NCBI GenBank assembly: GCA_964276515.1 | Contig: OZ193909.1 | Location: 16,554,001-16,618,000, forward strand | Source: Gordius albopunctatus | Taxonomy: Eukaryota | DNA length: 64,000 nucleotides | Direction: 5' to 3' | Shown: in pieces, positions 1 through 64,000 of the stretch | How positions within the stretch are numbered: the stretch's first letter is position 1 | Layout: each line of letters begins with the position of its first letter | Made by a program: the position numbers and the translations under genes | Notes under the pieces: model-generated | Told to the model about the DNA's origin: nothing | Seen by the model: only the letters and a program-made list of their open reading frames with translations | Databases searched by the model: none

Positions 1-984
1 GACCACTAAATATGACAAACAGCTATAGGGAAAAAATAATTGTAATCATATAAACTAATAAGTTAGTTTATATGAAAAAAGTTCATTTATCTGTGTAATG
101 AAGGAATCAAGTTGGGGATAATTATTGTTTACTTATAAATCACCTCAATTGATTTAATATATTACTTCGAAATTTTCCCTTCTGAAAAATCCAGGTTTAT
201 CATATATATTAGCTCTAACCTTCGGTTATAAAGAATTGATTTCGTCAATACTGTTTCTTATAAAACTTATTTGCAGTCTGCTAGTCAAATACTTTGTTGT
301 CAAGATTCGTATGCAATTGCTTGCATAATAAGGATATAGAACTGAAATGTTTATCAATATAGAAAAGGGAAATCATGTATTTAGATTGCTGAATAGAACC
401 ACCACTAAAAAATTGTGACTTAAAAGAATTAAGGGCCAAATAATTTTTGAAGAAAATGCTAAATTGTTTTCTTATGTTAAATGAACAAGTGCAGCAGAAA
501 AAAATAATGGGCTCCTTCTTTCCGAAAATAACGTTTTTTCAAGATACATAACAAGTGGAGGATGTTGCTTGACAATTTCATCTCTCGGTATTACCTTGCA
601 ATAATCCTCCACAAAGCCTATCGCCGTATAAACAGTCTAAAATGCTTTTAACTTCAATAAGTCACGGCAGTGGCGTAGGCAGGGACCCCCCTTACTCCCT
701 TGACACCATCTTTTTCTCCCAAATTGAGAAAACTCATGATATTTACTCGTAAAAGTCAAACTATTATTAATAAACGTCCACGTGTTTACCATGCTTATTA
801 AACTGACTTTAGAATCTATGTATTTACAAATTTAAAGTGTTTATACTATGAGAGAAAAGGGTATTCATTAAATAATTAGCACTCAAAAAGTAAATATGCC
901 ATAGAATTCTTGAAGGCGCGCCAAAAATCTCGGCTATATAAAGGGATAATTAATAATAACTTGTTTTCTTGAACATTATTTTTC

Positions 985-1480
985 TTAAACTAAAGTCACA
1001 TGACCTCACTTGCTACTGTCCTGATGTTTTTAGTTTTGTCAGCGTCCTTGTTCCCTTCTTTTGTCACCATGTTATATGTTTATGTTGTCCTAATTCTCCA
1101 TGTCTTTTACCAACATCTATGGTAATTCATAAACCTTGTTTCTTCTGCCTTACGGAATACGGACTCTATTCTACTTATCCCTTTTACTGATCTTTTCTCT
1201 TCCTGGTTGTTAAACACATACACAACAAACATGTCTGAACATCGTTTTAATCTTCACCAACTTGTCGATTTGCGCTTAGCACAAACTTTTACCACTTGGT
1301 GATCCCCTGTAGAATAGCTTGTATTCCTTCCCCAACACTCATTCCACCTCTTCTTTGCAAAATTTGTTTTATCTCAATGCCCTAGCTTAGTTTATATTTC
1401 GCATTGGACGTAAAAAAGAGTGTGCGTGTTGTAAAGGACGCTGAAACTATAACTACCTTGGAGTGAGTTTCTACAGTCGG
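985..1480 (-). mobile_element. Degenerate RTE-like non-LTR retrotransposon fragment (APE endonuclease region)
   Basis: Minus-strand translation gives interrupted pieces such as GKEYKLFYRG and DKLVKIK, resembling the APE endonuclease of RTE-clade LINEs; many stops; boundaries approximate. Confidence 0.45.
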
Positions 1481-2563
1481 CTCCCTATTTGACGTCAATC
1501 TTCCACATAATGCATATAGAATTAGACCTTTAGATAGTGTTCATTTCTTTTTAAATTTAAAATAGAAAAGAGAGTTATAAAATGTTCCAAGCAAAACATT
1601 TATATAGGCACTTACAGGACAATTGTTTTAATAAAATATACAATGCAATAAAACTTTTTATACTGAATGTGAGACCTCAATAAAGTTTTTTATATGGTTT
1701 CAGTAGCTTTAAATATCATGATCTTAAAATATATATCCCGAACAGACGTAATCTTAAATCAATTTAAAGCCTGCTCACAAATTTTATCGAGGTTTTATGC
1801 TGAGCTCAATTCTACCCGGGGAGTCACCAGGGCGTCAGGCCGTCCACGCTTTAATATTATAGGTGATCAAAATTTTATAATATAATTCCTGAAAAATCAT
1901 CGCAGGTTTCCAATTCACTTCCACCCTATAGTAAATGCCTTCGGTCCTTCTACCACTAATAAGAATCTATCATGCTCCAGTAATACTATTGATGCCCAGC
2001 AGACTGATTGAGGTAGATGTATCAAGTAATCACTCTTAAGTCCAAAGTACTCTAGTTTTTTTGTTTTGATTAGATATTTTGACGTTCTCTACTTTTTGCT
2101 ATAACATTATTACTAAAGCGTTCTGTTCTAAAGTTAGGATATTCATATTTAAGAATTAAGTTTTTTCTTCAAGTTTCTAGTGTGGCTTTGAATAATAAAG
2201 GGATTCTTTTTTCTATGAAAAGAGTCGCTATTTTAATTAATTGTGTTTATTTGATTTATATTATCATAAAAATAATATTTAGCACCTATAAACGAAGTGT
2301 AAGCGTGTTGCGTCCATTGACTTAATTGCCTTACTTACATTACCTTACTACTTCGCAACGTTAATTGACCAATCAAGCATACCTCGCGGAGACACAACTA
2401 AATTGATTTATTTATATCTCGCGGAGGCACCACTAAACTTGATTGATTTATTCAATTAATTCACGAGTATATAAAAGGAGTTTAAAACTCTTTTTACTCA
2501 CTGGCTTTTCTTCCAACGATTTAATTTATATTATACAATAAAGTAATTATTACTTAATCCTAC

Positions 2564-2746
2564 TGTTTAACTTGAATTGTTTTTCCTTTGATATGATGTA
2601 TTTTCAATAGTTATTATTTTTAACAGCTGATTCTATATCTTTTTTTAATCTCTTCAATATGTTACAATAGCGATAATCTACCTTTTATATAATACAACTT
2701 ATAATATTATATTAATCCCCGCTTGGAAAGGTTACAGATCCTTACA
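2564..2746 (-). repeat. 3' LTR of element A
   Basis: Direct repeat of 8213-8395; on - it begins TGTAAG immediately after the polypurine tract and ends AAACA next to the TSD. Confidence 0.95.
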
Positions 2747-3478
2747 CCTCATTCTTTCAAATTGAGGGCCCACCAGGTCCGTACTGTCCCGCCCTGGAGT
2801 ATTTACTAATAACGTCATCTCTTCCTCCGGGCTGACCACGACCTGACTGTTGTTCCTTGTAACCACTTCCACACGTACCGGTTCCGTCGTCGTGTACGTG
2901 ACTACCGGAGCTATCGACATCACTGACGCTACCGATTCTACCGGCGGTACCGTCCTCTCCTGTCTTGCTTGCCTGAACGGGATTCTTCGCCTACACATCG
3001 GCATTCGGTGCCAGCTTCGGCATCCCCTGCAAAAGGCTCTAGTTTGCCTTATAGCTGTCGGCTGTCCTGCCTGTGGATAACGGGATGAGCTCCTTCTTTC
3101 TTCCGCCCTCGCCACGGGACGTATCTGGCGATTTTGGGTGTTTTGCGTTGTATTCGCTCGGGCTGCACGCGGGGTCACATTCTGACGCTGCACCCGGTCA
3201 ACTCGTCCAGCTAAGCTCCGGGCTTGGCCACGGTGTCTGGGTACCGTGTTGCTCTGCCTACCCGTATTAGGCCTAGCCGCTTCCTGACGTGTTGTCCGTC
3301 TATGTCTACCCGCCGCCCTTTCCTCCGTACGGGTGTTTTCGTGGCGCACGCTAACGTAGGGTTCCATTCTCCGTCGCTCTCGGACCTCAAACACTATCGG
3401 TCTCGGTTTCCCCCTACGTTCGTGGTCTAGTGCTCTCAAACGCACCTCTACGATCACCCATTCCGTTCGATATTCCAT
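2732..3478 (-). CDS. Element A ORF3: 248-aa Arg/Gln/Thr-rich protein with a C-x2-C-x3-H-x4-C knuckle, in the env position
   Basis: Open 248-aa ORF between the pol stop and the 3' LTR; motif CRGCRSWHRMPMC; pyrimidine tract + AG directly before its ATG; ends 15 nt inside the LTR. Confidence 0.75.
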   Translation of the reverse strand: MEYRTEWVIVEVRLRALDHERRGKPRPIVFEVRERRRMEPYVSVRHENTRTEERAAGRHRRTTRQEAARPNTGRQSNTVPRHRGQARSLAGRVDRVQRQNVTPRAARANTTQNTQNRQIRPVARAEERRSSSRYPQAGQPTAIRQTRAFCRGCRSWHRMPMCRRRIPFRQARQERTVPPVESVASVMSIAPVVTYTTTEPVRVEVVTRNNSQVVVSPEEEMTLLVNTPGRDSTDLVGPQFERMRCKDL

Positions 3479-3501
3479 CTAGATAAAATATAAAAAGATT
3501 A

Positions 3502-6500
3502 CTATATTAATCTAGAGCGTAACTGTTCCACGTGTCGCACGTGTCTACCCGGAGAAGCTAGCACTTCTATCTCGTACATTTTAGTACCTTTCCGAGATAG
3601 GATCTTAGCTTCTAACCATTTTTCTTTCCCTATATAATTACGCGCCCACACAGTATCACCGATTTTAAATTTAGAATCGCCCTGTGATCTGGTGTCTGAT
3701 TGCGCTGCCTGTAACATCGTATCCACTGGCGTGTGTGGTAAACGGCCCAGAAATATCTCGCCAACTGGTTGTCGAGAAGGGAACCTTGGTGCGACGTTGT
3801 GGTAAAGTCGATAAAGCCAAGTTCCGTCCTTTTCAACCTTAGCGTTCTTCAACCATCGTTTCACCACTGCCACGTGTCTTTCCGCGAGTCCATTCGTACT
3901 CGGATGATACGGAGGGGTAAGTAAATGCTGTATTCCCCATTTACTACAAAATTGTTTGAACTCGACGCTTGCAAAAGCTGTGCCGTTGTCGGATATAATC
4001 TTTTTCGGTATACCATACGCACCTGCAAGATTTTTTAAGAAATCGACCACTACTCCCGTAGATAACTTGCTCACTTGTTTATATTCAACCCAACTCGAGT
4101 GCGCATCTACGAGAATAATATATCTTTTTCCTTCAAAATCAAAGAAGTCCAGGTGTACTCTTTCCCAAACTTGTGTTGTGGACGGCCATCTGGCCTTTTT
4201 GTCGTGTCTTGGCGTCCTGGCAAGTTTTCCGCATTGCCCGCATTGTCCCACGAACAAGGTAATATCCCTTGATATCTTGGGCCACCAGACGTGTCTTTTC
4301 GCTAGACCTTTCATCTTGGCTATACCCGTATGACCTGCATGAAGTAATTCGAGTACCTGAGGTCGCAGCACCAACGGAATTACTATATTTTCGTTGCGTA
4401 GTAACACGTTGTTGTTGACCTCGAGTTCGTTTATTAAGCCTCGATAAGTCGATGGTAACGTTTCTAGTGTACTCTTCCCCGTCAAGTAATTTAACACCAA
4501 AATTAATTCTGGATCCTCTTGTACTAATTTGGCAAGATCGACATCTCCGCAATTTTGTGTTATTACGTTCACTTCAGCGAAGTTTTCGCCTTCTAACTCT
4601 TCGAAAGTTAGGTCATCATTATCGTTTCCTAGTCTCGATAATGTGTCTGGCAAGTGATTTGATTTACCTTTTCGGTATTTTAATGTTGCGTTGAAATTTC
4701 CCAGCGCCAATAACCATTTTTGCAGTCTCGGACTTAACAATAGATCCCTGTTGTCCTTTGCAAAAAGTGATACCAGCGGTTTATGGTCGGTAAAAATATC
4801 GAAACTTCGACCAATTAAGTATTCACGGCAACGGGTCAAACTCACTACTACCGCCAAAGCTTCCTTTTCAATCACCGAGTAATTAAGTTCAGCTTTGGTA
4901 AATTTTCGTGAAAAATATAGTATTGGGTGTTCCTCCTGATTGATCACATGCAACAGCACACCGCCTACACCTAGCTGTGACGCATCCACCGCTACGGCTA
5001 ATGGTAGATCGGGAACAAAGCATGTCAGAACAGGACCTTTCGTTAAAATATTCTTTAATGCGTCGAAAGCTTCCTGCTCCTTGTTCCGCCATATAAATCT
5101 TACTTTGTCCGTCGTCAACAAGTATAAAGGTGCCGCTATTTCCGCGATGTTAGGCATAAACTTGTTGTAGTAATTCACCGACCCAAGAAAGGATAGTGTC
5201 TCTTTCTTATTCTGTGGTGGTCGCATTTTAAGGATCGCATCCACTTTGCTTTGTAAGGGACGAACGACTCCATTACCCAATTGATGTCCCAAATATTTTA
5301 GTTCCGTCACTCCTATGACACATTTACTACGTTTTACCCGTAATCCTCGTTCCTGGATTCGTTCTAACACTGCCAACAAGTTATTATCGTGCTCCTTCAT
5401 TGTAGCTCCCACTACAAGAACGTCGTCTAAGTAGTAAAACACACCAGAAAGACCTTGAAATATTGATGCCATGGTCTTCTGAAACACGGGCGCACTTAGG
5501 CTGAGACCGAAGGGCAGTCTTTTAAACGCAAACAAGCCTAAGGACGTGTTTATTGTGGTTAACTTCGACGAGCGGTTATTTAACTTGATCTGGAGGTAAG
5601 CGTTAGCAAAATCCAACTTACTAAAATATTTGGCACCCTTCAGATTTGCGAAGATCTCTTCTATTCTGGGTAGGGGGTACTTTATTTCTACTATCCACGG
5701 GTTAAGAGAAACCCTGTAGTCCGCGCAAAGGCGCAAGCTGCCGTCTGGTTTTTTTACTGGCACCAGTGGCGTAGCCCATTCGCTATATTCCACCGGCTCG
5801 ATTATCCCTTGCTCTATCCATTGAAGCAAGATGGCTTCTACTTTCTCCCGCCAAACAAATGGTATCCTTCTCGCTGGCCAAAACTTTGGTACAGCGTCTG
5901 GCTTCAGTAGGATATCATACTCGTATCCCTTTAGGCATCCAAGCTCGTCTATAAAGATAGACGTGAACCTTTCCAACATCCATTGTAGACTTCCTGACCA
6001 ACCACTTAGGGACCGGACTGCATCGCCACCCATAAGATTACGAGTGTCGGTAGAAGATGTCGGTTGACCCCCCGACTCACTTTTTACCGATAGTCCGTTT
6101 ATTTCAGCTCCGAGAGAGGTAGACTTTAGAGCCCAAGCCATAAATGGCATCCTTAAGGGGTTCCTACCTGCTCCGCCGAAATCTTTTTCACCCATTTCCT
6201 GTGGCCCACTACATTGGATTTTTTTGCATAAGCCAAACCACTTGTTCAACGGCCCTATCATTTTAAGCCATTCCCACCCCAAAATCGGTCTAATCTCCAC
6301 GGACGTGATATATAGGGGTAAAGTTAACTTATTATTCTCGATAATAATTTCTACCTTTACCTTACCTATGACCTTAATTTCCGACCCATCCACTTGTTTT
6401 ATTTTAAGGTTCGGTCTTTCCCAGTGTCTATGGGGCCACAATTTTTTAAATTTGGTTACCCCCATTAGAGTTATGGTCGCACCCGTATCCATAAGAAATT

Positions 6501-7422
6501 CCACCTTCCTATTATCCACCCATAAATTAACTAACGGAATTTTATTTAAATGCAACCCTCCCATTAACCCTGCCAAACTTACACTATTATCCTTACTTTT
6601 ATTAATTACATTATCCCTACTAACTTCATTTTCTGCTATTTCCTTAATAAAACTTTCGTTAAACCTTGCGTTTTTTTCTATTCCGTTTTGATTCTTATTA
6701 CCAAGTGTTCTGAATACTTCAACCTCATTCTTTTCTTTCCTTACTTTTAAAGGAAAGCATTGCAAGGAGGGCCTACTATCTACTGGTAATTTTATGATTG
6801 TGGTTGACAGGGACCTTAAATCTTGTTTTTTAGGCCAAGATTTTATAGTAGAGGAGAATGCTCTAGAGGAGGGATATGCATGTGGCATATGTCTCTTATT
6901 AAAAGGCAAAGGGGACAATAACGAGGGTATTTTTATTTTAGGTTTAAAAGAGGGATATACATATGGTCTATTCCCTTTTAAATATTTAATTACCAGAGAA
7001 GCCGATAATAACGAGGGTATTTTTATTTTATGTTTAGTGAAAGATAAAGTAGTAGGGCATGTGCTCATCGAAAGGGACATTAAGGGAGGGATTAATGGTT
7101 TATCAAAGGGAACCGCTTTGATTAGGGATGGTAAAGTTATATTACTATTTTCAGTAGGGGGGATGGTTGGAATTCTACGCGGTTTTATATTTGATTTACG
7201 CCCAAGTTGGATAGGTTTAGTTGAGCTTAGAGTAATCTCTTTAAGGCGGTTGAAGCTATTTATTGGGGTAGGGGTTTTTGTTTTATTTATTAGACCAGGG
7301 GGGGTTGGAATATTTACTAGGGGAGGGGATATTGTGCTGTTTAGTAGGGGAGGGGTTTTTGGGCTTTTTGTTTTGGGAGAGGATTTTGGGATATTTAATT
7401 TGGGCGGGGATTTTTTTATCAT
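3502..7422 (-). CDS. pol: Element A Pol polyprotein (Pro/Lys/Ser-rich N-terminal region, aspartic protease, RT, RNase H, integrase)
   Basis: Motifs: protease FLMDTGAT; RT WATPLVPVKKPDGSLRLCADYR and YYLDDVLV; RNase H VDAS, EKEALAV, TDHKPL; integrase H-x3-H...CGQC, HLDF, SDNG, GLAERH; C-terminal SH3-like segment. Domain order is Ty3/Gypsy. Confidence 0.97.
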   Translation of the reverse strand: MIKKSPPKLNIPKSSPKTKSPKTPPLLNSTISPPLVNIPTPPGLINKTKTPTPINSFNRLKEITLSSTKPIQLGRKSNIKPRRIPTIPPTENSNITLPSLIKAVPFDKPLIPPLMSLSMSTCPTTLSFTKHKIKIPSLLSASLVIKYLKGNRPYVYPSFKPKIKIPSLLSPLPFNKRHMPHAYPSSRAFSSTIKSWPKKQDLRSLSTTIIKLPVDSRPSLQCFPLKVRKEKNEVEVFRTLGNKNQNGIEKNARFNESFIKEIAENEVSRDNVINKSKDNSVSLAGLMGGLHLNKIPLVNLWVDNRKVEFLMDTGATITLMGVTKFKKLWPHRHWERPNLKIKQVDGSEIKVIGKVKVEIIIENNKLTLPLYITSVEIRPILGWEWLKMIGPLNKWFGLCKKIQCSGPQEMGEKDFGGAGRNPLRMPFMAWALKSTSLGAEINGLSVKSESGGQPTSSTDTRNLMGGDAVRSLSGWSGSLQWMLERFTSIFIDELGCLKGYEYDILLKPDAVPKFWPARRIPFVWREKVEAILLQWIEQGIIEPVEYSEWATPLVPVKKPDGSLRLCADYRVSLNPWIVEIKYPLPRIEEIFANLKGAKYFSKLDFANAYLQIKLNNRSSKLTTINTSLGLFAFKRLPFGLSLSAPVFQKTMASIFQGLSGVFYYLDDVLVVGATMKEHDNNLLAVLERIQERGLRVKRSKCVIGVTELKYLGHQLGNGVVRPLQSKVDAILKMRPPQNKKETLSFLGSVNYYNKFMPNIAEIAAPLYLLTTDKVRFIWRNKEQEAFDALKNILTKGPVLTCFVPDLPLAVAVDASQLGVGGVLLHVINQEEHPILYFSRKFTKAELNYSVIEKEALAVVVSLTRCREYLIGRSFDIFTDHKPLVSLFAKDNRDLLLSPRLQKWLLALGNFNATLKYRKGKSNHLPDTLSRLGNDNDDLTFEELEGENFAEVNVITQNCGDVDLAKLVQEDPELILVLNYLTGKSTLETLPSTYRGLINELEVNNNVLLRNENIVIPLVLRPQVLELLHAGHTGIAKMKGLAKRHVWWPKISRDITLFVGQCGQCGKLARTPRHDKKARWPSTTQVWERVHLDFFDFEGKRYIILVDAHSSWVEYKQVSKLSTGVVVDFLKNLAGAYGIPKKIISDNGTAFASVEFKQFCSKWGIQHLLTPPYHPSTNGLAERHVAVVKRWLKNAKVEKDGTWLYRLYHNVAPRFPSRQPVGEIFLGRLPHTPVDTMLQAAQSDTRSQGDSKFKIGDTVWARNYIGKEKWLEAKILSRKGTKMYEIEVLASPGRHVRHVEQLRSRLI

Positions 7423-7524
7423 TATTTTGGGAAGGGATTTTTGGATAATTATTTTGTGAGGGTGGGGGACTGGACTTAATGATTTCAGATAATTATTTAC
7501 CGGTGTAGCAGCCCTCCCTGGTTG

Positions 7525-7869
7525 CTATTCTTTCTCCCCCTTCCTGCACCTACAACTACAGGTGCTAGGGCCAGGTTCTCCCTCTCTAGATACCTGTCTT
7601 TCCCCTTTAAAATTATTTTCACCTCGGGGTCTTTCTTGCCATACCCCACGCCCCTCTTTAGGACAATTCCTTCTTATATGGCCCCTTTTATGGCATAAAA
7701 AGCATTTTGGCCCATTTTTATATTCTATTGCACATATTATTTCATTATTCTTTTTAACCAACCAAACTAAAACCATGACTATTAACATTAAAACTATTAT
7801 AATTATATTTTCGCGTATACAATTAAATACTATGTTAATACTAAAAGTAGGTGGCTTAGTACCAAACAT
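7525..7869 (-). CDS. Element A ORF1: 114-aa protein with a hydrophobic helix and CCHC zinc knuckle (minimal Gag-like)
   Basis: Hydrophobic run IIIIVLMLIVMVLVWLV followed by KK; canonical C-x2-C-x4-H-x4-C knuckle CFLCHKRGHIRRNC; its TAG stop is in frame with pol. Confidence 0.8.
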   Translation of the reverse strand: MFGTKPPTFSINIVFNCIRENIIIIVLMLIVMVLVWLVKKNNEIICAIEYKNGPKCFLCHKRGHIRRNCPKEGRGVWQERPRGENNFKGERQVSREGEPGPSTCSCRCRKGEKE

Positions 7870-8199
7870 TTTAAAAAGTAAAATCTATTCAAATATCAAT
7901 GATGACAAAAGCAATTTTATTAATGCTATACGTAAAACCCTAAAAGAACAAATTAAATAAAATATAAGTACTATAAAGATAATTAATAAGTAGTTATTCA
8001 TATTATTTATGTAACTAAATATTATTAATTCGAAAAAAATATAATATTCAAACCAAAAATTCAGAAAAACTATTTATTCATAAATTTCATAAACTATTTG
8101 AATAAAACTTACACTCATTAAGTTGTATGTCGGATCCACGTATTTTTGTTTCGAATTTCGCACGGCTTGTTTTCTACTAACGGCTATGGGTACTTCTGT

Positions 8200-8210
8200 T
8201 TCTGACACCA
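8200..8210 (-). promoter_or_regulatory. Primer-binding site of element A (tRNA-Leu type)
   Basis: TGGTGTCAGAA two bases after the 5' LTR CA end; complementary to the ...TTCTGACACCA 3' end of eukaryotic tRNA-Leu. Confidence 0.8.
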
Positions 8211-8212
8211 AT

Positions 8213-8395
8213 TGTTTAACTTGAATTGTTTTTCCTTTGATATGATGTATTTTCAATAGTTATTATTTTTAACAGCTGATTCTATATCTTTTTTTAATCT
8301 CTTCAATATGTTACAATAGCGATAATCTACCTTTTATATAATACAACTTATAATATTATATTAATCCCCGCTTGGAAAGGTTACAGATCCTTACA
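8213..8395 (-). repeat. 5' LTR of element A
   Basis: Direct repeat of 2564-2746; contains TATATAAAAG and a downstream ATTAAA on the - strand. Confidence 0.95.
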
Positions 8396-8494
8396 CCTAC
8401 ATAATATTTACTTCTCGAAAGTGGTGACCCACCCTTGTTATACGCCTCCTTCTACCCTACCCTTACCCAACCCTGGTTATACGCAACCTTGTAA

Positions 8495-9304
8495 ATGGAT
8501 ACCAACCAAGTTGATGATGTCCAAATTAAATCGGAAAACGCTATATTTTTCAAATTGCCCCCCTTCAATCGTATAAATCCCCGATTATGGTTTGTCCAGA
8601 TAGAAGCCCTTTTCTCGATTCGACGAATAACATCTGAATCTAGCAAACTTGGATACGTGATAGAATGCCTCCCACAAGAAGTCACAATAGAGATCCAAGA
8701 TTACTTGGAGAATCTACAGGCTGAGGCCCCGTACACTACCATCCGGTCAGCTATCATCGACCGCACAACAAAATCGGACTTAGCACGATTCCACGACCTA
8801 CTGTCCAACGTGGAATTGGGCGATCGTACACCCTCACAACTCCATAGACACATGAAAAGCCTCCTGGGTACCGCCAAAATGGACGACATCATTTTAAAAC
8901 AACTGTGGTTGGAAAACCTGACAACCAGCATCTTGGCGATCTGTGCAAGTGACCAGACGTTAGTCAAGCTAGCTGAAACAGCTGATAAAATCGCGGAAAC
9001 GTACCATACGCCGCAAATATCCAACGTCGCCCCTGCCACACAGAGATCCCGCAACGATATTGAGACGCTCAGAGACATGGTCAATAGACTGAGCGTGAGC
9101 ATCGAGACATTACGGCAAGAGGTCAGTCAGAAAAATTGTTTTCGGTCGAGAAGTAGGTCTACATCAAGGCGATTTCGATCCCCGTTTCAACCCCACGCAG
9201 ACTTTCCCCAGGATTGGTGTTGGTATCACCAAAGATATAAGGAAAAGGCCACGAAATGCCGACAACCTTGCAATTATATCCCGATTTCCTTGTCAAACCC
9301 ATAG
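8495..9304 (+). CDS. gag: Gag of element B (CsRn1-like, CHCC zinc motif)
   Basis: N-terminus KLPPF...PRLWFVQIEALF, LGDRTPSQL, RSRSRS tract and CWYHQRYKEKATKCRQPC (CHCC), typical of CsRn1-clade Gag. Confidence 0.85.
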   Translation: MDTNQVDDVQIKSENAIFFKLPPFNRINPRLWFVQIEALFSIRRITSESSKLGYVIECLPQEVTIEIQDYLENLQAEAPYTTIRSAIIDRTTKSDLARFHDLLSNVELGDRTPSQLHRHMKSLLGTAKMDDIILKQLWLENLTTSILAICASDQTLVKLAETADKIAETYHTPQISNVAPATQRSRNDIETLRDMVNRLSVSIETLRQEVSQKNCFRSRSRSTSRRFRSPFQPHADFPQDWCWYHQRYKEKATKCRQPCNYIPISLSNP

Positions 9305-12300
9305 GCCTGCCAGAATCCGCCACACCCGGTTCAGGCCATAACATCAATCGCTTATTTTTTATTTTTGATAAATTAACGAAATTTTGTTTTTTAATAGACA
9401 CTGGCGCGGAAATAAGTGTCATACCACCCCCACGTAACCACCATCTCACCCCCTCACACATCCGCTTCCAAGCTGCAAACAATAGTTCCATACTGACCTA
9501 TGGCCAGAAATCAATGGAACTGGACCTTAGCTTACGGAGAAGTTTTCATGGGTGTTTACCATCGCCGACGTTAAGACACCGATCATCGGGGCTGATTTTT
9601 TAAATCATTATAACCTCCTCGTTGATATACGCCGCAAATGTTTATTAGACCCTAAGACTACTTTAAAGTCTTATGGGCGATATATTGATTCGAGCTTGTA
9701 CAATTTACAACTCGCAATAAAGATCGATTCACCGTATTTTAAAAATGTTTTAAAAGATTTCCCCGAGATTTATACCCTTCCAAATTAAAGGTCACGCGTA
9801 AGCCACCAAGTAGTCTACCACATACGTACACTATGACCCCCCGTTTATGCCAGACTTAGACGCTTAGACCCTGTCAAGCTAAAAATTGCCAAACAGGAGT
9901 TTACTCATATGCTCGAACTCGGCATAATTCAACCCTCAGAAAGCTTCTGGAGTTCTCCATTGCACATGGTTCCGAAAAAAACTCCTGGAGATTGGCGACC
10001 ATGTGGAGATTACCGAGCCCTTAACGTTATAACGATACCGGACCGTTACCCCTTGCCACACCTGCACGATTTCTCACTTAACCTAGCCGGCACAACCATC
10101 TATACAAAAATACATCTAGTCAGAGCTTACCATCAAATACCCGTAGCCTTGGAGGACATCGCAAAGACTGCAATAACCACACCTTTCGGTCTTTATGAAT
10201 TTTTTCGAATGCCTTTCGGTTCGCGAAATGCTGCTCAAACATTCCAACGCTTCATTGATCAAGCTCTCCGTGGTCTCAATTTCGCCTTCGCATATTTGGA
10301 CGACATTTTGATCGCAAATACATCAACTAGTGAACATTTAGACCACTTACGTCAAGTTTTTACTCGATTAAGAGATTTTGATATAAAGATCAACCTGGAC
10401 AAGTGCCAATGGGGACGTTCCTCTCTAGATTTCCTAGGACATCAAGTTTCCTCACAAGGTTTAACGCCAATATCGGAAAAGATCTCAGCCATCAAGAATT
10501 TCGCCACCCCGACCACTATGACACAACTACGTCGTTTCGTGGGAATGGTAAATTTTTACAGGTGTTTTATACCCAACTGTGCACGACATCTACAACCACT
10601 GACGGATCTCCTCAACGACGCAAAAGGACCTTTGGACATGACGCAGAGCGCACACGACGCATTCCACAAGATTAAAATAATGCTCGATAAAATTTCGACC
10701 CTTAATCATTTAGTTCATGGTGGCAACATCTCTAATACAACCGACGCGTCAAACTCTGCCATTGGAGCCGTACTACATCAGACCGTAAAAGGGGAAATCA
10801 GTCCTTTATTCTTTTTCTCCCTGAAATTGAGCAAAACACAAACTCGATACAGTACATTCGGGAGAGAACTGCTAGCAATTTATCTTTCAATTAAACAGTA
10901 CCGACATATTTTAGAAGGTCACGATTTTACAGTTTTTACTGATCACAAACCGTTAACTTACACTCTCAATTCTAAACCCGATAAATACTCGCCGCGCGAA
11001 ATACGACAATTAGACTATATCTCCCAATTTACTTCAAATATACAGTTTATTAAAGGTAAAGCGAATATAGTAGCAGACACTTTGTCCCGAATCGATATCG
11101 ATTCCATACAACAACCAAACTCCACCCAACAGCCGAACACATCCCTCACAGAAATAATTGCTATGACACAAAAACAAGAGCAATATTAACTAGAAGAGCT
11201 CGAAAGTCTTAAACTGGAACAACGCGTAATTCCAGGTACAAATTTAACTATTACGTGCGATACATCTGCATCGACTTCGAGACCTTTAGTACCTAGGACG
11301 CTCCGACGCATAGTTTTTAATCAACTACAAGGTCTTTCTCACCCAGCCTTATGCCCAACACTTAGACTAATTGCCCAACGTTTCGTCTGGCCGGGAATGA
11401 ACAAAGATGTACGCGATTGGACAAAGCAATGCATTGCGTGTCGAAAATTCAAAGTAAATAGACACGTAATATCAACCCCAGGCACGTTCGCTGAACCAGA
11501 CGCAAGGTTTAGCCACGTACATGTAGATCTCGTCGGACCCTTACCACCTTCTAACGGCCACATTTATATTTTTACTGCCGTTGATCGTTTCACCCGATGG
11601 CCGATTGCAATTCCCATTATTGACGCAACAGCCGAAACCGTTACACGCACATTTTTGACATACTGGATAGCCAACTTTGGTGTTCCGGCGACATTAACCA
11701 CGGACCGGGGACCGCAATTTCAATCTGCCCTTTTTAAACAATTATCTATTTTATTAGGGTATCATCATATCACTACGACAGCTTACCATCCACAAGCCAA
11801 TGGGATGGTAGAGCGATTTCACCGATAGCTCAATCATGACAAAAGGTGACGTTACCCGTTGGTCCGAACTTATTCCCCTTGTACTCCTAGGGATTCGCAA
11901 CACCATCAAGGAAGACCTTGCCTATTCAAGCGCGGAGTTGGTATAGGGTACTTCTTTACGACTCCCAGGAGATTTTTTACAACCGTCGGATCGCGACATA
12001 AACGACGCCGATTACATCCAACGCCTTAGACAGCAGTTTGATGATGTACGATTCACACCTTCCAGACCATTGAACATCAAACAACAATTGTCCGAAAATT
12101 TATTTACATCAACTCATGTTTTTATAAGGACTGATCGGCTACGCAAAGCCTTGGTTCCCCCCTATGAAGGACCTTTCAAAGTGATTGAAAAACATACTAA
12201 ATTTTTTATCATAGACCACAAGGGCAGGAAAGACACTGTCTCAATCGATCGATTAAAGCCAGCTTTCCTCGAGCCTAAGGTTGATAACCCGAATTCATCA

Positions 12301-12351
12301 GTTGACTCAAATGCACCCAAACCAAACAATCACTCAACGGCTATACAATAA
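9256..12351 (+). pseudogene. pol: Disrupted pol of element B (PR-RT-RH-IN)
   Basis: FLIDTGAEISV, YLDDILI, TDAS, ELLAIY, TDHKPL, HVDLVGPLP, TDRGPQF, NGMVERFHR and PYEGPFKV are spread over several ORFs broken by frameshifts and stops (~9550, 9788, 11189, 11828). Confidence 0.92.
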
Positions 12352-12737
12352 AGTAATTATTACTTTATCCTACTAATACTTACTTCTCGAAAAGCGCATT
12401 GAAAAAATTGATACCCGTAAGCCTTCGTATTCAATTTTCGGTCTGCTTATGGTTGAGTTGGCGTTAACCCAATTGACAGTATACACATCCAAGAATTTAT
12501 TGATAATTTGATAATCGACAAGAAGTAACTTTAATAATAGAATCAAAGTAGCGATTCGATAGGTTATAAGGAAATATGGTAATACAATTGACGGGGAAAG
12601 GTTTTGGGAGTTATCCGAGGCCAGAATAATAATAATAATAGTGTGTCCTCTAACTGGAAACATGGCCTTTTTATAATACCAGGATTTCCTGATCCCAGCC
12701 TGTTGCTTATTAGGAGAAAATGTTATTAAATTAACCC

Positions 12738-12880
12738 CCGGCCTTATTTTTAGCTTATCTACTTTTTTATCTTTTTGAACTACCACTTTTCCGGCCTCAT
12801 TTTTAAGCTTATCTACTGTACTAGAACTTTTTCCGGTCTGATTTTAAGCTTATCTGCTCTTACATCTTTTTGAAGTGCTT
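12738..12880. repeat. Three imperfect tandem copies of a ~45-50 bp unit
   Basis: CCGG(C/T)C..ATTTT.AGCTTATCT recurs at ~12739, ~12791 and ~12833. Confidence 0.7.
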
Positions 12881-13451
12881 AATCTTGACCGCTCTCCTCA
12901 CTATAAGGATACAATATTTCATCCCCTGCATATGCATATTCTCCACTTCTACTACACCTGCTCCCTCAAGTCTAGATGATACAACAATAATAATTAGAAT
13001 TAAAATATTTTATGTTTTTTCTAATATAGTAGTCCTATCCTAGCAAGCGATCCTGATAAGTTTTTATACAAAAAAATACTCACTTTCTAATTTCACTAGA
13101 GAACTTATTTAATGTTTTAAGATAAACCGGTGATTATATATTTTGTATTTAACTAGCTCCAAGTAAGTAGAAATAGGACGGCATTCAAAGATACAAATTA
13201 CTTTTTCAAAGTAGCGGGAAAACTATACAAATAACTAATTAGTCTATAAGCCTCGTAAACTTGTCTTTATTTTATATACAATAGATTTGAAAAATGTTGA
13301 ACAAGATTTTTTATTAATTACCGTGATTCTGAATATTATAGCTCATTTTGTTTCATGGCAGTGTAATATCAGTATTAAATTGACGGTATATTGTTAAACC
13401 CATGTGTTTGCAACCTAATTTAAATTTTTATGTTTTCAGTAATTTATATAG

Positions 13452-16400
13452 TGCGGAGAAATTATCGATTTATTGCTATATTTGGAACAATCCTATGCCT
13501 TATATGGATGTTTAAAATACATCAGTACAAAATATTTTTCCTACTTTAATTTAATATAAGCCACTCTATGGATGTTGAAATTGATTATGACAACTGGAAG
13601 TTTCAAACACATTATAAGCCCCAAAATAAGTAAGTTTTGATTTTCTATCATTTCAATACTAATGTCATACTTCTTGGCACTTACAATTATACTACTTTAA
13701 AGGTTTGTACATTTGGATTTAAAAGGAGCTCCACCACTTATTGAATATTATGCCCAGGTAACAGATCAACATTAATTTTTTAGTGACTATGATTTGTATT
13801 GGTTAATAAACAATAATGTATACAGATTTTTCCTCTGATAAAAAAATATGGAGCAACAGGAATTCTTGTTGAATATGAGGATATGTTTCCTTACACTGGG
13901 TCTATTAAAGATATCAGCAGGGATGATTGCTACACAGAATATGAGATTGAAGCATTATTGTCATTAGCCAAGGCAAATGGACTTTTCATAATCCCCCTGA
14001 TTCAGACTTTTGGACATGTTGAAGTAATACATTTCTCAATTGTTTGATTTTGCAATAATTTTGAAAAACTTTGACTTTTTATTAAGAGGTAACTTTTAAA
14101 TTTGAAGCATTTACATGGATTATATGTCTAAATATGATAAGTTTTAATTATAGAATGTTTTTCTTTGTGTTTTATATCTCTTATTATATTATATTTAATG
14201 CATCAAATGCACCATTTTTGTTTTATTTAACTTATACATAAACTAATATATTAACCTATTTAAGCATAATACATTTTTTTGATTTATAGTTCATCCTAAA
14301 ACAAAAAAAATATGCTCATTTGCGAGAAGTTGATTTATATTCTAATGTGATTTGTCCAAGTAGAGGTGAAACTTTTGATATAATCAAAAGTATGATTGAT
14401 CAGATAATAGAACTGCATCCTGGTATTGAACGTTTACACATTGGAGCTGATGAAGTATTACCAGAATTTCAAATTAAATTATGCATGTTTATTATTTCCT
14501 GATAAATTTAAATAATGGCTAGCTGGATTGAATATCAAATAGCTCTTTGGTGCACACTGTTTGCATTTATTATGCCTTAAATTTTTCCATAAATATTTGA
14601 ATTATTTGTTTACTCACATTGCATAGCAGAGTTCCAGGTTTTTATTTAAGTTTTAAACAAGCTATCTTGAGGTACACACTCATATAATAATTAAATGTGA
14701 CATTAGTATATCTATTACTTTTTAAATAAATACAATTTTAATATTCACTTACTTTTTATGTATTCTGAAAAATTATTTAATAATTCCAATTAGGGGCATA
14801 ACTAGAAAAGACCCTATAATTTTAAAACATTTGAAAGTTACAATTATAAGCCAAAATTCTACATAGGCAAAGTGACAACCAATAATTTTTTAAAATAAAC
14901 CCAAATTACATGTATAACTCTGAATATTTTACCAGGGGCAAATCTAAACTATAAGTCCTAAAAAGTTCATTCCTTTTGATTATTATGAATTTCAAAATTC
15001 GAGGTGGAAAGGGATTTACAAAATTTATAATACATAAAATTTGTAAATTTAATTTAGGTTTTATAATCTCATTTGTAAGGTGTACCAACTTGGTCAATGT
15101 ACCTTGTGTAGGGAGAGGAAACAAATCTACGCCCTAGAGAATGATCAATTATTTCTTCAGCACATAGCAAAAATTGTGCGTTACATTAAAGCTAGCTACC
15201 CCAATATTATTATCATGCTGTGGGATGACATGCTTAGACACATGGACCCAAAACTTATTCAAGGTGTACATTTATGGAAAGAATAAATAATTGCTTGCCA
15301 ATTTTTTTTGTAACAATGCAAGTATATTAACGAAATTGATAATTCTTCACTTTTTTAAGACAAAAAATTTCTTTAAAGTGTTCTAATTGTAATCTACTCG
15401 TTTTGTTTTAATCATTTGCGAATATTTTTAAATCGTTTTTTCTATTTTAACATAAAGCCTGATATTCTTTATTTAATCTATTTATGGTATATAATTAGAA
15501 ATTAAAAATATTATTTTTCTAACTTTTTGCATCTTTTACTTGCCCTTTTATACATACTACAAAATTTATCTTGAAAAACTAGTTTTTTAGGTTGTAGGAG
15601 TCGATAACCGATATTTGTGTTATATTAGTTATTTAAGTTTCACGCGTAACCGAATCAAAATTTAACTATATGCTATCAATCTGAATAAAAAAAACAATTA
15701 AATAATAGATTTAAATGCATAAATTTAAGAGCTCAAAAGAATGTTTAAAATTGAAATGAAATAATCTTTAAATATTTCAATTGAGAATCGGGTTTGGGTA
15801 ATGATGGGGTGGAACTCGTTGTTTGGCATTACAGGCCACACATATACCAAGCTGTACGACCTGACGTTTGGTCCAAGTATGCCAAAGCTTTTGGCTCGGT
15901 TTGGGGTGCATCCGCCTTTAAAGGTAAATTTGCTTTCCATTTTCCCTTTTTTAAAAAACGTTTTTTTTGTTTTTACAACAAATTGACCAAGAACGAGGAT
16001 ATCTTGATTTAAAAAATTCTTTTTTAACTAAAATTATAAAAATACTAAGTAGTTATTATTTTGTTTGAAAAATTGTGAGCAAAAACTGAGTTACTGCTTT
16101 TTCGAATTGTATCGCTACATATAATGTCTCGACTCTCTTATCGTTAAAGTTAAAATTTCGATGTGGTCTGGTATTATTTTAAATTTGTATATATAACTTG
16201 GGGCTTGTCTCAATATCGGATTCAGATTCAAATTGCGCGAATTTATCTTCGTTTATACCCGATTCAATTTCATGCCTCAAACTAGGCTGTAATTATTCAT
16301 ATTTTGTTTTGTGGTAGTTAAAAACATTTTTTTTTGTTTATCTCAGCTCTTGAGATTAAAGCCAAACTTTGTTACCCAAAAATTTAAAAACATACAAGAT

Positions 16401-19400
16401 TCAAGCGTAGGAAAACGTTTTCATTGCTTCTATGTTTTGCGTCTGAAATGTAAATCTGCTGTGAATTCGATGCCAAGACACGGCTATGTTATAATAACCC
16501 GTCGTACGACGATTTTTCAGCGCAGCAAAATCCGATATTAAGACGAGCGTAAAAACGGCTGATTTTTTTTGATCGACTTTTTGTGTCCACTCTGGTCTGT
16601 TTTTAAAATTTTGACCAATCCTAGGGGTCAACTAGGAAAAACAGACTAACCGTTTTTATATTAGTAATATAACCGCAGTTAGTTTAAATCAAGTTTTTTA
16701 ATCTTAAATATAACTATTATTGCTTTTTTTTATCTTCAAAATTTTAACGTAGAAAAAAAGATCTTTTTAAGAATACTTTGATCCTTATTTTAAATCGGAC
16801 GCAGGTGCAACGGGTGATTCGATGCAATTGACGAACGTTAGTTATCATTTAGATAACAATCATGAATGGCTAAAGGTTTTGGGAGATCAGGATACAACCC
16901 TTAAAGTGCCTGGAGTTATAGTGACCGGGTGGCAGAGGTGGTAGCTTTGTTCTAATAAAATTAAAATTTTAAATTAAAAAAAATAATACATAAAGTTTGT
17001 TTTTTATGCTCATTATTAATTGCTCATTTTTTAAGGCATTTATCATTTCTAAACCATAGAAATATGGATATCATTAATTAATTTTTTACGTAATTCGGTA
17101 ATTTAAACAAATTTGTTTAGGTGGAATTTTCGTTTGTAAAGTTTGAAAAATATGTTTTGATAGATTTGAGCCGCCCGGCCCACGGGTCGGGTCGGGTAAC
17201 TATCGTAAATTTTGACTTTCGGGCGGGCACCATAACAACATTCGGGCTCAATGTTGTTTTTAAAATAATTTATTATATTGTTTTTGTATATAATTTAGTT
17301 TTTATAATAAAAAAAAATCAAGATAAATTTTTTATATCAATATTGGTGCTTAAAATTTTAAAACGCACCATTTTTGTAAATCGGGCCTGGCCTGGCGGGC
17401 ACATAGAAGGATGGGGCGGGCTAAAAAATCGGACGCGGCCGAGTTCGGGCGGAAAAATTTTAACAAATCTGACCTATGATTTGGGCATTGCAGGTTAATC
17501 ATAATTTTTTATATTGCGTATAAGTTTTTCCCATAATTATAAATATGTGATAACATATTCAAACCGTAATTACGAGGGGGGCAAGGCGGGGGAACTCTCA
17601 ACCCCCCCCCCCCCCCCCCCCCCCTAAATGCAGAAGCCAATGTTTCTTGATACCTAAATAAAATATTCCTTCGCCCGCAGTCATTAATGATCTGATTGCT
17701 CTGCGAAGTATATAGAGGAAACTAGGTTTATAGCTATAAATACACACAAAAGCTAATATTAATGGGAAATTTGCTTTCTTATAAAACGGAATTCTTGATA
17801 CGTAACCTCAACAAAATACAATATATATATATGTGTGTGTGTAAACTTTTGCAACATTTGTTTCGTTAGATTTTAAAAACGATTTAATAATCGTGTAAAG
17901 TTTTATGCTTCTATGAGAAAGTCATAATGTTTTTGCACTCAAATAATATATATGAAGGTACAACCATTTTACACCCCTCTGCGAGCTTTTACCAGCGGCA
18001 CTCCCCTCGCTCCTAGCCAATTTAGCATTGTTGGACCGTGGTTTATTCGATCTCGAACTTCACACTCAATTGTCAAAGGATTTAGGCAGCGATCAATCTA
18101 CTTCCTTGATCCCGTTAGACCCCTCCCCCAGGTTTTTATTTGCCTGAAACTATCGCATTTAAATGATTTTCAAAAAAAATATTTTATATCATTAAAGATT
18201 GAAATAGAAGCTTTAGAATTAATGGATACCAACAAGGAGACATTAAAATGCAATGTCGCGAATCGTATTGCTAGATCAAATTACTGATTTGCGTTTTACA
18301 TATCAAATGATTTTTTAATTTTCATAAACTCCTCTTTATGTTTTCGTGGCTTCTGATTTTTTAAATTGAGGATTTAGCTTAATTTCGGACTATATAAGAT
18401 ATGGGTTTAGAAAAATTCGTTTTGAAGTGATTAACAAGGTAGATTATGATATTTCTTATATTCAATCCACAGACTTGATAGACTGCTCATCAACTTAAAT
18501 ATGTGTACCGTTTTTTCGCCATTTTGAAATGTGCACAACTAAGGGAAAGACATATAGATAGATTACAGTAATTTTGGTTAATTAAAGTTTTATTAAATAT
18601 TGAACTATCTAAATATAAAACAGCATTTTTAAATATATATATCATTTAGGAAATTCATAAAAATAAAAAATACTTTGATGATGTGATATTAAAGCAATAT
18701 AATGTCTGCTCTGCATTTCATAAAATAATCATTTATTAACATTTATTTATTAATTAATGAGGAAGGTTAATTCATTTTTTTTGTTTCAACAATGGGGTAC
18801 ACTGCAGAGATATATGGGAGATAGTTAAATTCAAATTAATGGATGTAATGCTACATATTTTACCATGTTAAACATATGACATGATGAGTCTACGTAGTCT
18901 AAGATTCTTTTTATCATAAGTTTTTTGAGAGAAAGTTAGTTTAATGATATATATCTGAACACAATATTAAATACTACAATTATATAATAGTATTAAAAAC
19001 ATTATATGAGTAATACGTGTTCATCTTCATCCCTTAGGAGAGGTCAGGAATCCAAAAAAGATTTGAAACTGAATTTTGCGATTAACATTCCTATTGATTG
19101 TTTTGATAAAAACGCGGGGAAATATTTAGAGAGGGGGGATCGCCTGCCTATTTCTTTGAATAAAGCCAACGCCATTTTCACATAGGGTCCTGAACAGGAG
19201 GAAACTATTGGGATAAAAATACTAGACTCTAAGGGCTTGTCTTAATATCGGATTCAGATTCAAATGACGCTAATTTATCTTTATCAAATATCCGATTCGA
19301 TTTCATGTGTCAAACTCGGTTGTAATTATTAATTGCTATACAATTTATGGGCTCGCTTTTTGTTGTCCGTCCGTTGTCCTCCGTCCTCTAAGTTATTACA

Positions 19401-22400
19401 CCGGCTTTTAACTTTCTGACTTGCAGGTTCTAGTACAATCCCCGGAGAGGACAAAAATTTTTTTTTTAATTAAATTAATATTTTGTTATTGTTAATACCA
19501 TTGATAATATGACTTTTTGACCTTCCGCTGGCTACTTACCAATGAAAAAAATGACCATTGACCAAATAAATCGAATTTTTTCCCCTTTTTGAAATTACCC
19601 TATGTCCTCCCGTAGAAGGGCCTATGCTTCTACTGATATGGGTCCCTGTGCCCCTACAAAAGCCTATGCCCCTACTGATGTGGGTTCGAATCCCGGAGAG
19701 GACAAATTTTTTTTATTAATTAAATAGAAAATTTGTATTAATAAAAACTAATTATTTTGCATTTAATACCCCCCTATAGCCATTCTCGCCCATAAATTGC
19801 ATAGCAAATATGCTACTTTTATACAGAGTATAGATGAGTCGTTCCCCCTTCCCTCCTGCATCTCCCTCCCCACTTCCCTTCCCCCCTCCACCTTCCTGCG
19901 AAGGCCGAAGGCCCGAGTTTGTTAATATTTTGTTTTTTGATAGTTAAAACCGTTTTTTTCTGTTTATTTCAACTCTTGAGATTAATCGCTGGTATATTAT
20001 GCGTCTGAAATGAAAATCTGCTGTGAATTCGAAATTTAGACACGGCTATGTTATAACCCGTACAAAGATTTTCATCCGATATTAAGACAAGCTATAAGAA
20101 GGCCTTGTATTTTTTGTCTTGCGTTCTTCAGGGAGGCCCAAGGAGTTTTAATTAAGATTAGAAGAGGCAAATAAATCAATGCATGTAAAGTCCCATTTTA
20201 AAAAGCCATTTTACCGTGGGATTAGTGAGAAACCGTCAGGACGCATTCGACCTTCAAGGGGAGGAACCGAAGGTTAAAATATAGAAGGATTTTGGGCCTT
20301 TTTAAGGCCTCACTGGATAATGAAATTGATTTTAGAGTGCCCCGAGTGTCTAAATTTATATAGCCAACAATGTTTTATGGGTGGCGTACTTCTTCATCAA
20401 TTGGCACGTTGTAATTTTTACAGAGTTGTTAAGGAGCGCGCACCGGATTTCCGGTGCGACGTGCTGGTGCGCGTACTTTTTTATAACGAAGAGCGAGTGC
20501 GGGTGCGCGCACCTGATTAAGTCGGTGCGGGTGCGCAATTGCGCTCCTGTTTTGCTCACATTAAGAGTTTTACAATTTATTAATTTATTTGAAATTGTAT
20601 TATATCGCATATTTCACAAATTAAATTTCTACTGATTTACTATATATATAACATACATCTATGTTCCTGATGGAGAAGATAACAAGGTGGGAAATTGGTT
20701 ACTATCGATAGACAATAAAAATAATCTAACCGCGATATTTCACATTATTCACGTATTTACTTTATCAATCAACGATTAATCTTTACACTTTTGAACCTAT
20801 CTTTGCTATCGTAAGTTTAATCACATATAATGATCTAATTACAATTAATTTTAATTATTTATTTATATTATTTATTGTATTGGTTGTCATAGTACTCCTT
20901 ATCCAATTTTTTACTCTTTTCTTTTCTCACTGCTTATATATAACACCTTAATATGATAGTGAATTATGGAAATAGAAGAATCAAGCATAAATATAGCAAG
21001 CACATCATGCATGAAAATTTTTCCATTTCCAAAATATGCTAATATGTTTAAACTTAAAGATAATCAGCATAATACACTTAATTTTGAGGTGCAATGTCTT
21101 TTATGCAATGCCAAACTCAAGACTTCCTCTAGATCTTGTTTCAATTTGACTAGTCATCTAAAGGTAATCTTGTTACTTATTTTATAAAAAATTTATAGAG
21201 ATTTCATAGGACCTCTTTAGAAAATATAAAATATGACAATAAGAGAAAGAAAGTCTGTATTAATAAAGAAATTAAAAGGGTTGTGTGATTTAGATATATG
21301 CCAACCATTAGTGAATGCAATTATACAAGGGATCGTAAGAAGTTTTTATATATATAATAAACTTTAAATTATTCCTTGTATTTAAAAAGATTCCCAAATT
21401 TATATGACGATAATGTTATTGCAGCAGCAATTCTCAACCCTTTATTTAAAACAAATTTCAGTTGGTGCTATCAAGATGAAAACAAACCTATATTAAAAAA
21501 AAAATTCGATTAATTGAAAGTCAAATCACGCCAGGCGTGGAGGAAAAAGAAGTTTATGAACGTAAAGACTTTGATGATTTTTTCGAAATAAAATTAAAGA
21601 ACATAAAACAACTTTTCAGATGAACAAATTCTTGAGTGAAGGAAATTGTTGAAATATATCCAAAGTTGGTAGAAGATATCATAATTCAACGGTTTTATCT
21701 CCTTCCAAAATGCGCAAAGATTTAGCTAATGATTCCATAACCTATAAATCGATATGTAAATTTATAAACAGCTATTATGTCTGCTTAAAATGTAAAACTT
21801 ACTAAAGAATACTCACGAATAAATACTCTTTCTTCTTCTTTGAACCTAGATAAGCCTATTTCATCAAACAGATCATACAAATCGTATTTTTTGTTATCAA
21901 GCAATTTATTTAATAAATTCACAGCCTCATAATAACTATTACACCTAGTTTTATTTGGGGTAATTAAATATATTCCAATTTTCTCTTTATATATATCAGC
22001 CAACCGAGTGGACATATTTTGCTTATTCCACAAATTTTGGCATTTGTTAAATGTTGAACGAAATATTTTTTTAAAATTGTTATTCAAAAATGCTTCCTTG
22101 ATATCAACACTGGCTACCAAATTAAGACAATGACAAGCACAGCGCCCATGTTTTGGCAAATGTTCTGATTCTTCTTGAGGACAATTACTTATTATATCTT
22201 CAATATCCGCACTCTCTAAATCTTCATCTTGTTCCTGAACATCAGAATGTATTGTCTCTTCTTCATACACCCTATAACATATGCTTTATTTTTTTAAATA
22301 TACATGAAGGCTTTTACAAAGTTGTATCCATTGTCGATAATGGTTTGAACAACTTTGTTGTGAATTTTGAATTGCTTATGCACATCAATGATGTTCTTAG

Positions 22401-25400
22401 CAATCACATCATAGGTTTGCTTTCCTTGTATCTTTTTAAGACACAATCCAATTGATTTCCTCTCTAAGGTGCCTTGATTAATCCAGTGTGCTGTTAAGCC
22501 TAAATAAGCTCTAAATAAATTAGAATATAAAAATATTAGACTTTTTATAAATCATTACCTTCTACCAGTACTCCAGCAGTCTCAGCACTATGCATTTCTT
22601 CTTTGATTTTAGCAATTAACTTATTGAACCTACAAGTGATTCTAGATGTCAATGTCTGTCGACACATGACATCAACAGGAGATTTTGAGAAAGCACTTAG
22701 AGGATGGATTATCAATAATTGAAAGAGGCTGAATTGTGTTGATGACATAATTCACCAAGGCTTTTTCCCGACTTACCTCTTTAGTAAAGTTTATAATATT
22801 CTGGTTAGATTTATCTAAGACTTTCTTTTTCTTATTGTCATATTTTATATTTTCTAAAGAGGTCCTATGAAATCTCTATAAATTTTTTATAAAACAAGTA
22901 ACAAGATTACCTTTAGATGCCTAGTCAAATTGAAACAAGATCTAGAGGAAGTCTTGAGTTTGGCATTGCATAAAAGACATTGCACCTCGAAATTAAGTGT
23001 ATTATGCTGATTATCTTTAAGTTTAAACATATTAGCATATTTCGGAAATGGAAAAATTTTCATGCATGGTGTGCTTGCTATATTTATGCTTGATTCTTCT
23101 ATTTCCATAACTCATTATCATATTAAGGTGTTATATATAAGCAGTGAGAAAAGAAAAGAGTAAAAAATTGGATAAGGAGTACTATGACAACCAATACAAG
23201 AATAATATAAATTAATAATTAAAATTAACTAATTTAATATATTTTAATGAAAATTAATTGTAATTAGATCATTATATGTGATTAAACTTACGATAGCAAA
23301 GATAGGTTCAAAAGTGTAAAGATTAATCGTTTATTGATAAAGTAAATACGTGAATAATGTGAAATATCGCGGTTAGATTATTTTTATCCAATTTCCCACC
23401 TTGTTATCTTCTCCATCAGGAACATAGGATAGCTCGCTATCTTCTAACATCATAATGGAGAACTTGCTAGGAAAAGCCTCGAGCCATTCATGTCCAGATT
23501 TACCAAACACCAAAGATCTAAGGTTGTAATGTTGTTTGGTATCTCAGCTCGAAAGGAGATAAGCAATGGGGCGCGAAACCAAACAAGTATCCCAATCCTT
23601 TTGATTTAAGGTTGGTGGTAGGGACATTTCTGGTATAACATTTAAATTCCCAAGCTCATTGAGGGAATAGGGGATTAATTTAGCGACGTTAGATTTTGAG
23701 GATAAGTGGGAGGATACAAATAAGGGGTTATAAGGAGCTGTGTGAACAAATTCCCAGGCCCCTAGATTTTGTTGGTAATGTGGCTTGTAGCCAGGTGTTA
23801 GTATCGAATGATAAGTTGAGGGTGGATTCTATGACAGATTTATGTGGGTTTCAAAATTACGTAAGATTTGTGTACGCAAAAATGCGCTTTTGGAACGGAA
23901 GCAGAATAATATTTTGGTAATATTAAAGTAGTTTTTTAATATATAAAATACATGAGGGGCGGGCATAAGCATTAAGATTTCATTTTAACATTTAAAATTT
24001 TTATAGTTATGGTCGAGATAACTTCTTAACTATTCTGGACCGCCTATTTGTAGAGCCTAGTAAAAAAATCTCGTTCTTTTCAAGGCGTATAAAAGATGCA
24101 AAGAATGGGTGGATGTAAGTTGCTGCCAGAATGAATTTCACATTTGTAGCGTATAAAGATAGGTTATGTTTTATATAATATTTGATGATGTTAAGAGCTT
24201 TGGTCAGCTCTTCCGGGGTTCCTGATAGGGTGGCATCGTCGAGGTACCATAGGTTTAACCTCAAATTGCATTTGTCTATTAATATTTTGATGGCCATAAA
24301 AAATAAGGGGGGAGGCAAGAGGGTCCTCCTGTTATATCCCCTCAGCTGAATCAATAAAAAATTGTCCAAATTTTAAGAATATATAGTTCGCATATTGAGG
24401 AAAGGCATCGATGAAAGTACTAATAAAGGAATTTCGATTGTTAAAGGCGATTTGAAAGTGTAATTTTATGAAAGACTCGCTGGGTGGTATATTTAAGGGT
24501 CAATCTAGCAGCATGCGTAGCTCTTTCGCATTCCCCTTTAACAGCGAGTAGATAGATAAATTATGCTTGATTAATATGCATAAACTTTAGATATGATTCT
24601 CCAAGAAACTCCGCCGATGGCGATCGGTCTTAAAGTTTTGTTCTGTTTTTGAATAACAAGTAACTTGGTCCCAAAGATTATTGGCCATACTTCTTGAGGA
24701 ATGTTGCCATTAATAATTAAGTTGCAAAACTAAGTTAGTGCAGCGAGTTGAATTGAAGAATTGATATTTTATATTTTCTTGAAGATAAATTTCTTTGATA
24801 CCATCCAAGCCTGCTGCAGAGCCGATTGGGATGGATAGCTTCACTAATTTCCGAGGATTCTAGGATTAAGTTGGATGGCGTAAGGGGAAAGCAATACTGG
24901 GACAAATTGGGTATTTGCAAGAAGTTGTTCATATGATTCCTGACTAGGGGTTAAAATTGGATTGCTCTCCTCAGTCTTCCATGGCCCCTTTTATGTTAAA
25001 TGAATGAATTTTCCTGGATATCTTTCTGATTTTAACCCCTATTCAGGGATCATATAAACAACTTCTTACAATATACCCAAAACATTTGTCCCAGTATTGC
25101 TTCCCCCTTAATCAATCCTCATAAATTAGTGCTATCCATTCCTTCCCAATTGACTCTATGATATCAAACCAACTTATCTTAAAGATCTTATTAAAATTGA
25201 AAATATAAATTCCTCAATTTTACTCGCTGCGCTAACTATATTTTGTAATTTAATTGTTAATGGCAACATTCCTCAAGAAGTCCGACCAATAAACTTTGGG
25301 GTCAAGTTACTTGCTATTCAAAAACAGAACAAAACTTTAAGACCGATCGCCATCGGCGGAGTTTTCGGAGAATCATATCTAAACTTATGCAAATCAGTCA

Positions 25401-27996
25401 AGCATAATTTATCTTCATCTCTAATGCCTCATCAGCTAGGATCCCTAGTTCAGGGGGGATGCGAAATAGCTAAGCATGCTGCTAGATTGACCCTTGAAAT
25501 ACCAAACAACATTACATCCTTAGATCTTTGGTGTTTGATATGTAAATCTGGACATGAATGGCATAAGGCTTTTCCCAGCAAGTTCTCCAATAGGGTGTTA
25601 GAGGATTGTGAGTTATACTCAATATAGCACTACACCGAATCAAATACAGCAAAGCATATTACTCTAAAAAATGCTACCTGCCAGGTGATAAAGAAGCACG
25701 CCACCCCTTACACTGCAGGTTGAATAAATTTAGACACTCGTGACACTCTTAAATGAATACCAATATCTAGTCAGCCCTTAAAAAGGCCCAAATTCCATCC
25801 ATACACTAACCTTCAATTTCATCCCTTGAAGATCGAACGCTTCCTGACGATTCCTCACTTGTTCCATGGAAAAACAGTCTCCCTCTAAAATGATATTTTA
25901 CATGCATGACTTATTTGCCCCCTCTAATCTTAATTATTACCCCATGGCCCTCTTGGAATCTAGTATTTTTATCCCAATGGTTTCCTCCTGCTCAAAATCT
26001 TATGGAAAATGGCGCTAGTTTTATTCAAAGAGAAGGCGATCCCCTCCCTCTAAATATTCCCCCCGAATTTTTGTTGAAACAATCAATAGCTATCTAAATT
26101 GCAAAATTTAATTTGAAATCTTTTTTGGATTTCTTGCCTCTTGTGAAAGACGGAGATAAAGACATATTATTTAATAATGTTTTTTAAAATTAGTATTATA
26201 TAATCTAAGTATTTAATATTATGCTCAGATATATAATCAATAAACTTACTTCAGTAATTCCCCCCCCCCGGCAAAAATTTGAAAGGTTTTTTGATTAATA
26301 ACTAAATTTAATGGGTTAAAATAATATATTTTAGTTACATCAAAGACTTTAAGATACTTATAAAACCTAGAAACATAATATATACATATAATTCTTTTGA
26401 TTTAAATTTTGACAAAATTCATTGTAAAATTTCCGAATATGATTGTAAAAATTGGTATGGAAAAAAACTAGTTTGAACATTTATATTCCGTGAAAACACT
26501 AGACCGCCCAGGAAGTAGATAACTAAGCGATTATTATAATGTTTTTCATTCTACATAATATTAATACTTTTATAATATTTGTCTAAAATTTTCTGCTAGA
26601 ACCCATCACGGTTCAACTAAATTGCCTGGCAAGGCCAGCCAAAACCCTTTAATTGTCCAATTCACTAATGTTGTCCGAACAGAGGGGCCCAAAATGACGA
26701 TTTTAAATTTCAAGAATTAATTTTGTCCTATTTTCAAACATTTTTGATCTGATTCTAGAATTTTAATAAATAGAAAGGCGATAAAAAAATAGTAAACTAT
26801 TTAAAAATTTTTATCATGGTGCCCGCCCAGGCCTACTTAAAAATCTCAATTTAGAACGTTAACCTGCTCGACCCCTTAGCCGAGAGGGCCCAGTAGCGAG
26901 CCCGGCTTTTTGGTTGTTTAATTTTTATTTTTAATTACAAATAAAATGTAAATAAATTTTTTAGCCAGCTTTCCCCCCCCCCCCCCCTTCGAGAAAATTC
27001 TGACTACGCGCCTGACTTTATCTTAAAAAATAATCCAGCCTATAAAATACTTTTCCAATTGTCTTACGAATTGAATTTTCTAATGACCTATAATAATGCT
27101 CTTGAGAGTATTGTTTAAATCAAATACTTTGCAAATTCTATTAAACTTTATAAGATAAATTGTTTTTAATTTTGATTAATAAACTTAGGATAATAAAATA
27201 CTTTTAAATTATACTAGACCGCAGCCCTTGGAGAAAAATTTAAATTTTCCAGGTCACGAAGTTTATACACTGGTGCACAGGCATTCAAATATCGTAGCCC
27301 GAGCCGAACAACTGTTATATACATACTTAAAGTGCGTTTTGTAAAAAATATGTGAAACTTTAGGCGGCAAAAGGGATTATAATCCACGACCTGTGAATGC
27401 TTTACTAAGACTTGCGGTTTTGGCTTTCATTTATTTAAAAAGTTTGATAAATTTGTTAATTCTGACGTAAAGGCGCTATCATATAAAAATTATGATGGCA
27501 CTCTAAAGGTTCACAATGAATAAATTATTAAAAATTTAATTTTTGACGATTTATTAAGAACGTTTTACACTTTTCTTGTTACTTTATAGGACCAGCCATT
27601 AAATCACAATTTTAAATATATTAATTAATTGTCGATCCAGAGCTTTTATAAAGTTAAAGTATTTGAACTTTTTTTTTCATTTAGCCCTAACTCTTCTGAT
27701 CAACCACCTAAATCGAAAAAAACGATCGAAATTCAGCTTCTCAAGTATGTTAATTTTTGTTCTATGTTTGATGTTAAGATTTAACTAAAAAGGTTTATTT
27801 CAATATTTAGGCAATATGTGTTAACAAATTTTGACATTTATTTAATTTTAGGTGCAAAGAGGAGCTGGAAGAAATGCTGATGACGATATTTCCAGTCTTC
27901 GAAACGATTTACGCCCCAAGAACTATACACGAATGGAAGGACACTTTCATAAAACCTCACATAAATAGGATCGAAAATGTTCTCGCCAATCATTGA
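13452..27996 (+). CDS. HEXD: Hexosaminidase D-like glycoside hydrolase family 20 (multi-exon)
   Basis: Exons read by eye: 13452-13524, 13561-13629, 13703-13757, 13826-14023, 14290-14454, 15080-15263, 15786-15923, 16805-16937, 17958-18131, 27218-27331, 27685-27744, 27852-27996. Motifs VHLDLKGAPP, EYEDMFPY, PLIQTFGHVEF, HIGADEV (catalytic DE), WDDMLR, WGASAFKGA, TGWQRY, CELLP, FPG and TIHEW. The true start exon was not identified; an in-frame ATG lies at 13568. Confidence 0.92.
16201..16550. mobile_element. PIF/Harbinger-type MITE family 2, copy 1
   Basis: Degenerate TIRs GGGCTTGTCTCAATATCGGA / TCCGATATTAAGACGAGCG; homologous to 44305-44587 and 58125-58473. Confidence 0.8.
17161..17471. mobile_element. 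Probable non-autonomous DNA transposon with GC-rich CGGGY subterminal repeats
   Basis: Short TAGATTTG / CAAATCTG ends, CGGGC/CGGGT repeats at both ends and an AT-rich core, resembling the hAT element at 50287-52243; no clear TSD. Confidence 0.45.
19233..20094. mobile_element. PIF/Harbinger-type MITE family 2, copy 2, carrying a nested DINE/HINE-like element
   Basis: TAA-GGGCTTGTCTTAATATCGGA ... TCCGATATTAAGACAAGC-TA-TAA; colinear with 44305-44587 once 19333-19922 is removed. Confidence 0.85.
19333..19922 (+). mobile_element. DINE-1/HINE-like (Helentron-associated) non-autonomous element, copy 1
   Basis: 5' TTGCTATACAATTTATGGGC with an asymmetric inverted copy GCCCATAAATTGCATAGCAA (~19788-19807), GTCC microsatellite near the 5' end, 3' stem-loop GGCCGAAGGCC, T-rich ends; second copy at 50933-51700. 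Confidence 0.75.
20421..23427. mobile_element. Rearranged hAT transposon: two convergent partial copies with ~600-bp inverted arms
   Basis: Probable terminus CAGAGTTG at 20421 followed by GTGCG subterminal repeats. BED-finger first exon on + (20966-21187) and on - (22887-23108), differing at 3 of 73 residues. Transposase core on - (CACHCLNL, TPNKTRCNS; 21785-22270). Confidence 0.85.
25040..26250 (+). mobile_element. Decayed CRE-like non-LTR retrotransposon, copy 2 (internally deleted)
   Basis: LRPIAIGG, PHQLG..VQGGCEIAKHAAR, GHEW, LEDCEL and LVPWKN fragments; reverse complement of segments of copy 1, including the 3' end. Confidence 0.8.
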
Positions 27997-28969
27997 GAAA
28001 TCATTTAATATTTTTGATCCGACTTGTTATTTATTGTATTTATATCGTTGTTGTTAAAGTTGTCAAGCTTTTTAAGTATTATTAATTTTTATAAATCAAT
28101 CGATATTAGAGATCTGCAACAGGATAATTTTAAAACTATCTTATTTTATGTAAAGAAAAATTAAATTTTAAATTAAAACAAGATAATTCAAATTATGCGG
28201 TCAAAATGAACGTATGCGACAGGATATATAATTTATATTACAAAATTAATTTCAAAAAATCTTTTAGACAAAAAAATAAATATATTATTTCTTAGGTGCG
28301 TTCGTGAGAAGATTATAATCAACTAGGAGTATTCTAAGACCGCTTATAAAATTATAAGTCCCTGCGAGTCTGCTCCTATCATTCCAGGCCTATTGAAGCC
28401 CCTTAGTAAAATATTCAGGACTTTAGTTTATTAATTCTAAAACTAAGAAGAAAATTTATAATGATTCATATTAAAATTATCAATACGATAACTCGCGTAT
28501 ATCACATTCACTGATGCGTGTTGATAGAAATATCAAACACGTACATGCGCGTGGGGGGGGGGAATAACACGCGCATACTGGAAATTAAATGGAAAGGAGT
28601 AATGGTAATCCGCTATGATTTATATTAAAATCCTTACTGGAAATACAGATGTTGTACATGGTGTAAGATCAAAAGAATCTCGCAATCAACAAACGTACCA
28701 TTAAATATACGTGTACATCAGTATGTATATACGACAGGGGGCATAGGGGAAAGAATATATACGGATACGACAATCGGCATATAGCATACACCAAGGAGAT
28801 GTCCTTTGGATGCTTCTTTCTTTCGTGTCCATTATTATATAAAATGAAAAGGGACTTAAATCATATCCTTAATGTAATCCAATTTCAACCCAAAAAGGTT
28901 TAGAATCTCTAACTGCCGTCTTAACTTAAGAGTTTGAAGCTTTAAATATAATTTTCATTAGCCGTACAT

Positions 28970-29470
28970 ATGCGTCAAATATATTTTGTTTTCCCGAGCA
29001 CCACTATATTAAATCGCTAGGGACAGTGTCATCAGCTTTCTTTTAGTTGATAAACACCATATGTAGGCCTCTTCTCTTTTCTCCATATTTGTCTTATTGC
29101 GAAAATTGGGTCGATTGTGGATCTGCCGGCCACAAACTAATCGAGCCGATATTTCCATCATGTTTTCAGCCTTATTACGAATCCTTTTATAAGCTTCAAG
29201 AAGTGGCAAGTTAGCTTGATACCTCTATAATTGCCACAGTCCTGAGAGTCTCCATTGCCATTGAATAAGGGTATAATCGTGCTTGCTCTCCTTTGATTAG
29301 GATTTAGCACATCTACCCATTTCTTATTAAAATGGTTTGTCCTGATCGTTACTTCTTCTTCTCGGCATCCAACCTCTGCTTCCATAGGAATTCTATATGG
29401 GCCAGTCACGTTTCCTTTATGAAGCTTGTTCATTTGTGTCTTAACTTAATTCTCCCGAATGACTTCGATC
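28970..29470 (-). mobile_element. RTE-like non-LTR RT fragment
   Basis: STIIPLFNGNGDSQDCGNYRGIKLTCHFLKL is the conserved RTE-clade RT N-terminal block; disrupted. Confidence 0.75.
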
Positions 29471-30049
29471 ATGCCTGAATTTGGCTTAATATCGGGAAGG
29501 GAATCTTTGAAATTTTCGTCTGATGATAGTTGATATTTTAAATTCATTATGTCTTCACAAGAGCAAAATCCAAAGGGTAGATTTTTGTGAAACCTCGAAT
29601 GGTCATAAAATTGTTTTTAAACATCTCAATATGACAGTAAATATGGTAGAACAAGAGTGTTAAAACGTCTAAAAGGATAATGTTATTAATTTGCCAATAA
29701 ATGTACAAGAGCAACTTAAAAATTAAAGAAGGAAATGTGACTATACAATATAGTTTAGTAGGCAAAAATTATGTAAATATTAATGCATGGAATTTTTATT
29801 CATTAAATATTTTAGATGGAACATCAAATAGAAGAATTAAAACATATGATATAGGCCTTTTTATTAAAGGAAATATTTGAGCGTAGGAAAAAGAAAGAAA
29901 TGTGCTATTGATTTGGAACCTAATGTGAAACACAATTTTTCACAAAGAAGACATGTAATCTCAGAAAATCTTTTATTCAAAACCACAAGATTGTGCTACT
30001 ATAAAATATGGGGCATTAACTATATGAATAGCATTTCTAGAGTTCTGTA

Positions 30050-30700
30050 TAGATGAGCACAATAATGTGATATTAATGTTTATAATAATATCGGAAAGGC
30101 CAACACCGCATATTTTTCTTCTAAAACAAACAGAAAAAAATGTAAGGAAATGTTACAGGCAGAAATTTTAACGCGATTATTATAATACACTTTGATATTT
30201 GAACTAGTCTTTTTACATGGACAATGAAGAAAATTCAATATGATATGTTAGATAGATTGAATTCATGAACATAATAATTTAAACCATCGATGTATTAAGA
30301 ATAAGAATACCTCCTAATGTCTTTGCGGTATACAACATCAGCCCTAATAAATTTTAGTTCGTTCCTGCATGTTGATTGCTTTTCTATTTTATTTTTGTTA
30401 ATTCCCAAGGCTTCGTTGCAAACACTATAGCCTAAGAGGGCTATCTCCTTAGCCCAAATCAAAATTTTTACTATATTGGGCAAAAATCTTATTTCTGCAA
30501 ACCTTTAGAAATCATTAGTAAACTTTTTTATGGAATTTTTCGGGTTATCTCCATAGCAATATATTGTCAATGAACGCTGCTACATATTCTACCAATGCGG
30601 GAAGCGTTGCTAGGCTTAATATAATTTTGTAATACCAATCCTTTGAATAATATCGAATTTATTTGAAACAGTGGTAATCTGGGATTGATAAAGCTAAATC
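30050..30700 (-). mobile_element. Highly degenerate Gypsy-like RT remnant
   Basis: Minus-strand EYVAAFIDNILLW resembles YxDDILI and is followed by PNIVK...KEIALLGYSV, resembling the LGY/LGH block; heavily interrupted. Confidence 0.4.
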
Positions 30701-30767
30701 AAAATATAATTTTTTACTTCTATCAAAAGCAAATTTAATATAATTATGTAATATCAATCCTTTGAAT

Positions 30768-30826
30768 AATATCGAATTTATTTGAAACAGTGGTAATTTA
30801 CCACTGTTTCAAATAAATTCGATATT
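30768..30826. repeat. Perfect inverted repeat, 29-bp arms with 1-nt spacer
   Basis: AATATCGAATTTATTTGAAACAGTGGTAA-T-TTACCACTGTTTCAAATAAATTCGATATT; the left arm is also duplicated directly at ~30648-30676. Confidence 0.9.
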
Positions 30827-31091
30827 GTTGCTAAGCTTATTAAGCAAATGCCCTTGATTGGTATGATTGAACAGAAAATTAGTTTCGCTGTTTAGAATAT
30901 CTATCTTTTCCCAAGTTAATAATAACGCCTCAAATTTTGAGATTTTATAGAATTTTGTAAGGGCATATTATGGTCTTACTTCTCAGTGTATAAATTTTTT
31001 TTTAAAGTTTATTTGTTAAAAATCCGTTGAAAGTAATATAATATAAATACATAAAATATAAAAGAAAAAATGCATCAAATAAAATAATACA

Positions 31092-31830
31092 CTATTCTAA
31101 TATATCATCATCGAGGGGATCTTCCAAAATTGGCCAAGAATTGGCGAACGATTTAAAATTGTACTTGACTATAAGAATACCAAGTCGTTGTTTAAGTAAA
31201 AAGGATACCGAATGTTTAGACGGGGGAGAACGTCTTCCTACATCTTTAAAAAAGGCTAAGGCCTGTTTGCCAAAGGTGCCTGAACACGAAGCAGCCAATA
31301 GAATAAAGATTTTTGAGGATAATAGGGCTTTGTATTTATTAGTTCTCCGCCCCTCTGCGACAGCTAAAGAATCATTGTTGTAGTTAGAGGGGGCAAATAG
31401 GTCAATACACGTGAAGTCCCATTTAAGGTGAAAACCATTGCTCCATGGGACTAAAGAAGATCCATCAGGACGCATACGTCCCTCCAAGGAAGGGTCCGAT
31501 GCCTCCAAGATGGATGGGATATTAGCTCTCTTCAGTGCACTTTGAATTAAGGTATTGGCCTTATTGTGTCTAACATATTTTAATTTGTTTGCCAGTCAGT
31601 GTAAGGGATGCCTGGCTTGCTCGTCTACGAGTATGCTGCAATTTCGGCAAATAAATAGCTTCGAAAATTTCACCCCTAGCCTGAGAGCTATGGAGTACGA
31701 AAGTTCCGAGTCCTCCAGCATCATCCCGGTGAGACAGCTTGGGTAGACCTCTAGCCATTCGTGACCTGAGCCATCAAACAAAAACGACCTTAAATTAGAA
31801 CACTGACTTGCATCGCTACTCGAAATTAAA
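31092..31830 (-). mobile_element. CRE-like non-LTR retrotransposon 3' fragment, copy 3 (Zn finger + restriction-like endonuclease)
   Basis: GHEWLEVYPS, CRNC...HPLH, RMRPDGSSLVPWSNG.HLKWDFTC and AEGRRTNKY; typical RLE domain of CRE-type elements; 5' truncated. Confidence 0.85.
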
Positions 31831-32625
31831 TTATATTTAAGTCTTTTGTATTTCTCATTACCCTTAAGATAATCGATACTATTTGTTAATTAATATAATA
31901 TTTTTATTCACTTATTATGCGTTCAAATAAGATGTGGATTCTAGGCAACATTAGTAATTGTCTGCCTTTAGTCATTTTTATTAAACAGTCCTTTACTCCT
32001 TTCACTTTCTACCTTGTGAAACAAAGCTGTCCTTCGATTAACTAAGCGCTCATGTACAAGTCGTGCATGCGACCTCAATTATAGTATATTCGAATTATCG
32101 TGAAACCCTTTATGATTATAAAAATTTCTATTTGACTAGATTTGATTTGGTAAATATATGTTTTCAATTTTCCTTCTATCAGATATATTAAAAATATAAA
32201 AATTGTTATTTGTATTGTAAATATTACTTTCCCTGAGTACGTTCTGTATAAACTCTTTAGGACAATACAAAACTTTCCATATATAATATTATATTTAGTT
32301 TATTTAACGTTAAAAATTTGATATTTTACGTTTATTGTAACAGTAGAAAATACGTTTGTAATGGGGAATGCGGTCAAGGTGCGCCAAAGTTGTGTAACTC
32401 CGATTTTTTTACACAGATTGAGTGTATCAAAAATTTGGTGTCCATATCTTTTCAGGACCTTATCGCACAAAAGTGGATTTTAGGTTTGTGCTAAGTGAGC
32501 ATGTGGTTTTTCATGTTGATTTTCATAGATGCCTGTACATTACAGTTTGTTCGATATAAGGTACTATAGGCGATCCCAAGCTTGCGTGATGTGGGATTTT
32601 ATTTCCCAGCCGTTTGGATAGGCGG

Positions 32626-32787
32626 CATGGGCGTAGCCAGGGGGGGCCTAAATGATGAAAAAACTTTTTGATGCAAAAACCCTTTAAAATTAAAAAATTT
32701 ATGTTTTGATCCCCCCCCCCTAATTAAACGGATAAACGCATGGTCTTCCTTCCCCCACCCCTAATCCAAAACCTGGCTACGCCCATG
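32626..32787. mobile_element. Short hAT-type MITE (CATGGGCGTAGCCAGG family)
   Basis: 16-bp TIRs CATGGGCGTAGCCAGG / CCTGGCTACGCCCATG with 8-bp TSD ATAGGCGG. Related, often degenerate copies at ~36502, ~36764-36886, ~39135-39305, ~42523-42665, 47631-47759, ~56322, 57687-57813 and 63027-63178. Confidence 0.88.
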
Positions 32788-33937
32788 ATAGGCGGTGCGA
32801 TGTCGTATTTTGCAAACTGCATCAATTACGTTTTACACTAAAGCGCCTTGCGTTGTCGGCACCGATATCATTTGTTTGGTCGAGCTATACCGCTTTCTTA
32901 TCAAGTGCCTAATTGAAAGGACTAGTGACTACCGCTGTGGAGCGGCTTTTAATCTGTGATAGAGTCTTAGCTTTGGTATCGCTAAACAAATGAAAGTAAA
33001 TATTAAAAGTTGAATGCCTCGTATGAATAATCATGGTGAATAAAAAATTGAAAATACAAGAAATGGAATCCAAGTATGTTTCTCAGATATTCGGCGTTCG
33101 TTGGCTATTGTACATGTTCAAAAACGCTACATACACTACCACATCCGTTAAAAAGCTTGATGGGATGGTGTTATAAATAACTTTTTTAAATTTTCCTCCA
33201 CCCCCATACCTTTTATATGTTTTTTGGCTTAACTCCCCACCCCTTTTCACATCGTGAAACTTTAAGAAAAGTTCGACAGGCAAAAATGTCATAGATTTTA
33301 CAGTCCAAAAATACAAATTCACTTTAACTAATGTGCGACTCCTTTAAATTTTCCTGGTAGCAAGCTTTTATAAAACAAATTTTATAAATATCATATATGC
33401 TTGTCGAAAATATAAATATTCTTTGGGAGTTTACAATTGCCAATATACCGTCAATAAACTGTTTGCCTGTCCCTACGTAGCTCTATAGCCCTTGAAACAA
33501 TTTCAATAATATTCTTGAATTAATAGATATCCGTATTTTATTATTAGAGATATTTCACTGCTATTAATTTGAAACTTGTTTCTTATACTAAAGCAGCATA
33601 TACCATATTAATTCTTTGATTTATGGTTTGATGTCATCGGTCGCTAAAGTTTCTTAAAATATAATACTATTTTATTATATTTGAGAACACTAAACAAATT
33701 AAAATAATTCGTATACCTCAAAAGTTAAAACTTTAATGAATAACCTTCATTTATCATAGGGAGACCAAAGCACCATCCCATTTGTCTTATCACATTTGTG
33801 GTACCATTTTTGAATATTCTTTATAGGGCCACGTGTAACGTGCTCAATTGTAAATATTTGTACAATCGTGGCGCTATGATTATCATCCAAACTTTTTTGA
33901 AAACAGTTTTCCATTTTTATATTTTCATGCTTATAAA

Positions 33938-36900
33938 ATGCAAAATGCGCGATATTTAAAATATGTGAAAAAGAAAACTATTATATATATATTGTTTCTT
34001 ATATTGGCATTTCAAGTATTTTTGGGAATAAAATTATCTAGCTTTCGAAAGTATTTTAAGACCAATCAAATAGCTAAGGTATAGCTTTGACAATTACTGT
34101 AAAATTAGTTTGTTAGGAATGGTTCAAGCATGATGGCATAAATTCAAATATATCACTTAATTACAAATGTCCACTGCCAGGTGATACTAAGGATGCCTTA
34201 CAGAGAGCTTCCTCATTTTTGTGCAAACAGTCTATTATAGATACCGTTTGCTCTAAGCACTCTTTGTATTCACCATCTTATGAAACTTCATGTCCTCTTT
34301 TGAGTATTCTACAATAATACCATATCCAAATTTAAATAGAGAATTTCAAGAAATTAGGATGCTTTGTTGAACAGCCACAAAGTGAAGATATCAAGCATGA
34401 AACAATTTCATTTGATGATAACAGTCATGAAAAATGTGTTTTTTACTGCTTAAATAGACGTAAGATGATATATTAATTTTATTTACATTTTTAAGAGTAC
34501 ACGTTTGCACATGTCATGAATGAAAAGATTTGTCATTGTGGGTTTTCATATAACTCCTTTGGATCTGTAACTGGAAATGATTCTATGTTCTATTGCAATT
34601 TAACACAATGTCCAGGAAATAAGGAAGAAGATTGTGGCACTAAAGGATCTGCAATTACTTTATCCACAGGATTTTTTAGTAAATTGATTCTATAACTAAT
34701 AAATTCTTTTAATTAATATTTTGCTGCACTCTATTTAATTAACCTATAAATCAAATATATATACCTAGGTTTAGTTTTTGTTTTTTTCTATTTCCTTTTA
34801 AAATTAAGTAAGACATATATAATTTTTTTTTTAACTATTTATCATTTTTATTTATATCCACATTTTAAAACTTTAATTTATTAAAAATGACTAATTTTAT
34901 ATAGACACTAAATCCAAGGAATAATAATAATTCATTACTATATTTATTGAATGGTTTGATATCTTATTTAAAACTATTAACTAAAAATTACACATAATTA
35001 TGTTTAATTTTTTTAATATGCATACAGACAAATCAATTCTTGGAGTGAAAACGCGTTTTGATACCTTCAATCAAATCACACCAGTCAATGTTACAAAAAT
35101 TAGGATAGTTTTTGTTTTAATACTCAATGGAAGGGCTGATAGACAGGTCCTACGTCTCCTAAGGGCCATATACAACCCATACCATTATTACCTCATTCAT
35201 GTTGATTCGGTAAGTAAAATTTAAGCAGACTATTTTATGATTATTTTTACTTTAGAGAATAAATTTAACTTAAAAAAACAAAAACTTTTTTAAATTCATT
35301 TTCTAGTTTTAATTGTCTAATTAAAATAAAAGCTAATAGGCCTTTGTTTTGCTTTTATTAACTGCTAAGAATTAATTATATTATACACTTTGTTAGTATT
35401 GCTAATTTAAGGATTATAATTAAATCTCACCGGCACAATTGTTTTCTGATAAATTTATTCTACCAATTTTATATTAAAATATGTTAAATCAAAATAATAC
35501 TATCTTAAATTTGAATTTGAAAGAATTATAATGTAAATAAGATCAACGGATATCAAACATATCATTTATTTTTTAAACTTTAACAATATTTTATTGGTTT
35601 TAACAACTTCTAATCAATGATGTTTGCAATATAGATAATCTTCACTCATATTTACCTATTCAAACTTCTAAATATTTTTACTTATAAATAGCGTCAAGAC
35701 TATTTGTACAATCGTCTACTATCCGTATTTTCGGACTCGTCTGGTAGAATGCCGTCCAATTTAAAATTTTCCCGAAAACGTTTTGCTCCGATATGGGGAG
35801 GCACATCTCTCCTCGAGGTGTTACTAAATTGTCTCCAACAACTAATCCTAAATAGCGATTGGCGATGGGATTATTTCGTTAATATGAGCGAATCCGATTT
35901 TATTCTCAGGTTTATTAATTTTTTTTCTTCATTTTTTACATAGAAATCGTTTGGTCCGGCATAGAACGCATATTTTTTGGAATTTTGCTATGTAATATAT
36001 AGTTTTGCACACAAAAGTATTATGTGGATTCTCTAACGCTACTGGTAATTGATTTAAAAAATTGCTTTCTTTAAACTTAGTTTGGAAAAATGATGATACA
36101 TTCAAAACCGTTTAATTGCAAAGCCTTGGGCCTCAAAAATTCGCGATTAACCGATATTTCGCGATTAAACGATGGCAAAAAGAGAAAATATTAAATATAT
36201 AAAGACATATAGTAAATATTCATTTCTTAAGCTTCGCAATAAAACGATATTTTATATGATTGTATGGTTGATTTAAGGGCTCGAAAATGTTTGTGAATAT
36301 CCGATATCGTACTATTAAGCGATTTGTCAATAAACGATGTTTTTGTTAATATTATCGTTTGGAAAAACAAAATGGCGGTTAACTTTGCGATTAAAAGATT
36401 TCGCGATAATCCGATTTGCGATTAAGAAGTTTCGACTGTATGTAATATATATCAATTCAAGGTATTTTTACGTCCGCCCATTCACAATGAAATCGAGCAC
36501 TCATGGGCGTCGTAGCCAGGATTTGGATTATTCGGGTGGCTAAAAAATTTGATAGTAATCAAGGGAGTGGCTAAATTGCATTTTTTGAATCTTTAATTTT
36601 GACCCCTGTGAAATATATATATGGATAAAGTGAGGATAGATGCCCCTTTCTCCATACCCATATATTAAAAAATGAGAAATGGTATAATTTCATTACCCCC
36701 TAGTAGCCTCTTACAACCTATGGGAGATGAAATGATTACCTCGTCTGGAGACGTTCCATCTGTCATGGGCGTACCCAGGATTGGTTGGATTTAGCGAGGG
36801 GCAAAAGGGTTTTTGTTTGAAATTTTAACTATAATTATATAAAAGATTTTCGATCCCCTCCCCGTTCCCCTCTTGCTACCCCCATGTAGACCCTTTATTT

Positions 36901-39900
36901 TACCTGAATTGTTATATACAACGTTTATTTTTATTCCTTTCTCAGAACTTTGGATGAGTTGGTAAACGTGTTAACGCTAAACAACGGGACTAACTTTGTC
37001 CGCGGTCATCAAGGGTCCAGTTCTGCAAGGTTTGTGTTGAGAACCCGTTCAAGCTCGTTAGGGGCTTCCTTATTTTTTATATTCACATAACGTCAAGCTT
37101 TTTTAGATCATTTAACAATTTTCGGTTACAACTTTATATTAAGTGAAAATAAATATATGTGCATAGATCCTTTTTGAATTAATGTTGATTTTACCGACGA
37201 AATACGCGTTATAAAGTCAGTTTCGTAGTGATTTTCTGGCCTAATTCCCTTAGGTCTGCCGACCCTGACTTTAGGTGATGAAACCTTTATTTTTAGAATT
37301 CATATTTGCATGGAATTAACAATGTATTTGAAAAATGACTAACTTTATTTTAGGTGAAAAATAGTAAAAGGTCACCGTTTCCTCCTTGTTACCTTAATTT
37401 TTAGCCAAGACTTTGCACGGCCACCTCAATTATAGGGAAAACTGGAAGCAAAATTCTTTTTTAATATTTAATTGTCAAAAATCGTTAAAAATAATTAATT
37501 TTACCATTTAACTCACTTATGATTTACTTAAAAACTTTATACTCCTCGCTTTAAACGAGATCTTAGCCACTTTTATAAAAGTGAGGGAAGGAGGAAGACA
37601 AATTGTTGTAATACGTAGGATACTATTTTCATTGAAATCTTTTATTTTTTCACTTAGATTCATCAAGAGGCAAGGCATCGAATTTTTATTTCACGAATGC
37701 GACGATCATTTGTGGCGCCTGGACAGTAAACCACTCGTCTCGGGTCTCGCTTTCGATGGGGCCAGCGATTGGCTCATCCTAACTAAGGAATTCTCCCAAT
37801 TTTTGGTGCTGGGCCGTGAGCCCATGCTGATCGGACTTAAAGCCTTCTTTTCTCAATCTCTCTTACCCGCCGAGGTTAATCTATTCCTTTAAAATTGAAA
37901 AAAATGTAATTAGATTATTGAGGTCGTCCCAGGGCCTCCAAAAATTTAGATCGTTACATAGCTCGTTTTAAATTTTGTTAGATTTTTATGGTTATCGTTT
38001 TTCGTGTTTTTGACGAATTATACCTTAGGAAATCTTGGAAAATAGTCCCTACCCTGTTAAGGGCTAAATTGGCTGTTTCCTTTCAGGGGGTTCCTAGAGA
38101 TTCACGCTAATGTTGCAACTTTCGAACGTCTAGAATTAACACGTTTTAAATATCTATCCTGAATAAATATTGGGAAATTTAATCTATGGCCTCTTCCCTT
38201 ACTATCAAGCATGTTTATCTTATACCTTAGTCAAGAGTCTAGTGGACCTTTCACCCTCCCCAATTCGCTAATTGACCTAGCTGATTAAATAAAAATCGTG
38301 TAATTGTCACGCCATGCATTTTGCAGCTACGAATCCATTGTAAGTCGAGGTGGTGAGGCTATAGCAACTTTGTCAAAAGTATCAGGATACGACGACGCTG
38401 GCTAAAGTTGTGCCCCCTTAATAAAAGCCACCTTCATAATACATAGAAAAATTTATTTTTTTGCATCCATGTATGCCAAATATTACGAAGTCCCAAATTC
38501 CTTTCTCCACGATTGATCTGGCAAATAATGTTGGAATTTGTTACGCCTTTATTTTCAGTCCTTTTTCCAAACCATTTTGCTCAATTCGCATTTTTGCACG
38601 CGGTACGTTACGGACAATCTGCACCACATCAAATGGCGTCGACCTTCGGGTTGCAATTGCGAGTACAAGAAATTTGTGGATTGGTGTGGTTGTTCGCCCC
38701 ATGATTTCCGCCTGACCGACACCAATAGGTTGACTAAGGTCCTTACGAAATAAATTTTCATGGAAATAGAATATATACAATTATATTAAATCTGTCGTCG
38801 TTTGAATTTCCAGTAATTTTGATATATAAAGGAATATATTATTATCTGCAAATACCATATATCTGCTTGAAAATTTAATTATAATCTATATTAATTATGT
38901 TTACTGATGGTAAAAAGTTGTATTCAAAGGCCTCAAAAAGGAGCTTTTAGCTATTTGCATCTTGTGTGTGTGTGTGACTCGTTAAATAGTATTGTTGAAT
39001 GATTAGCACAAGTCATTTAACCCTTACCTTTTAAATATTTATTTGTGTGGCAAGTAATATGATAATAAAAATGACAAGAATGTGTATTAAATAGTTGGAC
39101 GCCAATTTTCAACGCTCCACGCTACGTGGGTGTAGATGGGCGGAGCCAATGGGAGCCAGGGAGGGGCGGCTGCCCCCCCCCTCTAAATCCACAAACATTT
39201 TAAGATTTCATATAAATTTGACTAAAATTGTAGGAATAACCATCACTTTGCCCCTTCCTAGCCTATTATTGCTCCCCCATAATTCAAATCCTGGCTACTC
39301 TCATGCGCGTGTGTAATTAAATTCGCATCACTAGGAATGCGTGCAATTCGTTAAATCTTTGGGCGTGTTTTGACTCGTGTTTTTGGTGTGGTGAATAGTA
39401 CGAGTATTTGTTACCTAAGTCGTTACTCGAAGAAGTTCAACAAAACTATGACCAACTAAGCCTATAGGTTGACTAAACAAAATACGCTAACAACCTCTGC
39501 GCTCTGTTTTTTACATTTCGACTAAGCAAGGTCGAATACGAAGACCAAAGGTTGGCTAAAAATAAAGCTCTTTTTACGACACTACTAGATGTAGGTGTAT
39601 GCGAATGCGAATTTAACGCGAGATAATAATTAAAATGTGTGATAAAAATGGGTTTTCGATTAAGTGAAAATGGATCATAATAACAACCTAATTTATTTTA
39701 TATTAGGAGCGACAATTTTACGAATTTATCGGGAGGAAATTTGAGGCCGTAGTGGATCAAACGGTGGTTAAGGAGGTTGAAACTAACTTGTTTGGTTCTC
39801 AATATACAGGTATCGGCTTACTATGGAACGCCACTTCATTTTTTGGGGGAATTTTATTAAAATTATTTATATTATGGCTCCATTTACTAGCTGTTTATCT

Positions 39901-42900
39901 AGGGAATGTCTTTGATATTTCGTAAAATTAGGGTTGAAAGCTTAAATATCATCATTATTACCCCCTTCTAGTTTAGATCCAGTTATTTTTATTGGGCGCA
40001 TGAGACTATAAACGATGTGGCGTTAAGCTATATTATGACGTAGCCTCCTATGATAAATTATGAAATTAGGTTGTTAAAATTATTTCTTAATAATTATTAT
40101 TGGACATATATGGAATTAGAGGTCTACCTTTCGGATTTTGATCAAGCACTACACCTCTCGAAATTGATTTAAATTGATGTTTTACCTTGGACCTCGAAGT
40201 GGATTTTATTATGAAGTCTAGCTTTAACGGTTGCATTTGTGAACCTTATAAGTCTTCTCCAAAATAACTTTGCTTCGCTAAGTATGAAATTAATTACCAA
40301 CATTATGTTTTCGTAGGAATTTGCTGTAAAATTACTCAAAATATTGTTTTTTTTATAAATTTAAAAATAGACATAACGAACATTGATTCGTATTGGTACA
40401 ACCTATATTCTATGCGTTATGATGGGCCCAAATCGCCACTGAAATCTAGTCTTGCGGTCTACTCGGCTACCTTTGACAGGTTGTTGGAGAAGAGCTTGGG
40501 ATGGACTGAGTGCTTGGAAAAAGAGAAATCCTCTTTTCGATATTATAACTTGACAACGACTTTGGAAGACATTAATTTATATTAGTAAATTTTCAAAATC
40601 TAGATGTTTTTTATTATAAGATTTTTAAAGGGAAAATATAACTTAAGGTATAATTTAAATAATATTACTTTATTGTAACTAGGGGTTTAGAATAAAACTT
40701 GTGGTTCTTTATAATTTTTTCTCTGACTGTCACCTTTGCTGGCCGTCACTGTCAGTTCCAGAATTGTTTAATTGCTCGTCCAGACGCGAGTATGTACACT
40801 GAGTTTTAAAATAAACTCGTTAGCATATGAAAATGTGCTCAAGAGCTTGAGTCGAAGCGACAAAATTGCAGATTTATCAGAGGCAATTGCTACGAGTTGG
40901 TAACCTTAATAATTTTATTTATATTATATATATCACAGCTAAATTAAGAACACTTTGCCCCTTTTCTCTACCCCCTCCCTCCCCCACAGGGAAGGAGGTC
41001 CCTTTTTCCTGGGGCAAATACCTCCGCCGCCCCCCTCCAGTGGGAGGGAAAGGCTGGAGGAAGGGGGCATAGTTCTTAATTTAGCTGTAATCTATTATAT
41101 GGGCAGATTTTTAAAGTTACTAGCTCCTAGCCATTGCTTCTTATAAATCTGCTCATTGCTTCAACAGATTATTTTTAATTCTTCCTTTATACTTTATTCC
41201 GTGATTCTACATAAGCTTAGTAGGCCCTCCTCTTTTGATTTTCCATCGTGTTTTATCCTTTCTACCTATTATCTCGTCTCTCTACACGACCATATATTAT
41301 CTTAATCTCTTTGTCACGAGCTTGATGTTCGTATTAATTTTTGTAATTCATGTATAAACATGAAACATTTTGTTATCTTTTAGTTTCGCCGACGTGAAAC
41401 AAGGAATTTTAGCTACGTATGGGAAAAAGGTGGTGTGGCGTTCATCAATATTTGCACTAACTCGCGTAATTGAATTACGGGCCGAGGGATATTTTAAAAG
41501 GAAAATAGATGCCAACCAAAAGAAGAGTCCGATATTTACCAAATTCGAGGTTAGTCTTCTTGGGTTTTGTTTTCCTGCAACCTCGGTATTACATATACTA
41601 TAATCAATGGTAAATGTATTTTAGCTTAGTTTATAGAAATCGGTAGCTTTAATTTTTAATCCAAATTTCATAATTATTGGCTCCTGGTCAATTCTTGGTT
41701 CATGTATAATGTTCCCATACACTAATAGACTGCTCATTCACTTTTAAAAAGTGTTCCACATTTTGGCAGCCATTTTAATAAGTTAAACATGCATTTTGGC
41801 AGCCAATCTATATGGTTTGATGCATTTTTAAAATCGCTACAATGATTAAAAGGGGTTGTTTCATGTTATAAGATCAAAGATTATTGTCCAATACAATCTA
41901 TGGCTACACAAACTCTACTTCACTTATCAAAATGGCGGTCGTTTTTGGCAACACTTTTGATGAGTGAATATACAAGAGATGAGCAGTCTGTTAGTCTATG
42001 AATATTCCTTATTCATTAGAAATATGTCTTGAATATTTTCATCTTTGGAGACTTGTTATTTTTCTGAAGTTTTTGGATTTAAACAATTTATTTGGCAGCA
42101 ACTGGACAAAATTTAATCGGGCGAAATTGGGATTTAAAAATACAAAAATTTATCGACTTTTGACGCTTAACAATAGAATTAAACTTGTTTATTACGCTTA
42201 ATCAACGTGTCTTTTACTGAAAATCATTGGGCATTTATTTCACTTTCCATTTTTGCCTCTAACGATTTCCCGTCATTTTGAATTATGCTATATAATAACA
42301 AAATAGAAAATTAATTTTTTTGTAAACTATATAAACATTATAAATTTTTAGTAACCTTAAATTAATTATTATTACCAATGCTATAAAAACTTATATTATT
42401 TACGACTAAAAAACTATAAAACGCGCTCAAACTAAACGGATGCCATTGATCCGTGTATGGAAATCGTGTCGTATTTAACGATTTCCATTGTGATCATTTT
42501 TTATACAAATATACGAGCATGCACATGGGAGGAGCAGGAGAGACAGCTGTCCCCCTCTAAACCAAAAATATGTTGAAATTTATTGAAATTATGGGTAAAA
42601 TTTCAAAGAATGATCATTTTGCCCCGCCCCCCCCCCCTCTAATCCCAATGCTGTCTACGCCCGTGAGCATGCACGCACACATAATGTGAATGACTTTGCT
42701 ATAAGGTTGGTGAAAGTCCGGATTTTAAGGAGGGCATATTTCGGAACCACGCCTCTATGTTGGGAACCGATGCCGATATTCGCTTGTTAATAACACTCGA
42801 TCCGTCCGCTTTGAAAGCTGCGATAGCAGAAAAACGGGCTAAACGCGACGTCAAAGCCGTTGGAAAAAATGGGCAAAAGGAAGTTGTAAAACCCCTACCC

Positions 42901-45346
42901 TGGGACACTAAAAATCTCGATTTAGAGGCGTTGGGCTTGAAAGAGCTCGAAGATCCTGACCTCTTCTACGAAGTCACCGTGGAAATCGAGATCGATTATG
43001 TTTGGGTTAGCCCGGCCGGGCAAATAGTTCACGTGGACGGTAAAACGTACACCGAGACAGACGTTGATAAGGATGCCCTGCTTCACGCATTTTTTAAGCC
43101 CGACCACGCCAAAAAACCGTACTTACCAGGTATCCCCTTTGGTCGTTAGTGTTCTCTTTTTGTAAAAGCTTTAACATATACACACCCCTTATGGGATTGG
43201 TTTTGCATTTAATTACTCGTTATATCTCTGACATCCGCTTTGCCCCCGAAATTAAATCAACGAACGAGGCTCAATCTGCGGCTTTGTGTTAAAGCTGATA
43301 TATTATGACCGCAAAGTTTAGAGAAGTTGTTAATCTTTTAAAGTAACCTAAAACTAAATATGGATTTTACGGTTTGCAAGCGACTTTTATAATAGCCTTA
43401 TTATCCTCGTTAGCCCAACCTGTGAAGAGTTTTTAGTTTTTGCTTGTTAAGGCACGCCTTCCTTATCTAATTGAGTTTTTGGAATGGTAAAGATATTTTA
43501 TAGTTTGCAGAGAAGGTTATGGTCATTGTCAGATTGCGCCATCTTTTTATAACGGATTTTTTAAAGTTTAACCTTCGCCCCTTTTAAAATAGAGTTAGAG
43601 TTGACCTTACATAGGATGCAAATAGAAATGCTTATACTGGCATTGCCTTGGTTAGTCCCTACATATTTATTCTTAATAAAAGAATATTAGTAAGGAGAGA
43701 TCATTTCTGAAAAAAATACTTTTTAAAGTGTCCTTTACGTTGTAATTATGAGATATTATAAAGAATCTTGCGCAATTCTTTCTTTTCAGTGACTTGACTC
43801 CTAATAGGCGGAATATATATAACAAGAATTTCGCATATTATTTTTATTACGCAGCGTTCGGGATGATGCGCGAAAGCGAAAAAAAGCGAAGTGAATTTTT
43901 AGACTAATTTATTAAATTCTTAAATCTTTTTCTTGATATCTTTATATTCATCGTGAAATTTATCATATATCAATGGTATTGCACGAATATCATTCATAAG
44001 ATCGTAATTATTCTATAAACATATAAAATTATATAAAAAATACATAAATACCAAATTCAATTTTTTAACCATCACGCGAAAAGTACAAAATGATTTCTAT
44101 CTTATTTTCGTTCGTTTTTTACCACGGGCGAAAATAATCGTCTGCGGTTTCACTATGAACGCCTCCTATTTACAATTGTTATTTTCGTGATATACATGAT
44201 AAATTTCACGAGGAATATAAATATTTTAAGAAAAGTTTGATAAATTAGCCTAAAAATTCACTTCGCCTTTATTCGCTTCGCGCGTTATCACGAGCACCGC
44301 CTTAGGGCTTGTCTTAATATCGGATTCAGATTCAAATGGCGCGAATTCATCTTTATCAAATATACGATTCAATTTCATGTGTCAGACTCGGTTTTAATTA
44401 TTAATATTTTGTTTTTTGATATTTAAATCCCTTTTTTTATTTCTTTCAACTCTTGAGATTAATCGCTCTTATATTATGCGTCCGAAATGAAAATCTGCTG
44501 TGAATTCCAAGTTTAGACACGGCAGCTATGTTATAACCCGTATGACGATTTTTGCTACGCAGCAAAATCCGATATTAAGACAAGCCCTTAGTCGACACGT
44601 CCATTTTCGAAATGGCGATTCCCTTATTTTAACACATCAGTTAATTGAATAATATAATTAGTGCTGAGCAATTTATTAGTCTATGTTAAAACATTTTTAC
44701 TAATATACAAAATGATTACATGTCAGGTATATGGTCGGTTTTCGCTATATATCGGGACAACGCATCTATCATCCACGAAGAAAAGTTTTTAATATTACCC
44801 CACGACCTTATGGACCATGTAAGTAATAGCCACTCCGTACTTGGAACCTTCCCACAATACTTGAATCGACTTTTGGATTTGGCCAAAGATGCGTCTTACC
44901 ATCACATCTCAGCCGAAAGATTAGCTTCATTAACGCGAATTTTACATCTTCCCGATCAATCCTCTAGATTGCTACCTTCCGCTCCATTTCATCCCCGCGG
45001 TCCAAAACTTTTCGAAATTCCCAAATTTCCCCGAGACCTTTCTACCTCGAGGAGCTATTACGCCTCGCTCCGAGAACAGCTCATCACTTGGCACCACCTG
45101 AATGCTTGGATAGATGACCTAACTTCTAGAATGTGGACAGTGGAAAATGTGTGTTTCGTTGAACCATTAGATTTGTCCGTTTTAGAGAATACCTGTTTTG
45201 ACGTAATGAATTTAGAAGCGTTTCTTCCAAATGTCTCGGGAACTATAATGAAAAAATCCTTATTTTGTAACGCTGAAGCGGCTTTGATGGGAAGCCACCA
45301 TTGGAGCTCTTATTCATACGACCCAAAGACTATCATTACTTTTTAG
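33938..45346 (+). CDS. oxt: Protein xylosyltransferase (GT14, oxt/sqv-6/XYLT family) with N-terminal signal anchor and WSC domain
   Basis: Exons read by eye: 33938-34078, 34117-34303, 34340-34459, 34496-34678, 35028-35209, 35692-35909, 36946-37029, 37658-37874, 38559-38738, 39707-39809, 40371-40584, 41384-41549, 42706-43129, 44727-45346. Motifs NGRADRQVLRLL..IY.P.HYY.IHVD, IWGGTSLL, WDYFVNMSESDF, ECDDHLWR, DGASDW, LLPAESFF, CNCEYKKFVDWCGCSPHDF, RKFE and WSSYSYDPK. Confidence 0.95.
36099..36438. mobile_element. Tc1/mariner-type MITE, copy 1
   Basis: TA-flanked imperfect TIRs CATTCAAAACCGTTTAATTGCAAA / TTTGCGATTAAGAAGTTTCGACTG; homologous copy at 59058-59330. Confidence 0.7.
40925..41100. repeat. 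Inverted repeat / MITE-like element in xylosyltransferase intron
   Basis: ACAGCTAAATTAAGAAC...TGCCCC (~40936-40961) pairs with GGGGCA..GTTCTTAATTTAGCTGT (~41064-41088) around a GC-rich core. Confidence 0.65.
41723..41995. mobile_element. MITE-like element
   Basis: Ends TAATAGACTGCTCAT / ATGAGCAGTCTGTTA, with internal GCCATTTT / AAAATGGC symmetry; a related end occurs at ~18478. Confidence 0.6.
43850..44301. mobile_element. PIF/Harbinger-type MITE family 1, copy 1
   Basis: ~120-bp imperfect terminal inverted repeats with TTA on both flanks; second copy at ~52285-53007. Confidence 0.8.
44305..44587. mobile_element. PIF/Harbinger-type MITE family 2, copy 3
   Basis: Perfect TIRs GGGCTTGTCTTAATATCGGATT / AATCCGATATTAAGACAAGCCC with TTA TSD. 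Confidence 0.9.
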
Positions 45347-46549
45347 CCTCTCTCTCTTACTTTACATAGAAAATAGATCAAATTTTATATTATGATGTCT
45401 TCCATAGGCTTCTATGATTTTGCAAGTTGATATCGTTTCAATATTCTTGATTATACCTCTGGGTCCGGGCTACATACAATTTTTTGAATTGAAGCACCTT
45501 GGAAAATATAGCATTCAATCGAGTATACCTCACTAATGGGTTATAAAATGGATTGGTTGCAATTAATGATAGGAGATATTTAAACAAAGGATAAATTTGG
45601 AGAAATTTTTATCAATACTCACGAAAAATGGATAGGCTCCTTTTATTACCTTTTTATCACGGTTTTTAATTATTTTTTGTCGTATATACACAAATCATCA
45701 CACATGTACAACGGTGTACCCCAAGGCCGACAAGCCCAAACTGCCTGTTTCATTGGTCATTTTATCAATTACGATCTTCAATTTTTATATATTGTTTGCT
45801 CAATTTTACGGTGTTTACATATAAAAATTACCTGTGATTATCTTTGATACCTATATCTTTGATACCTATAATACCAAATCAAAATAATTATACTGCGTGT
45901 GCGTTATTTTATTTTATAATTATAAGAAATTATTAACTCAAACTGAAGTTTATAGTGTTTTGTTTCAAAATATAATTGACAAAGAAGTGTTCCGATCATA
46001 ATTTTTTATAGTGAAAAAAGTTTATCAACGAAAATAAGAAGTTGAAAATGGAGGTGCTTGGAACTTCTTGAGCGCTATCTACATTGTCAAGCTAAGTTTG
46101 GGGGGGGGGGCAGAGTAAAAAGAAATTTTCCTTACCAAAAATATGCGCCCAATCATTAAGAATTCCATGATCACTTCCAGATTTATAAAATTTATCGCCT
46201 GTTGATAAAATTGAATAAATCTTTAATGTCTTAAGGCTTGAGCCCTACATGGATCGCTCGACCCTGTCTCGGACAAAATTTTATGCAGCAGCCCTAACCG
46301 AATTTAATTCATGCCAACTAACCACTTATAAAGTATAAACCCAACAGCAAATAACTGGATCACAAATCGGGCAAAAGATTTATTTACAAATTCGCCAAGA
46401 TCTAGGGAGAAATTAAGGCGCGATGTCGGAGTTGTTAAAATAGTCAAGGATATTTTAAGGAACTTATGAATATGGAAATTGATAAAGATTCTCTTCCCGA
46501 TAATTAAGCCGTACATAAGTAAACGAACTCTTTCTGGGTGAAATTATAG

Positions 46550-47010
46550 CACAGATGAACAGGATGCAAAAAGGAAAAGCTCATGGCCCAGATGGAATAC
46601 CTAGGAAAGCATTGCTCGGATGCCGTGAAGGAGTCACGACCATAAAAGCTATTACAAGCCACGGAGACTAGATATGGAGCTTGGGGTATGCTAAGCTCTA
46701 CCATATGACGAATGTCTATCTCAGGACAAAAATGGGTATTAAACCTATGGCCGACACAAAAATCGGCTATGATGTTATGGGCATATACTAAGAAGGGAGA
46801 CGAATGATGTGATTCGAAAAGTATTATATATGGGGGTACCAGGGAAGATTGGAAGAGGACGGCCTCATGTCACGTGGAAAGGGAAAGTCGATTAAGTTGA
46901 AAACTAAGAAGATTAATCAAGACATGGCACTTACCCGATCAAGATGGAAGAAACTCATCGAAACAAACGCCATGATTCTGGGAAACTTGATAAAGAAAGG
47001 AAGAAGAATG
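46550..47010 (+). mobile_element. RTE-like non-LTR fragments
   Basis: RMQKGKAHGPDGIP, then a YGHILRR...GRGRP-type C-terminal block and an AAG-rich tail; internally deleted. Confidence 0.6.
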
Positions 47011-48352
47011 TTTACTTTTATAAATTTAAGTTTTTAGTTTAAAATATAAGTTGAATAAATTGTAGACTGATTGGATTCTTCTTTCCAATTTCATCATTGG
47101 TTTAAAACTAGGATTTAATAACAATGGCAAAATAATTTTGAAATTTAAAATATATCTAAGAATTTTTAACGGGCTCGGGTCGGGCTTAGAGAAATTAAAA
47201 ATAAAACCCTCGGCCAAATAAAATTTATTTTGGAGAGCTCTACTTACGCCTTAATTTTGAAGATTTGTATTAGTATATCTTGATAGATAGCCTTATTTAG
47301 TGACTAGAAAATTCTTAAAATTATTACTTTTTTAATTGATGTTATAGTTTTGTTAGGGTCGCAAATTACCACAATTGGTTCTTTATATAAAAATTGCCCT
47401 CCTTAAATTTAATGTTTTAAATTTAAGCCTTACTTCTGCATTATCCCCTTAGTCTTTTTTTAAAAGTACGTTTTTGAAATTGCCGTTTGTTTTGCTATCT
47501 TAATATAAAGCTACTTATATACAAAAAAATATTAATAGCCAATATGAATAATTTTTACAAAAAATTATTAAAAGCAACAAATCGCAATTTATTAGGCTTT
47601 TTATATTTTAAATTAGTAAATCATTAAGGGCATGAGCGTAGCCAAGGGGGAAGGGGGGGCGGATGCCCCCCTCTAAATATAAAAATTGTTTAAAATTATG
47701 GCTAAAATTTAAAAAAAAATAATTTTGCCCCCTGTAATTTAATGCTGGCTACGCCCATGATTCAGGTAGTAGCTATGTAAAACTATGCAATAAAAAATCA
47801 TTCTAGATATTTATAAAAGCTTTATATTTAAAGTAGCAGCTGTCCCTGAGTCTTCATGCTGCGGCCATGAAATCGCTCTATTAAATTACTAGGAATCATG
47901 TTATTTGGTGTGCACATGGCAATCGAAATAAATTTTCATATTTACTTTAGAATCGCCATTGTCATTATCACGTGAATAAATAGTTGAATTAGCCTGGTGT
48001 TTAGCCATTTTAAGCAAAAATTAAAAGCAGTTTTTAAAAATATATGAACGAAACTAACTATTACAAAGCAAAATATATCTTTTAATCTGATCAATTATTA
48101 CTGAATGATGGCGTAATATAACACGTTTTAACTATTTACTATATAAGCTGATGACAAACGTAAATGTCATTATTTCTTTTACACTTTTTATCCTCATGTT
48201 TTTTCGTGAATTAAATGAGTTATTTACCTTATTTATATTATAAATTACTCTTTACCATTTCGTTTTCTAAATACCATTTCCCCTTCTTAGCTTAAAATGT
48301 GGCGCGGATTTTTTAAACCAAGCATGATTAAATAGGTGAGGATTGATTTAGA

Positions 48353-50155
48353 ATGGAATTAAATTCCTCAGGCGGAGATACTCCAGGACAGATACCTTGC
48401 AAAGCTTTCCCGAGTCGAGATGATAACACCGTATCAACGGTGACTAGTACAGTCTCACTCAAGGGACTATCTCAATATTCATCCCTATCTTGTGTGCATT
48501 CAAACGAACTAAGTGACGGACATAAGCTTATTTCTTCAAAAATTGATGATGGTCGAATGGTTAATCACGTTTTCCAAGATTACATTTATAAGCTGGCGAA
48601 CGATAAAAGTTCAATCCCCATACCTATAAAATGCCCGCTTGAAGATCAATGGTCAAATCGGAATGAATCGCATGATTCAGTAAAACATGATTCATCATCG
48701 CTTGACAAACATAGTAGCGATATCAAATGGCTCCGTGGCAAATATCAAGAAGCTACCGTCATAAAGCCTTATACGTCGCATTATGGGCGTTGTCTTAAAC
48801 GGCCCAGACAAATGGAACCACCTAAACAACTTCAAGATGACAATGGCAATTGCTGTTACTTAGTAAGAAAAGGGGAAAAATTACCGAATAAGAAGCGATC
48901 TTCCAAAACTAAACTAAACGCGCCGGCTAGTAAGCAAGAGTTATTAGTCAAAATGACCAAATTAGATGCATTGGGTAGATCGCCAGAATACGCTAAAGCA
49001 AGCACTAAATGTACAGATATGATGGTAAATACTGAATCGATAGAAGACATTCGTTTTACACTTTGCTCCCTACAGCATAAAAATTTAGTCAAAGTGATTG
49101 ATTTATGCCTACAACACACCAAGGTTCATTCACAAACGTCGGTTAGCGGGCAAAAAGGCACTTTTATCAAAACAGACCCTAATACCTTAACCGATATTGA
49201 ATTCCCACGCTTAAGGTTAGCCCTGGTGTTGGAATATTGCTATAACATTGGTACTCTCGACCAATTAGTCAAAGCTAAAAACCCTTCGATCTTACCAGAA
49301 TTGGTATCAAGATATTACTTCGCACAGATGGTCTCTGCTGTTAAGTATCTCCACGATCAAGGCGTGGTACATCGAAACCTTAATTGTAAAAATATTTTAC
49401 TTAGCCAGAGTAACGAAGTCAAAATAGTTGGTTTGGAATCGGCGAGACGTCACGAAGACGCGTATGGTGTCTTTTGGGAGATTAGCAACGATATTAGTTA
49501 TAGATGTCCACAGATGATTAAATACGATGTCTATAATCCTAGAGGAGCCGATGTTTGGGCTCTAGGCATAATATTGTTTAGGACAACATTTGGTAGACTA
49601 CCATTTTTTATTCATTATCGCCTACATTCAGATCATAGAAAATCGCATAATTCATCGGATCTCAATGATACAAAGATTGGAGGATTAGATGAGATGGGTA
49701 CGCAAGGTACTAATGCTTCCCAATCTAAATGTGAAAATGAGAATTTTAGAGAGTTGTTACTTGAGGTAAATGAACGAGAAATGGGAAACAAACTTAAATT
49801 TCCGCCAGATGTTCAAGTATCATCTACTCTAAAAGAATTATTAATCGGAGTACTACAAGTGGAAGAACGCTGCAGATCTAGCATTAATAAAGTAAGTCAG
49901 GAAGACTGGTTTCTCGATGAAAATAAACATCCACTTATATTTGGTAATGAGCATCAAACCAACATGATTGATCCTACATCGGGAATCGAATTTCTATTAA
50001 GGAAAAACTTTTCAAACCCAAAAAATTCTGGTCGCAGTCAGGGAGACAATGTTAAAGGATCTTTTGCAATAGGAAATTATCATCTAATACGTCAGCCACT
50101 TAAGATTACATCTAGTCTCGAAGAAATTGAACATAAAAAGGGATGGTACATATAA
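48353..50155 (+). CDS. Intronless CAMK-group (TSSK-like) Ser/Thr kinase-fold protein, probable pseudokinase
   Basis: 600-aa ORF with LQHKNLVKV, LVLEYC, YFAQMVSAVKYLHDQGVVHRNLNCKNILL, SYRCPQMI, YNPRGADVWALGIILF..TFGRLPF; HRD is HRN and DFG is GLE. Confidence 0.88.
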   Translation: MELNSSGGDTPGQIPCKAFPSRDDNTVSTVTSTVSLKGLSQYSSLSCVHSNELSDGHKLISSKIDDGRMVNHVFQDYIYKLANDKSSIPIPIKCPLEDQWSNRNESHDSVKHDSSSLDKHSSDIKWLRGKYQEATVIKPYTSHYGRCLKRPRQMEPPKQLQDDNGNCCYLVRKGEKLPNKKRSSKTKLNAPASKQELLVKMTKLDALGRSPEYAKASTKCTDMMVNTESIEDIRFTLCSLQHKNLVKVIDLCLQHTKVHSQTSVSGQKGTFIKTDPNTLTDIEFPRLRLALVLEYCYNIGTLDQLVKAKNPSILPELVSRYYFAQMVSAVKYLHDQGVVHRNLNCKNILLSQSNEVKIVGLESARRHEDAYGVFWEISNDISYRCPQMIKYDVYNPRGADVWALGIILFRTTFGRLPFFIHYRLHSDHRKSHNSSDLNDTKIGGLDEMGTQGTNASQSKCENENFRELLLEVNEREMGNKLKFPPDVQVSSTLKELLIGVLQVEERCRSSINKVSQEDWFLDENKHPLIFGNEHQTNMIDPTSGIEFLLRKNFSNPKNSGRSQGDNVKGSFAIGNYHLIRQPLKITSSLEEIEHKKGWYI

Positions 50156-50286
50156 TTTAATAAGGTGTTTATGCATATAATTTATATTAAAATGGTTTTG
50201 AATTGATAGGTTAAAAGAATAAACCGTGATTTTTAATTAGTTTTGAATGCAACCATACGTTATATCTTGTTATAGGTTAGGGTTCT

Positions 50287-52243
50287 TAGAGGTCTGCTTG
50301 GGACAAAATTTTAGGTTCGGGCCCGGCCCATACCCGCACAAATTTTATTTTTTTTGCCCCGCACCCGGCCCGCAGAAAAATCCCAAAAATTGCGCAGCAT
50401 CAGGCCCGCACGAGTAAAAACAAGTCTACTTTCTTTCAAAATTACTTCTTTGTATAAAAACTATTTTGCATTGTTCAAAAAATATAGCTATAGCATATAA
50501 AATCTGTTTTAATCAAAAATGACAATTTAATATCAGGCAATAGTTTTGTTCCTCTCTGATCTATAAGGCGACTTGCCTTACTGACTTCACTCGTAGAACT
50601 GTTGGCTGGAATTGTCAAAAACTGACTAGCTAATTTTGTTAAGTTTGGTATCATAAGTAGGTGTCCTTTCCACCATAAAATTACATCTAGCTTAGTCTCT
50701 TCAGGTTTTTCCCGTTTCATCATCGTCCCAAATAGAAAATATGAATTTCTTAGTGTTGCAGCTGGATTACTCTTAGTTGGGCGACTTATGCAAGAAGATC
50801 TATTCAAGAAGAGTCACGATGTTCTTAAATCATTTCTTTAAAAATTCTTGTTACCGTAGGTTTTAATAAGCTTTTTTTCATATTCGGGTAGCATTTTTAA
50901 CGAGCGAAGCTAAGAAACAAGAATAATATTAATTGCTATGCAATTTATGGGCTCGCTTTTTGTTTTCCGTACGTTGTCCGTCCGTCCTTCCAACGTTCTG
51001 ACTTGCTGGTTCGATACCCGGAGAGGACAAAAAAATTTTTTTAATTAAATTAATATATTGTTCTCGTTAATACCATTGATAATATGACTTTTTGGCCGTC
51101 CACTGGCTACTGATCAATTTAAAAAAATGACCATTGGCTAAATTGTGATTCGAATTTTTTTTTCGTTTTTGAATTGGTATATTAGGTTAACATTGATCAA
51201 TTACCCTATGCCCTCCCCTAGAAGGGCCTATGCCTCTACTGATATGGGTCCGTGTGCCCCCCCCCCTACAAAAGCCTATGCATCTACTGATGTGGGTTGG
51301 AATCCCGGAGAGGGCAAAAAAAAATTTTTAATTAAATTATATGTTGTTCTTGTTAATACCATTGATAATATGACTTTTTGGCCGTCCCCTGGCTACTGAC
51401 CAATGAAAAAATGGCCATTGACCAAAGTGAAATTAAAATCAATTTTTTCCTTTGATTATAATTATAGGCTAGTTATTTGGTTGTCTGCTAACCATTAGAA
51501 AAGATCACCACTGGCAAAAGTGATGGAAAATTTGTATAAATAAAATTAGCTAATCATTTTGCATTTAATACCCCCCTATTCTCGCCCATAAATTCCATAC
51601 CAAATATGCTACTTTTATACGGAGTATAGATGAGTTTAGTTCCCCCTTCCCTTCCCTTCCCCTCCTCCCCTTCCTACGAGGGCCGAAGGCCCGAGTTTTA
51701 TAATAAATATCGATATTCGACCTTGAAATTAGTATAATTTGGGCTCTTGACTTCAATTTGTGGATCTTTAAGTCAACAGGATCACCATTATACCTATGAC
51801 TAGGAGGTAGAAACAAATTTGCGATGCTTTTTAATTATGTATAAAAGGGTAATATTTTATAGAGTGTTAGTGTCTTACGCACTTCTAACTAGATGCTTGC
51901 CTTTTCATAAGGTGAAAGCATATTAATTAATAGAAATATATGTTTTTTTGGAAATGTTTCCCTTCTCCAGATAAAAAACTGATTATCATAGATCTCATGC
52001 AACTTTTTAACATTATAATTTTTGAGTTGCACCAGATTGTTAGGGAAAATAAACTTTTTTATTGTCAGGCTAATAAGTGATTTTTTTGTTTCTATATTAG
52101 AATTATAGTAGAAAGTTAAATAAATTCAATTTTTTACTTTTCAAAGCCCAAGCCCGACCCGCACTTTTTTATTGCTCTATTTTAGGCCCGGCCCGCGTGC
52201 CGGGCTTGGGCCTGCCAGCTGGCTCGACCCATGCGGACCTCTA
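50287..52243 (-). mobile_element. Non-autonomous hAT element
   Basis: TIRs TAGAGGTCTGCTTGGG / CCCATGCGGACCTCTA; 8-bp TSD AGGGTTCT; GCCCG subterminal repeats; hAT dimerisation-domain remnant at 50475-50807 (LWWK...PNLTKLASQFLTIPANSSTSE). Confidence 0.9.
50933..51700 (+). mobile_element. DINE-1/HINE-like element, copy 2, nested in the hAT element
   Basis: Same 5' end, GTCC microsatellite, subterminal inverted copy (~51584-51604) and GGGCCGAAGGCCC stem-loop as 19333-19922; longer internal tandem repeat. Confidence 0.75.
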
Positions 52244-52284
52244 AGGGTTCTGTCCTATAATTAAAAAGCTTTAATAGTTTTGCT

Positions 52285-53007
52285 AGCGAAAAAAACTAAT
52301 TTTTGCGATAATTTATCAAATTATTCACTCTTTTTCTTTATATCTTTATATTCATTGTGAAATCCATCATATATCAATGGTATTGCACGAATATTATTGA
52401 TAAGATCGTTGTAACGAAGTGGCCGACCGGTAGAACCCTAAGCTCCCGTATACTAGGCTCCCGTATGACAATAACTCCGATTCTAAACCAAGAGACTAAA
52501 TCAAAAGACAGAGACTGTTTTATTAGGTGGATAAGGCTTTATATACACATAGCGAAAGACATATATAAAAGTAGTAATCAATTAAGAGATAATGTACGGT
52601 GTAAACTAAGGTATATTCAAATGGCTAAGCGTATATTCAAATATCTGTGACCGCGCTCAAGTATAGGAAAGACGCGTGTATTCAAATTGCAACCTTGAAT
52701 GCCGCTACACTACAATCGTAATTATTCTATAAATATATAAAATTATATAAAAAATACATAAATACCAAATTCTATTTTTTAACCATCGCGCGAAAAGTAC
52801 AAAATGATTTGTATCTTATCTTCGTTCGCTTTTTTGCCGCAGGAGAAAATAATCGTCTGCGGGTTCACTATGAACACCTCCTATTATATATATGATAAAA
52901 TTCACGATGAATATAAAGATATTTAGAAAAATAATGAAAAGTTTTATAAATTAGCACGAAAATTCATTTCGCTTTTTTTCGCTTCACGCGTCATTACGAA
53001 CGCCGCC
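52285..53007. mobile_element. PIF/Harbinger-type MITE family 1, copy 2 (left end eroded; contains a solo LTR)
   Basis: Colinear with 43850-44301 after removing 52410-52719; ends CGAACGCCGCC-TTA. Confidence 0.8.
52410..52714. mobile_element. Solo LTR (305 bp)
   Basis: TGTAAC...CTACA termini with 5-bp TSD ATCGT; the empty site is visible in the other MITE copy (~44001); AATAAA on the - strand. Confidence 0.88.
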
Positions 53008-53939
53008 TTATGAGTATTTATGACAATCGGTTAATTAATTGGATTTTGTATTTAAGGGTTGACATTAAGGCGCCTACAAAAAAAGCAAACATTACTTCCA
53101 ACATAAATCTTTTGCTACAATAAATGGTATAAGAAACTGTTAATAAATTATTGCATTTGCGTCATCTAATTTTACATTAAACACACTATCACTATTCCTA
53201 ATAAGCTTGTGTTAGAGTCTCGTTCACAATATTTAAAACATTATACATTTCATTATTATTGTGTTAAGGGTTTAGTTAGAACCTCCCATTGACTTATTTT
53301 TTTAAATTTTGTTATAGAAATATAGGGAGAAACTCAATTATTTTCATGGGACTCTTATTAGTGTTGTATTTGAGATTAAATTTTAGATTAAAATCTGCTA
53401 ATGCTAAGACAATTTATCAAAAAAAGTATTCTGTTTATATTGCCTGTTTTTATTAAGAAGAAATTTTTTATGTAAAAAACTATCTCATACTCTAAAATGG
53501 AGGAGAATTTAAACCTTTAACATGCTTTTTAAAACTTACTTTAGAATACTTGTTTTAAGATGCGAGTGTCATTAATACTAGACAAGAGCATAATTATAAA
53601 ATACAAATAATTGTCAAAGTATAAATATAAGTTTAAAAATCCTTTTGCACACTTCATTTGTTCATCTTACTTTTAAATCTCTCTAATGTAGAAACCGAGT
53701 GTGCTAATTTTACAGTAAAGATTGATGATAAGTTTAACTAAGAATTAATAATCCTCCTGGTTTAGTAAAAAAATTTATTCTACTATTAATGATCATGATC
53801 ATGACATAGCAAACTTTAAAAATGTAGTTGGCGTCAACAAAGTTAAATATTCCGGTCTGCCCGGCCAGCAAAATTATTAAAATAATGCTTTTGTTTTTGT
53901 ATTTTAAGTAAAAGAAAAGGTGTGTTTTTTTAAATGTTT

Positions 53940-54290
53940 ATCCTTCTTCTTCTTTATCAGTTATTTGGTTTGAGTGCCCTGTCTTAACTAATCTCTTTTG
54001 CTTTCATAACTTTCCCGACTTGCTTTTTCCACGTGACACATGGTCGTTCGTTTCATCTCTTCCCAGGTACTTCCATATCCAGCACTTTTATATTTACGTC
54101 ATTCGTGTCCCTTCTTGTGATAGCTTTTCTTCCGTGGTGTTTAATGCTTCTGTTTCACTTCCATAGAGTAACACCAGTCTTACGGTTGATTTGTAAACTT
54201 TGTTCTTCAACCATACTGGTATTTTCTTGTCGAACATTACACAGGATATAAATAGCCATTTAAGCATCCTTTCTTCATTTGAGTAATCTC
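53940..54290 (-). mobile_element. RTE-like non-LTR 3' end fragment
   Basis: Similar in reverse to 46780-47010 (VLDMEVPGKR..RPCVTWK and AAG-rich tail). Confidence 0.55.
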
Positions 54291-55432
54291 CATGATATAT
54301 TAATTTTGAAATGTATTGTTAAATAACTTAAACTGTTATTCGAGTAAATTTTCACTAGGTAAGCGCTACCTTTCTGATGGGTGTGGAAATGTAGAGAATA
54401 AAATATAAACAATTTTATTTATTTTACTGATGATGGGCTATATTTGCTCGAAATATCGCGTACCATTCCCTCTACTCATTTTATCCAACGAACCCACCGT
54501 TTTTGATATTAAAAAGGATTGACCTTAAATAATATCATTAAATATTATGCTTCTCTTTGCAGGTAAATTAGGTCTAAAAAAGATATTAAATAAAAGATGG
54601 CTCAATCTAATTTATAACTCTACAGAGCTAAAATATATTTATTAAATATGCTAAAAATTAATTGCACTATAGCGGGTGAGTGAACACTATTTTTATTGAG
54701 AGTAAAACACGTTGATTTATATAAGCATTAAAATATTTAAAAATAAAATTACTTAGCCGCATATCAAAATATGAATTCAACATGTAAAATTTGTCTAAAA
54801 TTAAGAAAATAAAAATTATTCGATTTTTCTATTTTGTCCTAAATAGATATAAAAAAATATATTTAGGCCACATTGTTTTGACCCTATTTAGTCATAATAT
54901 AAATAAATCTTTAACCAAAGATTTGGATTTAACTAAAAAATGTATTAAGAAGTCCAAATATTTAATGCAAATATGCTGTAATTTTATCATCCTACCCCTA
55001 TAAAAATCTTGAGATTATACAATAATTTTAAATTTTATTTACACTCCATATCGTTTGTAACTAAAGGACCCCTCGCTAACCATCTGTTTGGAAGAAGTAG
55101 CTTAGGTAAATTTTTAATTATAATTTATCATTTCGTTTGAGATCAAATGTTTCTTTTCTATGATTTTTATTCTGAATATTCTTAAATTTAAAGGTAGTAA
55201 TTTTTATATTTTTAATTTATTTAATCTTTATTACAAATATAAATACTAATCTTTTTCTTTGACAATTTGTCAGTTTATGTTATTATATAATGTGGCACTT
55301 AAAAGTTATTTACACATTTAATCCATGATCTATATTAAATGCGCATACTTTTAAACAATTAATTAATATTTAGGGAAAAAGGAATATTTGTAATAATTAC
55401 TAAATTTAAATTTTTTGCATGTTTACATTTAG

Positions 55433-56149
55433 ATGAAGACTAGGCATGTTAATTATGGCAGTTTACAAAATGTGTCCATCAGGGAGGCACCCCCAAGTCA
55501 TGGTGAATCAGATCATGATGAATTGGCAGATAAATTAGATAATAATAATTTACAAATTCAAGAACAGGAATTCCTTAAGGATCAAACAAGTGAGGATGAA
55601 GGACCTGAATGTGTGACTTTTGCTGAAGGACAATCTGAAATCACCGGTCTAAATCAACTAGTGGCTGCTCAAAAAGCTAGAGTAAAGAGTGAGGCAAAAT
55701 TAAAGAGAATCAAACACTTGGAACAATTTAAGGCTCAAAAAGCCTCCAAATCTATCAAGCCAAAGAGCAGGGATATCACCCCAACAAATAAAGAAGGTTT
55801 TATACCAACTCATATTTTGAAGGATATGTCCAAGGCAAAAAAGGTTGAATCAATAAATACTCCAACACTTAAAGAAAAACCAGGCTCTAAAGCCAAATTA
55901 AGTCATTTACCATTGGATCAAGTTTATATGGCTGACGCCAAAATTATACATCATGCCCAAGGGTCTATTAAAGTGGTTAAATTAGAGAAAAAGGAATATG
56001 CAGTTGGACCCATTGATAATAAAACATTAGAATATAGGCGTAATCGTTTATTATTCAATTCACTTAGTATGCCCAGGCAATCTATGGATTCCTGCTTGGC
56101 TTATCAACGCAAACAACACATTATAGGATTTGATCGTTTAGCTACATAA
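55433..56149 (+). CDS. 238-aa charged protein, possibly NOL7/Bud21-like nucleolar protein
   Basis: Single ORF preceded directly by a splice acceptor (TTTACATTTAG|ATG). SEDEGPECVTF followed by a basic helix resembles the DEAPEEVTF block of NOL7-like proteins. Family call is from motif recall only. Confidence 0.6.
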   Translation: MKTRHVNYGSLQNVSIREAPPSHGESDHDELADKLDNNNLQIQEQEFLKDQTSEDEGPECVTFAEGQSEITGLNQLVAAQKARVKSEAKLKRIKHLEQFKAQKASKSIKPKSRDITPTNKEGFIPTHILKDMSKAKKVESINTPTLKEKPGSKAKLSHLPLDQVYMADAKIIHHAQGSIKVVKLEKKEYAVGPIDNKTLEYRRNRLLFNSLSMPRQSMDSCLAYQRKQHIIGFDRLAT

Positions 56150-57686
56150 ATTTAAAAATTTAATAATTATATATATTTTATTTGTATAATGACGTATGAG
56201 GTCGTTTTTTATATGTGTATATATATTAATGCATATAAAACAAGTGTAGATTGACTGTAAACTGGTGTTATCACCCCCCCCCCCCAAATTACCTCTTTAG
56301 GGCTAAAAAAATCCTGCTGAGCATGGGCGTAGCCAGGGGGCGGCTGCCCCCCCCCCCCTAATTTAGAAAAAAAAGAAAAATTTTAATACAAAAACCCTTA
56401 AAAATTAAAAAAATTATGTTTTGCCCCCCCCCCCCCCCTATTTGAACTTAACTCAAATAAATACAAAGGTTTATATTAACGAATTTACACATAAATTTAA
56501 ATTATTTTGGTAAAATTAAATCTAAATTTGAGATTTTAGATTACTAGTTGCGATTGTGTTTGTGTAGTCATTATTTATTTCCTATTCCTAAAATTAATAC
56601 ATAAATACATACAAATTAATTTCCCTAACAATTTCAAATTTAATGGATATTCCTACATACTTTATTAAAAACGGTAAGTTAAAAATTTTTATTTTGAATC
56701 TGTGATCTTAAAAATATTTACAGGGCCATTCCATGTCGATCGATTTGTCAAAAAAAAGACTATTTTCGACCGACCATCTCAGATCAGGATAATTTTTGGC
56801 GAGGGTGTAGGCCTCATTTATTAGAGTAATTTCTGAAAATTTTGGCCAATACCTTTTAAGTCATGGACGTTTAAAGTGCCAAAATGACGTTCGGTATCCT
56901 ACTATGGATTTTACTACTTTTGTCATATTTTTGAAAGTAATGGCACTATTCAATCAAATTTTGGTGCATTTTGTTCCTAAAAAATTCTCCATCGAACTAA
57001 TTTAGCAAAACCCCCCAAACTTTTGCGGTTACTTTTTTGTGGTCAAATTAGTGAAAAATCATAAAATCCTATTTGTCCATCATTTGAAATCACCAATTTC
57101 ACAATGTGCACTCCTTTATGACCCATTATTATATTTCAGTCATAAAAAGTTTGGGAACGGCTACGAGATGGTCAAGAATTCGAAAAATTACATTTCCACC
57201 AAAAATATATATAGATGGCGGTATAATCAATTATCACAAGAACATATTATGATGTTTTTATTATCAAATTGCAAATTTATAAAGAATATATGGTAAATAA
57301 ATAATATTGGATTTAAAATAAACTTAAATTTTGAACTTTTATCTACGCGATGGGCAAGTAACCGAGTTTGAAAATAACTTTAATTGTGATTAAAATAAAA
57401 AAATGGTCACAACTAGCAAGCAAAATTTTTTAAAACACCTTTCATCCTGCATAAATTTTTTATTTTTAGCATGGATTATCAGTACAAAAATAAAAATATA
57501 TGAGCAATTTCGCCATCATATTTGTATTTGTTTTTTTTCCAATCTCACATTAATTTTAGCCTACCCCTTTATCATTTAAGCTAAAATGAAAAAATAAAAC
57601 CTATTATTGCTATAATTTTTTTTTGGTTTTTACTAAGTTTACACATTTAAATTTTTAAAATGATGAATAATTATTCAGGCTGCACA

Positions 57687-57813
57687 CATCGGCTTAGCCA
57701 GGTTTTGGATTAGGGGGGGGCAAAACGTTTAAAAGTTCAATTAAAGGGGGGCAAAACAAAAAAAATTTCAAAGTTTTTGTCAACCGCCCCCCCCCACCCT
57801 GGTTACGCCCATG
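57687..57813. mobile_element. Short hAT-type MITE (CATGGGCGTAGCCAGG family)
   Basis: Degenerate TIRs with 8-bp TSD GCTGCACA. Confidence 0.8.
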
Positions 57814-58124
57814 GCTGCACACCTTGTTAATTTGTTTAATGATGACAGTAGGTAATATAATTAATTTAAAAAACATTTCAATTGCATTTTAACCTAAAAA
57901 ATGATCTTTTAAATTTGCTTAGTAATTTTAAAAAGTCAATATTTTATTAGTCTTATTCGCATCATAGGCTGCTGATATTCAAACCTACTCTTAAGGCAAT
58001 TTGAATTATTTATTCTCATTGTTTTTGGCCTTGAACTAGTGTTGTAAAAACGGCTGAGCATTGTTTGCTCGACCTATGGTTTTGACAGACCGAGGTTTTT
58101 TGGTTTGTTTTTATTCTAGACTTA

Positions 58125-58473
58125 GGGCTTGTCTTAATATCGGATTCAGATTCAAATCCCGCGAAATTATCTTTGTCTAAATATCCGATGATTCAATTTC
58201 ATGGATCAAACTTGGTGGATATTATGAATATTTTGTTTTTTGATAGTTAAAAACGTATTTATGTTTATTTCAACTCATGAGATTAGATCTAAACTTTGCT
58301 GTTGCCTAAAAATTTAATAACATACAGTACTCAGGAAAAATCTTGCATCCTACAAAATCGTTGTTATGTTATGCGTCTAAAATCGAAATCAGATGTTAAG
58401 ACACGCACACGACTATGTTAAACACATATGACGATTTTTGCTGCTCATCTAAATCCGATATTAAGACAAGCCC
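58125..58473. mobile_element. PIF/Harbinger-type MITE family 2, copy 4
   Basis: Perfect TIRs GGGCTTGTCTTAATATCGGATT with TTA TSD. Confidence 0.9.
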
Positions 58474-58518
58474 TTAGTCAAAATTTAAAATACAGACCAG
58501 AGTGGAGCGTTAGTCTTA

Positions 58519-58795
58519 GGGTGCGTCTTAAAATGCGATTTTGCATAGATGCAAAAAAACGAATGCATGTTAGGACATAGCCGCGTCTTAATACGAGCGT
58601 CACCTCATTTTTTTCCTATTTTCGTTTTTTTTGTGCTCATAAAACAAATAATATTTATCCTTTAATTACGCTTATTAGTGCATATTATTCATGTGGTGAC
58701 TAAACTAAAATTGTTGATTCCACATGTATATCGCCGCATATTTAGACAAACAAAAATATGGCGCTTGAAGTTGAATCGTATATTAAGACGGGCCC
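58519..58795. mobile_element. PIF/Harbinger-type MITE related to family 2
   Basis: TTA-GGGTGCGTCTTAAAATGCGATT ... AATCGTATATTAAGACGGGCCC-TTA. Confidence 0.75.
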
Positions 58796-59057
58796 TTAGA
58801 TGAACGATAGGTCGACCAAACAAAAACCAGTCGTTTTTCACTACCTTGAAGGACGTTAATCTATTTCTAGGACATAAAACAGAGTGTGACAATGTCAATT
58901 TTGGCAAACCCGACAAATACGATAATTACCTTTAAACTTAATTCAACCCGAATGAAAGCTGTAACCCAAATTTTATATCGTGAATTATTTTAGATCGGAA
59001 GATAAGTTAAACGCTGCAATATAACTGCCGTAAATTTATCATTTTTTGAACGTTGTA

Positions 59058-59330
59058 CGGTCAAAGCCGTTTAATTGCAAAGCCTATGTACATTATATTA
59101 AATATTTATTTCTTACACTTCGCAATAAAACGATATTTTATATAATTATATGGTTGATTTAAGGACTCGAAAATGTTTGTGAATATCCGATATCGTACTA
59201 TTAAGCGATTTGTCAATAAACGATGTTTTTTTTAATATTATCGTTTGAAAAAAACAAAATGGCGGTTAACTTCCTTCGCGATTAGAAGATTTTAGCGATA
59301 ATCCGATTTGCGATTAAGAAGTTTCAACTG
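59058..59330. mobile_element. Tc1/mariner-type MITE, copy 2
   Basis: Homologous to 36099-36438, TA-flanked, with an internal deletion. Confidence 0.7.
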
Positions 59331-59484
59331 TAGTATTAAAAATTCAAAAAAATGCCTGGAAGAGTTGTGCAAATTCTATTTTATAATTTTTAACTCTAAC
59401 ATTGTGTGTGTGGGGGGGGGGTGACCCTGGCCTGGGGGTCCTTGATCTGTTAAAACAAATTAACTTTAAGAAACTACTTATGAC

Positions 59485-62478
59485 TAGTGCTGTAAACATT
59501 TGTAAAAAAATCGAACGCGTTCAACGTTCATTGACAAAAATCGAACGCGTTCACGTTCACGTTCGTTAAGAAAAAAAAGGAACGCGTTCACGTTCGTTCA
59601 AAATTTTATGATAATTTTTTTAAAATTTAATTTAATATAAATAAATGTCTTATATTTTTTAATACAATAAATAATAGCCATGATAAAAAAATGATAGTTT
59701 TATTTCTACAATATAATTGTAAATCAATATAATTATAATCTAATAGAGCGAATATAAAGGTTTTTTATTTATAAAAAATTTTTCTTATTGATTTTTAATA
59801 ATAATTGTTTCTCAAAATTGTCGTCTGATAAGCAGGAACGCTTGGCAGTTAATACAGCATTAGCTATACTAAAAACCCGCTCCACAGGGGCAGATGAGGG
59901 GATTGGAGTATTATACTTAATAAACAAATTTTTTAAAGGAGGAAATTTATTAAAAACATTTAATGTTTTGTCCCTCGCTTCAAAAAATTGCGACAAGATA
60001 TCATCCTCTAATCCGCCCTCTACTTCCTCGTCAAAAAAATGATATCTCGGAATTGACAGCTCTTTCGTTATCAATTCTAGGGGTTTCAATCCCTTTTTTC
60101 AATAACACTAAAAGATTATTCTTTAAAGCTTCATTTTCTCGAAGTTTAATCCAAGGCCATTGAAGCTTGAACATTGGATGTATAATGGCCGAAAGAAGAT
60201 ATTGATCTTCATATATATGTTGAAATCTTTAAAAAAATAAAATATATGTAATTAATTTGATAGTAATAGGTTTGTTACCTTTTATTAATCCCATTTAATA
60301 CAGCGTCAATCAATGGTTGACCATATTTTAGGCTAGTAATTTTTTTTAATTTCAAAATAACTATTGTTATTGTTGGAGTCAAATAGCCCAAATGCATATT
60401 TTCCTCACTTTCTAAAATAGTAAGAGCGGTAGCAACAGGTTCCATGATCTATTTTAATATTTGAAATTTATTATATTATTTATCCTAAAAAATTTTATGA
60501 GGACTTACAGTACAGTATTCTTCCAAAAATATTTTATCATTGGTTGTAAGCCTTGCTAATCCTCCCATGTCGCATACTTTGTCAAATAAATGAGGTTTAT
60601 CTTTTATTAATGAGTCTATTAATTTTAAGGAATTATAATATGAATTCCATCTTGTAACAACAGGTCTTATAAGCATCCTTGATAAATTTTTCTTTACATC
60701 ATCAGCAAATGATGTTGACTGATTTTGCTTGTTCCATAAATTTTTGCATTTATCAAATGCACTTTTTAATGTTTTTAAAAGATGGAATTTCTAGTGCCTT
60801 TTCAGCATCGACACTTGCCACTAAATTAAGATTGTGGCATGCACAAGAGTGATGTTTTGGTAGGTAAATAAAATTTTCCTGCCTACTTTGATATTGAAAT
60901 ATTTCATATAATGAAAATGACACAATTTCATCTTCATCATCTTCAGATACTTTCTCAAATAACCTATAATTTGTTTAAAAATATAAAATGTAGATTATTT
61001 ATTTATACCTAAAGGCCTTTAAAAAATTTCTTGCATTGTCAGTGACACATAATGCCACCTTGTTCTGTATCTTAAATCTTTTAAGAAGGTTTGAAATTGT
61101 TTCTGCTAAATAATCAAATGTATGTTTGCTAGTTAGCCTTTGGCAAGCTAAACATGCTGATTTTCTTTCTAAAGTGACTACATCCAACCAGTGGACAGTC
61201 ATGCCTAAAAACGAACTAATAATATTAAGAAATTGATTTCAAATTATGCACAAATTACCGATGGTATGATGACCATGAATCCGCTGTGATACAAAGAAAG
61301 GTTTGGTTGGCTAAACAAGTAATTATTTTATCTATCATGATGTTATAATTTTTGGATATTTTTGATATAAGCGTTGGGCGGGACATAACATTTTTATTAG
61401 GTTGTAAAGTGGTTATCATTTTTAAAAATGAAGGTTTTTCAACTATATTAAATGGCTGTAGATCTTCTATCACAAAATTGATTATTACATCATCTATCTG
61501 TGATTGATTCACATATGAATATGAATCATTTTTGTTACAGTTTAGATTCTGTTGTTTGAATTTTTCCCATTTTACCTTTTTATTATTTTTATCAGAAGAT
61601 TTTGAAAGATATTCATTTATTTCTTTTGTCATATTATCATGATGGTTCTATAAAAATAAAATACTATTATGCTATAGATGATATTAATAGATTTTTTAAT
61701 ATTTATATTCAAAGTTTTACATATCCTAGATACCTTATTTTTTGCAAAAATCTTATACTATTCCCTATTTTAAATATATTGACAAACAAAATTAGCTTCA
61801 ATAAAATTACTAGTCTCCCTTCCATATCTATGCTAAGAATGGACTAATATTAATATTAAAGTGTCTTAAAGGTATTAAAATTTGTATCTAAGATATATAC
61901 TTATATATATAATAATATTATATTACCATAAGGTGTCTTTTTAGATTTGAGCTCGACCCTTTTGAAACAGATATCATACTTTTTGGACACATTTTACATT
62001 TGGTAATTATATTTGATCCTTTATATGAAACGAGTGAAAAATATTTTTCATATTTTGGCCATGGCAATTTCAATTCATCTTCTGATTTTGAATATTCAGA
62101 ATCTGAAGATGACGACGATATAATAATATGATTGTCCATATTAACCTATAAATTAAACTATAATTAATAATATGAAATTAATTAACTTTAATCTTATCTA
62201 CTTTTGCACGTTATAGTATGTTAAAAGTATTTCTGAATCGGTAATAGGAAACAAGAAAAACAGCTGATTAAAAAATATAAGAATTTTTTGTTTAAAAATT
62301 CAAATTAACATTATTTTTCAAATAAATAAAAATGAAGATTTTTAAAATTGAACGAACGTTAAATTCGAACGCGTTCATCAAAAAAGGAACGCGTTCACGT
62401 TCAAAGTTCACCAAAAAAAAAAAGAACGCCGTTCACGAACGCGTTCACAAAAATTGAACGCGTTAATTTACAGCACTA
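59485..62478 (-). mobile_element. Full-length hAT DNA transposon (~3.0 kb)
   Basis: TIRs TAGTGCTGTAAA / TTTACAGCACTA; perfect 8-bp TSD CTTATGAC; GAACGCGTTCA subterminal repeats at both ends; spliced transposase inside. Confidence 0.95.
59769..62139 (-). CDS. hAT transposase (BED finger, DDE core, dimerisation domain), six exons, one apparent frameshift
   Basis: Approximate exons: 62139-61928, 61648-61259, 61215-61009, 60963-60509, 60448-60279, 60227-59769. Motifs CKMC...NLKRHL, ITADSWS, VTDNARN, CACHNLNL, TRWNS and PSSAPVERVFS. The frame breaks in an A-run near 60772-60776. Confidence 0.88.
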
Positions 62479-64000
62479 CTTATGACTAAGTTTTTTTAGG
62501 AAGGTACATTAGTTTTGTGGAACCAAGTTTTTACATCTTTTAATAATGGCTAGGGTATTAGAATTAAGAAAACACATTATTGAGGAACAACTTAGACTAT
62601 TTATGATTATGAATCATTCAAGATTTTAGTATGAGCATTTTATTGGCTGGGCCCCCACCTTAAAAACCTATCGACTTATAGACATGGAGTATATGAAACG
62701 TAATATGGCCCCCACAGATTTTTAAATATGCACAAGATCGTTTATAGGATTAATATATATAATGATGCTTAGAGTAATATCTTGAAAAATGGGTTTTAAA
62801 AGTGCACCTATATGAACGTTGCCAAAAAACTTATCCCTAAAAAAATTATTTGTGAAAATTATTCTTCAAATTATTATTACCATAACATAAGAATTTCCTC
62901 TCATTTTCTAATAAATTGGTTCCCTACTATGGTTTCCTTTTATAAAATCACCCGGCAAACTGTTTGCAGCTTCTTGTAGAGTTTTTTCCTGTGAACACAA
63001 ATAAACTTTTAGTTTTTGCCTTTGCGCATGGGCGTAACCAGGTTTTGGATTGGAGGGGGGGCGAAATTATTTTAAGTTCAATTAGGGTGGGGGGCAAAAC
63101 ATAAATTTTTTTAATTTTTAAGGGTTTTTGTATTGAATTTTTTTTCCATTTGCCACCCCCCCCCCGGCTACGTCAATGCCTAAACGTTAAGTTTTTGTGC
63201 CGTCAAAGTTGCTAAAACGGCGATTTTGGAGTTTTCCAAACGTTAACAACTTGCAAGTTGATCGGTTAAATTTTACTTTCATAAAAGGCAATTTTGGAGG
63301 ACAGTTTTAAGCATTCGTTCCCCGCCCCAACTTATACGATCATAAACCTAAATTTTGGTTTCTCACAAAGAGAGAATATTAGATGGTTTTATGATTTATT
63401 TAATTAATTTTTTTTAGAAACTTTGCTAATTTGTGGATTTATTATAAAAATATAAAAAATATATAGCTATTTATTTTTGAGATATCAAATTCTAATTATA
63501 AATTAAAAAATAAAGGCGCTAAAATTTAGTATTGAGCATTTTTTATATTCACTAAGGATTTTCATCATTTTTTCCTGACCATTTTTAGCGGAACAAAGTA
63601 AATAACATTTAAAAATATAAATTTTATACATTCCAATTTGTGTTTAATTTTGATTATAAATATCATTTTTGGTGAATTTATGCACATATATTTAGTCTAA
63701 TCATTTAAACCTAAGTGTTAAAAAACAAAAATGTTACACTTACCGCAAATATCTTTAAAAATCGCTATTTTTGTACATGGTCTCAGCCGAATTTAGATCA
63801 GAGCGGTTTTAAGAAATTTGATTGGGATGGAAAAATAATAATTTCAAAATTAAACCATGATTAAATTAATATACTAAAATAATCCTAAGATTTGAAGGGT
63901 AACAGCTGCCCTCCTTCGCCTCCCCCTAGCTTCCCCCGAAATATGCATTTTTAAAGAAGTTTAAATCCGAGAGATCATTTAAAGGATTTTTTCATTTGTA

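Follow-up and report, generated by a model that had tools for sequence, protein, structure and literature searches.

LTR retrotransposons and retroviruses are regarded as unable to do without the Gag capsid. Within the Ty3/Gypsy elements, K02A2.6-like polyproteins, which we take to be Mag-type, carry about 217 residues with the capsid followed by one or two knuckles in a single ORF, and in the rotifer Mag family gag and pol form one ORF, in which two knuckles lie side by side. The rice Copia element Tos17 is without gag and yet transposes; its gag-loss account proposes the use of another element's Gag (PMC3977881). Small membrane proteins are described for the MDG1 group (sORF2), with an N-myristoylation motif in four out of six and a basic patch directly after the helix (PMC11952523). 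In other retroelements, a leaky stop codon sets the excess of structural protein (PMC2194720), and CARYYA is a described readthrough motif (PMC2194720, PMC4132726).

A recently inserted, multi-copy Ty3/Gypsy element lies on the reverse strand of the window, the whole 64-kb stretch of Gordius albopunctatus DNA that was analysed. It possesses all terminal hallmarks of Metaviridae, namely a 5-bp TSD, TG...CA LTR ends, a PBS and a PPT. The recent integration proposed in the original prediction was confirmed by the identical LTRs, the TSD on both sides, the PBS-like site, the PPT and the open Pol. The site TGGTGTCAGAA presumably corresponds to a tRNA-Leu primer. No second full-length copy was detected within the window. 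The insertion point is located inside the 5' LTR of a high-copy, capsid-encoding host Gypsy element, 22 nt before the host PBS, and this nesting is an addition to the earlier description. A single insertion cannot show targeting of the host-family LTR.

Features of the capsid-less element and of the Gypsy element into which it is inserted
Feature	Position	Strand	Basis
5' LTR, 183 nt, TG...CA	8213..8395	-	0/183 differences from 3' LTR
3' LTR, 183 nt	2564..2746	-	identical to 5' LTR
TSD CCTAC, left	2559..2563	.	direct reading
TSD CCTAC, right	8396..8400	.	direct reading
PBS-like TGGTGTCAGAA	8200..8210 (read 8210-8200)	-	motif-like match
Leader ATG-AGT with predicted splice donor AGT/GTAAGT (8112)	8107..8118	-	motif only
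ORF1, 114 aa	7525..7869	-	open reading frame in Gag slot
ORF1 amphipathic stretch	residues 10-20	-	helical moment up to 1.94
ORF1 predicted transmembrane helix	residues 20-38, nt 7812-7756	-	hydropathy
ORF1 CX2CX4HX4C knuckle	residues 56-69, nt 7704-7663	-	motif
UAG-CAA-CCA, predicted CARYYA readthrough signal	7519..7527	-	motif; in frame with Pol
Low-complexity pre-protease region, about 320 open codons	6565..7524	-	Pro/Lys/Ser-rich, basic
Aspartic protease	6253..6540	-	Pfam RVP 28.6 bits; DTG at Pol 346
Protease-RT linker, lengthened	5935..6252	-	spacing between marker motifs
RT, RNase H, integrase (H2C2 + core)	3502..5757	-	catalytic-type motifs present
Predicted splice acceptor immediately ahead of ORF3 ATG	3479..3500	-	motif only
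ORF3, 248 aa, 49 Arg	2732..3478	-	open frame, Arg-rich, predicted largely disordered
ORF3 CX2CX3HX4C knuckle	residues 150-162, nt 3031-2993	-	motif; 0/50,000 shuffles
PPT	2747..2758 (read 2758-2747)	-	sequence reading
Host Gypsy element	8401..12392, 5' LTR from about 2298	+	Gag, interrupted pol, LTR remnant
Host Gypsy Gag with DUF7041	8495-9304	+	Pfam DUF7041, 76 bits
Host Gypsy 3' LTR remnant	12342-12392	+	

The Pol frame (7524-3502) is open over 1,340 codons and has the domain order PR-RT-RH-IN known from Metaviridae. An exhaustive search with Pol 300-1340 yielded none above 40% identity among the at least 150 matches listed; the closest of these carry RVT_1, RT_RNaseH and rve, and the named ones are mostly K02A2.6-like. 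The word-based search with Pol 1-520 gave one match among 7,987 candidates, which by coverage comprises the protease only. The marker motifs of protease and RT are 238 aa apart, compared to 161-171 in the 17 listed relatives with both motifs. The only close Pol relative is CAK9296000.1 from the horsehair worm Gordionus sp., with 47% identity over RT-integrase and 58% over RT-RNase H. It is sister to the element (FastTree support 1.0 and 0.999), and in the RT tree, which includes no named Mag reference, the two pair up on long branches next to the K02A2.6-like sequences. Its gene model starts past the protease; the at least 202 residues before its RT marker motif contain no protease motif and are compatible with a long linker.

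A capsid profile was built from 36 of the closest relatives. All 35 held-out relatives scored at least 114.9 bits, while the six frames of the element reached at most -6.2 bits. The profile also matched every one of 125 polyproteins with at least 250 residues ahead of the protease motif (at least 30 bits). In Pfam, none of ORF1, Pol and ORF3 gave a match to a capsid family, even with E up to 1. A capsid fold in ORF1, the pre-protease region or ORF3 had been named beforehand as evidence against a capsid-less element; none was found by profile, and the claim of no recognisable capsid Gag held for the profile, Pfam and the ORF1 model alike. Judged by its sequence, the element is without a detectable capsid gene, a diverged, distant capsid being beyond the reach of the profile, which also leaves the DUF7041 Gag of the host Gypsy unmatched.

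In the element, the distance from LTR to knuckle is 508 nt; relatives have a median of 217 residues ahead of the first knuckle (n=75). The highest 19-residue hydropathy of ORF1 is 2.87 at residues 20-38, a value reached in 15 out of 3,000 random open frames with matching base composition and in 48 out of 3,000 residue shuffles. Only one out of 71 Gag regions of relatives reaches 1.8 (maximum 1.86). Four variants from two organisms are listed within the helix, two of them silent and two exchanging a hydrophobic residue for Ile. The knuckle scored 19.3 bits on Pfam zf-CCHC, slightly below the cut-off of 20.8, was aligned to the second knuckle by the relatives' Gag profile (15.5 bits) and is followed by a basic C-terminal tail. 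The AlphaFold model of ORF1, made with no alignment, has one confidently predicted helix, spanning residues 9-52, and lacks any bundle resembling a capsid. The fold search with this model gave no match at E <= 0.001, the word-based protein search gave no hit from its one candidate, and the ESM Atlas query returned nothing usable. The N-terminus M-F-G does not provide a Gly2 N-myristoylation motif, and only two lysines follow the helix. T-rich DNA readily gives hydrophobic peptides, and an upstream 38-codon frame is hydrophobic, too. This frame was rejected as a gene, all three of its listed variants being non-silent.

Among 352 sense-strand stop triplets, the ORF1 stop alone stands in a CARYYA context (local chance about 0.003), and its readthrough is predicted from this motif. 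As a leaky stop sets the excess of structural protein elsewhere, a stop between ORF1 and Pol fits ORF1 holding the role of Gag. A stimulatory hairpin 3' of the stop was rejected (no significant downstream structure, z 0.28). TAG as a sense codon was likewise rejected: eight long frames with 136 CAA/CAG codons contain no in-frame TAG, and four of them end in TAG. The 320 pre-protease codons carry no stop in the Pol frame, compared with 35 and 39 in the other sense frames. The region is strongly charged (54 K+R vs 15 D+E) and harbours internal duplications of 81 and 90 nt. These open codons and the CARYYA context at exactly the ORF1 stop support the earlier view of an evolved layout rather than decay.

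The reading frame of ORF3 crosses the PPT and its stop codon lies inside the 3' LTR. The relatives' Gag profile aligned its knuckle to the first knuckle, with a weak 4.2 bits. This knuckle had not been noted before. The single-sequence structure model (mean pLDDT 39.9) was too poor for a fold search, and no match to PDB sequences was obtained at E up to 10. In the ESM Atlas, the best score was 0.77 and two out of three matches listed were zf-CCHC clusters, which is a lead only. Expression of ORF3 by a splice from the leader ATG is predicted, since donor 8112 and acceptor 3479 would fuse ATG-AGT in frame with ORF3 at the motif level. A second identical donor motif is located at 6582 within Pol, and the acceptor shares the top simple pyrimidine score with three others. 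Of the three coordinated expression signals in the original prediction, all exist as motifs, the splice donor and acceptor at the motif level only. A leader intron 8112-7940 was rejected because its acceptor G is altered throughout the depth listed for run X3.

The most likely explanation, tentative as it is, is that ORF1 is a membrane-tethered substitute for Gag. It would tether element RNA to a membrane, and readthrough of its stop would yield an ORF1-tether-Pol fusion, with ORF1 in large excess and the polymerase likewise held at the membrane. The protease may then free RT and integrase from the 320-residue basic tether, and ORF3, probably spliced, could serve as a soluble nucleocapsid-like chaperone. 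Reverse transcription would take place in a membrane-bound ribonucleoprotein and not in a self-made shell; a capsid-less Gypsy element replicating in this manner is our leading, if unsettled, interpretation. Two capsid-free proteins, ORF1 and ORF3, each keep a knuckle. Also in favour of this reading, nine out of twelve listed variants in RT-integrase and two out of three in ORF3 are silent. A knuckle unfused to a capsid could probably not itself carry RNA into the shell of a helper, and Pol would be harder to encapsidate with a membrane anchor attached; replication may be independent of any helper capsid. A broader proposal is somewhat less probable, namely an autonomous capsid-free LTR lineage in which a membrane anchor and one knuckle replace the capsid, a second nucleocapsid role has passed to spliced ORF3, and reverse transcription proceeds in a ribonucleoprotein that is bound to a membrane or wrapped in a vesicle and might pass between cells.

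Close behind the membrane-tethered substitute for Gag, and a serious candidate, is dependence on a helper. The element would supply its own Pol and RNA-binding proteins and obtain its capsid in trans from another Gypsy family resident alongside it, which could be a sister subfamily whose gag is normal or the host family with its DUF7041 Gag; ORF1 would then be a membrane tether or a small fusogen-like accessory. Contigs from public runs (X1, X2, X3) were aligned to the element. Relative to the unique flank, depth, which is no copy number, was 109-389x (X1) and 33-109x (X2) over Pol and ORF3 and 12-28x (X1) and 6-11x (X2) over the 5' half (bins 6680-8083). Pol and ORF3 are thus about 2-30 times deeper, so that most Pol relatives differ in the 5' half and might carry a normal gag; by depth, they greatly outnumber the ORF1-bearing ones. 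The host-family Gag region is also deep in the same runs, with 355-500x the unique flank in X1. Tos17, mobile by a proposed use of foreign Gag (PMC3977881), offers a precedent, and ORF1 resembles sORF2/FAST proteins (PMC11952523) in that a short ectodomain is followed by an amphipathic stretch and then by the membrane helix. However, the PBS of the element, TGGTGTCAGAA, differs from TGGTGACCC of the host Gypsy, whose RT is only 33% identical. As a clean hitch-hiker, Tos17 lost all of gag, whereas here ORF1 persists, coupled by readthrough, alongside a further protein with a knuckle. Moreover, the missing Gly2 motif sets ORF1 apart, and sORF2 of MDG1 is described as acting alongside an intact capsid (PMC11952523).

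It is improbable that the element is a chimeric or deletion derivative of a normal family in which gag was swapped for AT-rich sequence, the hydrophobic helix arose incidentally from composition and amplification was passive. The lower depth over the 5' half and the lack of an ORF1 homologue in the word-based search would suit such an origin. So would the variation in other copies: among the 40 variants listed out of 1,212 variant places, all five in the low-complexity region change a residue. Both joints with known inserted letters in the low-complexity region shift the frame (+79 in X1, -95 in X3), and some diverged copies are frameshifted. These changes, like the depth pattern, also speak against the leading interpretation. 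The 320 open codons and the position of the CARYYA context argue against a derivative, as does a copy about 15% diverged (record 7) that retains low-complexity sequence upstream of the protease. Public contigs of this organism and of a second one, from another study (X3), cover ORF1 and the low-complexity region; therefore, the layout is not a one-off. Scans of metagenome and viral contigs found no relative, and the sole 20-mer match (L001) showed no further similarity. No RNA data set was listed as containing the element, which has no bearing on whether it is expressed. That a capsid lies in ORF3 or ahead of the protease but has diverged too far for recognition, or that it is made by an unseen splice, is highly improbable: the profile does miss distant capsids and the single-sequence models, which covered ORF1 and ORF3, are weak, but the host Gag was readily recognised by Pfam, the regions in question are rich in Pro/Lys/Ser or contain 20% Arg, unlike a helical capsid, and ORF3 matched no PDB sequence at E up to 10.

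If a mobile family has indeed exchanged its capsid for a membrane anchor and retained a Gag-style leaky stop, this would reveal that the shell is dispensable, or how a retrotransposon parasite hijacks the shell of another. The element offers a compact natural test of the roles of the capsid in concentration, shielding and nuclear entry, and a link to small membrane proteins lately shown to move retrotransposons between cells.

In the literature searched, outside subscription journals and Repbase entries, neither this layout nor an earlier case of an LTR element that is autonomous without a capsid was found; gag-less, helper-dependent elements such as Tos17 are documented. Troyka was rejected as a match, having a 3-bp TSD and CG...CG termini as described, compared with 5 bp and TG...CA. 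K02A2.6-like polyproteins share the Pol order, about 34-41% identity over RT-integrase and both knuckle types, CX2CX4HX4C and CX2CX3HX4C, with the element. They differ in the distance from knuckle to protease (median 61 residues vs about 390), and the stop codon, the third ORF and the helix predicted to lie in a membrane also set the element apart from them. Compared with the Mag layout, one knuckle is followed by the stop, whereas 68 out of 75 relatives have two knuckles. Tos17 is likewise a mobile LTR element with pol and no capsid; unlike the element it is a Copia that lost the whole gag including the knuckle, and its gag-loss account describes neither a membrane ORF nor a readthrough signal or an ORF3 (PMC3977881). 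MuLV, SIRE1, Tca2 and TMV have an in-frame stop between ORFs, and UAG-CARYYA of the element is of the TMV type; in the readthrough retroelements described, the stop lies between a capsid Gag and Pol, or between pol and env (PMC2194720, PMC4132726). Bdelloid LTR elements also carry a family-specific third ORF after pol, described as env-like, GDSL, DEDDy, coiled-coil or transmembrane and next to a normal gag (PMC5408684), unlike the Arg-rich knuckle protein ORF3. Finally, sORF2/FAST-like proteins of the MDG1 group are, like ORF1, small and single-pass, lie 5' in a Gypsy element and have an amphipathic motif in the ectodomain; they are described as accessories upstream of an intact capsid gag (PMC11952523). 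Of their traits, ORF1 has the membrane helix and the amphipathic motif, as predicted, but neither the myristoylation motif nor the basic patch; unlike sORF2, it sits in the gag slot, shares its reading frame with Pol and bears a knuckle.

The nested Ty3/Gypsy retrotransposon is complete, and the identical LTRs, perfect target duplication, PBS and PPT of the original prediction were confirmed. Its LTR pair comprises 183 nt each of identical sequence, CCTAC flanks it on both sides, and the PBS-like sequence and polypurine tract both lie where expected. It sits inside another Gypsy element (the host element), 22 nt ahead of the latter's PBS. The host's Gag is intact with 269 aa and matches Pfam family DUF7041, its pol is split into several frames and its 3' LTR remnant measures only 51 nt. 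In public contigs, the host LTR region reached 723-1,135x the depth of unique flank (two runs). TGTAAG, apparently the first six bases of the host LTR, also opens that of the nested element.

Features of the region with positions and strands
Feature	Position	Strand	Remarks
Complete LTR element	2564-8395	minus	LTRs, TSD, PBS-like sequence, PPT
ORF3	3478-2732	minus	248 aa; frame other than that of the preceding ORF
Host Gypsy element	2298-2563 and 8401-12392	plus	DUF7041 Gag, broken pol, 3' LTR remnant
Protein kinase frame	48347-50155	plus	602 codons open, Pfam Pkinase with 99 bits; host gene
Short open frames	21785-22285, 25154-25627, 31092-31595		decayed-transposon look by eye; first frame without match in Pfam

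Judged from its sequence, the element belongs with Ty3/Gypsy by LTRs, domain order and RT, and it may provisionally be labelled Mag-like; the capsid of autonomous Ty3/Gypsy members was not found in it. The sole close Pol relative is a protein of the horsehair worm Gordionus (47% identity over RT-integrase), which is its sister in both trees. In an exhaustive search, identity exceeded 40% in none of the best 150 matches. Identity with Troyka was rejected: that element has a 3-bp TSD and CG...CG termini, this one a 5-bp TSD and TG...CA ends.

ORF1, the 114-aa frame in the Gag slot, contains a predicted membrane helix with a hydropathy of 2.87, matched by 15 of 3,000 random frames of equal base composition; a value of 1.8 was attained in only one of 71 Gag regions of relatives. 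The readthrough signal CARYYA (PMC2194720 and PMC4132726, in the sections consulted) follows only one of 352 stop triplets, namely that of ORF1. The 320 codons past this stop, the low-complexity region, are open, and the other two frames contain 35 and 39 stops. The leader (7870-8118, minus strand, 76% AT) has four ATGs upstream of ORF1, so that its translation would require leaky scanning, reinitiation or internal entry. Directly before the predicted leaky stop (7528-7560, minus strand), three Cys in five residues are followed by Arg-Lys, possibly, as a speculation, a lipid-attachment site. An antisense frame (6068-7459, plus strand) is open for 207 and 255 codons with one stop between, is probably a shadow of sense-strand codon bias and gave no Pfam match for its 255-codon part.

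ORF3 is open, with 17 and 13 stops in the other frames, and holds a CX2CX3HX4C knuckle that none of 50,000 shuffles reproduced. Of the 90 relatives in which a knuckle matched, 30 show this spacing in the first one. A leader ATG-AGT with a donor motif at 8112 is predicted to join the ORF3 ATG in frame. As a random join has a one in three chance of being in frame and donor and acceptor motifs are not unique, this splice is a prediction. The claim that readthrough context, donor and acceptor argue for an evolved layout is supported by the unique CARYYA and the open 320 codons; readthrough and splicing themselves are predicted.

Contigs of four of seven listed sequencing runs were aligned to positions 2000-9000 at 80% likeness; X1 and X2 stem from organism A, which may be the source of the window, and one study, X3 from organism B and another. 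ORF1 and low-complexity bins were covered in all three. Relative to unique flank, depth was 12-28x (X1) and 6-11x (X2) in the 5' half and 109-389x (X1) and 33-109x (X2) in Pol and ORF3, all being sums and not copy numbers. This coverage, with depths above flank, indicates a layout common to several copies and two organisms, and the far deeper Pol and ORF3 indicate that the majority of Pol relatives have a different 5' half, through rapid divergence or another gag. Among the 40 of 1,212 variant places shown (30 within scored frames), 9 of 12 were silent in RT-integrase, 2 of 3 in ORF3 and 2 of 4 in the ORF1 helix, the other two being hydrophobic exchanges. None was silent in the low-complexity region (0/5), protease-RT linker (0/3) and upstream frame (0/3). 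The frame is shifted at the two low-complexity joints whose inserted letters are known, at one protease joint and by a 2-nt insertion near the ORF3 end in X3; such copies may be decayed. One diverged contig (record 7) carries protease and low-complexity sequence together. The protease-RT linker (5935-6252, minus strand) is ∼70 residues longer than in relatives; two listed indel sets preserve its frame, one does not.

In the comparison set, 75 of 121 proteins have a Gag part ahead of the protease motif, with medians of 217 residues preceding the first knuckle and 61 from the last knuckle to the protease, and with two knuckles in 68. The distance from LTR to knuckle in the element is only 508 nt. 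A capsid profile built from 36 of the 75 recognised 35 of 35 held-out relatives (at least 114.9 bits) and, among 261 proteins, all 125 eligible polyproteins at ≥30 bits (≤1,600 residues, ≥250 ahead of the protease motif, training set included). The original prediction had claimed no recognisable capsid and named a profile search as one check; the element's six frames gave at most -6.2 bits and no capsid signal, which upholds it within the reach of a profile that distant capsids can escape and that likewise missed the host Gag. Structure prediction, its second proposed means, covered ORF1 and ORF3: single-sequence models without alignments gave one helix for ORF1 (mean pLDDT 57) and a pLDDT of 40 for ORF3.

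The architecture is real and unusual. The literature search, which covered the main texts of freely accessible papers, yielded no Gypsy element in which a membrane helix replaces the capsid, nor did the parts consulted of PMC2774666 and PMC13524379. Two mechanisms compete: replication that needs no capsid, and use of a capsid borrowed from elsewhere. Our tentative first choice is replication without a shell, all steps of which are predicted. The leaky stop would yield a large excess of ORF1 over the Pol fusion, a ratio normally held by Gag; ORF1 would be membrane-inserted with knuckle and basic tail on the cytoplasmic side, bind genomic RNA and collect the scarcer ORF1-tether-Pol fusion alongside. 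The protease would release RT and integrase, and spliced ORF3 could add nucleocapsid-like chaperone activity. The main rival, a serious possibility, is that the capsid is borrowed, as has a precedent in Tos17 (part of PMC3977881); ORF1 would then be a membrane accessory similar to MDG1 sORF2, as far as the latter is described in the consulted part of PMC11952523. A passively amplified chimera appears unlikely. A capsid overlooked by the profile is quite improbable. The rotifer Mag family has, according to the part of PMC5408684 consulted, a single ORF with two knuckles, a layout which is absent in the element.

Follow-up and report, generated by a model that had tools for sequence, protein, structure and literature searches.

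We find that a young, Mag-like Ty3/gypsy retrotransposon carries an orphan, arginine-rich open reading frame (ORF3) with a zinc knuckle between pol and its 3' LTR, and that its ORF1 has no detectable capsid domain. The element lies in a 64,000-nt stretch of Gordius albopunctatus DNA, hereafter the window (Table 1). ORF3 is very probably a real gene; our confidence is high because the readings that make it non-functional or a displaced piece of another gene carry little probability. We tentatively propose, as a plausible account somewhat short of a probable one, that ORF3 is an intact, family-specific, non-envelope gene, likely expressed from a spliced RNA and likely encoding a stand-alone nucleocapsid-like RNA binder. 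Whatever role ORF3 may have, we infer it from sequence.

Table 1. Features of the retrotransposon and their positions in the window.
Feature	Positions	Strand	Details
Whole LTR retrotransposon, Mag-like Ty3/gypsy	2564..8395	-	5832 nt; LTR pair, target-site duplication (TSD), pol domains
Target-site duplication GTAGG, 5 bp	8396..8400	-	second copy 2559-2563
5' LTR, 183 nt, TG...CA	8213..8395	-	TATA-like word 8338; ATTAAA 8298
Primer-binding site (PBS) TGGTGTCAGAA	8200..8210	-	2 nt past LTR
First ATG of element (8118), then candidate donor AGT/GTAAGT	8107..8118	-	exon end 8113
T-rich leader	7870..8118	-	ORF1 frame with 2 stops; second strong acceptor 7939
ORF1, 114 aa, hydrophobic stretch and one CX2CX4HX4C knuckle	7525..7869	-	without capsid domain
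ORF1 stop TAG-CAA-CCA (CARYYA read-through context)	7519..7527	-	in frame with pol
pol frame, 1340 codons; 1306 aa from ATG 7422	3502..7524	-	PR, RT, RNase H, IN
23-nt AT-rich spacer, candidate 3' splice site	3479..3501	-	branch-like TAAT, pyrimidine tract, TAG/ATG
ORF3, 248 aa, Arg-rich, orphan	2732..3478	-	open frame between pol and 3' LTR
CX2CX3HX4C zinc knuckle, ORF3 residues 150-162	2993..3031	-	motif and shuffle tests
Polypurine tract (PPT), 11/12 purines	2747..2758	-	within ORF3
3' LTR, 183 nt	2564..2746	-	0 mismatches to 5' LTR; ORF3 ends in first 15 nt

The element has all the hallmarks of Ty3/gypsy: TG...CA LTRs, a TSD, a PBS, which we take to be of tRNA-Leu type, a PPT, the PR-RT-RH-IN order and catalytic motifs. 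Its identical LTRs and intact pol motifs show that it is young and was recently active. Placing it by homology, we scored 7984 candidate pol relatives, of which 438 passed 1e-50; the best 120 of these 438 are 31-45% identical to pol, with the best match at 39% over RT-IN. Informative names among the relatives listed are mostly K02A2.6-like, and we take such polyproteins to represent the Mag lineage. RT-RH is 47% identical to the best relative versus 33% to the neighbouring gypsy element, and viral contigs held no close pol relative. An RT-RH tree of 38 rows comprised 36 of 117 well-aligned relatives, the element's protein and the neighbouring element as outgroup, and no named Mag references; there the element sits on a long branch next to the outgroup, which leaves its position within the tree uncertain. 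With the Mag lineage it shares the domain order and, as described for Culex Mag (PMC3286476), short LTRs, a 5-bp TSD and a Leu-type PBS; the lack of GPY/F is shared with the bdelloid Mag elements as that source presents them (PMC5408684). It differs in having no detectable capsid domain, a one-knuckle ORF1, no integrase tail, an extra 3' ORF, a long RT branch and stop-codon read-through instead of one gag-pol ORF; the Mag-type Gag, with a capsid and two knuckles in one ORF with pol, was not found. We file the element as Mag-like, an atypical member of the lineage. Troyka was considered and ruled out, as the CG...CG termini and 3-bp TSD by which its source characterizes it (PMC12440569) are not those of this element.

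The ORF3 frame is as the preliminary description had it, starting 23 nt past the pol TAG. It differs from the pol frame, and an in-frame TAG directly precedes its ATG. Because this TAG shuts the frame, ORF3 is unreachable from pol by a simple frameshift, a route that we accordingly ruled out. Also borne out are the C-x2-C-x3-H-x4-C motif (CRGCRSWHRMPMC, residues 150-162), the Val/Thr/Glu-rich tail, and last codons that span the PPT (2758-2747) and, with the stop codon, extend 15 nt into the 3' LTR. ORF3 had been called rich in Arg, Gln and Thr; Arg is strongly enriched (19.8% of residues), whereas Gln (6.0%) and Thr (8.9%) are not, and Val reaches 10.9%. Set against expectation from base composition, Arg (49 versus 34.8) and Val (27 versus 12.9) are in excess, and Lys (2 versus 13) and Gly (9 versus 28) are scarce. 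The computed pI is 11.6 and the net charge +25. An AlphaFold2 model from the single sequence was uninformative (pLDDT 39.9).

Neither the frame nor the knuckle of ORF3 is due to chance. In simulations drawing on the region's own composition, an open frame of at least 240 codons arose in 1 of 5000 sense-strand runs (order-2 Markov) and in 40 of 3000 six-frame runs (order-1), and the five other frames over the region contain 6-17 stops. The strict CX2CX3HX4C knuckle appeared 0 and 1 times per 100,000 shuffles in two runs, and a broad pattern of metal ligands turned up in 103 of 100,000. Codon-position bias is detectable (p 0.0025) in a weak test that gave p 0.12 for an integrase control. ORF3 has a GC content of 0.54-0.59, unlike pol; a structured RNA behind this GC-rich segment was ruled out (folding stability z -0.79). 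We weighed whether ORF3 might be a captured or vestigial sequence without function, open because the copy is young and its DNA T-poor. That reading would be in keeping with a GC content unlike that of pol, the absence of a homologue in any set searched, the mostly neutral intragenomic variation reported for bdelloid ORF3s (PMC5408684, as far as that account goes) and the lack of time for young copies to decay. We nevertheless judge it unlikely: simulations with the region's composition still yield only 1 such frame in 5000, and coincidence would hardly produce together an ATG exactly at the best acceptor, a knuckle that is not random and a 3' end that crosses the PPT to stop within the LTR. 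A weak further point is that no ORF3 indel occurs among the 12 of 64 rows listed in a contig comparison.

ORF3 matched nothing in Pfam (E up to 1, zinc knuckle included), PHROGs or PDB sequences (E up to 10), and no homologue was found among 903 near-length and 2535 longer candidates, among 1.84 billion representatives searched with phmmer, or among 281 pattern matches in metagenome contigs. BLASTP against the 120 Mag-like pol relatives returned no match below E 0.5. No known env or host gene therefore matched ORF3 in the databases searched. That ORF3 is not an envelope, as first suggested, is upheld by the lack of a transmembrane stretch and of viral fusion-protein homology (Pfam, PDB, phmmer). 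Its maximum 19-residue hydropathy (KD19) is 1.22, so by this hydropathy measure, used in place of a dedicated predictor, it has no signal peptide or transmembrane segment, in agreement with the preliminary description. Atlas leads for ORF3 were weak because recognition (1548) fell below the 2300 mark; the best scored 0.77 and two of three clusters were zf-CCHC (0.76-0.77, all under 0.9). The atlas gave nothing usable for ORF1.

We compared both ORFs with a profile built from the Gags of 64 relatives. ORF3 residues 108-163 aligned with the linker and knuckle 1 at only 2.5 bits, a match driven by the motif and the low-complexity linker; nothing in its first 107 residues resembles the capsid part of this profile, and the protein continues for 86 residues past the knuckle. 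Of 81 full-length relatives, at least 67 have two Gag knuckles, and in 27 the first one is CX2CX3HX4C. The ORF3 knuckle has the CX2CX3-4HX4C ligand spacing of the Gag type. A Gly after the second Cys of the knuckle, present in 50 of 62 relatives, is absent from ORF3. ORF1 matched knuckle 2 of the same profile at 11.5 bits.

The 'minimal ORF1' of the preliminary description is real, with no capsid domain detected. Just 54 residues precede its knuckle, and it has a hydrophobic stretch (KD19 2.87) followed by basic residues. Searching all six frames of the element with the Gag profile yielded knuckles only and no match to the capsid part. In a control set of 79 independent Mag-like loci, this profile detected the capsid part in 64, with a median best score of 236 bits across the 66 loci with any match. 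A very diverged capsid is conceivable, but against it speak the few residues ahead of the ORF1 knuckle and the make-up of the hydrophobic leader and the Pro/Lys/Ser-rich pol N-terminus. The latter matched no PHROGs family, and its single-sequence AlphaFold2 model was uninformative (pLDDT 45.5). Over 6730-7524 (- strand), the start of pol comprises ~260 Pro/Lys/Ser-rich residues in C-rich DNA, which contains short internal repeats, 33 nt being present twice.

At the ORF1 stop, the CARYYA word stands out: it follows just 1 of the 352 stop triplets in the element, and the 5832 nt contain 12 CARYYA words. CARYYA after UAG is a named read-through signal (PMC3441728, in the portion available). Upstream, the leader has 2 stops in the ORF1 frame versus a simulated mean of 9.1 (2 or fewer in 27 of 5000 simulations); this scarcity might reflect small membrane ORFs, further read-through or decay. 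The leader translation is very hydrophobic and includes a 38-aa ORF that starts at ATG 8001; in the ORF1 frame, each of the three stops ahead of pol comes after a GAA codon. Antisense frames over 6068-7957 are, we infer, shadow frames.

Other copies of the element were sought in and beyond the window. The window itself holds no second copy. Element sequence occurs in two runs of one study (X1 and X2), neither on record as RNA, whose contigs cover all 30 bins of the element. Summed depth in the two ORF3 bins was 146,893 and 56,303 in X1 and 14,097 and 9,154 in X2, with pol similar; flank contigs reached 515 and 205, respectively, far below the ORF3 bins. The high ORF3 depth shows that many similar sequences exist and is not a copy number. 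Low summed depth over 6404-8238 was not taken as a signal, as dips can stem from filtering. In each run, one contig carries the pol end (3537) and ORF3 sequence (3357) joined across undetermined bases, and one contig passes over 87 nt within ORF3. In the contig comparison, the 40 of 1021 rows listed include no substitution in ORF3, and the 12 of 64 indel rows listed none that falls there. A 385-nt X2 contig spanning 7848-8232 has 3 differing letters; as two of these are listed elsewhere, it must share at least one of the two leader stops.

Synonymous differences made up 2 of 13 in 6068-8013 versus 4 of 6 in RT-IN (among the 40 of 1021 rows listed), and the 5' part therefore looks weakly constrained. 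Such a pattern, a missing capsid, and knuckles of type 1 in ORF3 and type 2 in ORF1 would be expected if ORF3 were a displaced piece of an ancestral Gag (linker and first knuckle) or an integrase tail, left in a dependent element that borrows Gag. We hold this to be very unlikely given a Gag-profile match of 2.5 bits, 107 leading residues that are not capsid-like and 86 that trail the knuckle. In addition, the read-through signal of ORF1 is purpose-built and points to an established layout instead of a recent accident.

ORF3 is not a general feature of Mag elements. In the 79 Mag-like loci, the integrase end aligned in 60, and 45 extended at least 300 nt past the pol stop. Six of these 45 had a sense ORF of at least 120 aa within 900 nt past pol; at five of the six the Gag profile matches there, reflecting circular contigs or the next copy. 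The remaining one, the 219-aa downstream ORF of locus L013, was ruled out as an ORF3 analogue, because this locus is broken and interspersed with parts of different elements. At L013:2828-3845, a broken Mag-like locus is followed by both-strand fragments resembling other elements. An ORF3 analogue thus occurs in 0 of the 45 loci with room for one.

The element sits in the end of the apparent 5' LTR of an older, stop-broken gypsy element (2298-2563 and 8401-12392, + strand) with a PBS-like TGGTGACCC at 8421; the 52 nt that surround the insertion site are found again at 12342-12392. The older element is presumably CsRN1-like, and the PBS type of TGGTGACCC is likewise our presumption. One X1 contig joins 2561 to 8402, representing either an empty site or another LTR copy. 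Elsewhere in the window, nested long inverted repeats at 20659-23427 and 24492-25619 (arms up to 385 nt, 98% complementary) surround transposase-like and RT-like fragments and are probably remnants of a DNA transposon and non-LTR elements. A 602-codon open frame at 48347-50155 (+) has protein-kinase-like motifs, and we presume that it resembles a testis-specific Ser/Thr kinase. Two further open frames, at 42694-43149 (+, 151 codons) and 55433-56149 (+, 238 codons), are host-like.

A separate expression route for ORF3, as the preliminary description proposed, is backed by a strong candidate splice acceptor at its ATG. The spacer has 11 pyrimidines in 14 positions, 10 of them T, and among the 176 sense-strand YAG sites the acceptor shares the top score with the site at 7939. 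The candidate donor at the first ATG reaches 7 of 9 and was chosen by position and not by score, given that three sites reach 8 and at least 12 more also have 7. Spliced to 3478, this donor would give an in-frame product of 250 aa, and spliced to two leader acceptors, products of 7 and 18 aa; joining donor to ORF3 in frame has a 1 in 3 chance. The env gene of insect gypsy elements uses a leader ATG through splicing, a statement for which we found no supporting literature. ORF3s of LTR elements are typically made from spliced RNA, according to the text available to us on bdelloid families (PMC5408684).

With frame, knuckle, charge and splice-site words all present in the sequence, we surmise the following sequence of events for a nucleocapsid-like ORF3. 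An intron from 8112 to 3479 would remove ORF1 and pol and place ORF3 in frame behind the first ATG (250 aa), while translation of unspliced RNA would produce ORF1 (114 aa) and, where ribosomes pass its leaky stop, ORF1-Pol. Through its knuckle and its disordered, Arg-rich half, ORF3 may bind unspliced RNA, condense it and act as a chaperone for tRNA annealing and strand transfer. It would thereby provide the nucleocapsid activity in which ORF1, with one knuckle and no capsid, is deficient. The shell would come from another Mag element in trans, or there would be none. We favour this reading because ORF3 is basic, has no confident fold (a weak point) and shows the knuckle spacing of Mag Gags, and because the element's own Gag is short of a knuckle and a capsid. 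Counted against it are the 2.5-bit Gag match, the absence of a Pfam knuckle, the missing Gly and a donor scoring 7 of 9. Nucleocapsid is normally cut from Gag and is not a separate 3' gene. Like nucleocapsids and Arg-rich proteins of the HIV Rev type, ORF3 is basic and of low complexity, has a CCHC-type motif and prefers Arg over Lys; it differs from nucleocapsid in its X3 spacing and in lacking the conserved Gly, and it has no clear export signal.

A self-sufficient, capsid-less design is conceivable too, and we think it unlikely. There the jobs of Gag would be split between a membrane-anchored ORF1, tiny and with one knuckle, that tethers Pol through leaky-stop read-through and a spliced ORF3 that condenses RNA from the env slot. 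Under such a split, we propose, reverse transcription would take place without a capsid shell, inside a ribonucleoprotein condensate bound to a membrane.

The basic, disordered, spliced profile of ORF3 fits an export factor equally well. The main rival to a nucleocapsid-like role, possible if rather doubtful, is accordingly a Rev/CERV-like regulator made from fully spliced RNA, which would act in the nucleus and export unspliced element RNA through its Arg-rich region. Strong splice sites would create an RNA retention problem for the element, and Arg far exceeds Lys in ORF3, with Arg clusters at residues 21-38. HIV Rev is an Arg-rich export protein, and CERV of the Caenorhabditis elegans element Cer1 provides a precedent as its source describes it: spliced, nuclear, with a Cys-rich loop, and needed for export of genomic RNA (PMC10309623). 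An export role is weakened by a Leu content of 2.8% with a lone, weak NES-like pattern at residue 180, and by the absence of unusually stable RNA structure in ORF3 (z -0.79). Compared by description, CERV is also a different protein: it is 517 aa long, is made from five exons in the gag region, and has three folded domains and a C4-type loop. None of these features was detected in ORF3, and Cer1 has a capsid (PMC10309623). Shared by the two are an orphan accessory gene in a gypsy-type element, spliced RNA and a Cys-rich motif tied to genomic RNA.

The end of pol bears on a further group of roles. Pol has no GPY/F and no tail, ending directly after the SH3-like part of integrase, whereas 56 of the 120 relatives aligned there have a tail (median 78 aa). 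ORF3 might then be an integration co-factor that replaces the integrase tail in trans, or else a silencing suppressor or a transcriptional or chromatin factor; taken together, such accessory roles are doubtful candidates. All the evidence for a real gene counts here as well, and varied family-specific ORF3 functions are on record (PMC5408684, as far as its account extends). No positive evidence singles out any one of them. The relatives' tails are acidic and Pro/Ser-rich (Arg 7.7%) with a knuckle in 0 of 56, and the lack of a BLASTP match between ORF3 and the relatives also speaks against tail replacement. The nucleocapsid-like reading thus remains the one that we favour, tentatively.

The preliminary description overstated the case in treating an envelope as the usual product of an extra 3' ORF in gypsy elements; family-specific, non-envelope ORF3s are documented in the available account of bdelloid elements (PMC5408684). 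Those of Vesta, Juno and TelKA resemble ours as third ORFs past pol that are non-envelope, family-specific and typically spliced. They differ in encoding GDSL esterases, DEDDy exonucleases, coiled-coil or transmembrane proteins and in accompanying a normal gag, and none is described there as an Arg-rich knuckle protein (PMC5408684). The sORF2/FAST-like proteins of the MDG1 group are also small accessory ORFs, downstream of pol in some moths, within what that source covers (PMC11952523). Compared by description, it is ORF1 here and not ORF3 that has their hydrophobic stretch followed by basic residues; ORF3 lacks a membrane segment, and ORF1 differs from them in carrying a knuckle and reading into pol. 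Non-envelope ORF3s and spliced RNA regulators of LTR elements are thus already known from the accounts available (PMC5408684, PMC10309623). In the literature covered, which takes in few subscription journals and not Repbase, we found no Mag-type element with a non-envelope ORF3 and no capsid-less element with an intact pol.

The missing capsid is the most interesting part of the element. LTR retrotransposons are as a rule assumed to carry a Gag that forms a capsid. If ORF3 proved neutral and a helper supplied Gag, this would be an ordinary dependent element. At the least, the element brings a new kind of accessory gene to the Mag-like lineage, found in none of the relatives surveyed, and shows again that equating ORF3 with env is unsafe. 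Together, a just-transposed element with an intact pol, no detectable capsid and a new basic knuckle protein offers a test of whether the shell of an LTR retrotransposon can be borrowed or dropped.

Follow-up and report, generated by a model that had tools for sequence, protein, structure and literature searches.

A Young LTR Retrotransposon with a Stop Codon between ORF1 and pol

The window analyzed here is a stretch of 64,000 nucleotides of Gordius albopunctatus DNA (contig OZ193909.1). It contains a 5.8-kb LTR retrotransposon on the minus strand (8395 through 2564), the features of which are collected in Table 1. Paired LTRs, a primer-binding site, a target-site duplication, and the order protease (PR), reverse transcriptase (RT), RNase H, integrase (IN) place the element with Ty3/gypsy (Metaviridae). 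The insertion is young, as its LTRs are identical, its target duplication is present, and pol is unbroken. The primer is presumably tRNA-Leu; the window holds no tRNA gene for comparison.

Table 1. Features of the retrotransposon, in window coordinates; X1 and X2 are two of the public runs compared in the text
Feature	Position	Strand	Basis or remark
Target-site duplication, 5 bp	8396 through 8400; second copy 2559 through 2563		Sequence repeat
5' LTR, 183 nt, TG...CA	8213 through 8395	−	All 183 nt identical to 3' LTR
Primer-binding site, 11 nt, 2 nt after LTR	8200 through 8210	−	Sequence
14-codon upstream ORF, ORF1/pol register	8074 through 8118	−	GT at 8112, two codons past ATG, is a candidate splice donor
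38-codon hydrophobic ORF, predicted membrane peptide, ORF1/pol register	7885 through 8001	−	KD19 2.85
ORF1, 114 aa: predicted membrane helix and one CCHC knuckle	7525 through 7869	−	Hydropathy, Pfam
Predicted transmembrane helix, ORF1 aa 22 through 38	7756 through 7806	−	KD19 2.87
CX2CX4HX4C zinc knuckle, ORF1 aa 56 through 69	7663 through 7704	−	PF00098, E 0.0011, 19.3 bits
UAG-CAA-CCA, candidate type I readthrough site	7519 through 7527	−	Hexamer in window and in nearest family of X1, X2
Met-free 34 codons 3' of stop	7423 through 7524	−	Frame kept in relatives (10 of 11 listed loose ends)
Possible stem, begins 6 nt 3' of stop (lead only)	7464 through 7518	−	Minimum-energy fold
A-run, seven A in window, six in nearest family of X1, X2	7411 through 7417	−	Contig alignment
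Pro/Lys/Ser-rich linker, 330 aa, 9-codon repeats, stop to protease	6535 through 7524	−	No Pfam match
pol frame, 1340 aa	3502 through 7524	−	Pfam
Protease	6540 through 6253	−	Pfam
RT	5757 through 5278	−	Pfam
RNase H	5091 through 4693	−	Pfam
Integrase	4377 through 3835	−	Pfam
ORF3, 248 aa, Arg-rich, CX2CX3HX4C knuckle	2732 through 3478	−	ORF translation
3' LTR	2564 through 2746	−	All 183 nt identical to 5' LTR

ORF1 runs from ATG 7869 and combines a predicted transmembrane helix with a zinc knuckle that scores slightly below the PF00098 cut-off of 20.8 bits. An earlier note on this DNA had proposed that ORF1 places Pol on a transmembrane anchor. Hydropathy does predict such a helix, and all six listed natural changes within it are synonymous or V/M to I; the anchor stands as a prediction. 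Its predicted topology draws on a weak charge bias (three versus one K/R). In the knuckle, the one listed change at a Cys is synonymous.

Upstream of ORF1, the ORF1/pol register contains two further stops (TAA 8076 and TAG 7887) and is otherwise open to the LTR; over 8205 through 7528 it holds 2 stops, versus 29 and 28 in the other frames. At the far end of the element, ORF3 has 51 K/R among its 248 residues, and its ATG lies directly 3' of a pyrimidine-rich AG that is a candidate splice acceptor (3480 through 3479; pyrimidine fraction 0.79). A join from the candidate donor at 8112 to this acceptor is in frame with ATG 8118.

The Stop Codon and Its Context

On the minus strand the end of ORF1 reads GAA TAG CAA CCA GGG, with TAG at 7527 through 7525. 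The pol frame 3' of TAG stays open for 1340 codons (7524 through 3502); the first Met downstream is codon 35, at 7422, from which 1306 residues follow, and ORF1, the stop, and the open frame add up to 1455 positions (114 + 1 + 1340). The earlier note had given the same stop position, CAA-CCA context, 34 codons, 1306-residue pol, and 1455-residue total, all of which we reproduced from the window sequence. Both remaining frames shut within about 10 codons of TAG. A stop-free run of 34 codons is, by itself, not rare (7.5 to 12% of background positions). Within the element, CAR-YYA follows a given position at a rate of 0.2%; across the 64-kb window, 8 of 1803 TAG triplets are followed by it.

The type I readthrough signal UAG-CAR-YYA is described as defined from tobamoviruses, benyviruses, pomoviruses, and Providence virus (PMC3542737), and is said to function in yeast and human cells (PMC2194720). 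The junction has in common with these viral sites the UAG, a fitting 3' hexamer (CAA-CCA), and a polymerase in frame downstream. It differs in that theirs are CAA-UUA, CAA-UYA, or CAA-CUA, whereas here a candidate site, read from sequence, lies in an animal LTR retrotransposon.

The minimum-energy fold 3' of the stop (−12.7 kcal/mol) is no stronger than those of shuffles (z = −0.10), and Rfam returned no match over 7200 through 8500. Folding also bears on the idea of A-to-I RNA editing of the UAG, which would then be decoded as Trp. Editing would suit the retention of UAG rather than UAA, and in one fold the UAG is paired within a short hairpin; shuffles, however, fold more strongly (z = 0.95), a long duplex is absent, and CAR-YYA would be left unexplained, which makes editing very unlikely. 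A genetic code with TAA and TAG as sense codons was rejected because pol contains neither within 1340 codons and ends TAG-TAA.

Another way past the codon would be splicing, with the AG of TAG as acceptor: joining donor 8112 to CAA would give in-frame Pol without ORF1. The donor-like site is present, the join is in frame with ATG 8118, and splicing here would account for TAG never becoming TAA. The acceptor itself speaks strongly against it, as none of the 14 bases before the AG is a pyrimidine, the poorest tract among the 176 YAG sites of the element, compared with a fraction of 0.79 at the ORF3 acceptor, and natural variants keep the bases upstream of the AG purine-rich. We therefore give splicing at TAG hardly any weight.

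Conservation of the Stop Codon

Seven public runs from three studies contain the element or part of it, and five of these (X1, X2, X3, X5, and X6) were compared, all as contigs. A change was counted only where a contig shows the place at least 31 letters from its aligned end. The stop is spanned by 15 of the 26 pieces listed (77 others exist), 8 of those 15 being uninformative on TAG; families with another junction would escape alignment to the window. The retrotransposon family is abundant, divided into lineages, and present under two organism labels. Contigs of diverged lineages cover the same 5' region (30, 30, and 29 of 30 bins in X1, X2, and X3, respectively), so the layout is common to them. 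A lineage seen in three runs has a one-base gap at 7878, and the 38-codon ORF therefore need not be continuous with ORF1; this ORF ends in a TAG without CAR-YYA, which is kept in the nearest family (X1, X2).

The earlier note had singled out other copies as the check on its proposal, a sense codon at this place counting against it. TAG is unchanged in all six listed diverged contigs in which it is visible (8 to 17% divergence; X1, X3, and X5, from three studies), and the nearest family has zero substitutions across the stop site in the contigs of both X1 and X2. The X5 contig, at a depth of 3.9, matches one of the X1 lineages. Among the visible listed contigs TAG has turned neither into a sense codon nor into TAA or TGA. 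Because the stop predates the separation of lineages that are now 17% apart, it appears to be inherited; judged by these alignments, it is not a mutation private to this copy.

These observations bear directly on the reading of TAG as a nonsense mutation that arose either in this copy or in a lineage, now dead, of an element with a single ORF. Gag and Pol do share a single ORF in 75 of 120 Pol relatives, and two other stops lie in the ORF1/pol register. Against such an origin, TAG is common to all visible lineages up to 17% apart under two organism labels, pol is intact, and the LTRs are identical; a nonsense mutation is highly improbable.

Around the stop, every base of the codon 5' of TAG is variable, the 5' AA is unconserved, and variation is seen at 19 of 42 places upstream. 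On the 3' side, the C at 7524 is fixed in 7 of 7 visible contigs, 7522 in 4 of 4, and 7521 in 2 of 2; the A at 7523 is kept in 6 of 7, the exception being an X3 contig (depth 201 of 15905) in which Gln becomes Pro and CAR is broken. The last two bases of the hexamer (7519 through 7520), together with most of 7493 through 7520, lie outside the view of the diverged contigs. Taken by itself, the invariance of individual sites does not reach significance (three fixed bases, P = 0.16; Fisher test, P = 0.07). The codon-position bias of the listed changes is weak (linker, P = 0.31; ORF1, P = 0.07; 8075 through 8002, P = 0.04).

The Reading Frame beyond the Stop

Read by eye, the frame is open in 10 of the 11 loose ends listed (20 others exist), at 7483 through 7511, with synonymous differences, and Ser-Pro is in register in the five that reach that far. 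The sole closed loose end has a depth of 491, shared with a contig from which 133 nt of ORF1 are missing, and for this reason is probably a defective lineage. Among the best 40 of 189 rows, 5 of 11 linker substitutions are synonymous and none is a stop.

The downstream sequence also allows one to ask where translation of Pol could begin. UAG might be a true terminator, with Pol started anew by reinitiation, from a non-AUG start, or from a junction promoter, as for Tca2 (PMC2194720). Each of the first three AUGs 3' of the stop lies in the pol frame, the nearest one having A at −3, and the element seems already to use serial short ORFs upstream. However, AUG 7422 reads Ile in most of the depth of X3 (2669 of 2907) and X6 (1538 of 1708), so it is no conserved start, and in the six-A family described below it leads to a stop. 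A fresh start would, moreover, leave CAR-YYA unexplained, and the Met-free codons ahead of this AUG keep their frame in the loose ends. We consider a separate start for Pol unlikely.

A second question is raised by the A-run at 7417 through 7411, which has six A in the nearest family at depths of 2473 (X1) and 734 (X2), equal to those of the neighboring contigs of the family. In this form the frame shuts at TAA 7397, 43 codons past the stop. The 1455-residue ORF1-Pol fusion of the earlier note consequently holds in the frame of the window, and fails in the nearest family of X1 and X2, where the one-base gap closes it. The seven-A form of the window was found in none of the contigs compared. 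More distant contigs (X1, X3, and X6) cross the A-run without a gap, and the seven-A form preserves the 27-nt repeat period; on both grounds the open frame appears ancestral. Four indel groups fall within 7385 through 7524, two of which keep the frame (−6 and +6) and two of which break it (−1 and −7, the latter in one X3 contig at a depth of 195). The stop and the repeats are never joined on one diverged contig.

The six-A run reads A_AAA_AAU in phase for a −1 shift. Production of Pol in the main family could need two steps, readthrough and then a −1 shift at the A-run, in which case the seventh A of the window would have arisen in this copy alone or in the assembly, by error. This arrangement would fit the finding that X1 and X2 contain no close match other than the six-A form, which has the full depth of the family; another −1-type offset (−7) occurs in the X3 contig. 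The fold behind the run nevertheless has a minimum energy of 0, that is, no structure; the more diverged contigs are ungapped and the window form keeps its period; and defective lineages do multiply, as exemplified by the 133 nt of ORF1 missing at a depth of 491. A required second shift is accordingly improbable, and the six-A copies are most likely defective lineages mobilized in trans by intact relatives.

Programmed Readthrough as the Probable Source of Pol

Programmed readthrough of the UAG is, from the sequence comparisons, the probable way in which Pol is made: the other frames are shut, AUG 7422 is unconserved, and TAG is the worst acceptor in the element. Under programmed readthrough, the UAG that closes ORF1 would have been passed down within a Mag-like family of high copy number. 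Most ribosomes would stop there and release a free 114-aa protein composed of a membrane helix and a zinc knuckle. A few percent (a range taken from the viral sites in PMC3542737) would read through, aided by CAA-CCA, and traverse the 330-aa low-complexity linker to produce protease, RT, RNase H, and integrase. Until freed by the protease, this precursor would remain anchored in a membrane, its knuckle and enzymes facing the cytosol. ORF3 would likely be translated from RNA spliced between 8112 and 3479, and may serve as a basic RNA-binding protein.

Gag-pol readthrough itself is already known (Tj1, Tca2, MuLV); more unusual is an ORF1 with a predicted membrane anchor and no recognizable capsid. 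In the fission-yeast Ty3/gypsy elements Tj1, Tosmo1 through 3, and Tcry1, a single in-frame stop is reported to lead from the first ORF into PR-RT-IN and to be conserved across relatives, and transposition of Tj1 is reported to require it (PMC4600332; bioRxiv 2022.12.06.519325). As described there, those junctions are TGA-CT behind an annotated Gag, whereas the present element has UAG-CAA-CCA, an ORF1 of helix and knuckle, and a 330-aa linker. The earlier note had set the junction against a Ty3/gypsy norm of frameshifting or a single ORF. The single ORF is indeed common among the Pol relatives, but because Ty3/gypsy elements have documented in-frame gag-pol stops, the mechanism is less unusual than the note implied.

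In-frame stops between retroelement ORFs are also described for Candida Tca2 (copia), soybean SIRE1, and MuLV (PMC2194720). The Tca2 junction resembled a readthrough signal but, by the same account, gave no readthrough in a reporter (PMC2194720), and its stop is given as UGA without CARYYA in PMC3441728. MuLV differs from the present element in pairing its UAG with a pseudoknot (PMC2194720). A literature search conducted mostly by title and abstract, which did not extend to the survey of Gao 2003 or to the paper on SIRE1, found no animal Ty3/gypsy element whose gag-pol junction is UAG-CAR-YYA. The site would add a natural, conserved case of UAG-CAR-YYA in an animal retrotransposon. SIRE1 reportedly uses CAR-YYA at its pol/env junction.

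Relatives of the Element

Pol is closest to P0001, a protein of Gordionus sp. (47% identity, 58% in RT-RNase H); the other 119 listed matches are about 30 to 39% identical, and those with names are mostly K02A2.6-like. The Gordionus match makes a horsehair-worm host likely. In a quick tree of RT-RNase H (32 rows), which drew on a quick search only, used 28 of the first 30 single-ORF relatives offered, and contained no named Mag reference, the window groups with P0001 (99), and the pair falls outside the single-ORF relatives (85). Together the two make up a long branch that is adjacent to the sampled relatives and not nested among them. We describe the element as Mag-like from its sequence and do not assign it as a member of Mag.

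The presumed Leu primer is one point of likeness to Mag elements, in which the primer is Leu or Ser. The 5-bp duplication and short LTRs are others, as they fit a table of Culex Mag entries with these characteristics (PMC3286476). The element differs in having no Mag-type Gag of about 300 residues, with capsid region and knuckles before the protease. Mag Gag carries two knuckle types in tandem, whereas here they are in separate ORFs, and the spacer between protease and RT is 238 residues long, compared with 161 to 179 in Mag and K02A2.6-like relatives. A Pol scan of metagenome contigs gave 67 pattern matches and no relatives; four viral and two metagenome loci with the junction pattern were chance matches, with no pol at any of them.

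Search for a Capsid

LTR retrotransposons are thought to require a capsid for reverse transcription. Where the relatives have Gag and Pol in one ORF (75 of 120), Gag is about 300 residues long. In the present element, Pfam found no capsid family in ORF1, pol, the linker, ORF3, or two antisense ORFs, and a profile built on the capsid region of the relatives scored below 0 bits in all six frames. In control searches this profile recovered all 33 held-out relatives, each with at least 65 bits, and missed a Ty3-type capsid; a very distant capsid is therefore possible in the element. With the Gag profile of the relatives, ORF1 is matched at its knuckle and nowhere else, and a weak match (E = 0.13) falls on the second knuckle type in ORF3. 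The first 250 residues of the linker are 17% Pro and 2% acidic, whereas 66 capsid regions are 2 to 6% Pro and 11 to 17% acidic.

Searches with ORF1 found no relative of similar length; its 106 matches among representatives fall nearly all on the knuckle, none of the seven inspected was a true homolog, and no atlas match was obtained. Searches with ORF3 found no relatives, and its atlas leads score below 0.8, zf-CCHC appearing in two of the three listed. Two single-sequence folds were uninformative, with pLDDT values of 40 and 37, and the protease control was low too.

What this leaves is a young and abundant family that has, outside Pol, only membrane peptides, knuckles, and low-complexity sequence. 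Reverse transcription would be housed either in a borrowed capsid, in a diverged capsid that goes unrecognized, or in a membrane compartment without a capsid, and each answer (a capsid borrowed, unrecognizable, or absent) bears on the evolution of retroelement particles. A literature search, again mostly by title and abstract, found no capsid-less LTR-retrotransposon lineage; supplementary Repbase-type tables could list the family. We tentatively entertain, at somewhat less than even odds, an autonomous lineage, probably of horsehair worms, in which the capsid has been lost. Such an element might replicate on membranes much as capsid-less RNA viruses do, its anchored knuckle protein gathering RNA, the leaky UAG tethering a few Pol precursors, and the spliced, Arg-rich ORF3 condensing the genome.

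A membrane-associated ORF at the 5' end has a partial parallel in elements of the MDG1 group, which are described as env-less Ty3/gypsy elements with small single-pass membrane ORFs (sORF2/FAST-like) at this position and with a capsid present (bioRxiv 2025.03.14.642691). ORF1 resembles these proteins in its single membrane helix (by hydropathy only), its 5' position, and the absence of env. It differs in that the MGxxxS/T myristoylation motif is missing, ORF1 starting MFG and the 38-residue ORF MNN, and in having no clear polybasic patch: the 15 residues after the helix contain three K/R and two D/E, with no adjacent Tyr. The predicted outer part of ORF1 is 21 residues long, and ORF1, unlike the sORF2/FAST-like proteins, carries a knuckle and lies in frame with Pol.

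Reading frame upstream of ORF1

In the register shared by ORF1 and pol, the minus strand of the Mag-like element runs almost without stops from ORF1 back to the LTR (8118-7870; 2 stops observed against 7.6 expected, P 0.011), despite an AT content of 83%. GAA precedes both of these upstream stops, and both are retained in the nearest family, the copies in public runs X1 and X2 closest to that of the window. The 24 codons from TAA 8076 to ATG 8001 (minus strand) may also be translated, because they encode a hydrophobic stretch and their third positions are weakly favoured (6/9, P 0.04). Runs X1 and X2 also hold an amplified lineage (depth 491 and 156, respectively) with a 133-nt deletion in ORF1 that removes the knuckle (7602-7736).

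Candidate splicing and ORF3

Joining the donor-like site to the acceptor at ORF3, the Arg-rich ORF that follows pol, would be in frame; this candidate join resembles env splicing in insect retroviruses. The predicted product of a second strong acceptor, at 7940, is a short peptide only. ORF3 (3478-2732, minus strand) terminates within the 3' LTR and carries a CX2CX3HX4C knuckle, a type also present in Gag of 33 of the 75 relatives with Gag and Pol in one ORF; ORF3 may represent a part of Gag that has been relocated.

Features in and around the element
Feature	Position	Strand	Remark
Donor-like site	8112	minus	two codons past ATG 8118
Strong acceptor	3480-3479	minus	immediately 5' of ORF3 ATG
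Three consecutive antisense ORFs	5825-7459	plus	80 + 207 + 255 aa, one frame
DUF7041 Gag, second element	8495-9304	plus	
LTR copy, second element	near 12342	plus	

Pol spacer, antisense frame and surroundings

The protease-RT spacer (6250-5900) measures 238 aa between motifs, exceeding the 161-179 aa of relatives by ∼70 aa; the nearest relative, P0001 from Gordionus sp., likewise has a long stretch here. The antisense frame over 7524-5825, one of several tested, contains 4 stops versus 8.8 in codon shuffles (P 0.03). A Pfam search of the antisense ORFs gave no match, and their low stop count is probably compositional.

The insertion interrupts the 5' LTR of a plus-strand Ty3/gypsy element (2532-2563, 8396-12400); this second element is broken, and its pol is frameshifted. 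Elsewhere in the window, an intronless 602-aa Ser/Thr kinase ORF (PF00069) occupies 48347-50155 (plus strand), and 21785-22285, 31092-31889 and 59769-61647 resemble, as judged by eye, decayed hAT transposase and non-LTR retrotransposon fragments.
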